Positions 1-64,000 of a DNA stretch of 64,000 nucleotides are shown here, one piece after another. Where the stretch lies: the NCBI RefSeq assembly GCF_039555335.1, contig NC_092647.1, forward strand, positions 18,756,946 through 18,820,945, given 5' to 3'. How positions within the stretch are numbered: position 1 is the stretch's first letter; each line of letters starts with the position of its first letter. The DNA comes from Amphiura filiformis. Its lineage: Eukaryota. The notes beneath the pieces were generated by a model. The model did not search any database. It saw only the letters and a list, made by a program, of their open reading frames with translations, and was not told the origin of the DNA. A program made the translations under genes and the position numbers.

Positions 1-275
1 ATGTGAGTATGATAGTGTAAGTAGGGTTTATGTTTAATGCTTTTGTATATCAGCAAATGAGGACACACATGAGAAATCTCTGTAACTATGGACATGTAAG
101 AACTGCGGACATCTGCAGTTCCTGGACAATATTTCTATATCGAAAACACCATTTAAAAGCAGTGTCAGCATAACTTACTAAATTTATAGTAGGTGGTTGT
201 GTAGGGGTGTAGGGGTGGGGTGTGGGGTGGATCTGTGTGTATTTATTTTGATTAATAAAAGTCTGTTTCCTGCAG

Positions 276-408
276 GTGTCTGAGAGATTGAAGACCATGG
301 CCCACACAGTATCTAATCTGCTACAAGAAGTACTACAGAGGCTAGAAGGGGACCATGATAAAGACCTTGTGGCTATTGCTTTGGTCCTGTTGGTCTGTGC
401 AAGAGATG
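276..408 (+). CDS. Exon 1 in window (gene continues upstream) of NACHT-WD40 (TEP1/NWD-like) gene; helical linker region
   Basis: Acceptor tttcctgcag|GTG at 271-275, donor GTATGT at 409. Open frame translates VSERLKTMAHTVSNLLQEVLQRLEGDHDKDLVAIALVLLVCARDG. Ends phase 1, consistent with exon 2. Confidence 0.6.
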
Positions 409-2147
409 GTATGTATTCAAAATACACTACTGTAAAAGAATTAAGGTACTTAAAGTCCCATTCAGTGATCCCAGCGCAAGTGTGAAAAAAATAAAATTGT
501 TTACAAATTGCTTAAAAGTGAAGGATAAGTCATTCAAACTGTCATTTGGTATTTTTGAAATGACAAATTTGGCAAAAAACGAACAAAAACAGCAGTACTG
601 ACGAAGTTGAAGCCCCATTCAAATACATGTAGCTAATTTAGATACTGTCAGTATCTAAATTACAGATTTGTGTCAAATGTCTTATTTTGTCTTAAATACA
701 CGGCTTTTGGCTGAACCACTCGCAGGCTATGTTAGCACATCTATGACAATGACAAAGGTACCAAAATCTGAATTTTTATGAATTTTACGATTGTCCGGAT
801 GAGCAAATCACTGAATGGGCCTTTAAGGTTCACTCCTGTAAAGAAAGACAAATAGGTCAAAATGAAAACAAACAGCCAATAGCTGTACCTTTTAGCTCTG
901 CTTTCAGACCTCATTTGTTGAAATTGATTGAGAATGAAAGAAACATTTATCTAAAACCCAAGGAAGGAACAAAATCAAAAAGTTGCATTTTAATGATCTA
1001 GTCAAAGGAAAGTACGGTGCTAGTTCTCCTGTTGCAGAACACTGTGTGTACAAATCAGTGGGGCATACAATGGAGCAATCTGCAACTTTCGTTTTTGCAT
1101 CTACCTTAGAATTTTGGATCATCATCTTTATTTCTTGACTAATTTCAACAAATGAGGTCTTAAATCCAAGCTAAAAGATGCAGCTATTGGCTGCTGGTTC
1201 TAATTATGACATACCTGTCTTTGTTAAAGATATACAGGGGTAAAATTATTGCTACCTTAATTCATTTGTAGTCTGTATGCTACTCAAAATATTTAACGGA
1301 TCAGAGACAAAGAGGTTTTTACTTTAGTAAAACAAGATGAGCTTATCTGTATACCGCTGCGTGGCTGCAAACGTAACCGTCTCAGCTGAAACATGCATGT
1401 AAATGAATCAAAAAAGGTACGGAAAGACATTCGCATCACGGATGTCGAAGTTCACTTTCCAATTATGCAATCTGTAGTTAGGATAACGAAAACGACTGGT
1501 AAGCAAGTCTACTAAATTGCTTCAAAATCTGAAGGGAAAAAATGGCGGACAAATCAGACCTTTCCTGAATTAATGCAGCATATTTAGCCATTGTCAAAAT
1601 GGGGTCATCGCCAGGAATATTTTCCCTATATAAAAACTAACACCTCCGCTTATATGGTATTTCATGATATAACATTAATGGAAAGAAAAGTGCAAATGTT
1701 TTTGTGTTTCAATCGGACGAGTAACAAGCTCTATGACATTGTGATGTAAACAATGTCCGGGCCATTAATAATTAATTAGGTAAACCCAAATATGGAAACC
1801 TCCAAAAGTCAGAATACGATCAGCCCATCCCAGCTCCAATTCTATGCAAATGAGTTGAAGGAGGTTACGTGAACATGTACACTGGTTCGTCTCTTGTGTA
1901 TAGTGGACCTCTGTGATCAGAGACTACAATCCTGATTTTTATTCTTTTGTTGCCGAGAAAAGTGTATTTCAGTGTCACAGGACTTCAGTACTTATTAATA
2001 CAAGTCTCAAGTAGCCTAAACATTATTGAATGAAATATTACACTCATCAGATTTATAATGCTACTGCTGTTTTTGAAATATACTAATAAATACTTATTTA
2101 TCAAGACTTTGTTGAAGACTACTTATTACATCTCATTGACTTCACAG

Positions 2148-2331
2148 GCCTACTGGAGGATGAATTGCATCATCTCCTTAGCCTTTACCAAGTCCTTGGA
2201 AACAGCAAGTTTACTTATCAAGATGTGAAGAACATCCAGGTGTCAGCTGATTCCATGATGCCTCAGGCTGTCTTTGCTATGCTACTCAGGGGAATCAAAG
2301 GATTCCTGGGACCAACAGGAGGTGATCATAG
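2148..2331 (+). CDS. Exon 2 (helical region)
   Basis: Acceptor ttcacag|GCC, donor ATAG|gtgaga at 2332. Translates LLEDELHHLLSLYQVLGNSKFTYQDVKNIQVSADSMMPQAVFAMLLRGIKGFLGPTGGDH. Phase matches exons 1 and 3. Confidence 0.7.
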
Positions 2332-2344
2332 GTGAGAAATATAT

Positions 2345-2482
2345 TAACTCTCTCCACATGGGTGTCGACTGCAGACGACAAGTTTCAAATTTTCTTTAAA
2401 AATACAACAATTTCTGAATTGTACATGACCATATTTGGCATCAGCATGAAAAATGCATTTAAATGAGTTCAAACAAGCCTAC
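2345..2482. repeat. Dispersed repeat copy. The same ~135-bp sequence recurs at 35848-35982.
   Basis: Near-identical stretch ...ctctc..gtgtcgactgcagacgacaagtttcaaatt...cagcatgaaaaatgcatttaaatgagt.caaacaagccta at both positions. Each lies immediately after an exon (exon 2 and exon 23). Confidence 0.55.
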
Positions 2483-2699
2483 AGTTTCTGCCAGAGAAGA
2501 ACAGCAGTTGTTTACATTTTGAGAGCGTGCTCATTGGCTGATTCAATTGTCTGACAATCATTACAACAGGTAATCTGATTGGTCGATTACGGCGTCATAA
2601 CGTTGGTTGGTGTAAACAAAGTTTCGCATATGTCGCTCATTAACAGGGTGCTCGCGTCAATCTGAGCAAGGGACCTTCGTTCTTCTCTGAAACCGAGTG

Positions 2700-3140
2700 T
2701 AGTATTGGTTCTGTAGTTCTTGAGATCTAGATATTTTGAGAAAATATCTCAAAACTTTTTATGTTGAGGCCTATGGCTAGCACGCACAGCATTAAGGAAA
2801 CATATGAAGGACTATCCGTGAAGAGATGCATTTGTAGGATTGAATAAATAGCTGCCAGATGGCATATTGTCAGATTGTGTACAATGTAGAATGCACAAAT
2901 TGTCAAATATCTATAGGGCAGCAATTGCAGTTTATGTCTGCCAAATCAAATCTAAAATTTACTCATAATTCTTAGCTTTTGCTATCTTGCCTGTGGACTA
3001 AGCCATCTGTGGCAAAGCTTTTGCCCTAAACCCCTGATTAATCCAATCCTTAATACACTGCGTGCTAGCCATACGCTTCAACATAACAAGTAAAAGTTTT
3101 GAGATATTTTATCAAAATATCAAGAACTATCTCAAGCACG
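2700..3140. mobile_element. Nonautonomous TIR element in intron 2. Related TIR fragments are at 27385-27480 and 36000-36075.
   Basis: Inverted repeats of ~85 bp (2700-2790 versus 3055-3140): ...cttgagatagttcttgatattttgagaaaatatctcaaaactttt.atgttgaagcctatggctagca. Confidence 0.5.
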
Positions 3141-3329
3141 CTTCTTCATGGCATCATCATATCAGCACCACATTCGCTGGTCAAGCTGCATAGCATCGCG
3201 TGACCTAGTTCTATTTACGCGATAATCACAAAGAACAGATGGACACTGTTGAAGGAATTTGCTGAATGGTATATTCTGAAAAGGTAAATACAATAAATAC
3301 AGCCAATGAAGAGCACACACATTCAGACA

Positions 3330-3900
3330 TTACTCCCCATTCCAGAAAAATACAGAACTATTTTTTTTTGGATTAAAAAAATATTATCCGGTTTTGCCAA
3401 ATGAAACCTAGCTTAATCATAATCCTTTAGGTAGTCCTAACTGGTAATAAAAGTCAAATTTTAATATTTGGTCAATTTTTGTAAATAAGGGTGTTTTTCG
3501 ACCATTTTCGTATTCTGTGACAATCAGGCACAAAGACTTGAACAAAGACTAATTTCAAGTTGTGCATTCTAATCTTTTTCATGCCCAATTAGCAAAAATA
3601 ACATACAATATTAAAATTATGAGCTAATTCTTAGCCTATACTCAAGATGTTGAATGCTTAGACTAGTGCCAAGTCTTACAATTTTGTCACTACAGTTGTA
3701 AGAAAACATGCAAAATTGCATGTTTTTGGAACATTTTACCTCAAATTGCAAAAATATTAAAATTGGACTTTTATTGCCAGTTAGGACAACTATAAAGGAT
3801 TAAGATTTAGCTATTTTTCATTTGGCAAAACAGGTTAATATTTTTTTAATTCCAAAAAATTAGTGCTGTATTATTCTGGAATAGGGAGTAGAAACAACAC
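3330..3900. mobile_element. Palindromic MITE, ~570 bp, with long hairpin arms
   Basis: ctccccattccagaaaaatacagaac...ccggttttgccaaatgaaa...cctttaggtagtcctaactggtaataaaagtc is mirrored by gacttttattgccagttaggacaactataaagg...tttggcaaaacagg...gttctgtattattctggaataggga(g). Confidence 0.55.
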
Positions 3901-4002
3901 ACTGAAGGAGTAGCATTAGGTTTGTTCTTTAGGATTAGGATTATTGTTGAAGTGACAACCACAAATTTTAAAGTTGTTCCAATATTTCTTATCTTAATTT
4001 AG

Positions 4003-4112
4003 TGTGAATCGTTTGAGTCTGGCCCATGGTGAAGTTGAGAAGGCTGTAAGACAGAGGTACATGCGAGGTGCAGCAGCAGAACTAGAGAGCAGACTACATG
4101 CATTGTTAGCTG
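4003..4112 (+). CDS. Exon 3
   Basis: Acceptor ttaatttag|TGTG, donor GCTG|gtgagt at 4113. Translates SVNRLSLAHGEVEKAVRQRYMRGAAAELESRLHALLA. Phase-consistent. Confidence 0.65.
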
Positions 4113-4172
4113 GTGAGTATTGAGGTTGCTTTTGTCTAGTGTTTTTTTACTTTGGTTTGCTCATGTTGTTAG

Positions 4173-4335
4173 GGCTGTGACACCGTGACTTCTCTTTAGT
4201 CCGAAGGGTCGCTAGTCTGAAGGTCCTCTAATCCGAAGTCGCTAGTCCGAAAACCAAATTAAGGTTGCTAATCTGAAGGTTCTCTAGTCCGAATATAGAA
4301 TAAGGGTTAGTGTTTGGGTTTAAAGTTAGGGTTTC

Positions 4336-4367
<32 letters not shown>

Positions 4368-4601
4368 CGAGCCTTATTCTATATTCGGACTAGAGAACCT
4401 TATTCATTATTTGGACTAGCAAACCCTCGGACTAGAGAACCTGATATTCGGACTAGAGAACCTGATATTCGGACTAGCGAACCTTGTTCAGAATTCGGAC
4501 TAGCGAATGGTAAATTATGTGTTCGGACTAGCGAACCTTCGGACTAAGGAGCCTTTGGACTAGGGAACCTTCTGACTAGAGAGTTGTCACCTGTGACACA
4601 G
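4173..4601. mobile_element. Hairpin element with an interstitial telomere-like (TTAGGG)n core and GACTAG(C/A)GAACC subrepeats
   Basis: TIR ggctgtgacaccgtgac / gtcacctgtgacacagc. Arms hold repeated tagtccgaa / ttcggacta units. Centre 4300-4370 is gggttagtgtttgggtttaaagttagggtttcgggttagggttagggtttagggttagggttag. Confidence 0.55.
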
Positions 4602-4669
4602 CATTTACATATTGACTGGGAAGGGAAGGGAACAGATGGCTGGCTGTAAGACAGAGATTCATGCAAGGT

Positions 4670-4790
4670 GCAGTAGCAGAGCCAGGGTTGCCAAACCTGC
4701 ATATTGGTAGCCCAATTGGGCGACTTTCGAAAATTTTCCCTGCGGCTTTTGACAATTTCCTGTCCCATAGAAACCACAGAGGTACATGCA
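4670..4790. repeat. Partial copy of the CAGGGTTGCCAAA MITE family (full copy at 25446-25692)
   Basis: ccagggttgccaaacc...tagcccaattgggcgactttcgaaaattttccc...cttttgacaatttcctgtcccatagaaacca matches the inner part of 25446-25692. Confidence 0.4.
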
Positions 4791-4864
4791 ACTTGTTGCT
4801 GAGAACATATTATGTACCGATTTTCCTAACTGCTAAACTGCTAACACTGTTTTAATTTATATAG

Positions 4865-5139
4865 GATATTTCTACTCCCAAGCTGACCCAAACAAGGACC
4901 ACACCTGGCGTGGCAAACAAGTGCGCCCTCTATCACACTTAGCCTACCATCTCGCAAGTGCCAATGCCTATCAAGATTTGGCTTCAGTTCTATGCAGCCT
5001 GCATTACATCAAGGTCAAATGTCAACTAGGCCTAGCTGCTCAGCTATTGGAGGATTATCAGGCTGTAGGAGGGACTACCAGCGCAAACCGCAGTGTGCAA
5101 AGAGAGAGGGAGAAGTTCTTAGCTAGGCCTAATATACAA
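4865..5139 (+). CDS. Exon 4 (linker with the HLAYHL...LCSLHYIKVKCQLGLAAQLLEDY motif typical of NACHT-WD/TEP1-like proteins)
   Basis: Acceptor tttatatag|GATA, donor CAAG|gtaagt at 5140. A 91-codon open frame: YFYSQADPNKDHTWRGKQVRPLSHLAYHLASANAYQDLASVLCSLHYIKVKCQLGLAAQLLEDYQAVGGTTSANRSVQREREKFLARPNIQ. Confidence 0.75.
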
Positions 5140-5199
5140 GTAAGTGTGATTATTCAAATTTCAAATGGATATTTCACCCATATTATAATAACATACAGC

Positions 5200-5615
5200 T
5201 TAGACATTTTGGATTTTAGTTTGACAGCTCTATGTTCGTTGAATAGATTCATCAGGTTTGTTCAGTAAATAGACATTTTGGATTTTAGTTTGACAAAACC
5301 GAGTGAATATTTGGTACTCACCACAATGTTTCGTCCTACTTATCGGAGGACTTCATCAGGTATGACTGATATGGTCATCTGATCCACTTTCCCGGGAAAC
5401 AAGCTTCCCGGAAACAAGTTTGAGTGGTTTCTGGAGTTGCTTGTTTCCCGGGAAAGTGGATCAGATGACCATATCAGTCATACCTTATGAAGTCCTCTGA
5501 TGGGTAGGACGAAATATTGTGGTGAGTACCAAATATTCACTCGGTTTTGTCAAACTAAAATCCAAAATGTCTATTTACTGAACAAACCTGATGAATCTAT
5601 TCAACGAACATAGAG
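5200..5615. mobile_element. Palindromic MITE with ~150-bp hairpin arms in intron 4
   Basis: ...ggattttagtttgacaaaaccgagtgaatatttggtactcaccacaat... mirrored as ...attgtggtgagtaccaaatattcactcggttttgtcaaactaaaatcc... around the centre ggaaacaagcttcccggaaacaag. Confidence 0.6.
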
Positions 5616-5859
5616 CTTGCTTGTATTGCACCTGAATCTATGTAATAGAAACCTTTATGTAGATAAATATAATACCTAATCACTTGTAGTAAGAAGGTTT
5701 TCTATATTCTCTGTTAAAGCCAGGCCCTTGGAACTTGGAAGTAAAACAGTGTATTAATATGAGACTTATTTTGGAAGGTTTGACATCACTGCCCTTAGAT
5801 TAATGTATTAAGTCTCGGGTTCATCGCACTATGTGCTATATTTTTAGTCTGTGATAAAG

Positions 5860-6175
5860 CTAAAGCATCCACTTTTTATGACATTTTTCAGTAGATATCC
5901 ACGAAAAGAGCTTATTCCCAAAATTTCAGTTGATTCCGATTTTGCGTTTGCGAGTTATGCATTATTATGTGTATTACACTGCTCCATAGGCCACTGTTGT
6001 AATTTCGTTCTGGTATACCAGAAAACAAATTTGACAATATTTTTGCTAAACGAATGATTCTCCAAGAAATTTTTGGTACATAAACATTATGTCACCAGAG
6101 GTTTCCAGTGGTGTAACAATCTCAACTTTTTTTGAGAAAAGTGGGGGGATGAGACTGTGGATCACGAAATGCCCT
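5860..6175. repeat. Dispersed repeat family. Related copies at 20045-20345 and 32440-32590.
   Basis: Shared blocks: atccac.aaa..gattattcccaaaatttcagttgattccgattttgc.tttgcgagttatgcat...ccataggccactgt.gtaatttt and gtcaccagaggtttccagtggt...gatgag.ctgtggatc.c.aaatgccc. Confidence 0.5.
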
Positions 6176-6600
6176 TTTACAAAGCCGTCAAAACATATCA
6201 CAATAAAAGGCTGATAACTCGGCTAACCAGGAGATTAGCATCAGGCTTAAGATAGAGGTTATCCACGTTACTCATGTGTGACTTCTAACAAAAGGCGCTG
6301 GTTCCCGTAGTATTCCTCATTCAAACCAATTCAATGCACAACCTTGGAATTACTTGCATGACTTTGGCGGGCTATTTTAAAACAGTCATGGTTGCACATG
6401 CAGGTACTTCTTTTGAAAATCCTAAACAAGGTCTAGCAGTCACTAATAGAATATGCAGCTTATAGAACACGGATAACCTCTATTATGGGTAGGGTTAGGT
6501 TAAAGTTAATCTTAATGGGATTAAGATATTAAGATTAGGATTATGGCTATGCGGACAACCACTGTTTTAAAGTTGCTTCAATATTTCTTTTCTTTGTCAG

Positions 6601-6822
6601 GTTTTCCGGTCTTTTGTCTCACGTAATCTTCACATTCTGACACGCTACCCTGCCCTCACTTGGCAGCAAGCAGCGAATGAGCCGTCAGATTCCCCTGTCT
6701 GTCAAGCTATCAGGACCATGATGGAAAGTTCACATGGCAATAGAGATCTCAATATCTTTGAATGGAAAAACAAAGCTGAAACTGAGGAGTCTTGCATGAT
6801 GACATTAACTGGGTGTTCACAG
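6601..6822 (+). CDS. Exon 5 (end of helical region, lead-in to the WD40 propeller)
   Basis: Acceptor ttctttgtcag|GTT, donor CACAG|gtaaga at 6823. 74 codons: VFRSFVSRNLHILTRYPALTWQQAANEPSDSPVCQAIRTMMESSHGNRDLNIFEWKNKAETEESCMMTLTGCSQ. Confidence 0.75.
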
Positions 6823-6869
6823 GTAAGAATCATTTGATTTTGATTTTAAAGATTTTTTTAATAAACTAT

Positions 6870-7150
6870 ATTTATGTAAATCCATATCAAAAGGATTCAC
6901 TTGTCGGTTGTTACATGTGTCTCTTTTTACATAATAGGAAATACCAGACTCATCTCAAGTAGTGGTCACTTCAAATCATCTTCAAGTGACATAGTTTTTA
7001 AGAATGTTTTCTGTATTCCTAAACCATGTGACCTGGGGAAGATTTGAAGTGACCTCCACTTGAGATGAGTCTGGTATTTATTCCTAGCTTTGATGTAAAA
7101 AAAGGCACATGTTACAGCCGACAAGTGCATCCTTTTGATATGGATATACA
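6870..7150. mobile_element. Palindromic hairpin element in intron 5
   Basis: Inner arms ccagactcatctcaagtagtggtcacttcaaatcatcttc / gaagatttgaagtgacctccacttgagatgagtctgg. Outer arms atccatatcaaaaggattcacttgtcgg.tgttacatgtg / cacatgttacagccgacaagtgcatccttttgatatggat. Confidence 0.55.
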
Positions 7151-7766
7151 TGTACACATAATAATTTGATGTCCAATTCAGACACCATTCTATCATAATG
7201 CCCAGGGCAGGTGTTTGAACAGCCTTGTTTTTTCAATCCCTTGGACACTACTGGTCATCTAACAGCATTTCTGATTGGTTTATAACTTGAAATGCTCATT
7301 TCTATTGCCAATTATGACTAGCCTTTAAACTATATATGGTCAAACTTGCATTTGCTGATAATCTTAATAATACCCTCCTTGATTGGTTCAAAATTGGACA
7401 AAATATTCATTTTGTCCAATCAGCAGGAAGTTCTTATGGTGTTAACCATGGAGGAGGTACTCAAGTTTGGCCTGGGTAGGGATGTGCCTCTGAGATACTG
7501 AAAATGGACCCATATTTATACTAATTTCCCAAAAATATTGACCCATTTCTTTACTGAGGCCCTGATTTAAACTAAATGGCTAAATTAAAGAAAATTCTAT
7601 GCAAAATTTCTGGAAAAAAAGACATTTGGGCTCCAGTTAGGAAAATGGGGATATTTCTTTAAAAAAAATGAAAACAATGACCCTTTATTTGTATCAAAAT
7701 GACCAAAAAATGGGTCATTTTTGAGCCTGTGTTCAGTATGATGAGTTTCTTTTCTTTCACTTACAG

Positions 7767-7862
7767 CCTGTTAACTGTGTAGCTATATCTGCTGGTGATC
7801 ACTTCTTTGCATCTGGTTCCCAAGACTGCTCAGTAAAACTCTATGACACAGAGACAGGAAAG
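7767..7862 (+). CDS. Exon 6 (WD40 repeat)
   Basis: cacttacag|CCT and GGAAAG|gtgagt. Translates PVNCVAISAGDHFFASGSQDCSVKLYDTETGK, a classic WD ending. Confidence 0.8.
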
Positions 7863-8059
7863 GTGAGTTAGGCAGATGTAAATAAATGGTGAGACTGGAA
7901 AAAAACCCAAGATTTTCTCTTTGTTGAACCTTGTTGCTGTATACCCTCTGCGCTAATTTACCACAGATACTTACATTTTGTTTACTGTGTTTGCTTTTAG
8001 ACCAATAATCATTACCCCAATAACAATAATACGAAACCATTCATTATTATTTTTCGCAG

Positions 8060-8184
8060 GAATTGAAGAGCTTTTTGGGACATTCAGATGCCATCATCAG
8101 TTGTTGCTTTGTAGGTAGACAGAGACTTGTAACTGCATCATTGGATAATACTCTCAGCCTTTGGGATGTTGAACATGGTCATAG
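8060..8184 (+). CDS. Exon 7 (WD40 repeat)
   Basis: ttttcgcag|GAA and CATAG|gtaagt. Translates ELKSFLGHSDAIISCCFVGRQRLVTASLDNTLSLWDVEHGH. Confidence 0.8.
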
Positions 8185-8264
8185 GTAAGTGATATGGTGT
8201 CTGTTTGCCTGTTAGTTTGCTGGGGTGCATTTGTTTGTGAGTATGTTTGTTTGTGTGTTTGTTA

Positions 8265-8985
8265 TGCATTGTAATGAAAGACAGAGATAAAAAGACTAAA
8301 TCGCGTCTGACGTCGCTGTCAATCAAATTCCCTACGATCCTTAAAGGCCCATATAAATTTAACAGATGTGGAAATAGGAGCATAAACTGACCAGTAAATA
8401 CCAGTTGTAGTCCTACTAATTCATGGCATATTGGATGGATGGCCTAGGGGAAAGTTAGCCCATATTTGCAAGACTATTCCTGCTTTCAAGGTGAAACAAA
8501 CCTACTCATGTTACCCTCTGGCCATGGGCTGGTCTGGTGTCAGATCTTACCCAGGGAAAGATGACATTCCAGTATTGGCCTTTAAGACAATAAACAAATA
8601 GTCCTTGATTTTTTAATAGCGCATAAAAGGAAGGCCGATTTATCTTGTCCCGATCGGAGAAAAGGAATAGCAGAAAATGGCGAAAATTATTTACTTTTAA
8701 AAAGGCAAAGAGCAACTTTTCTAGGCATTGTTGACATGGTGCCTTCGGGAAAGAAAGTTTCCTACTATAAAGACCTTAATTTTTGAGATGGTTTGTATGT
8801 TTGAAGGTGCAAAATTAACCAATATAAATAATCGATTAAATTATTAATAAGGGCCCCGGTTGTACCACCATGTTCAGCAAGTCATCATCACAACACTTGT
8901 TACCAAACCGTGCTCGATTGATTGATTGATTGATTGACAGATGACGGCAGACGTGATTTAGTCTTTTTATCTCTGTCTTTCATTA
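8265..8985. mobile_element. TIR MITE (~720 bp) in intron 7. A shorter relative lies at 13560-13975.
   Basis: TIR gaaagacagagataaaaagactaaatcgcgtctgacgtcgctgtcaatcaa (8265-8315) and its reverse complement at 8930-8985. The internal block 8700-8820 also appears, reversed, at 13690-13810. Confidence 0.6.
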
Positions 8986-9360
8986 TACCGGATACCCTGC
9001 CCCACTACAGGGGAGATACACAAGGTGTTGAATTTTGAGCTATTTTGTTGAGATAAGATTAGCTTAGAGACCAGCTGTAGACCCTGTTCCAGGAAATTGG
9101 TCATGTTAACAAAAGGAGTAGGCTACCCTGCACCGCAGGCGTATTCAGGTGAACTCAGGCATTGCTTACCCCCGGGGAAGGAGGGGAGGTATGCGGAGAC
9201 CAGCGCCTTAATGTTTACTCTTTGTAAAGGCTTCCTAGTGTTGTATAAAGTGTGCATAGAATATGCATGTTGTGGTCTTTTTTGGTCAATCTGGCTGTTG
9301 TCACTTGGTGGGCATTATGGGGCTTCATATTATTAATCATGTGTTTTTATTCTTGTACAG

Positions 9361-9619
9361 GATTGCTGTAATGAAAGGCCACAGGCGTCAAGTAAACCAC
9401 TGTTGCTCCAATGCTAGCGGCACTGTGATTGCTTCGTCATCATGGGATTGCTGCATCAAGCTTTGGGATGGCAACACTGGCAAACCCACTGATACTATCA
9501 GGGCAGACTCTAAACCAATCAACTGTGCTGCTTTCCACCCTGAAGGCAAACTGATTGCGACTGGCTGCTGGGATGCTACGCTGAAAATATGGGATAGCTT
9601 CAACAAGAAAAGAGTCGCT
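9361..9619 (+). CDS. Exon 8 (two WD40 repeats)
   Basis: tcttgtacag|GATT and GTCGCT|gtgagt. Translates RIAVMKGHRRQVNHCCSNASGTVIASSSWDCCIKLWDGNTGKPTDTIRADSKPINCAAFHPEGKLIATGCWDATLKIWDSFNKKRVA. Supported by the track ORF at 9263..9643. Confidence 0.85.
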
Positions 9620-9770
9620 GTGAGTAATTCATTTATAGTTTAATAAATTACACGGAGCGTATGCCCGTGAATTGTTCGCAATGCATTGTTCGTATTTTGT
9701 AATGTTTATTCTGATTGGTTCTCACTATCTAAGAGTGTACAAATACTATTTAAGATTGTCCAAACCAAAT

Positions 9771-10137
9771 TTAAGGTGGTACTACACCCCCTGATAAATT
9801 TTGTGACTAATGTTGCATTTTTCTCAAAAAATAACTGAACACTGGTAACAAAAGTTATGTATATTATTGGGGCAAGGAATCAAATTATTTCACTGAAATT
9901 TCAGTGATTCAAGACAAGTGGTTCATTATATATGTTAAGAAATGAGGTACATTCTAGTGGTACCTCTTTTCTTATCATAAATAACATACCGCTTGTCTTG
10001 AGTCACTGAAATTCCAGTGTAGTAACTGCATTCCTTGCCCCATAATATACATAACTTTTGTTACCAGTGTGTTATAATTATTTGAGAAAAATGAAAAAAT
10101 AGTCACAAATTTATCAAGGGGTGTAGCACCACCTTAA
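9771..10137. mobile_element. TTAA-flanked MITE (family A, TIR GGKGGTACTACACCCC). Other copies at 15919-16251 and 41093-41445.
   Basis: ttaaGGTGGTACTACACCCCCTGATAAATTTTGTGAC...GTCACAAATTTATCAAGGGGTGTAGCACCACCttaa. All three copies sit between TTAA tetranucleotides, the piggyBac-type target site. Confidence 0.65.
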
Positions 10138-10742
10138 GGAATAGTGATTTTCATTCATATTTAGCCAAAAATCAAGTGAAATAGCATGTTTGTATGATTT
10201 TTTTAGCGTATTTTTTGTACATAGCCAGTATTCCCAATTTTGCAAGGGCGCACTCATATTATGACACCATAGCGCTGTAATGTGGAGCATGTTGGTACTT
10301 ACTATGAACATTGTGTACGCGTTTTGACTAATATTTCCATCATAATGATTAAACAACAGTTCCTGTGCTTTATTCAAAGTTTTTGATTTTGACAAAACTA
10401 CAGCACCTTTTTAATTCTTGATTTTGATTTTTGCAGGGTATGTTAGTTTAATAAAGTACATTACAATGGTGTAAAAAAACAGAATTGTGAAAAATATTGA
10501 GGCGGCATCCTCAGCAAATGTTACCATATGGCTTTAAGTGAGAGGCATGCTAATTAGGTCTAATACAGTACTCTCTGTTATCAAAGTGTAATTTTTAATA
10601 CAAACACACATCACACTCCAAAATTCCATGGAAGATATTCAAAAATTTTGTTTGGATCAAAAATTGCAACTCCAATCACAAATTTACGAACACAGAAATC
10701 TTTAATTTGTATCTGTTGTTTTCAATTTATTGTTTTCTTTAG

Positions 10743-10862
10743 ATCTTGAGAGGTCACAGGTCATCTGTGAGGGCAGTAGCATATTCTCCTAGTGGTCGAC
10801 ATATCGCATCGGCATCATTAGATGGCGCTGTCAAACTTTGGTCAGCTAACACAGGAACACAG
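10743..10862 (+). CDS. Exon 9 (WD40 repeat)
   Basis: ttttctttag|ATC and ACACAG|gtgggt. Translates ILRGHRSSVRAVAYSPSGRHIASASLDGAVKLWSANTGTQ. Confidence 0.85.
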
Positions 10863-11239
10863 GTGGGTATTTCTTCTTGCTGTTTTAGTAGTTTTAATGA
10901 CAATGAAGGGAACAAATCAATACCTATGCATTTGTGACCCATCACATCGAAACAGACCACTTCGCGGCTAGCTTCATTGGCAGATAACAATGAAAGAAGA
11001 TAAAAAATTATAAAGAAAATAAAAAGAATTCTGAGCTTGTTTTTCCTCATAAAACATTTTTACTGTATCTGATTTCAACAAGTAATTAAAGGTGTCATTT
11101 TCAAGCTAAAAAGCAGCAGTTTAAATCTCCATTTTCATTTCTGCCACTAGGTGGTCTGTTTCAATGTGACAGGTCACATTTTTTCATTATGGTTGACAAA
11201 ATCAAGTAAATTTTTACTTGCTACAATATTTTGTCCTTC

Positions 11240-11800
11240 ACATCCGAGGACTGGAGGAGGATCAGATGTATAAATTTAAACTGGAATAGTCCATTGGAGT
11301 AGGACCTGATCTGCATTCTTACAATGAGTAGATAACTATGTTACTTTGTAATAATAAATCCAGAGGATTGGAGGAGGATCAGATGTATAAATTTAAACTG
11401 GAATAGTCCATTAGAGTAGCACCTAACCCACATTCTTACATGTACAATGAGTATGATACTATGTTACTTTGTAATAAAAAATCCTGTGAATTGGAGGAGG
11501 ATCAGATGTATAAATTTAAACTGGAATAGTCCATTAGAGTAGCACCTAACCCACATTCTTACATGTACAATGAGTATGATACTATGTTACTTTGTAATAA
11601 AAAATCCTGTGAATTGGAGGAGGATCAGATGTATATATTTAAACTGGAATAGTCCATTAGAGTAGGACCTAACCTGCATTCTTTCATGTATAATGAGTAT
11701 GATACTATGTTACTTTGTAATAAAAAATCCTGTGAATTGGAGGAGGATCAGATGTATAAATTTAAACTGGAATAGTCCATTAGAGTAGGACCTAACCCAC
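11240..11800. repeat. Intronic minisatellite: ~120-bp unit x about 5
   Basis: Repeated unit ggaggaggatcagatgtataaatttaaactggaatagtccattagagtag.acctaaccc.cattcttaca...actatgttactttgtaataa.aaatcc. Confidence 0.7.
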
Positions 11801-11864
11801 ATTCTTACAATAACTATGTTAATTTGAAATAATAAATCACATCCCTACTTAATCTTCTCATCAG

Positions 11865-11963
11865 GTTGGTAGTCTGACAGGTCACATGCAACCTATCAAT
11901 GCCTTGTGTTTCTCAGCAAATGGTCAGCAGCTGATTACAGCGAGTGAAGACCACAAAGTCAAA
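11865..11963 (+). CDS. Exon 10 (WD40 repeat)
   Basis: ctcatcag|GTT and GTCAAA|gtaagt. Translates VGSLTGHMQPINALCFSANGQQLITASEDHKVK. Confidence 0.8.
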
Positions 11964-13029
11964 GTAAGTAGTTTTGTTTTGAAAAGAAAGAGTGAACAGT
12001 TAACCAACCCAAAGTGTTATAATTAAACTAGATAGCAAATGTGACCATCCAGCACAACTGAGCCCTGAAGTCGCCAATCATCATTTTTGAGATAGTCAAC
12101 CAAAATATTTTGCTTGAAATTAGCTTTAAAATGATGTATATCATGTCTATAGTACTTGACATTTAAGTAGTGAAAAATCAATAAAACAGTCAATAAATCC
12201 TTTGTTTCATATTGTTTATTGTTAAGTTCAATGGAGCATTTCTCAATAGTGGCACTGGCGACATCCGGGCTTAGTTGTGGTGGATGGTCACATATAAATG
12301 AAATCCTGCCCGGCACACAACCTAATTGAAAAAATTAAGCAAGTAAATGTGCCGGTGTGGGATTTAAACCCAGGAACTCTTGTTTCTTAGTCGGACACTT
12401 TTTTTTTGTTCTTCCATTATATAATCTTGGTTTAGTATCAGTGTTTGAACAGTGAAGGGAGTGGGTATTTGACTTTCGAATTGACGAGTGTGTGCGGACA
12501 GCGATTCAAAACTAGGGTTCATCAGGTAGGGATTTGATGCCATAAAGAAGGTCATTGTGTGAAAAACCCTGAAAATGGGACTTGGCCAATTTTGGGCCTA
12601 TAAAAATGGAGTCAAAAATGAAGTCAAAATGGAGTAAAATCTGATAATGAAAAAAAAAAAAACATAACATAATTCCGGTCTTTTAAGAAAAAAAGGGTTA
12701 TCCGGTGAGAGCTTATCTAAAATGTATTAAAGCACTGTCGCCCATTTTAGTGAGTGCTGGGGGATACTACTTGAACCAGGGTAAATATCTTCAGTGGCAT
12801 GTGCTAAGGGGCCGGGGGGCTTGTGGCCACCACTTTTGCTGGTAAGTCGTGTTAAAATTTGGGACTACTATTACGGCGAGCGAGGCGAAAATTTTGGAAC
12901 AGTCGGGGGAATCGAGACCCATGGCCTCCCACTTTTAAGAACCTGCGAACACCACTGAATATCTTACCCACAGCTACCTTCGTCCAATATGTGACATGTT
13001 TTATTAGTAGACTGAATTGTACATATTGG

Positions 13030-13115
13030 CGTATGTGCTTTTGGCCCCTGAACATGTTTAAAACAAAACTGCCACAAGGTTACATAGGAGGTTTTGCTTT
13101 AAACTTGTTCAGGGG
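13030..13115. mobile_element. Mini palindromic MITE (~85 bp) with TIR GGCCCCTGAACATGTTTAAA. A second copy is at 38556-38640.
   Basis: ttttggcccctgaacatgtttaaaacaaaactgcc...tgctttaaacttgttcaggggccagtg, and likewise at 38556-38640. Confidence 0.5.
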
Positions 13116-13269
13116 CCAGTGACACATAGGAGTTTTTCTTGCCCAACAACGTTATGTATCTTCCTACCCAGTTGTTTTGACGGCCTAATTGTCATACTTG
13201 TATGCTTAGAAATGGAGTATGCAACTAATCAAAATTTGTATTCAACTAATCAAAATTTATATTTTACAG

Positions 13270-13530
13270 GTGTGGTCTGGTACTCTAGGAAAGAAAATCC
13301 TGACCCTAGGTGATAAGAATTCCAGCCATGCGACAGCCACTAGTTTCAGCCCAAATGGAGCCCAAATTGCTGTAGGTTATCATGACGGACGTGTGCGGTT
13401 ATACGAGGTCAGCAGCGGTGCCGAGCTGTTTGCGGTCGTGTTTTCGTCACGTGTCAAGTGTCTGAAATGGTGTTCCCTACCCGGTGGAAAGAGGTATCTG
13501 CTAGTAGGCTTTGATAGTGGGCATGTGGAG
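13270..13530 (+). CDS. Exon 11 (two WD40 repeats)
   Basis: attttacag|GTG and GTGGAG|gtaggt. 87 codons: VWSGTLGKKILTLGDKNSSHATATSFSPNGAQIAVGYHDGRVRLYEVSSGAELFAVVFSSRVKCLKWCSLPGGKRYLLVGFDSGHVE. Confidence 0.85.
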
Positions 13531-13559
13531 GTAGGTTATTAGCACTTTATTTTACATAC

Positions 13560-13975
13560 CTTATTGGTTATTATCAAAGACAGAATTAAAAAGACTAATT
13601 TGCGTCTGACATCATCTGTCAATCAAACTCTGCCGCGATTTATTTACGAGTGGCGTGATGATTGAGTTTCTGAATATGGTGGTAAAACAGCATGCCTGAT
13701 GGTTAATTTTGCACCTTCAAATATACAAACCGTCTCAAAAGCAAGGTCTTAGTAATAGGAAACTTTCTTTCTGAAGGCACCATGTCAACAATGCCTAGAA
13801 AAGTTGCTTTATGCCTTGTATTAGGACCATAACTTTTCACCATTTTCGGTGATTCCTTTTCTCCAATTAGCACCAGATGAATCAACCTTCCTTTTAATGC
13901 ACTATTAAACAATCAAGTATCATGGGGTGTTTGATTGACAAAGATGTCAGACGCAGACTAGACTTATAAATCTGT
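13560..13975. mobile_element. Second copy of the 8265-8985 MITE family
   Basis: TIR tcaaagacagaattaaaaagactaatttgcgtctgacatcatctgtcaatcaaactc (13565-13622) and its reverse complement at 13918-13975. Confidence 0.55.
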
Positions 13976-14000
13976 CTCAGATTGTAAGCGATAGACATAG

Positions 14001-14524
14001 ATTGGGCTATTCCAGATGTATTCCGCACCCCCTATGGAAGACACTTCCGAATTGGGCTAAATTGACAGCGGAAAACCCATGGAAGACACTGCGGAATTGT
14101 GGTAATATGGCCAGCCGGAATTCACGTAAATGTAAATGTCTTCCATAGGATTCCAGCTGGAATGAGAACATTTTTTGTTTCCAGCCAGAATTCAAGTAAA
14201 TGTCTTTCATAGGTTAATCGAGATGGTGATCATAAGTGAAGATTCTGCTGGAATTGGAGCATTTTTGACCATTTTCCAGCGGAATATTAAGAAATGTGAA
14301 TGTCTTCCATAGGCACATCATGGCCTTTCACAATCCCCACTCTTTGTTTTTTCGTTTATTTTAGCAGCCGGAATTTCAATGTCTTCCATACCCTACAGCC
14401 GGAATCTTTGCTAAAAATGACTGCTGGAATTCTAGACACATCTCAATTCCAGCTGGAATTGTATTTTTTTTTAATGTCTTCCATAGGGGGGGGGGGTGCG
14501 GAATACATCTGGAATAGCCCATTG
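14001..14524. mobile_element. Composite hairpin element of the CTTCCATAG family (family C), with internal ~60-bp subrepeats
   Basis: TIR attgggctattccagatgtattccgcaccccctatggaagaca / tgtcttccatagggggggggggtgcggaatacatctggaatagcccatt. Inside are 7-8 repeats of ccagc.ggaat...gtcttccatagg. Confidence 0.6.
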
Positions 14525-14852
14525 TGATCGTTGCTCAGCTTCTCAGTGTGATTATTGTGAGGAAGATTAAGTAGAAAAATAATGTATAAAGACATTACAT
14601 CTTAACTTGAGACAAAATATCACTTAGTATTAGTGATCAATAGTGCAATGTTTTGGTATAGGCCTATATGAAGGTATTTAGTAAATAGAATTTGGAGCAT
14701 GGTCGTTCAACAAGCAATGAGTAATGAGCACTGTCTCATACTTTAGTCATTTTTGCAAACATTAAGATGATCTGTATTGCATGTGCCCATTGAGATTTGA
14801 AAATCATATTCTCCTTAATTGATAATTGTTTTGCTTCAGACATTAGTTACTA

Positions 14853-14947
14853 GTACTGTACTGTACTGTACTGTACTGTACTGTACTGTACTGTACTGTA
14901 CTGTACTGTACTGTACTGTACTGTACTGTACTGTATTGTACTGTACT
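14853..14947. repeat. (CTGTA)n microsatellite, about 19 units
   Basis: Perfect actgtactgtactgta... run. Confidence 0.9.
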
Positions 14948-15918
14948 AGTTAATAGTAAGGGTCTACCTGGCATCTGCAGTATAATATGAACCGAACTGA
15001 CTAACACTGTTGACTTAGTTATTTTTGTACAACTCCAAGAAAAGTAAAGGTTTTCAACTCATGTTTTTTCACTTTTCACACTAGTGGTTTCATCAGACTA
15101 GCAACCCATCACATCTGACTGTTTCCATTTATAGCAAGGATTCTCGAGTACTAATATACTATAGGATAAGCCACTCGTTTGTGCAAATGAAGTCAGTCAT
15201 TCAGCCTGTGCGCGATAATGCATGTGATGGCATAGTACCCCTGTACGTGTAGGAGTATATCACCTGTGGGAGAGATGATGCATGTTTACGTCATCATTTA
15301 AAAAAAAATTAAATGGCGAAAAACGGCGAACATTTGGTCGAATCTTTCCATTACTATTATATAGTGAAAAACCAAATAGCTGAGGAGTTAGCTCAATATG
15401 CTAGGAAAATATTCTCTTCGATGACCCCATGACGAGACTGGCTAAATAAGCTGTATTTTTGCTGGAAAGGGTCCGAATAATTGGCAGTCGATGTGCGCCA
15501 TCTTGGAAAATAGCTTGAAATAGACTTCCTCGACAGTCGTTCAAGATTAGAACTGAGATCTGGAACTTCATTAACCAATCAAATCTTGCGCACTCAAATG
15601 ACCTAGCAACTGTCAATCAAATACAGGATAAGTCCTTTTGAACAATAAAGCAGTCTTGCGCATCATAGCCGTTCACAAGTACGTAAGATTTAGGCTACGC
15701 TCTCAAATGCATAGCAACCGGCATAGCAACCGTCCTCAAACTGCCGGGCGAAGTGACTTCATTTTTATACAGGGATTGAATACTGAGTGTCACGGCCATG
15801 TTTATAGGTGACAGGAACTGCCATAGAAGGCGTGATAAGAGTGTCTTTTCCTTTTTGGCATATCCTGATGACTTCTTTTAGCCCAGTGTAGTGGTAAAAG
15901 GTCACTAAAAATGCGAGT

Positions 15919-16251
15919 TTAAGGGGGTACTACATCCCTGCCCAATTTTGTGCCCATTTTGCATTTTTCTCAAAAATTATAGCGCATTGGTGACAAGTAA
16001 GATATGTATATTATAGGGGCAAGGACTACAACTACTGCACTGGAAATTTTATTTCAGCACAGACAACAGTTGTGGAGTTACAGTCAAAAATGAGGGAAAC
16101 CAATATTTGATCAATAAATCAATAACTACTTGCAGTAGCTGTAGTCATTGCCCCTATAATATACATATCTTACTTGTCACCAATGCGCTATAATTTTTGA
16201 GAAAATTGCTAAAATAGACACAAAATTGGCCAGGGGTGTAGTACCCCCTTA
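15919..16251. mobile_element. TTAA-flanked MITE family A, copy 2
   Basis: tttaaGGGGGTACTACATCCCTGCCCAATTTTGTGCC...GGCCAGGGGTGTAGTACCCCCttaa. Its internal sequence aligns with 9771-10137 and 41093-41445. Confidence 0.65.
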
Positions 16252-16341
16252 ACACCTTCATTTTTCAACAGTTGAATCTAACATTGCAAATGAACTTATT
16301 CAAAGAAACTGACTAATACTTTTCATATATCATAATTCCAG

Positions 16342-16509
16342 TTGTTAGCTGACAATGGAAACATAGTCTTGAGTTTGATTGACTCACCAAGCAGCTCTGT
16401 TACAAGTGTCACCTACAGCCATGTTAATAGGCTGGTGGCAGTAACGATATGAGGATAACTCCATCTATCTATGGAGGTTGCAATATGAGCTGAAGTCAAG
16501 CAAGAAAAA
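16342..16509 (+). CDS. Exon 12 (WD40 repeat) with an internal +1 frameshift between 16445 and 16453
   Basis: Acceptor aattccag|TTG at 16341, donor AAAAAG|gtaagt at 16510. The 5' part is open only in frame 0 (LLADNGNIVLSLIDSPSSSVTSVTYSHVNRLVAVT) and hits TGA at 16450. The 3' part is open only in frame +1 (RYEDNSIYLWRLQYELKSSKK). The 5' frame matches exon 11 and the 3' frame matches exon 13. Confidence 0.65.
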
Positions 16510-16690
16510 GTAAGTCAATTGTAAAATAACAGAATTAGCGGTTCATTCATATATTTTCATGACTAAACGATTGTTTTGCCCAAGAGGCTGTTTGTGATCT
16601 GAGGGCATAAACAAGGTTTAGTCGTGAAAATATATGAATGAATCTTGTTCATATATACATAACAGAATATTTTGTGATTCTTATTTCATT

Positions 16691-17336
16691 AAGGGAAGGG
16701 GTATGAGCGTTTGGACAGTATTTATTGTGGGACATTAGAGCACATCAGACATATCGAATTGCATTCTGAATACAAAGAATGTCCTTCTGATATCAAATAA
16801 TTTTGATTTTTTGAAATTATCAAGGTAATACACATTTTATGGCAAATGACTAAAAATTGATATTTTTGATATTTAACAGTACTCGAAGTAAACTTTATAA
16901 ATCTGATGATTTATACTTAACGTGTATGTAGGTGGGATGAAAAGCTGACGATCAATTGAAAATTTTGACCTTTCGTATTGAAGATATGGATTTTTTTCCC
17001 CAAAACACAAAAAAAATTAGGTCTTTTTGGGAAAAAATCCATATTTTCAATATGAAAGGTCAAAATTTTCAATTGATCATCGGCTTTTCCTCCCAGCTGC
17101 ATACACTTTAAGAATATATACTTCAAGGACTGTTATATATCAAAAATGTGAAAAATATCAAATTTTAATAAGTTGTCATAAAATTTGTATTATACCGTGA
17201 ATTTCAAAAAATGTAAATTATTTGATATTAGAAAGATATTCTTCGTATTCAGAATGCAATTTGATATGTCTGATGTGCTCTCATGTCCCACAAAAAATAC
17301 TGTCGAAAAGCTCAAAACGCTCATTCGAGATTCCTT
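16691..17336. mobile_element. TTAA-flanked palindromic MITE, ~650 bp (family B). Other copies at 33013-33669 and 44893-46249; fragments at 52690-52870 and 59100-59300.
   Basis: cattaaGGGAAGGGGTATGAGCGTTTGGACAGTATTTATTGTGGGACAT...arm...central gatcaattgaaaattttgacctttc palindrome...ATGTCCCACAAAAAATACTGTCGAAAAGCTCAAAACGCTCATTCGAGATTCCttaa. Confidence 0.65.
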
Positions 17337-17680
17337 AAAATAATAACAAAAATTCAAAAGTAACATTATCAAAAAAAAGATAATTTTCCTTAATTTTTCC
17401 CTACCTGCAATCACATATCCAAGCCACCTTGTTTAAATTTGTTTACTTCATGGTGGAGCACGGATGTGTATCCACAGCATAAGTGACATCATGTATTGCG
17501 GAAATATTGAACGTGTAACCAAGCTTACTGGTATGCGTAGAATGTGTTATGCTTGATACATTGTTACAGAATAATGAGCTTTCATGTGATGCGTTTTGAC
17601 AAATCACTGTGCATGATTTTCAATAATGGGTTGGGAGGGTAATAGATAGTGTCTAATAGAACATGGGTAGGGACCAATGT

Positions 17681-17966
17681 AATTGGGCTATTCCATTTAA
17701 AATCCACACTACCCCTGTGGAAGATTTAGCTAAGGTCTTCCACAGAGGGAGTATGAGTTTCAAATAGAATCAACATTTGCGTAACTTCCATTTGAATTAC
17801 TCACTCCAGTTGTGGAAGATATTGGCAAACCTACAATACAGGGGGAGTATGGGTTTCAAAGTGACTAACCCTGACCAATTACATTTGAGAAACATACTCC
17901 TCCCGTGGAAGATATTTTCAAAATCTTCCATAAGGGTAGTGTTGATTTCAACTGGAATAGCCCATT
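17681..17966. mobile_element. Family C hairpin element copy (TIR AATGGGCTATTCCA)
   Basis: aattgggctattccatttaaaatccacactacccctgtggaagat...cttccataagggtagtgttgatttcaactggaatagcccattg. Confidence 0.55.
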
Positions 17967-18010
17967 GCATGAATCTACTCAGCTGTTTAAGAATGATTTT
18001 TTTAATCCAT

Positions 18011-18097
18011 CTTGATAGGTCTGCGCCCAAACCTGAGGCTATAATGCATGCAACATGCAATGGAACACTCATGATTCTGTTTTATTCCCCTTGATAG
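18011..18097. repeat. 80-bp tandem duplication of the exon 13 acceptor plus the first 57 nt of the exon (decoy acceptor)
   Basis: cttgataggtctgcgcccaaacctgaggctataatgcatgcaacatgcaatggaaca (18011-18067) matches cttgataggtctgcacccaagcctgaggccataatgcatgcaacctgcaatggaaca (18091-18147). Splicing at the upstream copy reads into TGA. Confidence 0.7.
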
Positions 18098-18206
18098 GTC
18101 TGCACCCAAGCCTGAGGCCATAATGCATGCAACCTGCAATGGAACAATAAGCTGCTCAGATCTTAACAAAGATGGAACTCGACTTATCACAGCTAGCAGA
18201 GATGCA
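18098..18206 (+). CDS. Exon 13 (WD40 repeat)
   Basis: ccccttgatag|GTCT and GATGCA|gtaagt. Translates SAPKPEAIMHATCNGTISCSDLNKDGTRLITASRDA. A decoy copy of the acceptor and first 57 nt lies 80 bp upstream. Confidence 0.75.
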
Positions 18207-19854
18207 GTAAGTCTGATTAACATGATTGTAAACACAGCCAAAAAAGAAAGTCTCCAGTAGTTCCATCCCCATTTAATCAGAGTCTGATGAGTTTATGGCT
18301 AAATAATTTATATAATAATTTTCTATACACTTTCCTTCAAAGGTTGATATCAAATTTGATATAAAAAGTTTAATCATCATGGGCATAGGAGCCGTTGTTT
18401 GGCAATTCGTGCAATTTTAAAAATGACAAATTACGAATTGACCACGCAAAATCCAATGCTTGGTATCAGCTTATTATGTGGCCTGAAGCAACCCGTACAG
18501 GAATCATTGCACACTTGCCTGCGCACAATTGAAAGAGCGGGGTATTTGATTTGCATTTTGACATGCATGGGTAAACCTTTAACCTGCCGGCCTATTCAGG
18601 CGACGTAATTCTTGGCACTCAAGCTAGCTCTGCTACGTGATACAATTCCCTATGTCATTTTTAAAATTGAGCGAATTTCCAAACAACGGTTTCTATGCTC
18701 ACGATGATCAAACTTTTGATATCAAATTTGGTATCAACCTTTGAAGGAAAGTGTATAGAAAATTATTATATAAATTATTTTGCCATAAACTCATCAGACT
18801 CTGATTAAATGGGGATGGAACTGCTGGAGACTTTCTTTTTTGGCTGTGTTTATTAATCCTGTATTGAAGATGTGATCCATTAGAAAAATGGAAACTTGGG
18901 TTATTTTTGCCAACTATTACACATGGGTTGATTTTGCAGATATTTGATTACTTTTTCAGTATCTGGTACTACATGATCCCAAAGTGGGCCCTGAATAATG
19001 TACAAATTCAATTTCATAATACAAAATTTGCATACAGAAGCAATGCAATATGCATAATAATAATATTATTACTTAATATGTATACACTACTGTATTACAT
19101 CCGAATGAGTTAATTATGTTTTTTTTTTCTTTTCGACAGCCATGGTGTTACTGCCTCTGGTTTATTGAAAATAGATTATACAACAAAAAATAAACATGGC
19201 TGATTTTTTAGGTTTTAAGAAAAACAAACAAAAATACACACACACAAAATTACAGTTGCAGCAAACAAATTGAATTGTCAGTTTTCAAGAAACTGAAACA
19301 TAGCCAAGTACAAATGAATTATGTGCATACATTGTATAGATACGGGTACAAGTACATTCCGTGCAAAAACGATACAATTATTTTTCCAAGTGTACACCAC
19401 AATTAAAGAATGAGATTTATAAGTCAAACCTCCATTTTTTAAAATGAGGGGCAGTTTGTTGCTCTTGTTAGCAGTGCTATATTCAGTTTCTCTGATGGTT
19501 TTTGTGGAAAGGATATTATTTGCCATTTGCTACCAAAATGAGGTCCTCCTGCAAATGCATGCGCAAAATGTCCACTTCTATTTCTTGCGCTTTTCTAGCG
19601 CAGAGCCAGAAGGCTTTTGCAATGCGTACACATTAATTAAAGCATGCGTTTGATAGGTGTATCTACATTCAGTATGCACTTTGCGGGTAGAACCTCGTTT
19701 TGATATGATATGACCATGCGATTGGCGAATATTAACATTACAAAATACTGATGTAGATTTTCCTTACAAAAATCACAAATATGAGTATTTTTTTGTTATT
19801 GTCTTTTCAAACTTGTGCTATGGTTTTCTAAACTCGGTCATTTTCATTTTTTAG

Positions 19855-19986
19855 AGTATATTTGTTTGGACTACGGGTCAAGAATCGCTGGATGCAGGAG
19901 GTCCTTATACACCACTTATATCAATGCATGGATGCCATAAAGACTGGATTAATGCATGCACTTTGTCTGATAATGCTGAATACTTG
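19855..19986 (+). CDS. Exon 14 (WD40 repeat)
   Basis: ttttttag|AGT and TACTTG|gtaagt. Translates SIFVWTTGQESLDAGGPYTPLISMHGCHKDWINACTLSDNAEYL. Confidence 0.8.
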
Positions 19987-20339
19987 GTAAGTGTTTTTTA
20001 TGGTTAAGTTTCTTTAAAGGATTATTTTGTGATTCTTGCATCCTCTTTTTATGGTATGTTTGAGTAGATCCACAAAAAAAAGATTATTCCCCAAATCTCA
20101 GTTGATTTCGATTTTGCATTAGCAAGTTATGCATGATAGATAATGGATATTACAATTTGTTCCATAGGCCACTATGCTGTAATTTTATTTTGGTAACAGA
20201 ACACGATTATAAATTTTACGATAATTTTGCTAAGCGAATGGATCTACAAGAATTTTTGCACATAAACATTATATAGCCAGAGATTTCCAATGGTATAAAA
20301 ATGGGGGATGAGGCTGTGGATCTCAAAATGCCCCTTAGA

Positions 20340-20595
20340 CGACAAAAAAAGAAAACCCTGTTCTACGGGCCCGACCAACCCAGATTTTGAACAAATTATG
20401 AAAAAAAATTTCCTGTACAAATGAATGCCGACCCAATTTTTGGAAATTTCAGGAACAAAATTTTTTCCCTATTTTCTCAGATTGCAAATTACTTACAGAT
20501 TTTGGTGATATTTTGGGTCATTTAAAAAAAAAAAAAAGCAGACTGACCGACCTTACTTGAAAGGTCTGTCCGCCCGCAGAACAGGGCTCAGCGTC
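20340..20595. mobile_element. MITE with TIR CCCTGTTCTACGGGC. A second copy lies at 26500-26645.
   Basis: gaaaaccctgttctacgggcccgaccaacccagattttg...gtctgtccgcccgcagaacagggctcagcg. 26500-26645 reads aaaaaccctgttctacgggcccaacaacccagattttg...gtctcgccacctgtagaatg. Confidence 0.5.
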
Positions 20596-21749
20596 ATCAT
20601 CCCTATATCTTCGTGTCAAAAATTGCTGTGATAGTACGGTGAACCATCTCATTTTTCAACAGCTACGCATGGCGATTTTGTTCGAGATAGGCTGAGCGAC
20701 TCAGGCTAAGCATACCATTTACAAGATATGAGATACCACAGAGCCTGCCACAGAGTTTCTATTCTACGTTTTTATGATTTGCGCATGATCAGTACCCCAT
20801 ATGATATTGCCATTATAAGAAAATTCGATTTGTTGTCAGGCAAAATCTTATCTGCATCAATAATAGAATATTGATTTCAATCGAATTGAATACATCTCTC
20901 CATTTTGAGTTTGTACTTCCCCACTGAGCGATCTAGCGATTGATTTCTAGCCAGTCAGATAGGACTCCTTTTCTTGCATTCGGTGAAACACCAATCGCCC
21001 GTCGCTCACCAACGGAGTATTAAGTTTATATTTATAATACAGGGTGTTGACACTGTGCAGGGTTTCGCCTTAAAGTTATGAAAATACCAAATTTGGCTTC
21101 ATGATATCTTAACCCCCTGAGGAATAGTACCTTTTTTGCAGCATTTCTGATTTTTTCACAACAGAGTCTCTGATTGGATAATTACACAATATTATCATCT
21201 GAGTAACCAATCAAAATAGAGCTTACAGACAGGGTTGTATCTAGCAGGGTGGCAACTGAGCCAAACAGCGATGATGAGTGCTGGGGGCGGCAATTTACAG
21301 AATTTGCTTGATTTAGCAAGATTTCAACAACAGTGGACACTTTCATGATAAATTTGTTAAAATACACTTGCTTTTTTTCAGTTTGAGTGGTGGGCTCTAG
21401 CATCAAAATGAACCTTCAGTGGTGAGCTCCAGAAGTGAGTGGTGGGCTCCACCGCCCACTGCCACCCACCGTAGCTACAACCCTACTTATAGGTCTCTTA
21501 GCAACTTTAAGCTTAATCCTCTTCAGCCCTTATGGGCATTCTTACCACATTTCTGATTGGCTCAATACATGGTAGCCCTCCTCCTTGTAACCAATCAATT
21601 GAGTTCTTAGAGGGTGATAATTCGACTGGTTGTGCCCATGGTTTCAAAATAAGAACAATGCGAGGATCACATGGGCTCAGTTGATTCTGTTGGAATGTAC
21701 ATATATGTGTATGTATGTTATAAGTATCAATTTGTTTTTATTTTCTTAG

Positions 21750-21857
21750 GTAACAGCATCCAATGATTTCACCCTCAAGTTGTGGGATATGAAGACCCAA
21801 AAAGAGAAGTATCAGTTTGTTGGACATAACAGCGCAATCAACTCAGTGGCATTTGCT
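21750..21857 (+). CDS. Exon 15 (WD40 repeat)
   Basis: ttttcttag|GTA and TTTGCT|gtaagt. Translates VTASNDFTLKLWDMKTQKEKYQFVGHNSAINSVAFA. Confidence 0.85.
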
Positions 21858-22202
21858 GTAAGTACAGACGTAATCTTGTAATATGAGACTGTGAGATCTT
21901 GTTTTCCATCGTCAGAACTGGGGGTGAAAATGTAATAACTTTACATGCTTGTGTTTGATGCCAGAAATAGGAAAAATATCACCAAAATTTATTATTATTT
22001 TCAAATAAATTTCTTGGAAGTGACACAATCATGACCTTGTTTACTCTTGTGTTTGAGAAAACCTGTTTTCAAAACCAGTACAGAAATGCCCAAACTGAAC
22101 ACTCTAGATGATGTGAAGTACAGTACCAAATTACTTCTGTGTTATTATGAATTAAGAGTTTCTTCTCAATTAAACAAAGAATAGCAGGCTATAAAAGATT
22201 TG

Positions 22203-22570
22203 GCACAATAAAAAAAAAAAGCAAAAAAAAAAGCGCAGTGATTTATAGTGCACTACGTGCAGGCACAACGCCTAGACGTTGATCCACAAGCCTCAGCACA
22301 CTTTACAGGTTGTCGCTGACCACTACGGCCCCACATCATTCCAGAAAAAATTAAACAACAATTCAGGGACTTTTGCTGCTTCAAGAGAGCACACCCTAGA
22401 CATTCCACTAATAACCATCGCAACCAGGATCAGCTCCCCGAGTTTCGTACGGGTTACAACGAGACAAATTAGCAGTGAGTTCCTTGTCCAGGGGAATTTC
22501 AAGCTAACTCAATTTTTCAAGCTAACTCAATTTTTTCCATGTGAGCGTACTAGGCACTTGGCGTAAAACA
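22203..22570 (-). mobile_element. SINE-like retroelement copy, 5'-truncated, minus orientation
   Basis: Its reverse complement aligns over ~360 bp with 30385-30862, including ...gtgcactataaatcactgcgc(T)n. The T/A-rich tail (A11GCA10 on the plus strand) is at 22205-22228. Confidence 0.6.
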
Positions 22571-22731
22571 ACTCGGCTTCGCCTCGTTGTTTTACTTCAA
22601 ATAATGATGTCGCCCGTGTTATATGAGAAGATAGATGCACTCCAGCGGCTAAAAACAATACCTTTATTCTCTAAATGGTGCACAATATTAGCAATTGTTC
22701 AAATACTACTTGTCTTTTGATTTTGTTACAG

Positions 22732-22867
22732 TATGGTTGTGTTGTATCAGCCTGCTTTGATGGCACAGTGAAAGTGTGGTCACACAAAGGAGTTGAAATC
22801 ACTACCCTCTATGGGCATAGCCAGAGAGTCAACAGCTGTGATATCTTTGTTCAAGCACCAGATCAAG
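22732..22867 (+). CDS. Exon 16 (WD40 repeat)
   Basis: ttgttacag|TAT and ATCAAG|gtaagt. Translates YGCVVSACFDGTVKVWSHKGVEITTLYGHSQRVNSCDIFVQAPDQ. Confidence 0.85.
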
Positions 22868-23454
22868 GTAAGTGTTGTATATATACTTTGTTTCAGGTTG
22901 AGTTTGGTAACCAGGTACGTATTTTGGTGGGTTGCAGTATTAAATTATGCATGTCAGCTAATCCCGCCGAGCGGCGTATCTGCTTAGAAGCAACAACATC
23001 ACTACCAAACTTGAGGAGAAATGAAGTATCGGTTGCTGATTATTGATTGTTAAGTCAGTAGCGTAACCAGGGGGCAGAGTGCCCTCCCGACAAAATATAA
23101 AGAGAAAATTGCCCCTCTGACAAGAAGTGAAAGAAAATCGTCTGGAAGGCGGGAAAAGAAAAGCGGAAAGGGGACGTCAACCAGTGGGCCAAAATAGTGT
23201 AAAATATCAATTTTTTGCATGCTATGCGTGCACAATTGTCCAAGTAAAACCCTTTTTTGGAACCTTGAAGACTTAACACGTACAGTCGCTTCAAAAACCC
23301 CATATATGTAATTATGTATATATCTCGCCAATAATACAGGGTCAAAATGATGCACATTTGTTTTGTTTCTTCCCAAAAATTTTTATTTTGCCCCACCCAA
23401 CAAAGAAATCTGGCTACGCTATGGTGAAATCATCACACTTTATCGTCATAGATA

Positions 23455-34160: not shown

Positions 34161-34696
34161 CGTAATTTTGGACAAATAAGGCCTCCCACTAATTAATTTT
34201 TACTAGAAGTTGAATATTGGTCTTAAAATGTTCTTTTAATTGATGTTGTGCCCCTAAGGGTGGCGCCCGGGGCACGTTGCCCCGCCCCGCCCCGCCCCCT
34301 AGTTATGCCACTGCACTCATAAATATCTATTTATAAATGGTAAATTATATATTAAAGTGATACTTGTTGTCATGGAGACTGCCTTTCTACAGAAGCTTAA
34401 CATTAAAGACTAGCATGTGCAAACCAAGGTTATGTTATCACTCATAGACCTCTATTTATAAATGGTAAATTATATATTAAAGTGGTACTTGTTATCATGG
34501 AGACTGCCTTTCAAGAAGCTTCTAGACCCTTTTCATACAACATGCATACAAACCATGGGTGTAGGTTTGTTGTAAAAATGTGAGGGGGGTGAATTCAAGA
34601 AAAAGTTTACGTCTATGCACAAGCCTCATGGCATGGGGAGAGGTTGAGAGGAAGAAGCCCCCAGAAGCTTCTGACATGAACCAAATGTGAGGGGTA

Positions 34697-34870
34697 CACC
34701 CCGTTAGTCCGAAACCCTGTCAGTCCGAATCACCGCTAGTCCGAATTTTAAGCTTACCTAACGCTAACCCTAACCCTAAACCTAACCCTAAATCTAACCC
34801 TAACCTGAAAAATTCGGACTAGCGGTGGTTTCGGAATGACAGTGTTTCGGACTGACGGGTAGACCCCGAA
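34697..34870. mobile_element. Second hairpin element with a telomere-like (CTAACC)n core and TAGTCCGAA subrepeats (intron 22)
   Basis: ccccgttagtccgaaaccctgtcagtccgaatcaccgctagtccgaatttt...ctaaccctaaccctaaacctaaccctaaatctaaccctaacctg...aaattcggactagcggtggtttcggaatgacagtgtttcggactgacgggtagacccc. Confidence 0.55.
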
Positions 34871-35727
34871 TCTGAGAATTAGAAATGGTGCCATAATTTG
34901 ATAGGAATCATCACAATTTAACACTCAAAAAGTAAGATGTGATGTGGTATATATATAAAAAAGCACTATTAATTTTGAGTGTTTTACTAAAAATATAGAG
35001 ATGTTTTGCTCCACAACGCTGTTTTCCCCAATGAAATCGGACATTCCTAAGCAAAGATATTGAGTTCGTAAGTTATGGTATTTTAAAATTGGAAATTGAG
35101 ATATTGGCCTTTAAAAATATTATTGGCAATGTTGAGAGTAGGAATAACCTTGATAAATGTTTCAAAAAATACAAGATGCCAGTTAAATTCCGGTCTGAAA
35201 CTATATCAGACAATATTTTATTTTAACATTATTAACATCACAAATTTGCAACAAACCCAATTTGTGAAAAAAATTGCACCAGGGCAGATTTTTTGCTATT
35301 TCTTCATTTTCGATTCTGCCCCAAAGTGTCTCCTTTCGATATACCACATCACAAATGTCAGCAAATTCAATATTAACCCCATGAGAACTACTTGCCGATT
35401 GGCCAAAAAGAAGTTTTCATTATCAATTGGACCAATCGGCAATATTGTTAGAATAATTTCACCACACAAAATAATTGGGGTGAATTGTTTGCAAAGCTCC
35501 ATTCTGATTAATGATTACAGTGAAGATATCATGTAATTGACCAATCAGAGGCAATGTTAGATCGGCAGGTAGTGCTCAGGGGGTTAACAATGAAATTAAA
35601 TGAGAATCTCTTCATCTGCAGGAGTTTGACTAATTGGTTGAAAATGACCTAATTAATGATGTGATAAAATGGGGGTGGGGATGATAGGGCCATGATACAA
35701 ATAGTACTGTTTATGTTTTTTTTTCAG

Positions 35728-35850
35728 GTTGGTCAGTTTTTCTGCCAAGCCCCAGTGACCTGCCTAGCTACAGCAAGTGATACACAAGGACATGCTGGAT
35801 TCATGTGTGGTGACAAGCTAGGTAACATATACTTCTTGGAGTGGAATTAA
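35728..35850 (+). CDS. Exon 23, putative terminal exon (last WD blade) ending in TAA
   Basis: ttttttcag|GTT. Frame reads VGQFFCQAPVTCLATASDTQGHAGFMCGDKLGNIYFLEWN, then TAA at 35848-35850. A candidate donor GTAACA at 35822 would be read through. No further WD-like coding follows downstream. Confidence 0.5.
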   Translation, partial: VGQFFCQAPVTCLATASDTQGHAGFMCGDKLGNIYFLEWN

Positions 35851-38800
35851 CTCTCTCTTCGTGGATGTCGACTGCAGACGACAAGTTTCAAATTTCCAAA
35901 TTGTATATTTTCATGAGCATAATTGGAATCAGCATGAAAAATGCATTTAAATGAGTACAAACAAGCCTAGTATTGTTTCAGTGGTTTTTGAAATATAGAG
36001 TGCTATTTTTAGAAAATAATCTCAAAACTTTGACTTTTTATGTTGAAGCCTATAGCATGCAGAGCATTATAGTACACAAAGTTTTATTTTGATATGTAAG
36101 ATATATATAAAGATTTGATAGTTTTAAAACTGGTAGATAGTTTTAAGGCTGGTTCATGGACTAAATATCAAAGGTTTTAAGTTCAAAATAACCTTTCAAA
36201 GATTTGAGGCTTTGAAGAAAAATAATTTGTTTATAAAATGTAACTTGTTCCAACAAAATATACCGTAAGTGTATTTAAAAAAAAAAGGATTTAATAATTT
36301 GTAGAAAGAAGCAAAAATTAGCTTTTAAGGTTATTAATTATTTTAAACTGTTGTGATTTGGTAGTTCACAGCATCTTACGAATGGTAGTGAGCTTTGGCA
36401 AAAACTGCATTGCTCAATTCATAGCGGCGTGTAGAAGAATTAAAATATCACAGATATACTTTTATAGGTGCTGCGGTTCTTGAGTTACGTTGTCAAGAGG
36501 TCTGAAACAACAACACTTTTGTAAAACGTACATAACTCATTAACAACAATAAATTAAGCAAGTTTGCAAAGTATAAGATTTGTAGAATGAACTTTTGCAA
36601 AGCATCAAGGTGTTAATTTTCAATAATATATTGATCTGGATAATGAAAATCGATTTTTAGGTTGCTTCAACCAACAATACCTCGTCTACCCTTAATGACA
36701 CCTTGCTTTTGAAAATTGAAAGTTTGGTTTTGGAGTTATGATGAATTATTTAGTCAATATTTTTCTCATGTTTTTCGTTATATTTTTCTAGCTTAGCTTG
36801 TATATTTCCCATTACTTGTCAGGCTGATTCAAAATGTGGGACTGATTAAGTAGGCATGGGAACGTTAAACACATGTACCATTAAACGCACGCATGACCCT
36901 TCAATTTTCCATTTTCAATGCTAATCAACAGTTGAAAGTAACAAAATCTGAAGACGACCTTAATAATTTACATAAAACTTGCTCAAAACATTCATTACCG
37001 TATTTAACACTAATAGGTCAAAATAATGCTTAGTTTTTGACATGTTTGGGCCGTTGACTTTGCGAATTTTACCTTATGTACAGCGCCATTGGTACTAACA
37101 TAAATTCTGGTTTTGTGAGGCGCACCGCACCTATTGTATATTCATGAAATCTTGCCGCCAGACGGAGATGAATCAATGCATGTTAATACGTTAAACGCAC
37201 GCATCACTGATGCGTTAAACATGTAGAAAAATACACGGAATAACCCATCCCTAGTTATAAGGGGAGTATTAGTAATAACAATAATATTAGCGAACAAATG
37301 TGCAAAAAAAAAAAGGTCATCATATCGTATTCTGTAAGTTGAACTTCCCTTTCTGCCAGACCTGACTTATTTTCTTATATAATGTAAGGGAAATTATCTT
37401 GAGAGGTGTTTTTAATAGCAATAAGATTTTGGCCTTGACTCTCCCATGAACTTGATTTGCCTGCAGTATGCAAATGATATTTTCTGTTTTGAAATGTAAA
37501 TGTACAGTACTCGATCATTTTGTACCTTTAGTTGTGGTATCAATATGTTTTATTATTCTGGAAGGAAGTTGTAATAATGCCTAAATTTTGTAAAATCTGG
37601 ACCAGAGACTAGTTCTCTGGCTGTGGGTTTTAGTCATAAACAGATATACAGGGTGTATCAAAATGTTGGTACCCATCAAATTTAATGTCTAATGAAATGC
37701 CTGCTTCTCCCGAATTCAACATTAGCTCAGCTTGAAACGACTACAATATGTATATGTATGGCCCTTTATCACATAAATCTACAAATAAGGTGTATGTTAT
37801 GCTGCATTTTGATGTGGCAGTCTTTGCTATGCTCATTGGATATTGATGGGTATCAATCATTTTGATACACCTTGTACTATGGGTCACATTTAACATAAAC
37901 AGATATACAGCAAAGAAATCAATAAAGGAGAATTTGGACATTCTATGCCACCCTTTATAATGGCGCTGGCATCCCTTGGAGGGGGGATTTAGGGGTATTT
38001 GATTTGGCACGAAGAACCAAACAGAAGTCTTTTGATAAATCTGTGCTTGTGGGCTCGCTCTCTCAGTGCATCACAACATGGCTTGTTTCTAGCTTGGTCT
38101 GTAAGTGTTGGACACATTATCCCCAAATTTTACTCCATGCATGAACGAAGATGACAAAGTGAGAAATCCTATTTCTCATTTAAATCTATTTTTTGTGATA
38201 TACATAAATTATAAATGGGTCTTTAGTTTTGTACACATGTAGTTTTAAACTTTATATGTCAACAAGATATGTCATAAAGAAGTAAAGTTGGTTGAACTAT
38301 CTAAATGTTTTATTAAACATCTACATAATTATACAATGTAGCTATTATTTAAAAAGGGTATAATTGATTGTTGCATACTTGTACATACATGTAATAGAAT
38401 TATGAACACTGTAGTTTGGGCAAAACTATGCAGTATAAATTGCTGCCCCTGTAGGAGTGTGTGCAAGGAGTCTGACGTATCTTCCATGCGTATCCTATAC
38501 CGCCTTTATAGTGCACAGCATAACGTTGTTGAGCAGGAAAAACCTCCTATGTGTCATTGGCCCCTGAACATGTTTAAAGCAAAACCTCCTATGTCACCTT
38601 TTGGCACTTTTGTATTAAACATATTCAGGGGCCACAATCTGGAAGATTTTTCTTGCCCAAAGACAATATTGAGACTGCAGGGGTTTGAACGCTTAATCTA
38701 TTGATCATGAGTCAAAAGCCATTGTACTTTCAAGTAAAACCATAACTGATCATGAAATAATATATAAGATAAATCCAAATTTGTGTGTGTAATAGAAAAA

Positions 38801-38956
38801 CGTAATTTATATATATAGGCATACAAAAGTATCTTTACATATGAAAAATATATATAATATTAATATATATATAAGAGAAAAAGAAAACACTATAGGTCTC
38901 TATAAATTGTAATAATATATATAGTTCTTTTTGGAAACATGTGCCTTATATTAATC

Positions 38957-39235
38957 AATGTGCTATTACATTTAAGAATCCACACTCTCCCTGTGGAAGA
39001 TGTTGGAGATATGTTCCACAGTGGGAGTGTGAATTTCACTTGAAATGAACACATTATACAGCTCCATTTTAATTTCATACACCCTGAGAAAGATTCGACC
39101 TGAATCTTCCACAGAGGATGGGTGAGTTTCAAGTTGAGTTGGTTAATGTCCAAATTCGTTTTGAAATTCATACTCCCTCTGTTGAAGATAAAAATTTCCA
39201 CAGGGAGTGTGGACTTCAACTGGAATATGCCAATG
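38957..39235. mobile_element. Family C hairpin element copy (intergenic)
   Basis: aatgtgctattacatttaagaatccacactctccctgtggaagatgttgg...cttccacagaggatgggtgagtttcaag...ttccacagggagtgtggacttcaactggaatatgccaatg. Confidence 0.5.
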
Positions 39236-39959
39236 TTGTTACTGCAGTTATTATAAAAGTAGATTATGTTTAATAAAATTGCTTATTACAGAAGTTACAA
39301 CTTGTGAAGTCAGGTTTGATGTATTGGTAGCCAGGGTACTGTATAATTGTATATTTTTGCTGGGTTCATTTTTTTCGCCATTTGATCAATTCTGGACAGT
39401 TAAGTGGGTGTTTAATTTGTGTTTCCAAATATAATCACATTAACGGTGGTCTTACCTTGGAATTATGGAAATATTTGGGCCTCATAACTGCTAAACTGTT
39501 GGTTTAAAGTATATAAAAGTAATAGCAAAGACTTGATGAATTCATTTGTGAGGTCAAATTTTGGCCCAAAATGCTCATTTTTTGAGATAATCCCCAAACT
39601 ACGTAACAAAACAAGAGCGATAACCGCACCATAGCTGAACCATGTGGCTTCAGCAGTATATTGTGGTAGGCCTATACCACTATCACCCGGAGTCTATAAT
39701 GGACATAATCTTGAAATGCTACGAAGGTATGGCCGCCCGAGTGGTGATAATGAAAGAGGAAAAGTGAAGAATATAAAATAAACTAGAGCAACTGTGCCCT
39801 TTACAAGGACACAAGGTAAGTTTGATTACTCTAACGATCTGATCAAGCAGCAATACTGTGCTGGATAGTATTAATTTTAATAAGACTGTTTCAGTCTGTA
39901 AATGTAAATTCATTAATTGCCGTTTTAATATACCTTGAACGTGGAAAGCTGGCATTTTG

Positions 39960-40500
39960 AAAACTGGACTTTTGACCTCTGTATGACACCCTTAATGGCC
40001 TTAAATGAATTTTAAAATATTTTCAACATGTTTAGAATGTCATAAGGATCATTGCGTTTAAATTTCAGCTCAATCGGAGCATTTTGGAAAACTTGACCTT
40101 TGACCCCTTTAGGACCCCTTAATGACCTTAAATGAATCTTAAAATGTTTTTAAAATGTTAAGAATGTCATAAGGATCATTGCATATAAATTTCAGCTCAA
40201 TTGGAGCATTTTGAAAAACTTGACCTTTGACCCCTTTAGGACCCCTTAATGACCTTAAATGAATTTTAAAATATTTTTTAAATGTTTAGAATGTCATAAG
40301 GATCATTGCATTTAAATTTTTTTAATTTCAGCTCAATTGCAGCATTTTGAGAACCTTGACCTTTGACCCCTTTATGACCCCTTAATGACCTTAAATTAAT
40401 TTTTAAAGGTTTTAAACATGTTTAGAATGTCATAAGGATCATTGCATTTAAATTTAAGTTTAATCGGAGCATTTTCAGTTAAAATGACCTTTGTGACCCC
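39960..40500. repeat. Satellite: ~120-bp unit x about 4.5
   Basis: Unit tgacctttgacccctttaggaccccttaatgaccttaaatgaattttaaaat.ttttaaaatgtttagaatgtcataaggatcattgc.tttaaatttcagctcaat.ggagcattttg.aaaacttgacc. Confidence 0.8.
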
Positions 40501-40539
40501 TGGATGACCTCCGACGTTTGGAAACATTTTTATTATATT

Positions 40540-41020
40540 TTTTATATTTTCCTATTTTTAGAGATAGTAACTCGGGCCTCGACTTAGTAACTCGGGTCCG
40601 AGATAGTAACTCGGGTCAGAGATAGTAACTTGGGGCCTCGACATAGGATCCTGGTGTCTAAGATAGTAACACGGACCCCGAGATATGGGGCCCCAACATA
40701 GTAACTCGGGGACCGAGATAGTAACTCGGGCCCGACTTAGTAATTGGGGGTTAGAGATAGTAACTCGGGCCTCGACTTAGTAACTCGGGTCCGAGATAGT
40801 GACTCGGGCCTCGACTTGTTAACTCGGGTCTCAGATAGTCAAATGGATCCCGAGATTGTAACTCGGGGTCCGAGATAGTAACTCGGGGGCCCGACTTAGT
40901 AATTGGGGGTTAGAGATAGTAACTCGGGCCTCAACTTAGTAACTTGGGTCTGAGATAGTAACACGGACCCCGAGATAGTAACTCCGGGTCCGAGATAGCA
41001 ACTCGGGACCCAGACTTATT
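40540..41020. repeat. Satellite: ~21-bp unit GAGATAGTAACTCGGG(C/T)CYCGACTTAGTAACTCGGGTCC
   Basis: About 22 copies of variants of gagatagtaactcgggcctcgacttagtaactcgggtcc. Confidence 0.8.
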
Positions 41021-41092
41021 AATCACACAGTCCCTAGTATTGTGTTGTCGTGGATACATGTAGTTGATAAATTACTTGATCAAATCATTTGG

Positions 41093-41445
41093 TTAAGGGG
41101 GTACTACACCCCTGCCCAATTTTGTGCCTATTTTTGCATTTTTCTCAAAAATTATAGAGCATTTGTGACAAGTAAGATATGTATATTATAGGGGCAAGGA
41201 CTACAACTGCTCATTCATTTTATTTCAGCAGACAACAGTTGTGGAGTTACAGTAAAAAATGAGGGAAAAACAATATTTGATCAATAAATCAATAACTACT
41301 TGCCTTGAGTTGCTGAATTTTCAGTGCAGTAGTTATAGTCCTTGCCTCTATATCTATATCTTACTTGTCACCAATGCACTATAATTTTTTGAGAAAAACA
41401 CAAAAATAAGCAAAAAATTTGGCTAGGGGTGTATTACCCCTTTAA
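41093..41445. mobile_element. TTAA-flanked MITE family A, copy 3
   Basis: ggttaaGGGGGTACTACACCCCTGCCCAATTTTGTGCC...GGCTAGGGGTGTATTACCCCtttaa. Confidence 0.65.
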
Positions 41446-41739
41446 ACATAATATATCCCACACAATTTAAAACCAATGTAACCCAACATCTACAAGAAAT
41501 CTATAGACTAAAATGTGCATGCATGCGCATATTAACCTATCCGTTTGGGCAGTATCAAGATCAAGATGATGTGCAAATTCCAAGTTAGACTTCATCATGT
41601 TCTTGCTGTCATTGACATATTTGTAGAGACGACTAGAGTCCCCGCTAGTACATACATCGAATGTATGGACTAGGAAGCCAATTGTCGAAAGCCATAACTC
41701 ACACATACGATACACCCATCAAATGTGTGTCATCGGTCC

Positions 41740-42010
41740 AGTCATCGGCCTTGTAGGAAGTTGGCGGGCGGGCCTTGTACCCGAGTCCAGCTTGTCCGAG
41801 TCCGAGCCGAGCCGAGCCGAGTCCATTTGTATCCGAGTCCGAGCCAAGTCCGAGTCCTTTTGTGCCCGAGTCCAAGTTCGGGGGTGCCGAGTCCGAGCCA
41901 AGTCCGAGTCCAACAAAAATAAGACCCGAGTCCGGACTCGAGTCCGGCTCGAGTCCGGACTCGGTCAGAGTCCATGCCCGTGGTGGTGGTGGTGGTGGTG
42001 GTGGTGGAGG
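41740..42010. repeat. GC-rich CpG minisatellite (CCGAGTCCGAGC-type units) followed by (GGT)9 and a G-run
   Basis: gtacccgagtccagcttgtccgagtccgagccgagccgagccgagtcc...gactcgagtccggctcgagtccggactcgg...tggtggtggtggtggtggtggtggtggagggggggg. Both strands carry spurious proline/glycine-rich ORFs. Confidence 0.8.
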
Positions 42011-42702
42011 GGGGGTGTCATTCAATTTTAATGTGAAAGGTAGGCTATCTACCCATATTGCTTAGTTTGTATAAAAATGGGTCATTTGGTATAACAGAAT
42101 CAAAAAAGAGTAATTTGGTATAAAATTTGAATGAAGGGGGTCATTTGGTATAATATTTTGAAAAAATGGGTTGTTATTTTCAAAAAATTGACCAAAATTT
42201 TATATTTTGTTTCTAATTTGAAAATTTACAATACAAATGTCCTGAAAACAAAGAAAATGTCAAAGTTTCTGCATAATTTTATGGCATTTTGATGATAAAA
42301 TTGTAGAAAAAGAAGGTTATTGGTCAAAGGTCACTCACTACTACCATACCACACATCACTCTCTCTCTCTATACACATCCATCCTACCAAACCCCACCCC
42401 ACCCACCGTACCCCACTGAATTGATATTTCAGAGACTCAACTCAACCAACCAATCAACCATACACACATACTTCAAACACCCATATCCATGAACAGGTAA
42501 CTCCTGAAGCTTAAAAATACATTTATCAGACCACCTGTATCAGAACAGCAGTTATGTAGGGGTATTGGTGTGTGTATGGCACACAACATGTAAACTCTCA
42601 GTTAACTGGCAACCAGTGATTAGAGAAGTGTCACTAGGCTGTGTGCAGTATGCATGTGAATGAATTGCAATGTATTCAAATACATTACCGTATAGAAACA
42701 TA

Positions 42703-42805
42703 ACATCATCATCATCATCATCATCATCATCGTCATCATCATCGTTATCATCATCATCATCATCGACATTATCGTTATCATCATTGTCATAATAATAATA
42801 ATGCT
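42703..42805. repeat. (ATC)n microsatellite, imperfect
   Basis: catcatcatcatcatcatcatcatcgtcatcatcatcgttatcatcatcatcatcgac... Confidence 0.9.
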
Positions 42806-42959
42806 AACAGAAATTCACCTTTAATTCTTCTTTTCAAAATTGTCCCATACAATACAAATGTGCAGTGAGTAGTGAGCACACACACATGCACATCCCAGAC
42901 GCCCTATAGCCCTGTGTGGATGACTACCAATTTACAGAGTTGGCGCTGAGATGTATAAT

Positions 42960-43530
42960 ACTATGATCCAGTGTGCATGCAAGCAGTTGGTCATTGCGCT
43001 ATCTGCTCCTATAACAAGTAGGTCATCAATGCGAGCTAATGCGCTATCTACCGCTGATAGCAAGTAGTTCATCAATGCTCTATCTACTGCTGATAGCAAG
43101 TAGTTCATCAATGGCCTATCTACTGCTGATAGCAAGTAGTTCATAAATGCCATATCTACTGCTGATAGCAAGTAGTTCATCAATGCTCTATCTACTGCTG
43201 ATAGCAAGTAGTTCATCAATGGCCTATCTACTGCTGATAGCAAGTAGTTCATAAATGCCCTATCTACTGCTGATAGCAAGTAGTTCATCAATGCTCTATC
43301 TACTGCTGATAGCAAGTAGTTTATCAATGTCCTATCTACTACTGATAACAAGTATTACATCCAAGCACTTTCTACTCCTGATAGCAAGTAATTCATCAAT
43401 GCGCTATCTACTCCTGATAGCAAGCGGGATAGCAAGTAGTTCACCAACGCGCCATCTACTGCTCGATAGTTCATCAATGCTCTATCTACTGCTGATAACA
43501 AGTTTAAGTCGTTCATCAAAGTGCTATAAG
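42960..43530. repeat. Minisatellite: 42-bp unit x about 13 (CTATCTACTGCTGATAGCAAGTAGTTCATCAATGC(T/C)C)
   Basis: Open ORFs on both strands (42932..43351 minus, 43255..43686 plus) are repeat artefacts with iterated LLSAVDRALMNY / LLLIASSSSM peptides. Confidence 0.85.
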
Positions 43531-44892
43531 TATTTCGTCGACGCCCTATCTATATTTCTGAAAGAAAATCATTCATCAATTATATACAACATATGGAAAA
43601 AAATTGCGACAATACTCATACATATGAGGGAGGCACTTATAAGGAAGAAGATAGGTGCCACGGTGCAAAACAAAATAATAACATGAATAAACAAAACGAG
43701 AAAAATAAATCCTCATCTTTATCATAATCACCCGCATCATCATCATTTTTTGTTATCTATCAGATCATCATAGACTTATAGACGAGCCATATTATAACAT
43801 TTGCTGAGAACGTTCTAAAAGATTTTTAATTCTGGTTTTACACGATTGTAATGTACTTTAGTCAATAAAGATACTCTGAAAAAATCAAGACTTTAGGTGC
43901 TGTAGTTTTGTCAAAATGATCCGAGATTTTGAATAAAACGATGGAACCGGCGTTTTATTATTACGATGGAAATATTAGTCGAACACTTATGCATATGCAA
44001 TTATGCATGCACGGCGTGCGGGATACACATACACACACACACCCCGAGGATCGTACCGTATTATAACCGCGGGAGTAACATGCATATGCGCTAGTAGTAA
44101 ATTCAATTTTTCTATGTTTTACCTCACTTGTTCGGCTCAAAATTAAAAGGGGACATATCTGACAGTAAAAGCTAACATTTTATGGAAAATAACTTCTAAT
44201 TTTACAGAAATGTTATAATATGGCTTAATGACGTTCATCACTAATTTTTCATGATCGATTTACCGATTTCTGGCTTTTAGTAACATGCATATTTTTTATT
44301 TTCCAGAAACAACATCATGACATGACTTGGGTAATGTACGAAAGACGTTTGGAGCGATAAAATACTGACTGGGAAAACAGAAGACTGAAATCTTGATGGA
44401 CATAGCTGCAGTGTACACCATTATTCTGAAAAAAGTTAAGTAGCCCTATTAGGCCTATACCATTCTTTTAAAATTTGCTATTTGTGACCCATTCCCACAA
44501 AACATGCGAGCATGAGAAGAAAGTGGACTTCATATGTTAGAAAATTTGTGACCCATTCCCACAAAACATGCGAGCATGAGAAGAAAGTGGACTTCATATG
44601 TTTTAATACACACCTATGACGTCGCGCTATTGTTTTACCGCTCCATTATTTTCCACGAATGGAGCGATGATTACAATAACACGCCATTCGTAAATGCCTT
44701 TCTCTTTTTCTGAAAAGCAAATACTTTTCAGGGAAAAAGTACTGGCATTTACGAATGTAGTGTTAATAACAATTGCACTTTCGAAAAGCATGTATTTGCG
44801 TAAAGTGCAGTATTGTTTATCATCACTTCATTCATGCAAAACAATGATACGAAAAACAACAAAACTATGATTTTCATTAATACAATAAATTA

Positions 44893-46249
44893 AGGAAGCG
44901 GATAGCAACATTTGCACATTATTGTTATGGGACATGAGAGCACATCAGACATATCGAATTACATGCTGAATACGAGGATTGTCCTTCTGATATAAAAAAA
45001 AAAATTTTTGATTTTGTGAAATTCGTGATATAATACAAATTTTATGGCAAATTATTAAAATGTCATATTTTTTAATTTAACAGTCCTCGAAGTAAACTTT
45101 ATAAATCTAATAAATGATATGTAATGAAACTGTAGGCCTATGTAGGCCTAGCTGGGATGAAAAGCCGAATTGAAAATTTTGACCTTTCATATTGAACATA
45201 AACATTTTTTTCCAAAAAGACCTACATTTTTAGTGTTTTGAGGAAAAAAAATCTGTAATAATGAAGGTCAAAATTTTCATATGATGGACAGCTGTTCATC
45301 CCAACTTCATAATCTTTAGGTGCATATCGTTAGATTTATACAATTTACTTTTTTACAATTTACAATTTTTAATAATTTGCCATAAAATGTGTAATGTATA
45401 TATCGCGAATTTAAGGTTGGTCTGAACCCTGGAATTATGAAAACTTTCGAGCCTCATAACTGCTAAATTATTAGTCTAAGAATATAAAAGTATACATTTT
45501 TAGAATGGAAATGACTTGCTGAATTCATCTGTGAGGTCCAATTTGGGCCAAAATGATCATTTTTGGAGAAAATCCAAAAAAACGGGTTTTTGGCCCAAAT
45601 TTTTTCGTGCAACGTAACAAAAAAATTGTTTGGCCAAAAAAAAATTTTTATTAATTTTTAAAAACTAGATAAAAATATCTAGGGAGCGTTTTTTCATTTT
45701 TTGAATTTTGACCAACTTCACCAAAAATATTTGAAATTTGGGCGAAAATCAGGCTTTTTATGATTTTTTTGAAAATTTTGCATTTTTTACCATTTTTGGT
45801 GCAAATTTCTCAAAGTTGGTCAAAATTCAAAAAAATAAAAAAACCCTCCCTAGATATTTTTATCTAGTTTTTTTTTTTTTTTTTAAAAATTTTTTTTGTC
45901 CAAACAATTTTTTTGTTATGTTGCATGAAAATTTGGGCCAAAAACCCGTTTTTGGGATTTTCTCCAAAATGAGCATTTTGGCCCAAATTGACCTCCCAGA
46001 TGAATTCAGCAAGTCATTTCCATTCTAAAATGTATACTTTTATATTCTTTAGACTAATAATTTAGCAGTTATGAGGCCCGAAAGTTTCCATAATTCCAGG
46101 GTTCAGACCACCCTTAATAAAAATCAGAATTATTTGATATCAGAAGGACATTCCTCGTGTTCAAAATCCAATTCGATGTGTCTGATTTGCTCTCAGGTCC
46201 CTCAAATATATTATATAGGCCTACACGTGAAAACGTCGCTATCCGAGCC
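44893..46249. mobile_element. TTAA-flanked palindromic MITE family B, copy 3, split by a nested TTAA-flanked MITE at 45414-46106
   Basis: aaattaaGGAAGCGGATAGCAACATTTGCACATTATTGTTATGGGACATGAGAGCACATCAGACATATCGAAT...[insert]...CATCGAATTGGATTTTGAACACGAGGAATGTCCTTCTGATATCAAATAATTCTGATTTTTATTAAGGGTGG...GCTATCCGAGCCCttaaac. The insert is ttaaGGTTGGTCTGAACCCTGGAATTATGAAAAC...GTTTCCATAATTCCAGGGTTCAGACCACCCttaa. Confidence 0.6.
45414..46106. mobile_element. Nested TTAA-flanked MITE (TIR GGTTGGTCTGAACCCTGGAATTATG). A partial relative is at 39438-39610.
   Basis: A perfect-ish ~330-bp inverted repeat, 45414-45745 against 45775-46106. 39438-39600 (ttaacggtggtcttaccttggaattatggaaatatttgggcctcataactgctaaactg...) matches one arm. 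Confidence 0.6.
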
Positions 46250-47579
46250 CTTAAACATAAATTTACAATGCAATCTGTGAAAAGTAAGGCAAGATCAAAA
46301 CGGGCAGGTTAAAAGTTGTATATACTTATTATGCAAGATGTGTTTTTACCCTCACTTTGGTGGAAAATGCTTATTTAGGCTTAACTTAGTAAGCCCGTAA
46401 CTTTAAATTATTTGGACCTTTCTTTCTACGCTTAGTGTTTTTATATCATTTTTTTGTTCTTTATATTTTTATACGTTTTCAGTGGCTTGGGACCAACGTT
46501 TAATTTGTTACATTTTGGGCAACATTGCTACATAATACACATTATGTATCATGTATTTAGGCCTATGTATCTGTTTATTTTTAAATCGTTTGCTTTGGGC
46601 ATGTTTAATAATGATAAAAGCCACAGTAGGTCTATTTTCGGTATAATTTTTATTTCACTTTAGTACATCTGATGTTTCATCTGATAGTATTTTGGCATGT
46701 TTGAATATTTACTTACATCGATCAGTAGGCCTATCCGATAATTAAATATTATAATGTTAGGGACGCTCCAGTTGATTTCGGGAGGGGGACTGGAAGTTGA
46801 GCTTTTATTTCGCGTAGGAAGCGGCGAAGTTTGTTTGTTGTTGTTTTTTGCCGCCGAAGTTCAGGGACATAATAGGCCTAGGTAAAATGGGTTGCAATAA
46901 GGCCAACCAAATAAAACAAAGTTTACACATTTAAAATTTTCGTACCTTACTTCGGCTTAAAGTAGAATCATACCTGATTTAGGTCCTTGCTGCGAATCAA
47001 CAATATATATCCTCGGAATGATTCCATCACAAATTATAATTACTAGTATCCAAGATAAATAAATAGTGTCCATAATTGCAAGGTTGTCCAAAATCGAACA
47101 CTCGATTCATAGAGAAGAATATCATTGCTCATGATAGCGGCAGGTCTACCTTTCTTGAGGTACAAAACTGCAATGATCTGCATTTAACTATTTCATATTA
47201 ACCTATGACCAGTTTGCCAATTTTCTTTATTATGCAAAATACAGACCTAAACGCAACTACTTCAATCATGTCAATAGTTAACACATTAGAAGTGGGCATA
47301 AAGAACTATTGATTGTACTTCTAATCACTTTAATGATTTTACGAATCTACGTTTATTCAATTTGGGTAACAAACATTTTAGATCTTTATAATTCAAGAAC
47401 GTGGTTACGGATGATTTAAACTAAACACCTGGATCGTGATATGATGGGTAATTCTATAGAAATTTTACATAAAGCTGAGTCCGTGTATTTTTCACCCGCA
47501 CCTAGTACGATCATTCTATTAGTGTATTTGATAGTGTATTCAGTGTGAGCAATTGATCAATTTGTAAAGAGCATCAAAT

Positions 47580-47760
47580 TTCAATAACACTCCATTCGTG
47601 GAAAATAATGGAGCGGTAAAACAATAGCGCGACGTCATAAGTGTATATTAAGTCGGTTAATGGTCGCGGATTAGAACGTGAGTGGCTAAGAATGGCCTAG
47701 GGCCTCCGGCCCACGGCCATTCTTAGCCACTCACGTTCTAATCCGCGGCCATTATCCTAT
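47580..47760. repeat. Inverted repeat partner of 44600-44660, plus an adjacent perfect 2x58-bp palindrome (47640-47760)
   Basis: 44600-44660 tacacacctatgacgtcgcgctattgttttaccgctccattattttccacgaatggagcg is the reverse complement of 47583-47642. The palindrome is ggtcgcggattagaacgtgagtggctaagaatggcctagggcc|tccggcccacggccattcttagccactcacgttctaatccgcggcc. Confidence 0.6.
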
Positions 47761-48570
47761 ACAGAAAATTGTTAAAAATTGTACATTTCTCAGAATTGCA
47801 TGACACTAAATATCTATTGCACCCACGATAAATTGTACCATATCATCAAAAGCATCCAAAGGACAAAAACAAATGATCATAAATTATGCGTCCATCTAAA
47901 TGTTCAGATTTCATCAGATAAATGATAATGTGAAACTATTGACTCGGCGCTGGAATTGTTGCCTGTTTTTACCTCGGGATTCCGAAATCACGTTCAAAAT
48001 ATTGGATTCTGTCATATTTACACCAACGTAGACTTCCATTTTACATGGCGTTTTATTTTAGTATTTGAATATACATTGTAATTGTTTGAAAATTTTAATT
48101 TTTAGAAAAACAAGGGCTTTGATTTCAGCAATTTTACATTTATTAGCGCACATGTGCATTGTGTTCATTTTCCCATTCACGTTTTTTTTTTTTACGTAGA
48201 AGACCACGCTGATTCTGAACTTGATGTTCATCACATCGAACTGATAATGAAATCAATTTTTTTGACATTTTATAATCTTTTGAGAATTATTGAATAAGCA
48301 AGTTGAAATTCATTTCATGATACTGAAGCTCAGAATTTATTCCATGCATATATCAGACAATTATCATCGTCAGGTTATTTGGCGATTTAAAGTAATATAC
48401 CTTGAGTATATCGTACAGAAATGTTAGGCTCCCTGTAATTTTAGTAGTTTTGATTATGAACACTATCTTCGGTGAATTGTGTTTGGTTAAAATTTGTAGC
48501 TGCAAAAACAAGATGTTGTACGCCTATACCTTAAAATGTGGTGCGTTACTAGGCCTAATATATAATAAAC

Positions 48571-49016
48571 ATCTCAAAAAAAGTAACTAACCCCCCTTAA
48601 ATAATGACCATTATTCAAAAACGGGTGATTGTATTACAAATCTGTAAAATGTGTTGGAAGCAGAATTTATTTCTGCACATTTTGACACCTCGTTTGTAGC
48701 AATTGACTAAATAATGACGTCACAGCGTACATTTAAATCAATGTAGATTTGAAAGTTGCAGTAAATTTTATTGATTTTGCATTCAGTGTAATGATATACT
48801 GAGTGTTTTTGTATTGTAAAAATGTGTATGTAAGTGCAACTTTCAAATCTGGACCTCACTACATTAAATTGACCGGTGTTTTATTGTTTTCTGGGCTATC
48901 GTATCAAATGAGGTGATGCTTCCAAATGAGGAGATGCTTCCAACGCATTTTACAGATTTGTAATACAATAGCCTCTTTTTGAATAATTTAAGGGGGGTTA
49001 GTTACTTTTTTTGAGA
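48571..49016. mobile_element. MITE with ~45-bp TIRs (ATCTCAAAAAAAGTAACTAACCCCCCTTAAATTATT...)
   Basis: 5' end atctcaaaaaaagtaactaaccccccttaaataatgaccattattcaaaaa. 3' end tttttgaataatttaaggggggttagttactttttttgagat. An internal inverted repeat actgcaactttcaaatc is also present. Confidence 0.6.
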
Positions 49017-50279
49017 TGTTTACAATCAATTACATTTATAATACAGGGTGATGAATTCCACGTTAATGAGTTTTACAAAATCGTGGAAAGAAACGTGCAA
49101 ATCTGATATTTCAATTTTAAAATAGCTGATTCACACCCTCTGTATTAAAAAAACACTAACAAAATTAAGGGGACTGTCATTTTCTTTGGGAGCTGGGTCC
49201 AGTAAAAATAAAAATTAACGTGACAGATTCAATTTGTGTAAATCTCTAAATCTGAGGTTGGTCATTCGTATGACCAAAGGTAGGCCTATGATGAGAGCCT
49301 CGAGAGCTCTCCTTGCATTCAACTTCATGAACCCATTTTCAATTGTATTTGAAAAAGGACCCACACTTCAGTTTTAACAATTTTATAAACCCTATATTTT
49401 AGTAGGCCTATATCAAAATATTATGACTCCCGGTGGTTTTTGGGCCCATTTCCAAACAAAATGACAGTAAATTGCAAGTTACTTATCCTACCATGACATA
49501 CACCGAAAAGATTAATTCATCAAAAAATGTGGTATAATTTAACAAATTAAAATTAAAATTAGTCAATGTAAATGAAATATTTATTATTAAAGACAAAAAT
49601 GGTGAAAGTGCTTGGAATGTTGAGGGAACAATTTATAGCATCTCAAATTAATATTCATCATTACAAATATTTTCACGACTCATTTTTAATGACGGAATTG
49701 ATGAGTAGGCCTAATTTATAAAACAAATTAATGAATGACAATGTCTATGACAAATTAAATGACTAATTTTAATTCATAATTGATTCATCATAAATTTGTC
49801 ATACTCATGCACCAAAATGTTTTTAGACCACATTTTTTGACGAATTAATGTTTTCAGTGAAACCTATAATCTTTGCAACACAATGTAACTCAACCTAACC
49901 TGATCTTGCCTTACTAGTAACCCAGCAACCATAACACGTTACTTAAACTTAAGGGGTATGAAGAGTGTAAAACATTTTAATAACATTCAAAAACATTTTT
50001 GAAAACTTGCTGCAGCGTGCTGTTGAAATGTTTAAAAAATATGTTTGCCTAAAATATTTTGCAATAAAATTTCATATAACGTATCTTTAAAAACGTTTTC
50101 ATGACCTTTATACAACTCGCCATTATAAATATTAAAACGTTTTGACTCAAATCAAAATACGTTTTCAACACGTTTATAACGTTTTAAAAACACTTCTGTG
50201 TTTGCTGGGAACACAACTTTATATTCTACATGTAGGCCTATAGTATCTAGGCTTAATTGATAATATATCAATATATTTA

Positions 50280-50410
50280 AACACACCTAGCATTACTTTA
50301 CTTAACCCTAGCATGGCACAACCTAACATAACCCAAGCATGGCACAACCTAACATAAACCTATGGCACAACCTAACATAACCCTATCCGTTATAGCACGA
50401 CATAACCTAA
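50280..50410. repeat. Tandem repeat with ~30-bp unit (CATAACCC-AGCATGGCACAACCTAA)
   Basis: ttaaccctagcatggcacaacctaacataacccaagcatggcacaacctaacataaacctatggcacaacctaacataaccctatcc. Confidence 0.7.
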
Positions 50411-50439
50411 CCCAATAACCTAACCCATAATCTTACCTT

Positions 50440-50985
50440 TAATTCTCGCTATTCGCAATAAGGGCGCCGCCAGCGGTTTGTGATGTAATCGTGATGTATC
50501 ATGGGAAAAGGTCGACATCAAGTCCGCGCAATACGAATATTACCATGCTATTACATAGGAACACGTGACAATATTTTTTAGTTTGTCAAAATAAAGGTGT
50601 TACACGCGAATCGATACTCAATAATACTTAATAATGTGATTTGAAATGTGCACAATTCATTTTTTCTATCGATTTGCGTGTAATACCGTTATATTGACAA
50701 ACTAAAAATATTGTCACGTGTTCCTATGTAATAGCATGGTAATATTCGTATTGCGCGGCCTTGGATGTCGACCTTTTCCCATGATACATCACGATTTTCC
50801 CATGATACATCACGATTACATCGCAAACCGCTGGCGGCGCCCTTATTGCGAATAGCGAGAATTGAAGACTAGTTTGTGTATGACGTTCTGTCAACCAGAC
50901 CAAAAAAAATGCCGTACTGCGCAGGTCAGCAACCAATCACGCCACGCCTTTGCCCTGACGTCAGACGCAAACTAGTCTTAATTAT
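50440..50985. mobile_element. Long palindromic element with ~190-bp arms, plus a short flanking inverted repeat
   Basis: ctcgctattcgcaataagggcgccgccagcggtttgcgatgtaatcgtgatgtatcatggg...tgtcacgtgttcctatgtaatagcatggtaatattcgtattgcgcgg mirrored 50440-50640 against 50680-50870. Then gactagtttg...caaactagtct at 50870-50980. Confidence 0.6.
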
Positions 50986-53629
50986 TATAATATAACCATA
51001 ATCCTAACCCAGTACACGGACAGATAGGCTTGGTCTCTAAAATTCTGATGAAATTATAATCTATCTTTGTACGCGTTTTATGTTGATTTCATCACCCTGT
51101 GCCAGAAATATATTATATTTCATTAAAAACCTCCTTGGTATTGGCCTAGACCATACGACAATATACAAAAAAAACCTAGGCCTATTACAGAAAAGTTTAG
51201 GCTTATGCCAGGGTCTACATTTCTGCACAATAAATTATCAAGGCCTATTTCTTTGAATCGCCAACTAACTTTGCGATGCTAATTGTCATGATACATGCAC
51301 CGAATCAATAAAGAGCTTCATAATCATAAAATGAATTTCAACCTGCTTGTTAAATCATTCTTAAAAGATTATCAATGTCAAATGATTTGATTTCATTATC
51401 ATTTAGATGTTATGAACATCAAGTTCGGAATCCGCGTGGAATCTACATTAAAAATAGTTGAATATAGGAAAGTTAACATAATGTACATGTACGCTAATAT
51501 AAACGTAAAATTGCTCAAATGGTGGCCTTCGTTTTTTCTCAAAATTATTACGATTTTAAGACGATAGCATTGTACATTTACATACTAAAATGAAATTCCT
51601 TGTTAAATGGAAATCTACTTTGGTGTAAATGTGACAAAATCCAATATTTTGAATAAAATTCCGGAATCTTGAGGTAAAAACGGTCAACAGTTCAAACGCC
51701 AAATCATTAATTTCACACTATCATTTATCTGATGAAATATGGACATTTTAGATGGACACATACTTTATGATTATTTGTTTTTGTACCGTGGATGCGTTTT
51801 AAGATATGGAACAATTTATCAAGGGTTCAATATATATTTAGTGTCATGCAATTTTGAGAAATATAGGCTACAATTAAAAACAAAAGTCCACAGAAACTTT
51901 GCATTATTGCTTTTAAATCAATAACCATGATTTTAATCAACAACCTCAACTCAACCGGGGGAGCACTCCCTTATGATGTAACGTGCATGAGTGTCTCCCC
52001 TTTTTGGAGTACATACTGATTTTAGTGTTCCACGATTTACGCCGTTGAAACCCGAATATTATTCGAAATTTAGTGATTAAAAATGAATACCATGCATTCA
52101 ATCATCTTTCTATTAATTTTATTTTATTTTATTTTGCATTATGCCGTACGGAGACTCACATACCCATCGGAGGACTACAATGTATTGCCGAAATCAAGTA
52201 GGTCTACATCTGAAAAGATCAACGAAGCTATACATGATAGTGATACACAAGCATAATAAGTAGAGGTGGCCATGCAATGATAGAGGGACCAAAAAACCAC
52301 CGATATCTGAAGATCTGCAAAGCGGAGAAGCGGAAGGCAAAAAGAAGATTGCACGATGATATAAAATCATAAAGATTGGGGCGGAACAAGGGATGTACGA
52401 GACAAGCAGATATTGAACATTATTGAAGGCTTCACACTACAGAGGATGAAACGGAATAGCGAGTGGAAGTGCAGACTATAGTTGCACCAAAACATTTTGC
52501 ATTAGGTAAGTTGTCGAAGTAGTAGGTAGACTTTATAAATCTAATGCTATATACTTCATCCCAGCTACATACACTTTAAATTTTAGGCCTTTTGGGAAAC
52601 TTCAATGCAAAAGGTAAATATTTTCTTATGATGGTCGGCCTTTCCTAAAAGACACTTTAAGTTCAATACATAGCAATATCTTTATAAAGTTACTAGTACT
52701 TCGAGTACTGTTAAATGTCACAAATTTTAATTTTAATTTAATTTCGCCGTAAAATTTGAATTATATCGCGAATTTCACAAAATCAGAAATATTTGATATC
52801 ATCAGGACATTACTCGTATTCAGAATGCAATTTGGTGTGTTTATAATGTGCTCTCATGTCCTATACATAAAATACTGTGCAAAGGTTGGTTACAGAAACA
52901 TAATTATTACTCGCCGCTTATTTTTTTAAATGCTTGTTTTGCATATTTTAAGTTTGCGCTTGCGAGGACTGAGCGGATCACCTGAAGATCGGCAGCTATA
53001 GCAATATTTAATCACATTACCAATCGGAGACCAACTAATCGAGTCGATCCGATTTGATTGTTTTGAAATACCAAAACATTATGTGATTCGCTCTGACAAA
53101 ACCAGGAACAAGTCACATTTTTGACATTTCATGATTTCAATAAAAAATATAAGCATAAAATTATACCAGAATTACATAAATATAGCATCAATACTTTTCA
53201 AGATATGGATAATTTTTGTCAAATTGCTATTCTGAGTAATGGACCAATTAGTTTACTGCCTTACATAGGATTGAATAGGGATTGTTGTAGTTCAGCTGTT
53301 ATTTATTGATTAAATAAACCACTTAGTCCCACAGTCAAATACCATGAAATGAAGAATTCCAAATTTTTTTTATGGGAATGCCATCTGTTAAAGGCCTATA
53401 ACTCAAAAACATGTCTGGCGACTTGTTCCGGGTTTTGTTGGAGCTGGTCACATTATTATTTTGGCTTTTTTTTTTTTAAATAGTTCACTGAATATGAAAT
53501 TTATATTGCAAGTTAGGTCGAAGTAAGCACGGTAAAGGATTAACATGTTTGTAGCAGAATGTTTAAGTTGCAAAAAAAAACATTTGTTTTAAATCGGAAG
53601 TAGCCTCCGTCCTCTAATCTTTACACATA

Positions 53630-53790
53630 TCTGAACCAACCCCCCGGGATAAAAGCAGGGGGCGACCGAAATGAAGGGGCGACGGAAGAAGGGGCGGCAA
53701 AAACAAGGGCGGCAAAAATAGGGGCGGCAAAAAAGAAGGGGGCGGCAAATAGAATTAGTAAATAAAAAAGGGCGGCAAATTTTGATAAAG
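53630..53790. promoter_or_regulatory. Tandem GC-box-like repeats (GGGGCGGCAAAAA x about 7); candidate regulatory sequence or simple minisatellite
   Basis: agggggcgaccgaaatgaaggggcgacggaagaaggggcggcaaaaacaagggcggcaaaaataggggcggcaaaaaagaagggggcggcaaatag...aagggcggcaaatttt. It is a GC-rich island in AT-rich DNA. Confidence 0.25.
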
Positions 53791-55399
53791 CATAACATTT
53801 TTTGAAAAAATGGCACTATAAATCAATGTGCTGCTTTTAGGGCGCTAGCGCGTGAAACCCAAAGTCTTACTTAAAAAGAAACCAAAAAAATGCACATGTG
53901 GCATGATCTGGTCCATGGAAGTCAAAGGAGGCATTTTTGAGTTATTATAATCATAATTTTATACAAACATTATACTGAAAACACTGAAGATCTAGCATAC
54001 TTAGTTCTAAAGTTATGTGGTGCCTATTTTCTTATGTATTTTATTGTTTTTCACTTCATATTTTTGCCTTTTTCTTAATTTCAAATTTGCCGCCTTTGGC
54101 CCCATGGACCAGCTCGTGTTACGTATAGTTTTCAAATATCAATTCAAATGTAGCTTTGTAAGTTAGCTTTACACAACACGTCAGATCTTTTCGGATATAG
54201 TTTTATAAAAAAAACTATACCTCTCCTTTGTTTTAAGGACGAGATCCACTGCTGACTAGTGAATACTGTCTTCTTCAGGCCATTCACGGAAACAACGCAG
54301 CTGTTTGCCTATTGGATCGACTGCCGTATCTTCAGTGGACCAAGTGCGGGACCAAGTGGGACATCCAAAATCAGCAAGGCAGAACAGAAGACCCAGAAAT
54401 GAATGTTGAGACTTTGCTGTTAATAAATCTTTTTCATCTGAAATTATCAGTGGTTTTACTTTGAAAAAAAAATAAAGAAAATATATCGAAATTACTCACA
54501 ATCCCTTTCAATAATAAATATAGCTTCTGGTGATGTCATCTGACTATTATTTTGTAAAAGTAAAATCACTGATAATTTCAGCAGTGGTCGTTTCTTGATG
54601 CAGTCAACACAAATGACTTTAATGATAATGAACATGGTAAATGTTATATGTAGACCATATGTATATCTCAGCCCAATTTGGGTGCAATTGTGTCAACACC
54701 CAGTTTAGATTTGGACAACACAACAACTTTTTTAGTGTATGAACAAACATTTTCATAGAGCACGTTATTATTACATATTTGTTTGTTTTTGGTTTAGGTT
54801 TTTTTTGGGGGGGGGGTAGGTATTTTTTGTTGGTTTTAAACGAATTTTATTACGACGCTGCGTGTGATCATTTTAGCCTATCTGACGGTAATCAAATGTC
54901 TTAACATTAACCTTCACATGTATGTTACTCAACACTACACTATGCAACTTTACGACGTTGTGACAACGTTAAATGACGTGTGAGTGTGTGTTACTCGGTT
55001 AACCTTAATCCCTAACCATAACCTTAACCATATGGCACTGTAACAATAACCCTAACCTAACCATAAAACTGCAACCACCATTAGCACGACTTATTAGGTC
55101 CGTATAAACAAAGGCGTAGACCGGGTCTAAAGTTAGACCTGGTTTAAGTGAAATTTAGTCCCAGGAGAAAGGACATTTTCCTTCACATTTGCTTAATTTA
55201 TTTTGTATTATTTTTGAACTTTGAATTTAAATCTATAGAATTTGCTAGCTACTTATGAAAGAAATAAGAGTAAAGGACCATTCCTTATGGAATTCCACTT
55301 AGACCAGGTCTCCTTTGTGCACTTTGTTCATGTCAACGTTTTGCACTTCACTCAATGTATTTCGTCAACCCACCCCTACATACGTAAATTTTAAATCGG

Positions 55400-58300
55400 A
55401 AATAATAATGATTAAAATGATCACGCATTTGCGCACTTTTAATTGCGATTTACGCGAGTAATTAAGTGAATATTCATGAGATCATATAAAATGAGAATAT
55501 TCATGAGGTAATGTCATAATGCGAATATTCATATGAGGGCAAGTATGCTAATAGTCATTAGGTAATAAAAATATAATATGATAGTGAAAATGTTTTACAT
55601 TAAAATATTAATCGTGATAAAACCACACAATTCTGAAGTAAATTGAACAAATGTATTTTATAGGAGTTGCGTGGTTTGTGTGATTGCGGTGTGTATTTGA
55701 TGGAATATTATCAATATTTAAATATTTATAAATATTTTTAAAAATCAAATTTGTATGAATATTCCAATTTATATATTCAAATATTTAAGAATATTCCATT
55801 TTTTAAATATTAGTTTCAATTCTTATAATGTCAATAATATCCAAAAAATGTGAATATTCCTAATATTTTAAAATTCACGAAATGATTCAACTTCATTTTG
55901 TATGAATATTCAAATTCAAATTCAAATTAGAAATTTAATATTAAAAATCGTAAAAATTTGAATATTCATAATTGAATATTCATCAAACTTGAATACTCGT
56001 TTAAATTTGATTAAATACAATGGATAAAAATTGAATATTCAAAGAAAAAAATAAAATTTGAATATACAATATTTTCATAATTATTGTTTCATCAATTTTT
56101 ATAATGCAATTTTACGAATTCTAAATTTAAATTTAGATTTAGATTTAGATTCAAATTTAGATTTAGATTCAAATTTAGATTTAGATTCAAATTTAGATTT
56201 AGATTCAAATTTAGATTAAGATTCAAATTTAGATAAGATACAAATTTAGGTAAGATACAAATTTAGGTAAGATCTAAATTTAGGTAAGATTCAAATTTAG
56301 GTAAGATTCAAATTTAGGTAAGATTCAAATTTAGGTAAGATTCAAATTTAGGTAAGATTCAAATTTAGGTAAGATTCAAATTTAGGTAAGATTCAAATTT
56401 AGGTAAGATTCAAATTTAGGTAAGATTCAAATTTAGGTAAGATTCAAATTTAGGTAAGATTCAAATTTAGGTAAGATTCAAATTTAGGTAAGATTCAAAT
56501 TTAGGTAAGATTCAAATTTAGGTAAGATTCAAATTTAGGTAAATTTAGATTGGATTCGAATTTAGATTAGATTCGAATTTAGATTAGATTCGAATTTAGA
56601 TTAGATTCGAATTTAGATTAGATTCGAATTTAGATTAGATTCGAATTTAGATTAGATTCGAATTTAGATTAGATTCGAATTTAGATTAGATTCGAATTTA
56701 GATTAGATTCGAATTTGCATCAGAATTTGCATCATTAAAATTTAAAATTTGCATATATTAAAATCCAAAATTTGCATAAAATCTAAAATTTGCATATCAT
56801 TAAAATTTAAAATTTGCATATCATTAAAATTTAAAATTTGCATATCATTGAAATTTAAAATTTGCATATCATTAAAATTAAAAAATTTGCATATCATTAA
56901 AATTAAAAAATTTGCATATCACTAAAATTAAACAAATTGCATATCACTAAAATTTAAAATTTGCATATCATTAAAATTTAAAATTGGCATATCATTAAAA
57001 TTTGCATATCATTAAAATTAATTTTTTTATATATTAAAATTTGCATATCATTAAAATTTAAAATTTTCATATATTAAAATTTGCATATCAATAAAATTTA
57101 AAATTTGCATATCATTAAAATTTGCATATCATTAAAATTTAAAATTTGCATATCATTAAAATGTGCATATCATTGAAAATATATGACGTCATCTCATGAA
57201 TATGCAAATAAATGACGTCATCGTATGAATATGCAAATGAATGACGCCATTATATGCAAATGAATGACGTCATCGTATGAATATGCAAAATGATTGACGT
57301 CATCGCATGAATATGCAAATAAATGACGTCATCGTATGAATATGCAAATAAATGACGTTATCGCATGAATATCCAAATAAATGACGTCATCGTATGAATA
57401 TGCAAATGAATGACGTCATCGCATGAATATGCAAATAAATGACGTCATCGTATGAATATGCAAATAAATGACGTCATTGCAGGAATATGCAAATGAATGA
57501 CGTCATCGTATGAATATGTAAATGAATGACGTCATCGTATGAATATGCAAATAAATGACGTCTTCGCATGAATATGCAAATAAATGACGTCATCGCATGA
57601 ATATGCAAATAAATGACGTCATCGTATGAATATGCAAATGATTGACGTCATTGCATGAATATGCAAATGAATGACGTCATCGTATGAATATGCAAATAAA
57701 TGACGTCATCGCAGGAATATGCAAATGAATGACGTCATCGTATGAATATGCAAATGAATGACGTCATCGTATGAATATGCAAATAAATAACGTCATCGCA
57801 TGAATATGCAAATAAATGACGTCATCGCATGAATATGCAAATAAATGACGTCATCGTATGAATATGCAAATAAATGGCGGCATCGCATGAATATGCAAAT
57901 GAATGGCGTCATCGCATGAATATGTAAATGAATGACGACATCGTATGAATATGCAAATAAATGACGTCATCGCAGGAATATGCAAATGAATTACGTCATC
58001 GTATGAATATGTAAATGAATGACGTCATCGCATGAATATGCACATAAATGACGTCATCGCATGAATATGCAAATAAATGACGCCATCGAATAAATATACA
58101 AATAAATGACGTCATCTAATGAATATGCAAATAACTTTCATCTCGTGAATATATAAGTGACGTCATCTCATGAATATGTAAATATAAATGACGTCATCGC
58201 ATGAATATGTAAATAAATGACGTCATCGCATGAATATTCAAATAAATAACGTCATCTCATGAATATACAAATAAATGACGTCATAAATGATAGAATATTT

Positions 58301-58950
58301 TATAATATTCATAAATTTTGAATGCTGACTTTTGAAATATAAAAATTCTTAAAATTCTAATAATTAATTTCCTTTTAAAAATTGGATGGAATATTTATGC
58401 AGATAAATATTTTTGTATGATATATGGACCAAACCACACAACTCTCGAATACATTTGTTAAATTTACATTTATGCTTAATTATCATGCTTAATATTTCAA
58501 TATTTAATATTAATTATTATTTGATGACTATTTGAGATCAAGGGGAAAATTGCCCAAAGTTGACTAAATTGTCCAAAAACGACTGACATTTCACAAAATT
58601 GCATAAAGCTGCCTTGTCCATTTTGATCGACTTTCGGCAACTAATAAGCTCTAATAGTGACCACGGCAACAACCTCCGCTAACTTTGAGCACATGTTCGC
58701 AAGGTGGCGCAATTTTGAGTAATTTTGAAAACAACTTTAGGCAATTTTAAGTAATTTTAAGTAATCTTGTGAAACTTTTTGACAACTTCGGGCACTTTCC
58801 CCCGTGACATGGGCCTTATTTGCAAACATGATATCATGACTATTTGCCCTCAAAATTAGTGAATATCTTTGTGAATATTCAAAAGTCGGGTATGACATAA
58901 CCTCATGAATATTCATTCACATCATTATTCGCGTAAATCGCAAGTTCCGA
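55400..58950. repeat. Complex satellite block, in order: ATGAATATTCAT-motif repeats (55400-56100); three different 17-bp arrays (56110-56220, 56220-56545, 56545-56710); a ~24-bp array (56710-57180); and a 30-bp array x about 37 (57180-58300)
   Basis: Units ttagatttagattcaaa, aatttaggtaagattca x about 19, atttagattagattcga x about 10, catatcattaaaatttaaaatttg x about 18, and aatgacgtcatcg(c/t)atgaatatgcaaataa x about 37. The array is bounded by inverted atgaatattcat motifs. Confidence 0.9.
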
Positions 58951-61900
58951 TTTGAAATTTGATAGTTTTATTTGGTACATTGAGTCAAGTACAAGACGTC
59001 AACGTGAACTTCACAGTCGTGCCAGTGTAGTGGTAATTGTAGTAAGTTTCGTGCTAATTGTAGTAAGTTTTGTTAATTTTGTTAATTCGCCATATAATAC
59101 ATATAATATATATTTAATGGCAAATAATTAAAATACAGTCTTCGAAGTAAACTTTATAAATGTAGTGATATGTTCCAGTCTTCGAAGTAAACTGTATAAA
59201 TGTAGTGATCAATATATACTTAAAAGTAAAAGTATATAATTTATGTAGCTGGGATGAAAATCTGATGATCAATTTCGCATTAAAGATATGAATTTTTTCC
59301 CCAAAACACAAAAAAGCACAAAGAATAGAGGTATTTTTGATTCAAAGTTAAATTGCAAAACACTGGTGATAAAGTATGTCGATCTCATGTGTTGCATAGT
59401 TGTGTCATTATGAATATCAATTAGCTAATTTGCATAATTTTGCCCGAAATCCCGTTAATCCATTCTGTAGCCTACACGCGATCACCGAACTGCTAACATG
59501 GTTTTTGCTGTTATTTGCACATTTATGAATATTAATTACCATAATTTGCATATCTGAAGGTGAATTGTATTTGTCAACTAAACGTAAAAGAAAACCTCTT
59601 TCCAACCTGGACAATGGGGTATATATCAAAATCTATGCACCAGTTGTTACAGTTAAGGAAACGGGAAAACATTCAATTGTTAGGTCCTAGGATGTAAAAG
59701 CAATTTTCTTTCATAATATTGTATAGACGAATCCAATTTCACGCATTCCTACTCCTCAATGGCAATCAATTGGATAAATATTATCAGGTGGTAATAAATT
59801 TGCATTGGACAATAGATTACTATATAATGGTTTAGTACTGCATATATCGGTTTAATCTTCAGTAAGCGGGTTTATGGCTGGAAAGGTCACGGTGAATATG
59901 CCGTGGACGACACTGCACTATGTCATGCCTAAAGTTGTTTTATTAGAAGCTTAATGATGGTTGGCCAAACATTAAATGGAGTGCAAAGGTCCCGTAATTA
60001 GACGAATATGTTTGGTGCTTTATTTGCGCGTTTTAGCGTACCGGAAAACAATGTCATTTATTTAAAACACGAGAGTTAACATGCTTAAGAAGACAAAAAA
60101 CACGTCAATACCTTAGGTTCTGGATGAATAAGAAGAAAAATGGCCTAAATACATCTCACGCTAGCTTTATTCTAACAATATGAAGAGCATACAAAGATTT
60201 TGTAGCACCTGTTACAAGAAAGACGATTTATGTCAATAGTAAATCTCAAAGGAATCGAGTTATTTCAGTCAATCTCAAAAATAATATTATCTAATTACTT
60301 CTGCAATTCATAAGCCCGATCTATTAGGTTAGAATCTATAATAAATTACTGAGTTTGGCGAATTGGTAAGAATAAAAACTTATACAGTTTACATTATTTT
60401 GGAAAACGGATTTTTGCATTACGTAGAGTAAGGTTGTCCGCACCCCAATAAAACGTCTTTGTTTTTGTTTACGTTAATGGTGTCAAATAATGTTAATTAG
60501 TTTAAAAAGCACTGAAAGCTCCCTGCGCGCTAAAACTTTTCACGCCAATACAATACACTAATGTTGACATAGCCAGAAATAGGCCTTCTGTCCTGTCATC
60601 AGTGTGAAGATAATATGCCTGTAGTCTCAACTATTACATGACACAGTAGAAACTCAATAAACATCTATTGTTTATTCAACTAATTTGTCAACATTAGCAT
60701 GTATTCTGTGTTCAGCAGTGTCTGTTTTTATGGAGAACCTATAGTCAACAGTAGAGTGTTTGTTTATTGAATTAATTTGTAAGTGAAGCTTTTGAGTTGA
60801 AGGAGAGATTAATCAGGGTTGCCAATTGGTAACCCAAATGGGTGACTTTTGAACAATTTCCCTGAGACTTCCCATAGGAACAGATCATGGTTAAGAAAAA
60901 AATTGGGTGACTTTTCAGCAATGCAGGTGCAAGTCTGGTAAGGATAAGTAGTGGATGTCTTGAAAGCCTACATTTATTCAACTAAGGGACTGGCTCGGAG
61001 AGGGTTTGTCTGATACAGGAGCAGCTGACAGGTAATTTGTGTCTGTGCAAAATATTTAGGCCCATGCGGAACGTAAGTGTCCTACAAAATTTATTTTGAT
61101 TGTTCTGAGACTGCACTTCAAATTGCGCTGCATCAGGTGAAATTGCACCACAACTTGGGGTGCACCCCAAGGTAACAAAATAAACTCAAATATTGAAATT
61201 GCTTCTGACCTTCTCAATTGTAATTCTAAATGACAACATCCTCTCACCTCACTAATCACATTAAATAGAACATTTAAAAACAAATTATATAAAATATCAG
61301 TACCGCGAAAGACGGTGACCGCGAAAGACGGGTGACTGCTAGTATAAATAATATTGCACTTTACAAATATTGAAATAGAAATTTAATATCTTTCACCTGT
61401 TCATTTTTTGTTAATTTTCAGCTCAGGGAATCTAATCTAAGAAAAATAAGATAATTATTGTTCAAACACCGGAACAATTAAGATCTGCCATTCGTGTTAG
61501 TTCGACACCAAGCATTCATAGAATTTTACTTTATTTTAGTTAAAGTTGAATGTCCCGGGGTAAGATGGTTATCTAAACTCGGCAGCGCTAAAAGGAGTGC
61601 GCAGAAGGTGGGCCCACGATTAGACCAATGCGCTTGATGCTTTGTTTGCGTTTTAACACATCCGTTTATAAGGGATCAACCCCTGGAGCCCAACCGCTCA
61701 AGTTTGACGACAAGTTAAATAATCTAGATCTAGTTCGTGTCGTCAAACTGCACGTTACTTTTAGTATGTTCAGGGTGAATTACCGTGAAGGGTGTGTACA
61801 AACTGTATATCGACGAACGAAGAATAAAGAATAATGGATGAATTTAAATCGAAGGACAAACGTGGAACTGACCTTTTTTAAATGATTATACAAATAATCA

Positions 61901-62039
61901 ATCCAAAATGTTCCCATGGCTCTGTAATTTTCCATTTCCCCATTCTCCATTCGTCGTTCTTCGCTTTTAAACGCACCGGAATAAGCTTTATAGGTTTGAG
62001 ACCCGCTCAAACACGACTTTGGGATACGTTCCCAAGTGG

Positions 62040-63110
62040 AGCCCTTAGACATACAGGCTGAGTCAAAAAGAAGTAAACTCATGTTTGAGGGTCTGCAACT
62101 CGAGATTTGTAAGAAAACTGCTAAAAATGAAAATACCACTGGAAAGAGCAAATTCTACACGTCTTAATAAAAAAAAAAGAATTGTTGCAATTGCTCACAG
62201 CAAACTCAAGTTATACTCATTTTAATAAAACCACCCATTTTTGTAGCTGCACACGGTTACACTTTCTAAGTAGGGGCCTACCTATTTATATTGATTGGTA
62301 AGACGCGATATTCAAACGCAAATAAAGTTCTGTGGCAGGTGTGGTTTCGATCAATAATTCCTACATGTTAAAGGGCTCTTTTCAATATGAATTTTACCTC
62401 ATTGCACTACATTATAATAAAACGGGCCAAATGACAACATGGTACCACACTTTACCGCACGGGAACGCACGTTTCTGTCGACGAAGTATCATGAAACTAA
62501 GAGTCCCGCTGAAGTTCAGCATCTTTTACGTCTCCGATTTCCTAAAGCTAACCGGGTTTCATGTAAGGGAGCAGTATATAAGAATGTGAACAAGCTCAAT
62601 GTGCATGGGACACTAAGGAACATACAGCCGGAAGCGTCAGGCAGACCACGGACTGCTAGATTAAAGTGAACATTGCTAGAGTTAGACATGCGTTACAGCA
62701 AGACCAACGATCAGCTCAATCCTTTACCCAACATTCCGCAATCGTTCGTAAAGACTTGAAATTGGTATCCCTACAAACTATAGTACCGTCATGGACTTTC
62801 TTGAATATTAATTCAAAGCAAAAGTTGTCTTTTCAACAATAAATCCTGTTAGCACTTTGCTGATTCATCGAAATTAAAAAGCTTTGAAATGGATGAAAAT
62901 CAATCAGCCGTGTGCAGCTACAAAAATGGGTGGTTGTATTCAAATGAGTATAACTTTGGTTTGCTTTGAGCATTTGCAACATTTCCTCTTTTTATTTAGA
63001 CGTGTAGAATTTGTTCTTTCCAGTGGTATTTTTATTTTTAGCAGGTTCCTTGCAGATCTCGAGTTACACCCCCTCAAACATGAGTTTACTTCTTTTTGAC
63101 TCAGCCTGTA
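62040..63110. mobile_element. Nonautonomous transposon remnant: ~210-bp inverted repeats (62040-62250 and 62900-63110) flanking an ORF that encodes a DUF4817-like transposase HTH
   Basis: catacaggctgagtcaaaaagaagtaaactcatgtttgagggtctgcaactcgagat...ccacccatttttgtagctgcacacgg against its reverse complement ccgtgtgcagctacaaaaatgggtgg...ctcgagttacaccccctcaaacatgagtttacttctttttgactcagcctgta. The internal ORF 62439..62669 reads HFTARERTFLSTKYHETKSPAEVQHLLRLRFPKANRVSCKGAVYKNVNKLNVHGTLRNIQPEASGRPRTARLK. Confidence 0.5.
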
Positions 63111-64000
63111 ACTTTCTATTCATCACTGTGAAGGATAAACAACAGTTTATTATAGAAGTGATGATGTAACAGGACTAACTACCATAGCAATAGGGTAAAA
63201 TATTTAAAAATATCGCCCTGCACTGCAAGCAGGTTGCACTCATCATCTGTATATGTCTGCAATCATTGATTGAATACAATACCGCTCTTTTCAAAGACAC
63301 TAATCTTACAGGTGCAAGTGTTCTGCATGATATGAATATTCTATATAATTACCATTCAGGTCTTTTTATCTGTTCTTTGACATCTATGGTTCAATGCAAA
63401 GGTACCGCGTGAACGCACTAGTGCAGTGCGATATATTCATCAATTGTTTTAACATATTGCTATGGTAGTTAATCCTGTCAATAACTTCTACGGCGAATAC
63501 CCAGACGGAAATATACTTTATTTTATTCGAGTCGCCGGCCAGGTAAAGCGTTAATATGATGTCAAATCCAATTTAATGGGCGAAGCCTTGTCCGAAGCAA
63601 TGATACCACTTGTATGAATAGTATGTCGGCAAATTATTTTGGCTTCAACGGAAAATGCATAACTTCATATATTGCTTCTCCATATTTAATATTCAACATC
63701 CTTGTATGCACCACCAAATTCGTTGGACAAGGGTTTAAAAATTATACGTTACCTCTCGCAGGTTCTAGATGAAAGAAGAATGACGAACGGAGATTGAAGT
63801 TGTCGAATCACATTTAGATTTTTGGTATAAGTTAACGACAAAGACATTTTCCTTTTACAACTATAAAATGTGTCAACAATTTGTTCCAAACTACCAAAAA
63901 ATTTAACGAAAATCGGAGAAACTTGTCAAAAACGATTTTGTACATAAATAAAACAAATTTTGTGACACTTACCATGCTTACCGGTCATATTTTGTAAAAA

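Follow-up and report, generated by a model that had tools for sequence, protein, structure and literature searches.

The window, by which we mean the whole 64-kb stretch of DNA that was analysed, is eukaryotic in character (GC 35.7%, CpG observed/expected 0.65) and contains a multi-exon gene on the plus strand with many WD40 exons. Outside the WD40 part of the gene, the sole Pfam match in the window is an APAF-1 helical domain (APAF1_C), and the N-terminus of the protein lies outside the window. Searches with the predicted product returned generic WD40 matches and one metagenome relative, P0093, the product of contig L121, which is 70% identical at the protein level and 75% at the DNA level. 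Scans of the whole window against Rfam (at gathering thresholds) and for tRNA genes gave no matches. At 33837-34157, a 116-nt unit is repeated 2.7 times with 92% identity. This unit spans the end of a WD40-coding exon and the start of the next intron (…LKLWSKDAFKQ|gttagt), and the block therefore represents a recent tandem duplication of an exon-intron piece.

Comparison with L121 identifies 4003-4112 and the exon beginning at 4865 as coding, with the exon junction GCTG|GATAT encoding LLAG|YF. The intron between them (4113-4864, plus strand) is 752 nt long and has GT...AG boundaries. About 75% of this intron consists of a palindromic element (element A), a fragment of a different miniature transposon (MITE C) and scraps derived from exon 3. 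L121, the single related genomic contig compared for this intron, reads straight through LLAG|YF (640-700), so that exons 3 and 4 are fused and the intron is absent there.

Element A occupies 4184-4591 (408 bp) and has a perfect 8-bp direct repeat, TGTGACAC, on both flanks. The left copy of this target-site duplication lies at 4176-4183 and the right copy, identical at 8/8 positions, at 4592-4599; an alternative 9-bp reading, CTGTGACAC, is also possible. The left terminus of A (CGTGACTTCTCTTTA, 4184-4198, plus strand) puts exactly 15 nt between the duplication and the first GTCCGAA, a spacing that recurs in the metagenome copies described below. The left arm (4197-4305, plus strand) contains six subrepeats of the form TA(G/A)TC(C/T)GAA, which start at 4197, 4213, 4229, 4243, 4269 and 4285 and mostly follow a 16-nt period. 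The core (4303-4371, plus strand) is a degenerate, one-directional (TTAGGG)n run of about 10 units in the position of a hairpin loop; Tandem Repeats Finder reports an array at 4303-4367 within it, and matches to telomeric 12-mers fall there too. In the right arm (4372-4576, minus strand), about 10 inverted subrepeats are present (TTCGGACTA and variants), and the arm has been lengthened by tandem duplications of 21 and 26 nt. A perfect 30-nt inner inverted repeat pairs 4276-4305 with 4372-4401. The right 15-nt terminus (TAGAGAGTTGTCACC, 4577-4591, minus strand) ends in ...GTCACC, as in one of the metagenome subfamilies (g2).

Element B (34692-34868, plus strand) is shorter, 177 bp, and is composed of a terminus, three subrepeats (starting at 34705, 34721 and 34737), a (CCTAAC)n core at 34757-34805, three inverted subrepeats (34813, 34830 and 34846) and a second terminus. 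It is flanked by AATGTGAG on the left (34684-34691) and AATCTGAG on the right (34869-34876), which match at 7/8 positions. The distance from the outermost GTCCGAA to the duplication is 15 nt in A and B, except at the right end of B, where it is 16 nt. The arms of A and B have little in common beyond the motif and their overall architecture is the same; they are copies from different subfamilies. Neither element has coding capacity.

The motif TAGTCCGAA occurs 12 times in the 64-kb window (0.19 expected by chance), always within A or B. Telomeric 12-mers with at most one mismatch occur nine times (0.18 expected), and eight of the nine lie within A or B. Fold predictions for the single-stranded DNA give one long hairpin for each element and place the telomere repeats in its loop, at -89.7 kcal/mol (z = -11.5) for A and -49.0 kcal/mol (z = -12.5) for B. 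A first-pass annotation of the locus had described a palindromic element with subrepeat arms and a degenerate (TTAGGG)n centre, and had pointed to a sister element in a later intron. The description of A agrees with the anatomy given here, an element of ~410 bp whose two arms both contain subrepeats of the TAGTCCGAA type, and the sister element is real: B has the same architecture, shares a 20-mer with A and is matched by profiles built from foreign copies. The coordinates of both elements needed small corrections, to 4184-4591 for A and 34692-34868 for B.

Two further observations concern the arm motif. It differs from the telomeric sequence TAACCCTAA at three of nine positions, a likeness that could be coincidence or a hint of one DNA-binding domain reading both. 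Elsewhere in the window, at 41780-41975, GAGTCCGAG / CAAGTCCGAG repeats are followed by a palindromic GACTCGAGTCCGGACTCGG and then by (GTG)9; this block has an AGTCCGA core in common with the MITE subrepeat, and has neither a telomere run nor an evident duplication.

Relatives of A and B were sought in JGI metagenome contigs with the pattern AGTCCGAA, a gap of 5-35 nt and CTAACCCTAACCC, which requires the telomere core. More than 120 contigs carry this arm-plus-telomere pattern; the same pattern had no match in a scan of viral contigs. In about 20 of the matches listed, GC-rich contigs with degenerate telomere-like repeats, the pattern arises from these repeats by chance. The majority of the other listed contigs (GC 0.38-0.50) share the anatomy of A and B, in the order duplication, 15-nt terminus, two or three 16-nt GTCCGAA units, C-strand telomere run, inverted units, terminus and duplication. 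In at least 63 contigs, at unrelated loci, arms are present on both sides of the core. When the 15-nt rule was applied blindly to the 63 two-armed copies among the matches listed, 15 had perfect 8/8 duplications and 20 had duplications with at most one mismatch, compared with none of 186 shifted control pairs even at two mismatches or fewer. The sequences flanking the copies are unrelated to one another; neither an empty site nor an insertion polymorphism was encountered. Flanking duplications combined with flanks that differ from copy to copy identify the group as a cut-and-paste DNA transposon family.

We then compared the window with nhmmer profiles from two foreign subfamilies, g1 (units CGATAGTCCGAAGG) and g2 (units CACTAGTCCGAAGG). 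Over the whole 64 kb, the sole matches were A, on the minus strand (E 6e-15 and 3e-23), and B, on the plus strand (E 2e-12 and 5e-12), which ties both to that family. A and B are very probably non-autonomous cut-and-paste foldback/MITE transposons. The earlier idea of a mobile hairpin with a telomere-repeat core is borne out by the duplications and by dozens of copies at unrelated loci. A search of the full-text literature found no description of a telomere-cored MITE or foldback element; the family may already be catalogued in a repeat database such as Repbase or Dfam.

A and B are intronic passengers in a gene for a protein with an APAF-1 helical domain and WD40 repeats, and have no demonstrable relation to the function of that gene. 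The first-pass annotation had linked the telomere repeats to a possible telomerase-associated role of the host gene; this link is not supported: the part of the gene in the window shows only the APAF-1 helical domain and WD40, and relatives of the elements lie at dozens of unrelated loci in other organisms. In an annotation of the window, A and B should be entered as intronic transposon insertions, and their telomere repeats are uninformative about the host gene.

Each arm of the elements comprises a 15-nt terminus and then an array of ~16-nt subrepeats with TAGTCCGAA(GG). The two subrepeat arrays are mutually inverted, and the whole arm therefore acts as a long composite terminal inverted repeat. 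The subrepeats are putative binding sites for a transposase. A staggered cut at the target generates the 8-bp duplication seen in the flanks. A duplication of 8 bp is compatible with hAT, P, Merlin, Mutator and a few other superfamilies. On balance, we favour a Mutator-like (MULE) transposase as the most likely mobilising enzyme, which would make the family Muta1/Tm1/Foldback-like. Mutator/Foldback elements have duplications of 8-10 bp and variable subrepeat numbers. The duplications found here match at 8/8 positions in A, at 7/8 in B and at 8/8 in 15 of the 63 foreign copies. The number of subrepeats per arm varies: A has 6 on one side and ~10 on the other, B has three on each, and foreign copies have 2-3.

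Well-characterised systems offer close parallels. MULE families of Aedes aegypti have 8-9 bp duplications and terminal repeats of >100 bp with 9-15 bp subterminal tandem repeats (PMC5225508). Muta1 combines a terminal motif with 12-bp repeats spaced 3-4 bp, has hundreds of derivative MITEs with variable repeat number, and has been linked to its transposase experimentally (PMC5225508). Like Muta1 and the Aedes MULEs, the A/B family has 8-9 bp duplications with no evident target preference, a terminal motif with subterminal tandem repeats of ~15-16 bp period, and variable-number non-autonomous derivatives. It differs from them in its repeat motif, which is unrelated in sequence, and in the telomere array, which is not described between their arms; its transposase link consists of one contig and one weak half-end, in contrast to the experimental link in Muta1. 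In Tm1, a Mutator/Foldback family of root-knot nematodes with a Mutator-type transposase, the terminal motifs are asymmetric, the two ends have unequal numbers of 13-15 bp tandem units, some members are MITE-like, and the duplications measure 8-10 bp, mostly 9 bp (PMC3169594). The A/B family shares with Tm1 the composite terminal repeats of tandem units, the short asymmetric terminal motifs outside the inverted part and the MITE-like members, whereas in Tm1 the duplications are mostly 9 bp and one group has a histone-hairpin motif at its centre instead of telomere repeats.

Plant foldback transposons and the Foldback (FB) elements of Drosophila also have arms made almost wholly of tandem subrepeats, and can fold as a whole into a hairpin. 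With a length of kilobases, 9-bp duplications and no telomeric core, FB elements differ from A and B. Mutator/Foldback-like MITEs as such are known; the distinguishing feature here is the inherited telomere-repeat core.

The same kind of MITE could instead belong to the hAT superfamily, with a hAT transposase binding the subterminal TAGTCCGAA motifs in the way that Ac transposase binds AAACGG repeats, and we regard this as a possible but clearly less probable assignment. The duplication is exactly 8 bp, the canonical hAT length, in the 15 perfect cases among the matches listed, and reiterated short subterminal motifs are typical of hAT; A and B also resemble hAT-type MITEs in their small size and intronic location. 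However, the termini begin GGT/GGG and do not have the hAT-typical YARNG (those found read GGTTCTG, GGTGTCT, GGTTACT, GGTGACG, CGTGACT and GGGTACA). The terminal inverted repeats of hAT MITEs are short (10-25 bp), whereas here the inverted repeat spans the whole arm, and such long inverted arrays of tandem units are the pattern described for MULE and Foldback elements. Further, 21 duplications, judged by eye, are without an obvious nTnnnnAn target pattern, and the only transposase found beside a family end is a MULE.

This transposase is encoded on contig L126, which is the same sequence as L127 and L063 and has the left arm and no right arm. Downstream of a g2-type end with its core, a small exon conserved among homologues follows after 650 bp and an intact ORF of 706 aa after 2.2 kb. 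This ORF contains a MULE domain (PF10551, E 8.9e-9), together with a SWIM-like motif that was identified by eye. The 7.9 kb from the left end to the end of the contig contain no right arm. In L133, the arrangement is mirrored: a half-end (a weak match, E 5e-4) lies on the downstream side of a homologous ORF, 3.8 kb away, and consists of a G-strand telomere-like run followed by TTTCAGACTG-TTCGGACACACC. If the spacing in L126 is the same as in L133, the right end would be located just beyond the end of the L126 contig. The available flanks in ten other contigs with MULE homologues contain no family arms, and among the contigs examined no complete autonomous element, with both ends around a transposase, was recovered. 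With the L126 ORF as candidate transposase, the family would constitute a well-defined animal set of Mutator/Foldback-like MITEs.

Several other repeats in these contigs were considered. The genes for MULE homologues in L132 and L122 are surrounded by inverted copies, 47 nt and perfect in L132 (120-166 and 6151-6197), 79 nt and 78% identical in L122 (291-369 and 7221-7299). We rejected these as transposon ends; with a CCAAT box and TATA, and with TATAAATAG on one side, they resemble promoter modules. A 225-bp repeat common to L126, L067 and L090 was likewise rejected as the interior of a longer element, and is probably independent, because L076 and L080 contain it at a distance from any arm. 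L126 contains a different small hairpin (5771-5881), 450 bp downstream of the MULE ORF, with 34-nt arms (TTACACTTAACAATGCGTTG...TTAGTCC) that are 82% complementary and a degenerate, telomere-like loop of 43 nt; this hairpin may belong to the element interior or be distantly related to the family.

Downstream of A, the intron contains two copies of exon 3 sequence separated by the MITE C fragment. The first (4642-4685, plus strand) is a copy of 4042-4085 and lies outside the transposon. Over 39 nt (4642-4680 versus 4042-4080) the identity is 89.7%, with an E value of ~1e-9 when the whole window is searched; over 44 nt, the identity is 86%. Four of the six substitutions would change an amino acid, and the fragment therefore looks unconstrained. 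It begins 42 nt beyond the duplication of A and directly adjoins MITE C. The second (4776-4789, plus strand; ACAGAGGTACATGC) is an exact 14-nt copy of 4051-4064. The first-pass annotation was right that an exon-3-like segment exists and aligns significantly, but its coordinates (4627-4666 for 4045-4084) were off by 16 nt and 2 nt, and it placed the segment too close to A, ~20 nt past the terminal inverted repeat. It missed the exact 14-nt copy and the 94-nt piece of MITE C.

This piece (4683-4776, plus strand) is a truncated 5' part of MITE C with the terminal inverted repeat CAGGGTTGCCAAA. It is 85% identical (E 6e-26) to 25599-25692 on the minus strand, within a full copy that has both terminal repeats (~25449-25692, minus strand), and a further fragment is found at 60825-60870. 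Within MITE C, 78 nt are duplicated in tandem, and the element has an approximate duplication of 8 bp (TATCACAT / TATCACCA). MITE C looks hAT-like, and is unrelated to the A/B family.

The first-pass annotation had ascribed the copying of exon 3 to the insertion of A or its repair. That the fragments were made by insertion or excision of A itself is improbable, although they are close to it, 42 nt from its duplication and in the same intron. The duplication of A is a clean 8/8 repeat with ordinary unique sequence on both sides, and the exon-like fragments lie outside it, directly adjoining a different truncated MITE (4683-4776), one on each side; these positions argue that the scraps do not derive from the insertion of A. 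Fragment 1 is also ~10-14% diverged whereas the duplication of A is still perfect, which over such short stretches is a weak hint of age. Ordinary cut-and-paste integration produces a target-site duplication only and does not copy 40 nt of neighbouring DNA. The patchwork of exon piece, truncated MITE C and exon piece is separate from A, and may have been caused by error-prone double-strand-break repair, with template switching and filler DNA from nearby templates. An origin of intron 3 by tandem duplication (the Rogers model) was set aside, as the exon-like pieces are not collinear with the splice sites. The scraps in the intron should not be annotated as exons.

The telomere-repeat core is shared between copies in its details. 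An identical irregular 20-mer, CGCTAACCCTAACCCTAAAC, lies at the core edge of both A (4350-4369, minus strand) and B, and its 16-nt kernel, GCTAACCCTAACCCTA, is present in 25 of 136 fetched loci, including a few unrelated GC-rich contigs. Aligned g1 copies at different loci have the same degenerate core, CTAAAACTAAAACTGGCCCTAACCCTAACCCTGACCCTAACCGATACAGG, and in all 19 aligned copies the core points the same way with respect to the asymmetric termini. Since irregularities and orientation are common to copies at different loci, the core is inherited element sequence. It is copied to each new site along with the element, not added there by telomerase, and forms the hairpin loop when one strand folds back.

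The first-pass reading implied that other copies keep the core, and the three found without requiring it (A, B and a copy at 774-900 in L052) all do. The metagenome search was itself conditioned on the core and hence is no proof that the core is universal, the core-independent sample being these three copies. Arm-only profiles over ~470 kb of fetched loci found no complete core-less copy, and only a lone arm fragment of 28 nt (L073).

Short interstitial telomeric sequences are known to arise when telomerase inserts telomeric repeats at breaks, and the core resembles such sequences: it is internal, short and degenerate, and its TTAGGG units run in one direction. We ruled out a simple telomerase-inserted sequence of this kind, since the core is inside a multicopy element with shared irregularities; the run is transposon cargo, between inverted arms and within an 8-bp duplication. 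A variant in which the palindrome tip breaks in each copy, telomerase heals the break and the ends rejoin, so that the core marks fragility, would account for the location of the repeats exactly at the hairpin tip. It is very unlikely, given identical degenerate cores with the same irregularities at different loci and a fixed core orientation relative to the asymmetric ends. Healing by telomerase at a palindrome tip is possible as a one-off ancestral origin of the core. Telomere-associated retroelements (Penelope-like Athena/Coprina, TRAS/SART), which depend on reverse transcriptase and have telomere repeats at their 3' end or as their target, were rejected on the basis of the inverted arms, the 8-bp duplication, the lack of coding capacity and the central, not terminal, position of the repeats. 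A non-mobile origin, as a chance microsatellite in a local inverted duplication or a relic of telomere-to-telomere fusion, would explain no more than the occurrence of telomere hexamers between inverted repeats, and is negligible in view of dozens of homologous copies with duplications at unrelated loci, repeats that run in one direction where a fusion would give a head-to-head array, and elements of only 177-408 bp inside introns.

For the inherited core, we tentatively speculate that the telomere-hexamer array is not a passive spacer but a functional module, the inner part of the terminal repeat of an autonomous MULE. The order in L126 is end, C-strand array and transposase gene, and L133 has the mirror arrangement. 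Retention of the array in deeply diverged subfamilies would then reflect a function. The array may attract the transposase or a Myb-type host protein that binds telomere repeats, it may serve as a promoter element, or, as an unpaired loop, it may allow the palindrome to be replicated. If so, interstitial telomeric sequences would spread through invertebrate genomes driven by the transposon.

Short interstitial telomeric repeats are usually ascribed to chromosome fusions or to telomerase acting at breaks. A multicopy transposon with a telomere run as cargo offers a third, simple route, and could seed many intragenic sites, at which telomere proteins might bind and the DNA might be fragile.

Telomere-like repeats in other settings were encountered among the metagenome matches. 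Ten GC-rich contigs (L008, L014, L019, L021, L031, L046, L060, L084, L107 and L109; GC 0.60-0.67) have ORFs broken by blocks of degenerate telomere-like hexamers (CCCTAA, CCCTAG, CCCGAA), which look like introns made of telomere-like repeats, in a protist. In L056 (match near 4864-4904) and L075 (1174-1229), a (CCCTAA)5-6 block has on its two flanks a direct duplication of 18-28 nt of the surrounding sequence (ggaggctctatcgactcag... and ttgaattacaggatgcgatggattcagc), which is unusually long for an insertion of telomere repeats.

Follow-up and report, generated by a model that had tools for sequence, protein, structure and literature searches.

A single supernumerary nucleotide interrupts the reading frame of exon 12 in a telomerase protein component 1 (TEP1) orthologue of the Amphiura filiformis genome assembly

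In the genome assembly of Amphiura filiformis, one exon of a gene encoding WD40 repeats is open in two different reading frames, and the question arises whether this break represents an ordinary one-base change, a decayed gene, an exceptionally short intron, or a site of ribosomal frameshifting. The locus was analyzed in a window of 64,000 nucleotides (contig NC_092647.1, positions 18,756,946 to 18,820,945 of the forward strand), the whole stretch of DNA to which the coordinates below refer. The window contains no Ns, has a G+C content of about 36%, and is metazoan-like in composition.

The gene model was built from open segments of the plus strand linked via frame-consistent GT-AG sites, which gave 22 exons, the focal one being the twelfth. 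The translated model with the break repaired (1109 aa) matched two TEP1-specific Pfam propeller families, Beta-prop_TEP1_2nd (PF25047, 275.5 bits against a curated cut-off of 89) and Beta-prop_TEP1_C (PF25048, 184.7 bits against a curated cut-off of 32). A named orthologue was picked by an exhaustive representative search and local BLAST. The search was dominated by multi-repeat WD40 proteins, and the only clear named orthologue among its matches was a protein of the sea urchin Lytechinus pictus (P0162). The closest named orthologue found is annotated as "telomerase protein component 1-like" (XP_063952437.1 / XP_063952436.1) and shares 46% identity with the model across 992 aligned positions, residues 1490-2449 of XP_063952437.1 pairing with model residues 8-982. 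A separate search with a 498-aa protein returned mostly generic WD40 proteins, with an unnamed JGI TEP1 fragment (40% identity) as the top match. In tblastn, L. pictus TEP1 residues 1331-2371 were colinear, exon by exon, with positions 267-27091 of the window, including the non-WD linker. With both the TEP1-specific propellers and colinear orthology to an annotated TEP1 present, the gene is identified by homology as the C-terminal part of TEP1, a vault- and telomerase-associated TROVE-NACHT-WD40 protein. The N-terminal part of about 1330 residues (the TROVE and NACHT parts) lies upstream of the window, which begins at approximately orthologue residue 1331. An exon of 110 nt at 4003-4112 (SVNRLSLAHGEVEKAVRQRYMRGAAAELESRLHALLA) was overlooked by simple ORF inspection and was detected only via the sea-urchin orthologue and an ENA contig; the exon after it begins at 4865 (GYFYSQADPNK...), not at 4883.

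The position of the break was delimited by three-frame translation of the region 16300-16530, and the features involved are listed in Table 1. In frame 0, which is set by the acceptor of exon 12, the exon reads ...LLADNGNIVLSLIDSPSSSVTSVTYSHVNRLVAVTI and then meets the TGA, in agreement with the initial annotation, which had described the 5' part as open only in the frame of exon 11 up to this codon. The +1 frame contains the TAA and is then read as RYEDNSIYLWRLQYELKSSKK as far as the donor AAAAA/gtaagt. The third frame of the exon 12 region is closed as well, and the 3' part is, as had been claimed, open only in the +1 frame. Because the TAA and the TGA bound the two open frames, the frame switch is confined to positions 16445-16449. 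The GT-AG phases of the neighboring exons fit the proposed junction of the +1 frame with exon 13 (...KK/K SAPKPE). A phase-0 junction with exon 11 and the one base contributed by exon 13 require exon 12 to have a length of 2 mod 3. At 36 and 22 codons, the two open stretches are statistically unremarkable when taken alone. When the repaired exon was used as a tblastn query, its residues 1-35 fell on 16342-16446 (frame 1) and its residues 36-56 on 16448-16510 (frame 2), with base 16447 left over; the same search detected no second copy of exon 12 and no alternative exon in the window. Judged by homology, the split within exon 12 is real, both halves aligning, with no gap at the break, to one WD40 blade of TEP1 orthologues.

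Table 1. Coordinates of the TEP1 gene model, of exon 12 with its parts, and of the adjoining exons in the window.
Feature	Position	Strand	Basis
C-terminal 22 exons of the TEP1 (telomerase protein component 1) orthologue	276..35850	+	Pfam, colinear tblastn, splice-site model
Exon 11, with a phase-0 3' end (...GFDSGHVE, then gtaggt)	13270..13530	+	Frame-consistent splice sites, tblastn
Exon 12, 168 nt as assembled; 167 nt (2 mod 3) required for phase 0 to phase 2	16342..16509	+	Acceptor ttccag at TTG, donor gtaagt at 16510
5' segment of exon 12, frame 0: LLADNGNIVLSLIDSPSSSVTSVTYSHVNRLVAVT	16342..16446	+	Three-frame translation, tblastn
13-nt GTAACGATATGAG, bounded by GT..AG, rejected as intron	16441..16453	+	Alignment score
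TAA closing the +1 frame; 5' limit of the frame switch	16442..16444	+	Three-frame translation
Supernumerary base: G16446 (removal gives ACA TAT) or A16447 (removal gives ACG TAT)	16446..16447	+	ORF test
3' segment of exon 12, +1 frame: YEDNSIYLWRLQYELKSSKK followed by 2 of the 3 bases of a Lys codon	16448..16509	+	
TGA in frame 0; ends the in-window model prematurely at codon 665; 3' limit of the switch	16450..16452	+	
Exon 13, 1 base finishing the Lys codon (K SAPKPEAIMH...), ends in phase 0	18098..18206	+	

For comparison, the L. pictus gene locus was reached through the isoform X1 record (P0271). The orthologous exon (L001:40871-41046) comprises 176 nt (2 mod 3), as against the 168 nt (0 mod 3) of exon 12 as assembled; it is open in a single frame and has the same intron phases of 0 and 2. 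It reads ...ITSLAYSNATHTAAVTYDNMCVALW..., and the repaired exon 12 reads ...VTSVTYSHVNRLVAVTYEDNSIYLW...; the two align without gaps, and AVTY is identical across the break. Six further TEP1-like homologues are also gap-free at this point and follow the WD40 register x-[SA]-x-x-[DE]-D-x-[ST]-[ILV]-x-[ILV]-[WY]. The L. pictus and window genes therefore share the boundaries of exon 12, its intron phases, and AVTY, whereas in the window gene alone an extra base puts the last ~590 residues beyond standard decoding.

The in-window coding sequence as assembled halts at codon 665, and 52 stops occur in that frame. After deletion of either G16446 or A16447, it becomes an uninterrupted ORF of 1258 codons that extends to its own stop at 35848-50. 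The proposal that dropping one nucleotide of ACGATAT restores the frame was borne out; the product reads ...VAVTYEDNSIYLW..., and the sea urchin has AAVTYDNMCVALW at this place in one frame. In a global alignment to the L. pictus exon, the one-nucleotide repair obtained the best score (54), and the alternatives considered below scored 46, 29, 31, and 20. The lesion is thus exactly +1 nt, located between the Thr and Tyr codons of a WD40 blade, and its removal restores ...AVTYEDNS...; all other exons and splice sites of the TEP1 model are intact. As for the identity of the base, ACG is the rarest Thr codon of the coding sequence (6 of 80 Thr codons), in which the CpG observed/expected ratio is 0.31. 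The rarity of ACG in this CpG-depleted sequence hints weakly at G16446 as the extra base.

Another way of restoring the frame would be excision of the 13-nt GTAACGATATGAG, or of 19 nt at 16435-16453, either as an ultra-short intron or in some unconventional splicing event, which would yield ...RLVA/DNSIYLW.... The GT..AG borders and the frame restored on removal are shared with the ultra-short spliceosomal introns of ciliates and nucleomorphs. Those introns measure about 15-25 nt, however, whereas the present piece is shorter, lies in a gene of metazoan type, and would take conserved residues with it. To our knowledge, 13 nt is below the length of any spliceosomal intron; neither a branch point nor a polypyrimidine tract would fit into it, and the other 21 introns of the gene, all with GT and AG ends, range from about 200 to 4100 nt. 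Its excision would also remove VTYE, including the conserved VTY, and upset the fixed WD40 spacing, so that the product would not be colinear with the orthologues. The alignment score falls from 54 for the one-nucleotide repair to 29 (13 nt) and 31 (19 nt). By a rough estimate, a GT..AG pair of suitable length would be expected by chance near any frameshift in about 1 in 10 cases. The initial annotation had already regarded the 13-nt intron as implausible, and the loss of VTYE with the drop in score leads to the same view; the probability of either excision is considered negligible.

A real insertion might, in principle, be rescued in part by alternative splicing, either by use of a cryptic acceptor at 16454 after exon 11, a join that keeps the frame and costs 37 residues, or through the joint skipping of exons 12 and 13. 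Phase arithmetic is compatible with both routes: the 56-nt segment 16454-16509 starts in phase 0 and ends in phase 2, and exons 12 and 13 together run from phase 0 to phase 0, with exon 11 ending and exon 14 starting in phase 0. The acceptor at 16454 is, however, preceded by a purine-rich stretch without a polypyrimidine tract, and the corresponding product scores 20 against 54 for the one-base repair. The rescue products would be devoid of most of a propeller blade or more, and the second beta-propeller would probably be destabilized. Partial rescue by either route is accordingly rated as very unlikely.

Some structural peculiarities were observed around exons 12 and 13. A 79-nt tandem duplication (88% identity; 18001-18067 and 18080-18146) has copied the 3' splice site of exon 13 together with its first 49 nt, and the upstream duplicate gives a second candidate acceptor for exon 13 at 18019. 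Rescue through this acceptor was considered and rejected: the 79 nt gained by its use lead into a stop, and the exon 12 TGA already lies upstream. MITE-like inverted-repeat elements flank exon 12 in both introns (15919-16252, 16542-16642, 16697-17321, and 16909-17119). The Rfam matches were only sub-threshold miRNA hairpins on intronic inverted repeats, e.g., MIR7504 with 68.9 bits where the gathering score is 83.

If the extra base were genuine and fixed, TEP1 could be made through an antizyme-like +1 ribosomal frameshift at AUA-UGA-G: AUA (Ile, 16447-49) would be decoded, the ribosome would stall at the 0-frame UGA, and translation would go on with GAG GAU AAC, giving a full-length TEP1 with ...VAVTIEDNS.... 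The arrangement resembles that of antizyme-type +1 sites (UCC-UGA-U, to which those of yeast EST3, ABP140, and Ty1 are related) in that a sense codon directly precedes the 0-frame stop and coding resumes in the +1 frame, here open from the UGA to the exon end; the product would equal the orthologue in length and align with it without gaps. This layout is trivial, since TAT-GAG read one base early contains TGA. In contrast to antizyme-type sites, exon 12 has another shift codon and shows no stimulatory structure, no Rfam match, and no conservation in the orthologue, whose exon lies in a single frame. The shift would replace the conserved Tyr of AVTY with Ile, lowering the alignment score from 54 to 46; the conservation of this Tyr speaks for an extra base upstream of TAT. 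The established +1 shift motifs are UCC-UGA-U, CUU-AGG-C, CUU-AGU-U, GCG-AGU-U, CUU-UGA-C, and AAA-UAA, and the site ACG-AUA-UGA-G fits none of these heptamers. Downstream of the UGA, the spliced mRNA has no stable structure (60 nt, z -0.36; 90 nt, z -0.15); the z-scores against shuffled sequences at the site were -0.36, -0.15, and -1.58 in pseudoknot-free folding. No Rfam family was found on exon 12, even at E <= 10, and a full-text search of the literature yielded no article describing programmed frameshifting of TEP1. Conservation in L. pictus, a known shift-prone motif, and a stimulatory RNA element in such folding or in Rfam were all missing here, and such decoding of TEP1 is regarded as highly improbable. 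Were it true, it would represent regulated recoding in a metazoan telomerase/vault-associated protein.

Sequences of relatives were sought in public collections. A word-indexed protein search with exons 12-13 (a 5.8-billion-sequence collection) returned no protein with even three shared 5-residue words, and back-translated and exact-pattern scans of JGI metagenome contigs gave no match to exon 12; in the searchable collections, exon 12 was not covered by any sequence from the species itself or from a near relative. A search with the non-WD region retrieved three short ENA metagenome contigs (0.6-1.8 kb) from related species with 75-89% nucleotide identity, none of which extends to exon 12. These contigs, L003 (ERZ23486772, SAMN14350114 scaffold_205926), L002, and L004, align to 4000-5145 and 6604-6724 of the window, and the TEP1 exons on them are separated by shorter introns than in the window gene. 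Because the contigs carry related TEP1 exons, public metagenomes evidently include DNA of relatives of the species, as contaminant or host.

The comparison with L003 bears on the reading of TEP1 as a fixed pseudogene in A. filiformis. The premature stop, at codon 665 of the 1258 in-window codons, would cost about 590 C-terminal residues, which speaks for this reading. It is, however, the single disabling lesion across 3.78 kb of coding sequence. The 594 codons 3' of it contain no stop and still match the TEP1 Pfam propellers and the sea-urchin orthologue, and the splice sites are all intact, with GT and AG at each modelled intron. Between exon 4 and L003, identity is 83% at the nucleotide and 90% at the amino-acid level, and the dN/dS ratio over 91 codons is 0.04. 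The multiple lesions, lost splice sites, and relaxed constraint that characterize processed or decayed pseudogenes were not found. If fixed, the pseudogene would have to be extremely recent. Fixation of a TEP1 pseudogene in this species is rated as very unlikely, and an old pseudogene is unlikely from the sequence.

It is very probable, then, that a single supernumerary nucleotide of ordinary cause (G16446 or A16447) is present in TEP1 exon 12 and that nothing special decodes it; as written, translation would end at the TGA. The base may be a genuine insertion allele of the sequenced individual, which would be heterozygous, segregating, or very recent. Such an allele would end translation early, and its mRNA would probably be subject to nonsense-mediated decay. 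A genuine insertion allele is given close to an even chance, and an indel error of the consensus or assembly a nearly equal one; all other explanations together are improbable. We lean very slightly toward a real allele, because residual consensus indels concentrate in homopolymers, the context AACGATATG is not a homopolymer, and TEP1 is dispensable in mouse, as knock-outs have demonstrated. Counting against a real allele are the strong constraint on TEP1 and the general frequency of indel errors in draft assemblies. Of the three options offered by the initial annotation, an indel or a null allele was therefore retained; a pseudogene, at least an old one, became unlikely with one lesion and a dN/dS of 0.04, and recoding gained no positive support.

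The frameshift-interrupted models of draft assemblies (NCBI "LOW QUALITY PROTEIN") and ordinary loss-of-function alleles likewise have a single 1-nt indel in an intact, conserved multi-exon gene. As in those cases, the repaired reading of TEP1 is colinear with the orthologues, and no feature distinguishes the present one from them. Biologically, the break is of little weight. For annotation, it is of use: TEP1 should be modelled with a one-base correction at 16446/16447, or be flagged as low-quality or as a null allele, and neither a 13-nt intron nor a split into two genes should be annotated. If the insertion is real, it adds a further null allele of natural origin to those of TEP1, consistent with the dispensability of the gene in mouse. 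It would be noteworthy only if the extra base were fixed and the full-length protein were still made, which is unlikely.

Several features were noted elsewhere in the gene and downstream of it. An 87-nt tandem array (5.7 copies, 96% matches) occupies 30857-31355, and each of its units has TTTCAG followed by TGATGACTGG..., which duplicates the acceptor and the beginning of exon 21 (31302-31593). Because the array repeats this acceptor, the gene model is least certain at the junction of exons 20 and 21. A difference of 23 residues between the two annotated isoforms of L. pictus TEP1 lies at the donor that follows ...LWKPLQ. This donor is homologous to the window junction 24668/24669 and has no relation to exon 12. 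No convincing second gene was seen in the 36-64 kb part of the window. The regions 41700-43700 and 56000-58000, located 3' of TEP1, contain a block of low complexity in which GGN/CCN runs occur together with repeat ORFs rich in His and Ser on both strands, and an AT-rich microsatellite block (GC 0.25) is also found in this downstream part.

Follow-up and report, generated by a model that had tools for sequence, protein, structure and literature searches.

The 64-kb window analyzed here (the whole stretch of DNA) harbors, at about 55340-58997, a ~3.66-kb element with inverted arms of ~200-240 bp, and the five short-unit tandem arrays at this locus form its interior. The initial annotation had missed this main structural fact, namely that the arrays lie inside a transposon-like element with inverted-repeat ends, whose subterminal motif gave rise to them. 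The element is surrounded by unique intergenic DNA rich in CpG, with an APAF1-like gene some 25 kb away, and our ORF scans recognized no exon or gene start within about 20 kb. Across about 55340-58997, no arm, inner domain or array overlapped an ORF of at least 60 aa, indicating that the element is non-coding, and neither Rfam nor tRNA scans of the window gave a match. The features, from left to right, are as follows.

55332..55339, plus strand: candidate target-site duplication GTCAAC(GT), left member of the direct-repeat pair
55340..55685, plus strand: left inverted-repeat arm (flanking domain), from the arm alignment and the outer block
55468..55532, plus strand: subterminal 27-bp repeat, 2.4 copies, carrying GAATATTCATGAG (TRF period 27; 96% pairing with 58891-58914)
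55700..56124, no strand: AT-rich inner domain, 16% GC, with many TGAATATTCA palindromes (composition and motif scan)
56128..56709, plus strand: three stepwise-related short arrays, 18 bp CAAATTTAGATTTAGATT, 17 bp CAAATTTAGGTAAGATT and 17 bp CGAATTTAGATTAGATT (unit listing and TRF)
56713..57180, plus strand: 21-unit mixed array (24/17/25 bp) ATTTGCATATCATTAAAATTTAAA (unit listing)
57182..58284, plus strand: 29-bp minisatellite AATGACGTCATCG(C/T)ATGAATATGCAAAT(A/G), ~38 units with an 8-unit (232-bp) higher-order duplication
58285..58429, no strand: right-side AT-rich inner domain (weak inverted similarity to 55589-55912; composition)
58430..58534, minus strand: right inverted-repeat arm, inner part (pairs with 55550-55678)
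58535..58835, no strand: nested insertion of 301 bp, MITE-like, with its own inverted repeat GGGGAAAATTGCCCAAAGTTG (11-bp duplication ATGACTATTTG on either side)
58836..58997, minus strand: right inverted-repeat arm, outer part, with TATGACATAACCTCATGAATATTCA, the best match to the 29-bp unit
58998..59005, plus strand: candidate target-site duplication GTCAAC(GT), right member of the direct-repeat pair
Element termini: TTTGCACTTCACTCAATGTA / TACATTGAGTCAAGTACAAG
Sequence around the candidate duplication, in the predicted empty-site form: CACTTTGTTCAT-GTCAAC(GT)-GAACTTCACAG

Inverted arms, flanking repeat and palindromic core

Alignment of the arms (55443-55678 against the reverse complement of 58943-58430, with the insertion removed) yielded a local score of 125, compared with 25.7 +/- 3.5 and a maximum of 38 in 200 dinucleotide shuffles. 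The arms were ~80% alike, with many indels. An outer inverted block at 55326-55359 paired with 59009-58976, and extension of the inverted repeat past 55326/59009 was not significant, its score of 32 equaling the shuffle maximum. The 11-mer ATGACTATTTG was located at 58524 and 58836, and taking out the nested 301-bp segment rendered the two arms colinear; this insertion is foreign to the original element. Just outside the arms, in the same orientation, lie the only two occurrences of GTCAACGT in the 64-kb window on either strand (55332 and 58998). This direct repeat is partly self-complementary and can alternatively be assigned to the inverted repeat, as its outward continuation; it reaches 9/10 if extended, and register shifts give lengths of 6-10 bp.

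The block of arrays had previously been described as bounded by palindromic motifs. This held for the 10-bp core TGAATATTCA, which recurs on both sides, but not for the 12-mer ATGAATATTCAT, which occurs singly, at 58905. All eight perfect copies of TGAATATTCA in the 64-kb window fall between 55467 and 58915, inside the element, and with one mismatch allowed we counted 49 matches against 7.5 expected, including 39 in 55467-58915. Within the left inner domain, the core is perfect at 55903, 55959, 55973 and 56032 and carries one mismatch at 55756, 55851 and 56059. Pairs of ATGAATAT/ATTTGCAT around 24.2-24.4 kb were dismissed as chance occurrences.

The candidate target-site duplication, being ambiguous, is also what would be expected of a local palindromic minisatellite cluster that was never mobile, in which arrays prone to slippage grew from a short AT-rich palindrome and the arms from an ancient inverted duplication at the locus. 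Such a history would likewise accommodate the diverged, indel-rich arms, the presence of one copy only in the window and the searched collections, and the directly visible in-situ growth of the arrays. We nevertheless consider it unlikely, given the DNA-transposon-like order of the locus (inverted subterminal repeats in the arms, a non-coding interior and a direct repeat exactly at the inverted-repeat limits) and the confinement of every perfect TGAATATTCA of the window to the element.

The 29-bp minisatellite and its shorter neighbors

The largest array was placed by TRF at 57177-58284, with a period of 29, 38.6 copies, 87% matches and a score of 1615; about 38 units follow one another head to tail, far beyond the chance level. 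It is a genuine 29-bp minisatellite of ~38 units. A tandem array had indeed been annotated at 57180-58300, and its presence stands well above chance, but the period of 30 assigned to it does not agree with the TRF value of 29; the 30-mer then proposed counted a shared A twice. Every copy had been said to hold a perfect CRE, TGACGTCA, and an octamer, ATGCAAAT, 8 bp apart. We found perfect copies of these motifs in 28/38 and 26/38 anchored units, respectively, with a spacing of 10 bp (unit columns 11-20), or of 3 bp when counted over the border between units. The description of the array as highly homogeneous requires qualification: units are ~91% identical to one another, but columns 14 (C/T) and 29 (A/G) are dimorphic and an 8-unit higher-order repeat is superimposed. 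This repeat appears at a lag of 232 bp as a duplicated 8-unit block with 97% identity, which supports growth by unequal exchange. In the window as a whole, TGACGTCA occurs 31 times against 0.64 expected, with 28 of the 31 inside the array, and ATGACGTCAT makes up a perfect 10-bp palindrome. The first unit, at the left edge of the array, contains CTCATGAATATGCAAAT, the Ig VH heptamer-octamer.

Comparison of the units with the arms revealed a common motif. The signature motif (CTC)ATGAATATTCA is repeated in both arms in inverted orientation, and the arrays consist of variants of it plus flank. Against the paired arm motifs, the 29-bp consensus matched 18/24 positions on the left (2/100 shuffles reach this) and 19/24 on the right (0/100). 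Its best left-arm match falls in the 27-bp subterminal repeat, whose GAATATTCATGAG is the probable proto-unit, inverted, of the 29-bp array. The units at the array edge (CATCTCATGAATAT...) are nearer to the arm motif than the central units, and the least variable block of the 29-bp unit, ATGAATAT, is the core of the element itself.

For the other four arrays, unit lengths of 17, 17, 17 and 24 bp had been reported; the periods that we found were 18, 17, 17 and 24/17(/25) bp. The 18-bp array comprises about 4 copies, the 17-bp array of CAAATTTAGGTAAGATT about 17, mostly identical, and the 17-bp array of CGAATTTAGATTAGATT about 9. Transitional units connect each 17/18-bp variant with the next, and the 17/18-bp arrays grade into the 24-bp array. 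The latter contains 17 perfect ATTTGCAT, that is, octamers in the opposite orientation, which had been overlooked. Read in reverse complement, the core of the 29-bp unit matches that of this array (ATTTGCATATTCAT versus ATTTGCATAT-CAT), such that the two arrays have a ~14-bp core in common, inverted, with differing unit lengths. The 17/18-bp arrays have no partner in the right half, leaving the two halves asymmetric.

Motif variability and CpG state

Across 33 full units, with the two dimorphic columns excluded, we counted 10 changes in the 8 CRE columns, 9 in the 8 octamer columns and 11 in the 11 other columns, a comparison of low power that is confounded by homogenization. The CRE and octamer columns were as variable as the linker, and motif-specific constraint was not detectable. 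The octamer is, moreover, one substitution from the palindromic core of the element (TGAATATTCA to TGAATATGCA).

The regional CpG observed/expected ratio was 0.9-1.0, compared with 0.4-0.6 in the neighboring gene body, and reached 2.31 in the array itself. Transitions affected 2/136 CpG sites in the array versus 13/782 other sites, revealing no deamination excess, and the CpG of the CRE was unchanged across the 33 full-length units. By this CpG-decay proxy, the CRE CpG probably escapes germ-line methylation, although a young array would also be consistent with the data. CREB binding requires an unmethylated CpG in the CRE, and the lack of deamination excess, together with the CpG-undepleted domain, predicts that the sites would be bindable in principle.

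These observations bear on a functional interpretation, in which the CREs and octamer-type sites would recruit bZIP (CREB/ATF) and POU factors and the array would serve as an enhancer cluster or factor sink. The density of motifs is extreme, with about 28 perfect CREs (TGACGTCA at 31 versus 0.64 expected in the window) and about 43 octamer-type sites (26 plus 17 in the opposite orientation), many of them within a composite (C)ATGAATATGCAAAT site of the POU-dimer type; CTCATGAATATGCAAAT is present in the first unit, and the CpG-undepleted setting without transition excess would also suit such a role. In addition, ATGAATATTCAT is classed as a variant MORE site (PMC4576985), and copies of its 10-bp core occur at several points in the element. 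The motif positions, however, are conserved no better than the linker, the octamer differs from the element core by one base, and ORF scans recognized no exon or gene start within about 20 kb. Because the copies were amplified from one unit, the ~28 CREs and ~26 octamers are not independent evidence of regulatory function, and a post hoc match to well-known motifs would be expected fairly often for an AT-rich palindromic unit. We regard such a platform as highly improbable. The fallback reading in the initial annotation, of a satellite that merely contains the motifs, is favored by the single-founder amplification, the 97% block duplication, the absence of motif-column conservation and the one-base distance between octamer and core.

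Searches for further copies

BLAST detected no second copy of the arms or arrays in the rest of the 64-kb window. The exact 26-mer TGACGTCATCGYATGAATATGCAAAT gave 0 matches in JGI metagenome contigs, IMG/VR viral contigs and GTDB genome contigs, and the arm pattern gave 0 matches in viral contigs. A relaxed three-copy core pattern returned at least 120 matches in metagenomes; those listed were unrelated and at chance level, and the best among them (L067) was a coding MMNMQNQMP repeat. Full-text literature queries with the 29-bp unit in either orientation and with the 17-bp unit gave no account of the present repeat. An ENA metagenome contig from a related species (L001) carries the orthologous gene region (WD40 exon match 80%; exons 77-86% nucleotide identity); the element motifs are absent from this contig, which ends short of the orthologous position.

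The higher-order structure and homogeneous units of the minisatellite might also be expected of an outlying fragment of a genome-wide, high-copy (e.g., pericentromeric) satellite family, and transposon-derived satellites dispersed as short arrays are well documented (PMC4079207, PMC9659126). At the present locus, however, the array is only 1.1 kb long, is surrounded by unique, CpG-rich intergenic sequence and sits between arms homologous to its unit, and the metagenome, viral and genome collections, which do not include the source genome, gave no match. This origin appears very unlikely.

Discussion

Taken together, our analysis leans toward a foldback-type non-autonomous DNA transposon, or a relic of one, with an expanded minisatellite domain, in which the 29-bp array is the largest of the internal tandem-repeat domains. 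The layout proceeds from inverted arms of ~200-240 bp through AT-rich inner domains to the arrays, each of which appears to be an in-situ expansion of the element's own motif. The arms are ~80% alike, compared with mostly identical 17-bp units and a 97% 8-unit duplication, from which we infer that the arrays grew later, in place, via replication slippage and unequal exchange once arm divergence had begun. The CRE TGACGTCA and octamer ATGCAAAT may have been in the founder unit already, or may have arisen via one or two substitutions, and would then have been passively multiplied. If Galileo and other DNA transposons are a guide, the motif repeated in the arms is most likely a putative binding site for an absent transposase.

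We also note the points that count against a transposon: a single copy was found, the duplication is ambiguous, the halves are asymmetric, and no transposase or superfamily is assignable.

Among known systems, foldback elements offer the closest set of parallels to weigh. In Drosophila FB, the arms carry 10-, 20- and 31-bp repeats with a period growing inward, which resembles the present 18/17/17/24/29 series. Tetris and other foldback elements combine a flanking domain, a derived tandem-repeat domain, a middle domain and an 8-10 bp target-site duplication with no ORF (Dias et al. 2014; PMC4079207). The long inverted arms, arm-derived tandem repeats, non-coding middle, asymmetric arms and satellite-seeding potential of Drosophila FB, Tetris of D. 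virilis and Galileo of D. buzzatii all resemble the present element (PMC4079207). In Galileo, tandem repeats within the terminal inverted repeats bear extra transposase-binding sites, and Tetris TIR-220 has a 37-bp stretch in common with its flanking domain (PMC4079207); the corresponding unit-arm match here is 19/24, and the candidate duplication measures 6-10 bp against the 8-10 bp of Tetris. Tetris differs in its 220-bp units, far longer than those described here. The present element departs from foldback elements in that its arrays are not mirrored (only the ~14-bp core is inverted), its arms are ~80% alike, and one copy but no autonomous partner was found.

The tandem-repeat MITEs (pearl/CvA of bivalves; Xmix/Xstir and miDNA4 of Xenopus) are likewise non-autonomous and inverted-repeat-bounded, with an expandable internal array capable of seeding satellites (PMC9659126). 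They are usually a few hundred bp long and contain one array of about 80-170-bp monomers, in contrast to the 3.7 kb, five arrays and 17-29-bp units seen here. Helentrons have short subterminal inverted repeats only, a 3' hairpin and no target-site duplication, and a Helentron/HINE identity was ruled out by the arms of >200 bp and the flanking direct repeat. The likeness of the Helentron/HINE (DINE-1-like) group to the present element lies in non-autonomy and internal (central) tandem arrays (PMC9659126).

At the level of single motifs, the element resembles composite POU-dimer sites and the palindromic CRE TGACGTCA through sequence identity of the 12-mer at 58905, the 10-bp core at the other sites, CTCATGAATATGCAAAT and ATGACGTCAT. 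The variant MORE ATGAATATTCAT ranked first among the de novo motifs in class III POU ChIP-seq and is bound by Brn2 and class IV homodimers in vitro (PMC4576985), and CTCATGAATATGCAAAT lies within oligonucleotides tabulated next to PORE-type duplexes (PMC3488415). Here, the likeness is one of sequence alone, and the setting is a tandem array with a site spacing of 29 bp, not a promoter or enhancer. It is a long shot that the transposon-borne array, which would bring ~38 composite sites for bZIP factors (ATGACGTCAT) and POU dimers (ATGAATATGCAAAT, MORE/heptamer-octamer type), together with 17 octamers in inverse orientation, into germ-line-unmethylated intergenic DNA, would act as a real binding platform, either as a host enhancer or sink or as part of an element family using host POU/bZIP factors at TGAATATTCA-type repeats.

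The locus exemplifies a known process, the birth of tandem arrays from the subterminal repeats of DNA transposons. Its illustrative value lies in the full series present at one locus: arm motif, 27-bp proto-repeat, 17-, 24- and 29-bp arrays, and higher-order duplication. If the family were abundant and its arrays occupied by CREB or POU factors, it would show a transposon spreading ready-made clusters of composite binding sites through an invertebrate genome.

Array structure and motif content

Our Tandem Repeats Finder analysis revealed a minisatellite at 57177-58284 (period 29, 38.6 copies, 87% matches, score 1615), and the perfect CRE in its units, TGACGTCA, occurred 31 times in the whole window against 0.64 expected. 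The tandem array with CRE and octamer motifs described in the initial annotation is therefore real and non-random. Its period is nevertheless 29 bp rather than 30 bp, the junction A having been counted twice in the proposed 30-mer. When the array was cut at its own anchor (n = 38), 33 units were exactly 29 bp (consensus AATGACGTCATCGCATGAATATGCAAATA), one was shortened to 23 bp, two measured 30-31 bp, one carried a 22-bp degenerate insert, and the final unit was truncated. Both motifs had been assigned to every copy at a distance of 8 bp, whereas the CRE was perfect in 28 of the 38 units, the octamer ATGCAAAT in 26, and the spacing inside one unit was 10 bp. The first unit contained CTCATGAATATGCAAAT, which we take to be the Ig VH heptamer-octamer, as a likeness of sequence only. 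Oligonucleotides containing CTCATGAATATGCAAAT have been tabulated beside PORE-type duplexes (PMC3488415).

Arrays neighboring the 29-bp array
18-bp array, unit CAAATTTAGATTTAGATT, about 4 copies
First 17-bp array, unit CAAATTTAGGTAAGATT, about 17 copies, mostly identical
Second 17-bp array, unit CGAATTTAGATTAGATT, about 9 copies
Mixed 24/17/25-bp array, unit ATTTGCATATCATTAAAATTTAAA, 21 units, including 17 perfect copies of the opposite-strand octamer, ATTTGCAT, overlooked in the initial annotation

An inverted-repeat-bounded element

All five arrays lie within a structure of about 3.66 kb (approximately 55340-58997), here called the element, which is bounded by inverted-repeat arms at approximately 55340-55685 and 58430-58997.

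Paired and repeated segments of the element
55443-55471 with 58915-58943, inverted pair, 90% (inverted-repeat scan)
55495-55518 with 58891-58914, inverted pair, 96% (same scan)
55638-55657 with 58448-58467, inverted pair, 95% (same scan)
55326-55359 with 59009-58976, outer block of the inverted repeat
58535-58835, 301-bp segment splitting the right arm
58524-58846, span including the 11-bp direct duplication ATGACTATTTG on either side of that segment
58542, GGGGAAAATTGCCCAAAGTTG, inverted terminus of the segment, pairing with 58783-58802
55332 and 58998, GTCAACGT, direct orientation, immediately outside the arms

The 11-bp duplication and the inverted termini mark the 301-bp segment as a later MITE-like insertion; no further copy was found within the window. 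After its deletion, 55443-55678 was colinear with the reverse complement of the right arm, with a local score of 125 (200 dinucleotide shuffles: 25.7 +/- 3.5, maximum 38), and no significant inverted pairing extended outward of 55326/59009. The two GTCAACGT copies, the only ones in the window on either strand, are a candidate for a target-site duplication, 6-10 bp long according to the register chosen; partial self-complementarity of the stretch keeps this evidence from being decisive. The arrays thus belong to a larger unit, a non-coding element of about 3.66 kb in which the five arrays are enclosed on each side by an AT-rich inner domain and, outside that, by an arm. No ORF of at least 60 aa lies inside it.

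This architecture agrees with that of foldback-type elements as summarized for Tetris, which comprises a flanking domain, a tandem-repeat domain with a stretch common to the flanking domain, and a non-coding middle, generates target-site duplications of 8-10 bp, and is able to seed satellite arrays (PMC4079207). Tandem repeats within Galileo arms provide additional transposase-binding sites (PMC4079207), and arrays arising inside MITEs and Helitrons are well documented (PMC9659126). Arms of >200 bp and a direct repeat on their flanks make membership among the Helentrons unlikely.

Origin of the 29-bp unit

The left arm contains 2.4 copies of a 27-bp repeat based on GAATATTCATGAG, and the right arm contains the mirror motif TATGACATAACCTCATGAATATTCA. 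The top match of the circularized 29-bp consensus in each arm fell exactly on this pair, at 18/24 in the left arm (equalled in 2/100 shuffles) and 19/24 in the right arm (0/100), whose orientation it shares. Edge units are arm-like (CATCTCATGAATAT...), whereas central units read CATCG(C/T)ATGAATAT. The 10-bp core TGAATATTCA of the 12-mer ATGAATATTCAT occurred eight times, all between 55467 and 58915; the octamer is one substitution away from it (TGAATATTCA to TGAATATGCA), and the unit at 58216 retains the TTCA form. The 24-bp array has the same core as the 29-bp unit in inverted orientation (ATTTGCATAT-CAT compared with the reverse-complemented 29-bp unit, ATTTGCATATTCAT), so that the two arrays of greatest size are oppositely oriented on either side of a junction near 57180. 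Transitional units link the 17/18-bp arrays stepwise and lead to the 24-bp array via CGAATTTAGAT to GAATTTGCAT. Given these arm matches, the shared core, and the graded transitions, all five arrays look like derivatives of a single motif family belonging to the element.

In the reading that we consider most likely, with moderate confidence, the 29-bp array is an internal minisatellite domain that expanded within a non-autonomous DNA transposon of foldback-like type, or within what is now a relic of one, and the CRE and octamer copies multiplied passively. Neither the window nor the searched metagenome, viral, and prokaryote-genome collections yielded a second copy of the arms or arrays, which limits assignment to a family. 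A local palindromic minisatellite cluster that was never mobile appears unlikely, and an outlier of a genome-wide satellite, itself compatible with a transposon origin, more unlikely still.

Two motifs of about 30 bp, TTATGAATAT(C/T)AATTA..TAATTTGCATA, lie just beyond the right arm, 115 bp apart (59408-59445 and 59523-59560). They use the ATGAATAT / ATTTGCAT vocabulary of the arrays and may be a further, degenerate piece belonging either to this element or to another.

Genomic surroundings

The window is eukaryotic, with a GC content of about 36%, and contained no long ORFs, tRNAs, or Rfam matches.

Features outside the element
4921-31650 (about 4.9-31.6 kb), + strand, multi-exon APAF1-like gene
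4303-4579 and 34698-34830, short interstitial telomere-like (TTAGGG)n-type runs, opposite orientations, about 30 kb apart
11252-11809, 30857-31355, 31739-32045, 33837-34157, 39952-40475, and 43038-43424, further tandem arrays in and downstream of the gene, units of 36-176 bp (e.g., 123 bp x 4.6, 87 bp x 5.7, 36 bp x 10.8)
62439-62669, + strand, 76-aa ORF

One exon of the gene matched Pfam APAF1_C, a helical domain (1.3e-08), and many WD40 exons follow. The sole relative found for one WD40 exon was ENA metagenome contig ERZ25070167 ctg384448 (80% amino-acid identity), an orthologous gene region with exons at 77-86% nucleotide identity; the element's motifs are absent from this contig, which ends short of the orthologous position. 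Each telomere-like run adjoins 16-26-bp repeats of the TTCGGACTAG(A/C)GAACC type, and the two may be copies of a repeat-carrying element bracketing much of the gene. The region is generally minisatellite-rich. The 76-aa ORF, which in our judgement resembles the N-terminal helix-turn-helix of a mariner/Tc1-type transposase, had no Pfam match at E <= 0.01.

CpG observed/expected was bimodal, at 0.40-0.60 over 1-40 kb, including the gene body, and 0.9-1.0 over 44-64 kb, the undepleted compartment in which the 29-bp array is located. Such bimodality characterizes the mosaic methylation of gene bodies in the germ line of many invertebrates, and it suggests that the APAF1-like gene or a methylated domain ends near 40-44 kb.

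Array growth and constraint

At most unit lags the 29-bp array showed a self-identity of about 0.907, which increased to 0.936 at lag 8, and 57380-57611 was 97% identical to 57612-57843, an eight-unit segmental duplication of the kind made by unequal exchange. If the arms were alike at origin, their present likeness of about 80%, compared with the identity of most units in one 17-bp array, argues that the arrays kept expanding in place.

Transitions affected 2/136 CpG sites and 13/782 other sites in the 29-bp array, and the CRE CpG was unchanged in all 33 full-length units; the array's CpGs thus show no sign of methylation-driven decay, as would be expected if they were unmethylated or if the array were young.

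ATGAATATTCAT, found exactly once (58905), is a variant MORE by sequence resemblance only; this variant was the top de novo motif in class III POU ChIP-seq and supports homodimers of Brn2 and class IV factors in vitro (PMC4576985). Across the 33 full units, with two dimorphic columns set aside, the CRE had 10 changes over 8 columns, the octamer 9 over 8, and the remaining columns 11 over 11, the least variable stretch being ATGAATAT. Motif columns were thus as changeable as others, and selection specific to the CRE or octamer was not detectable in this low-power comparison. A functional bZIP/POU binding platform seems improbable, the least probable of the readings considered. Overall, we regard the locus as an ordinary case of modest interest.
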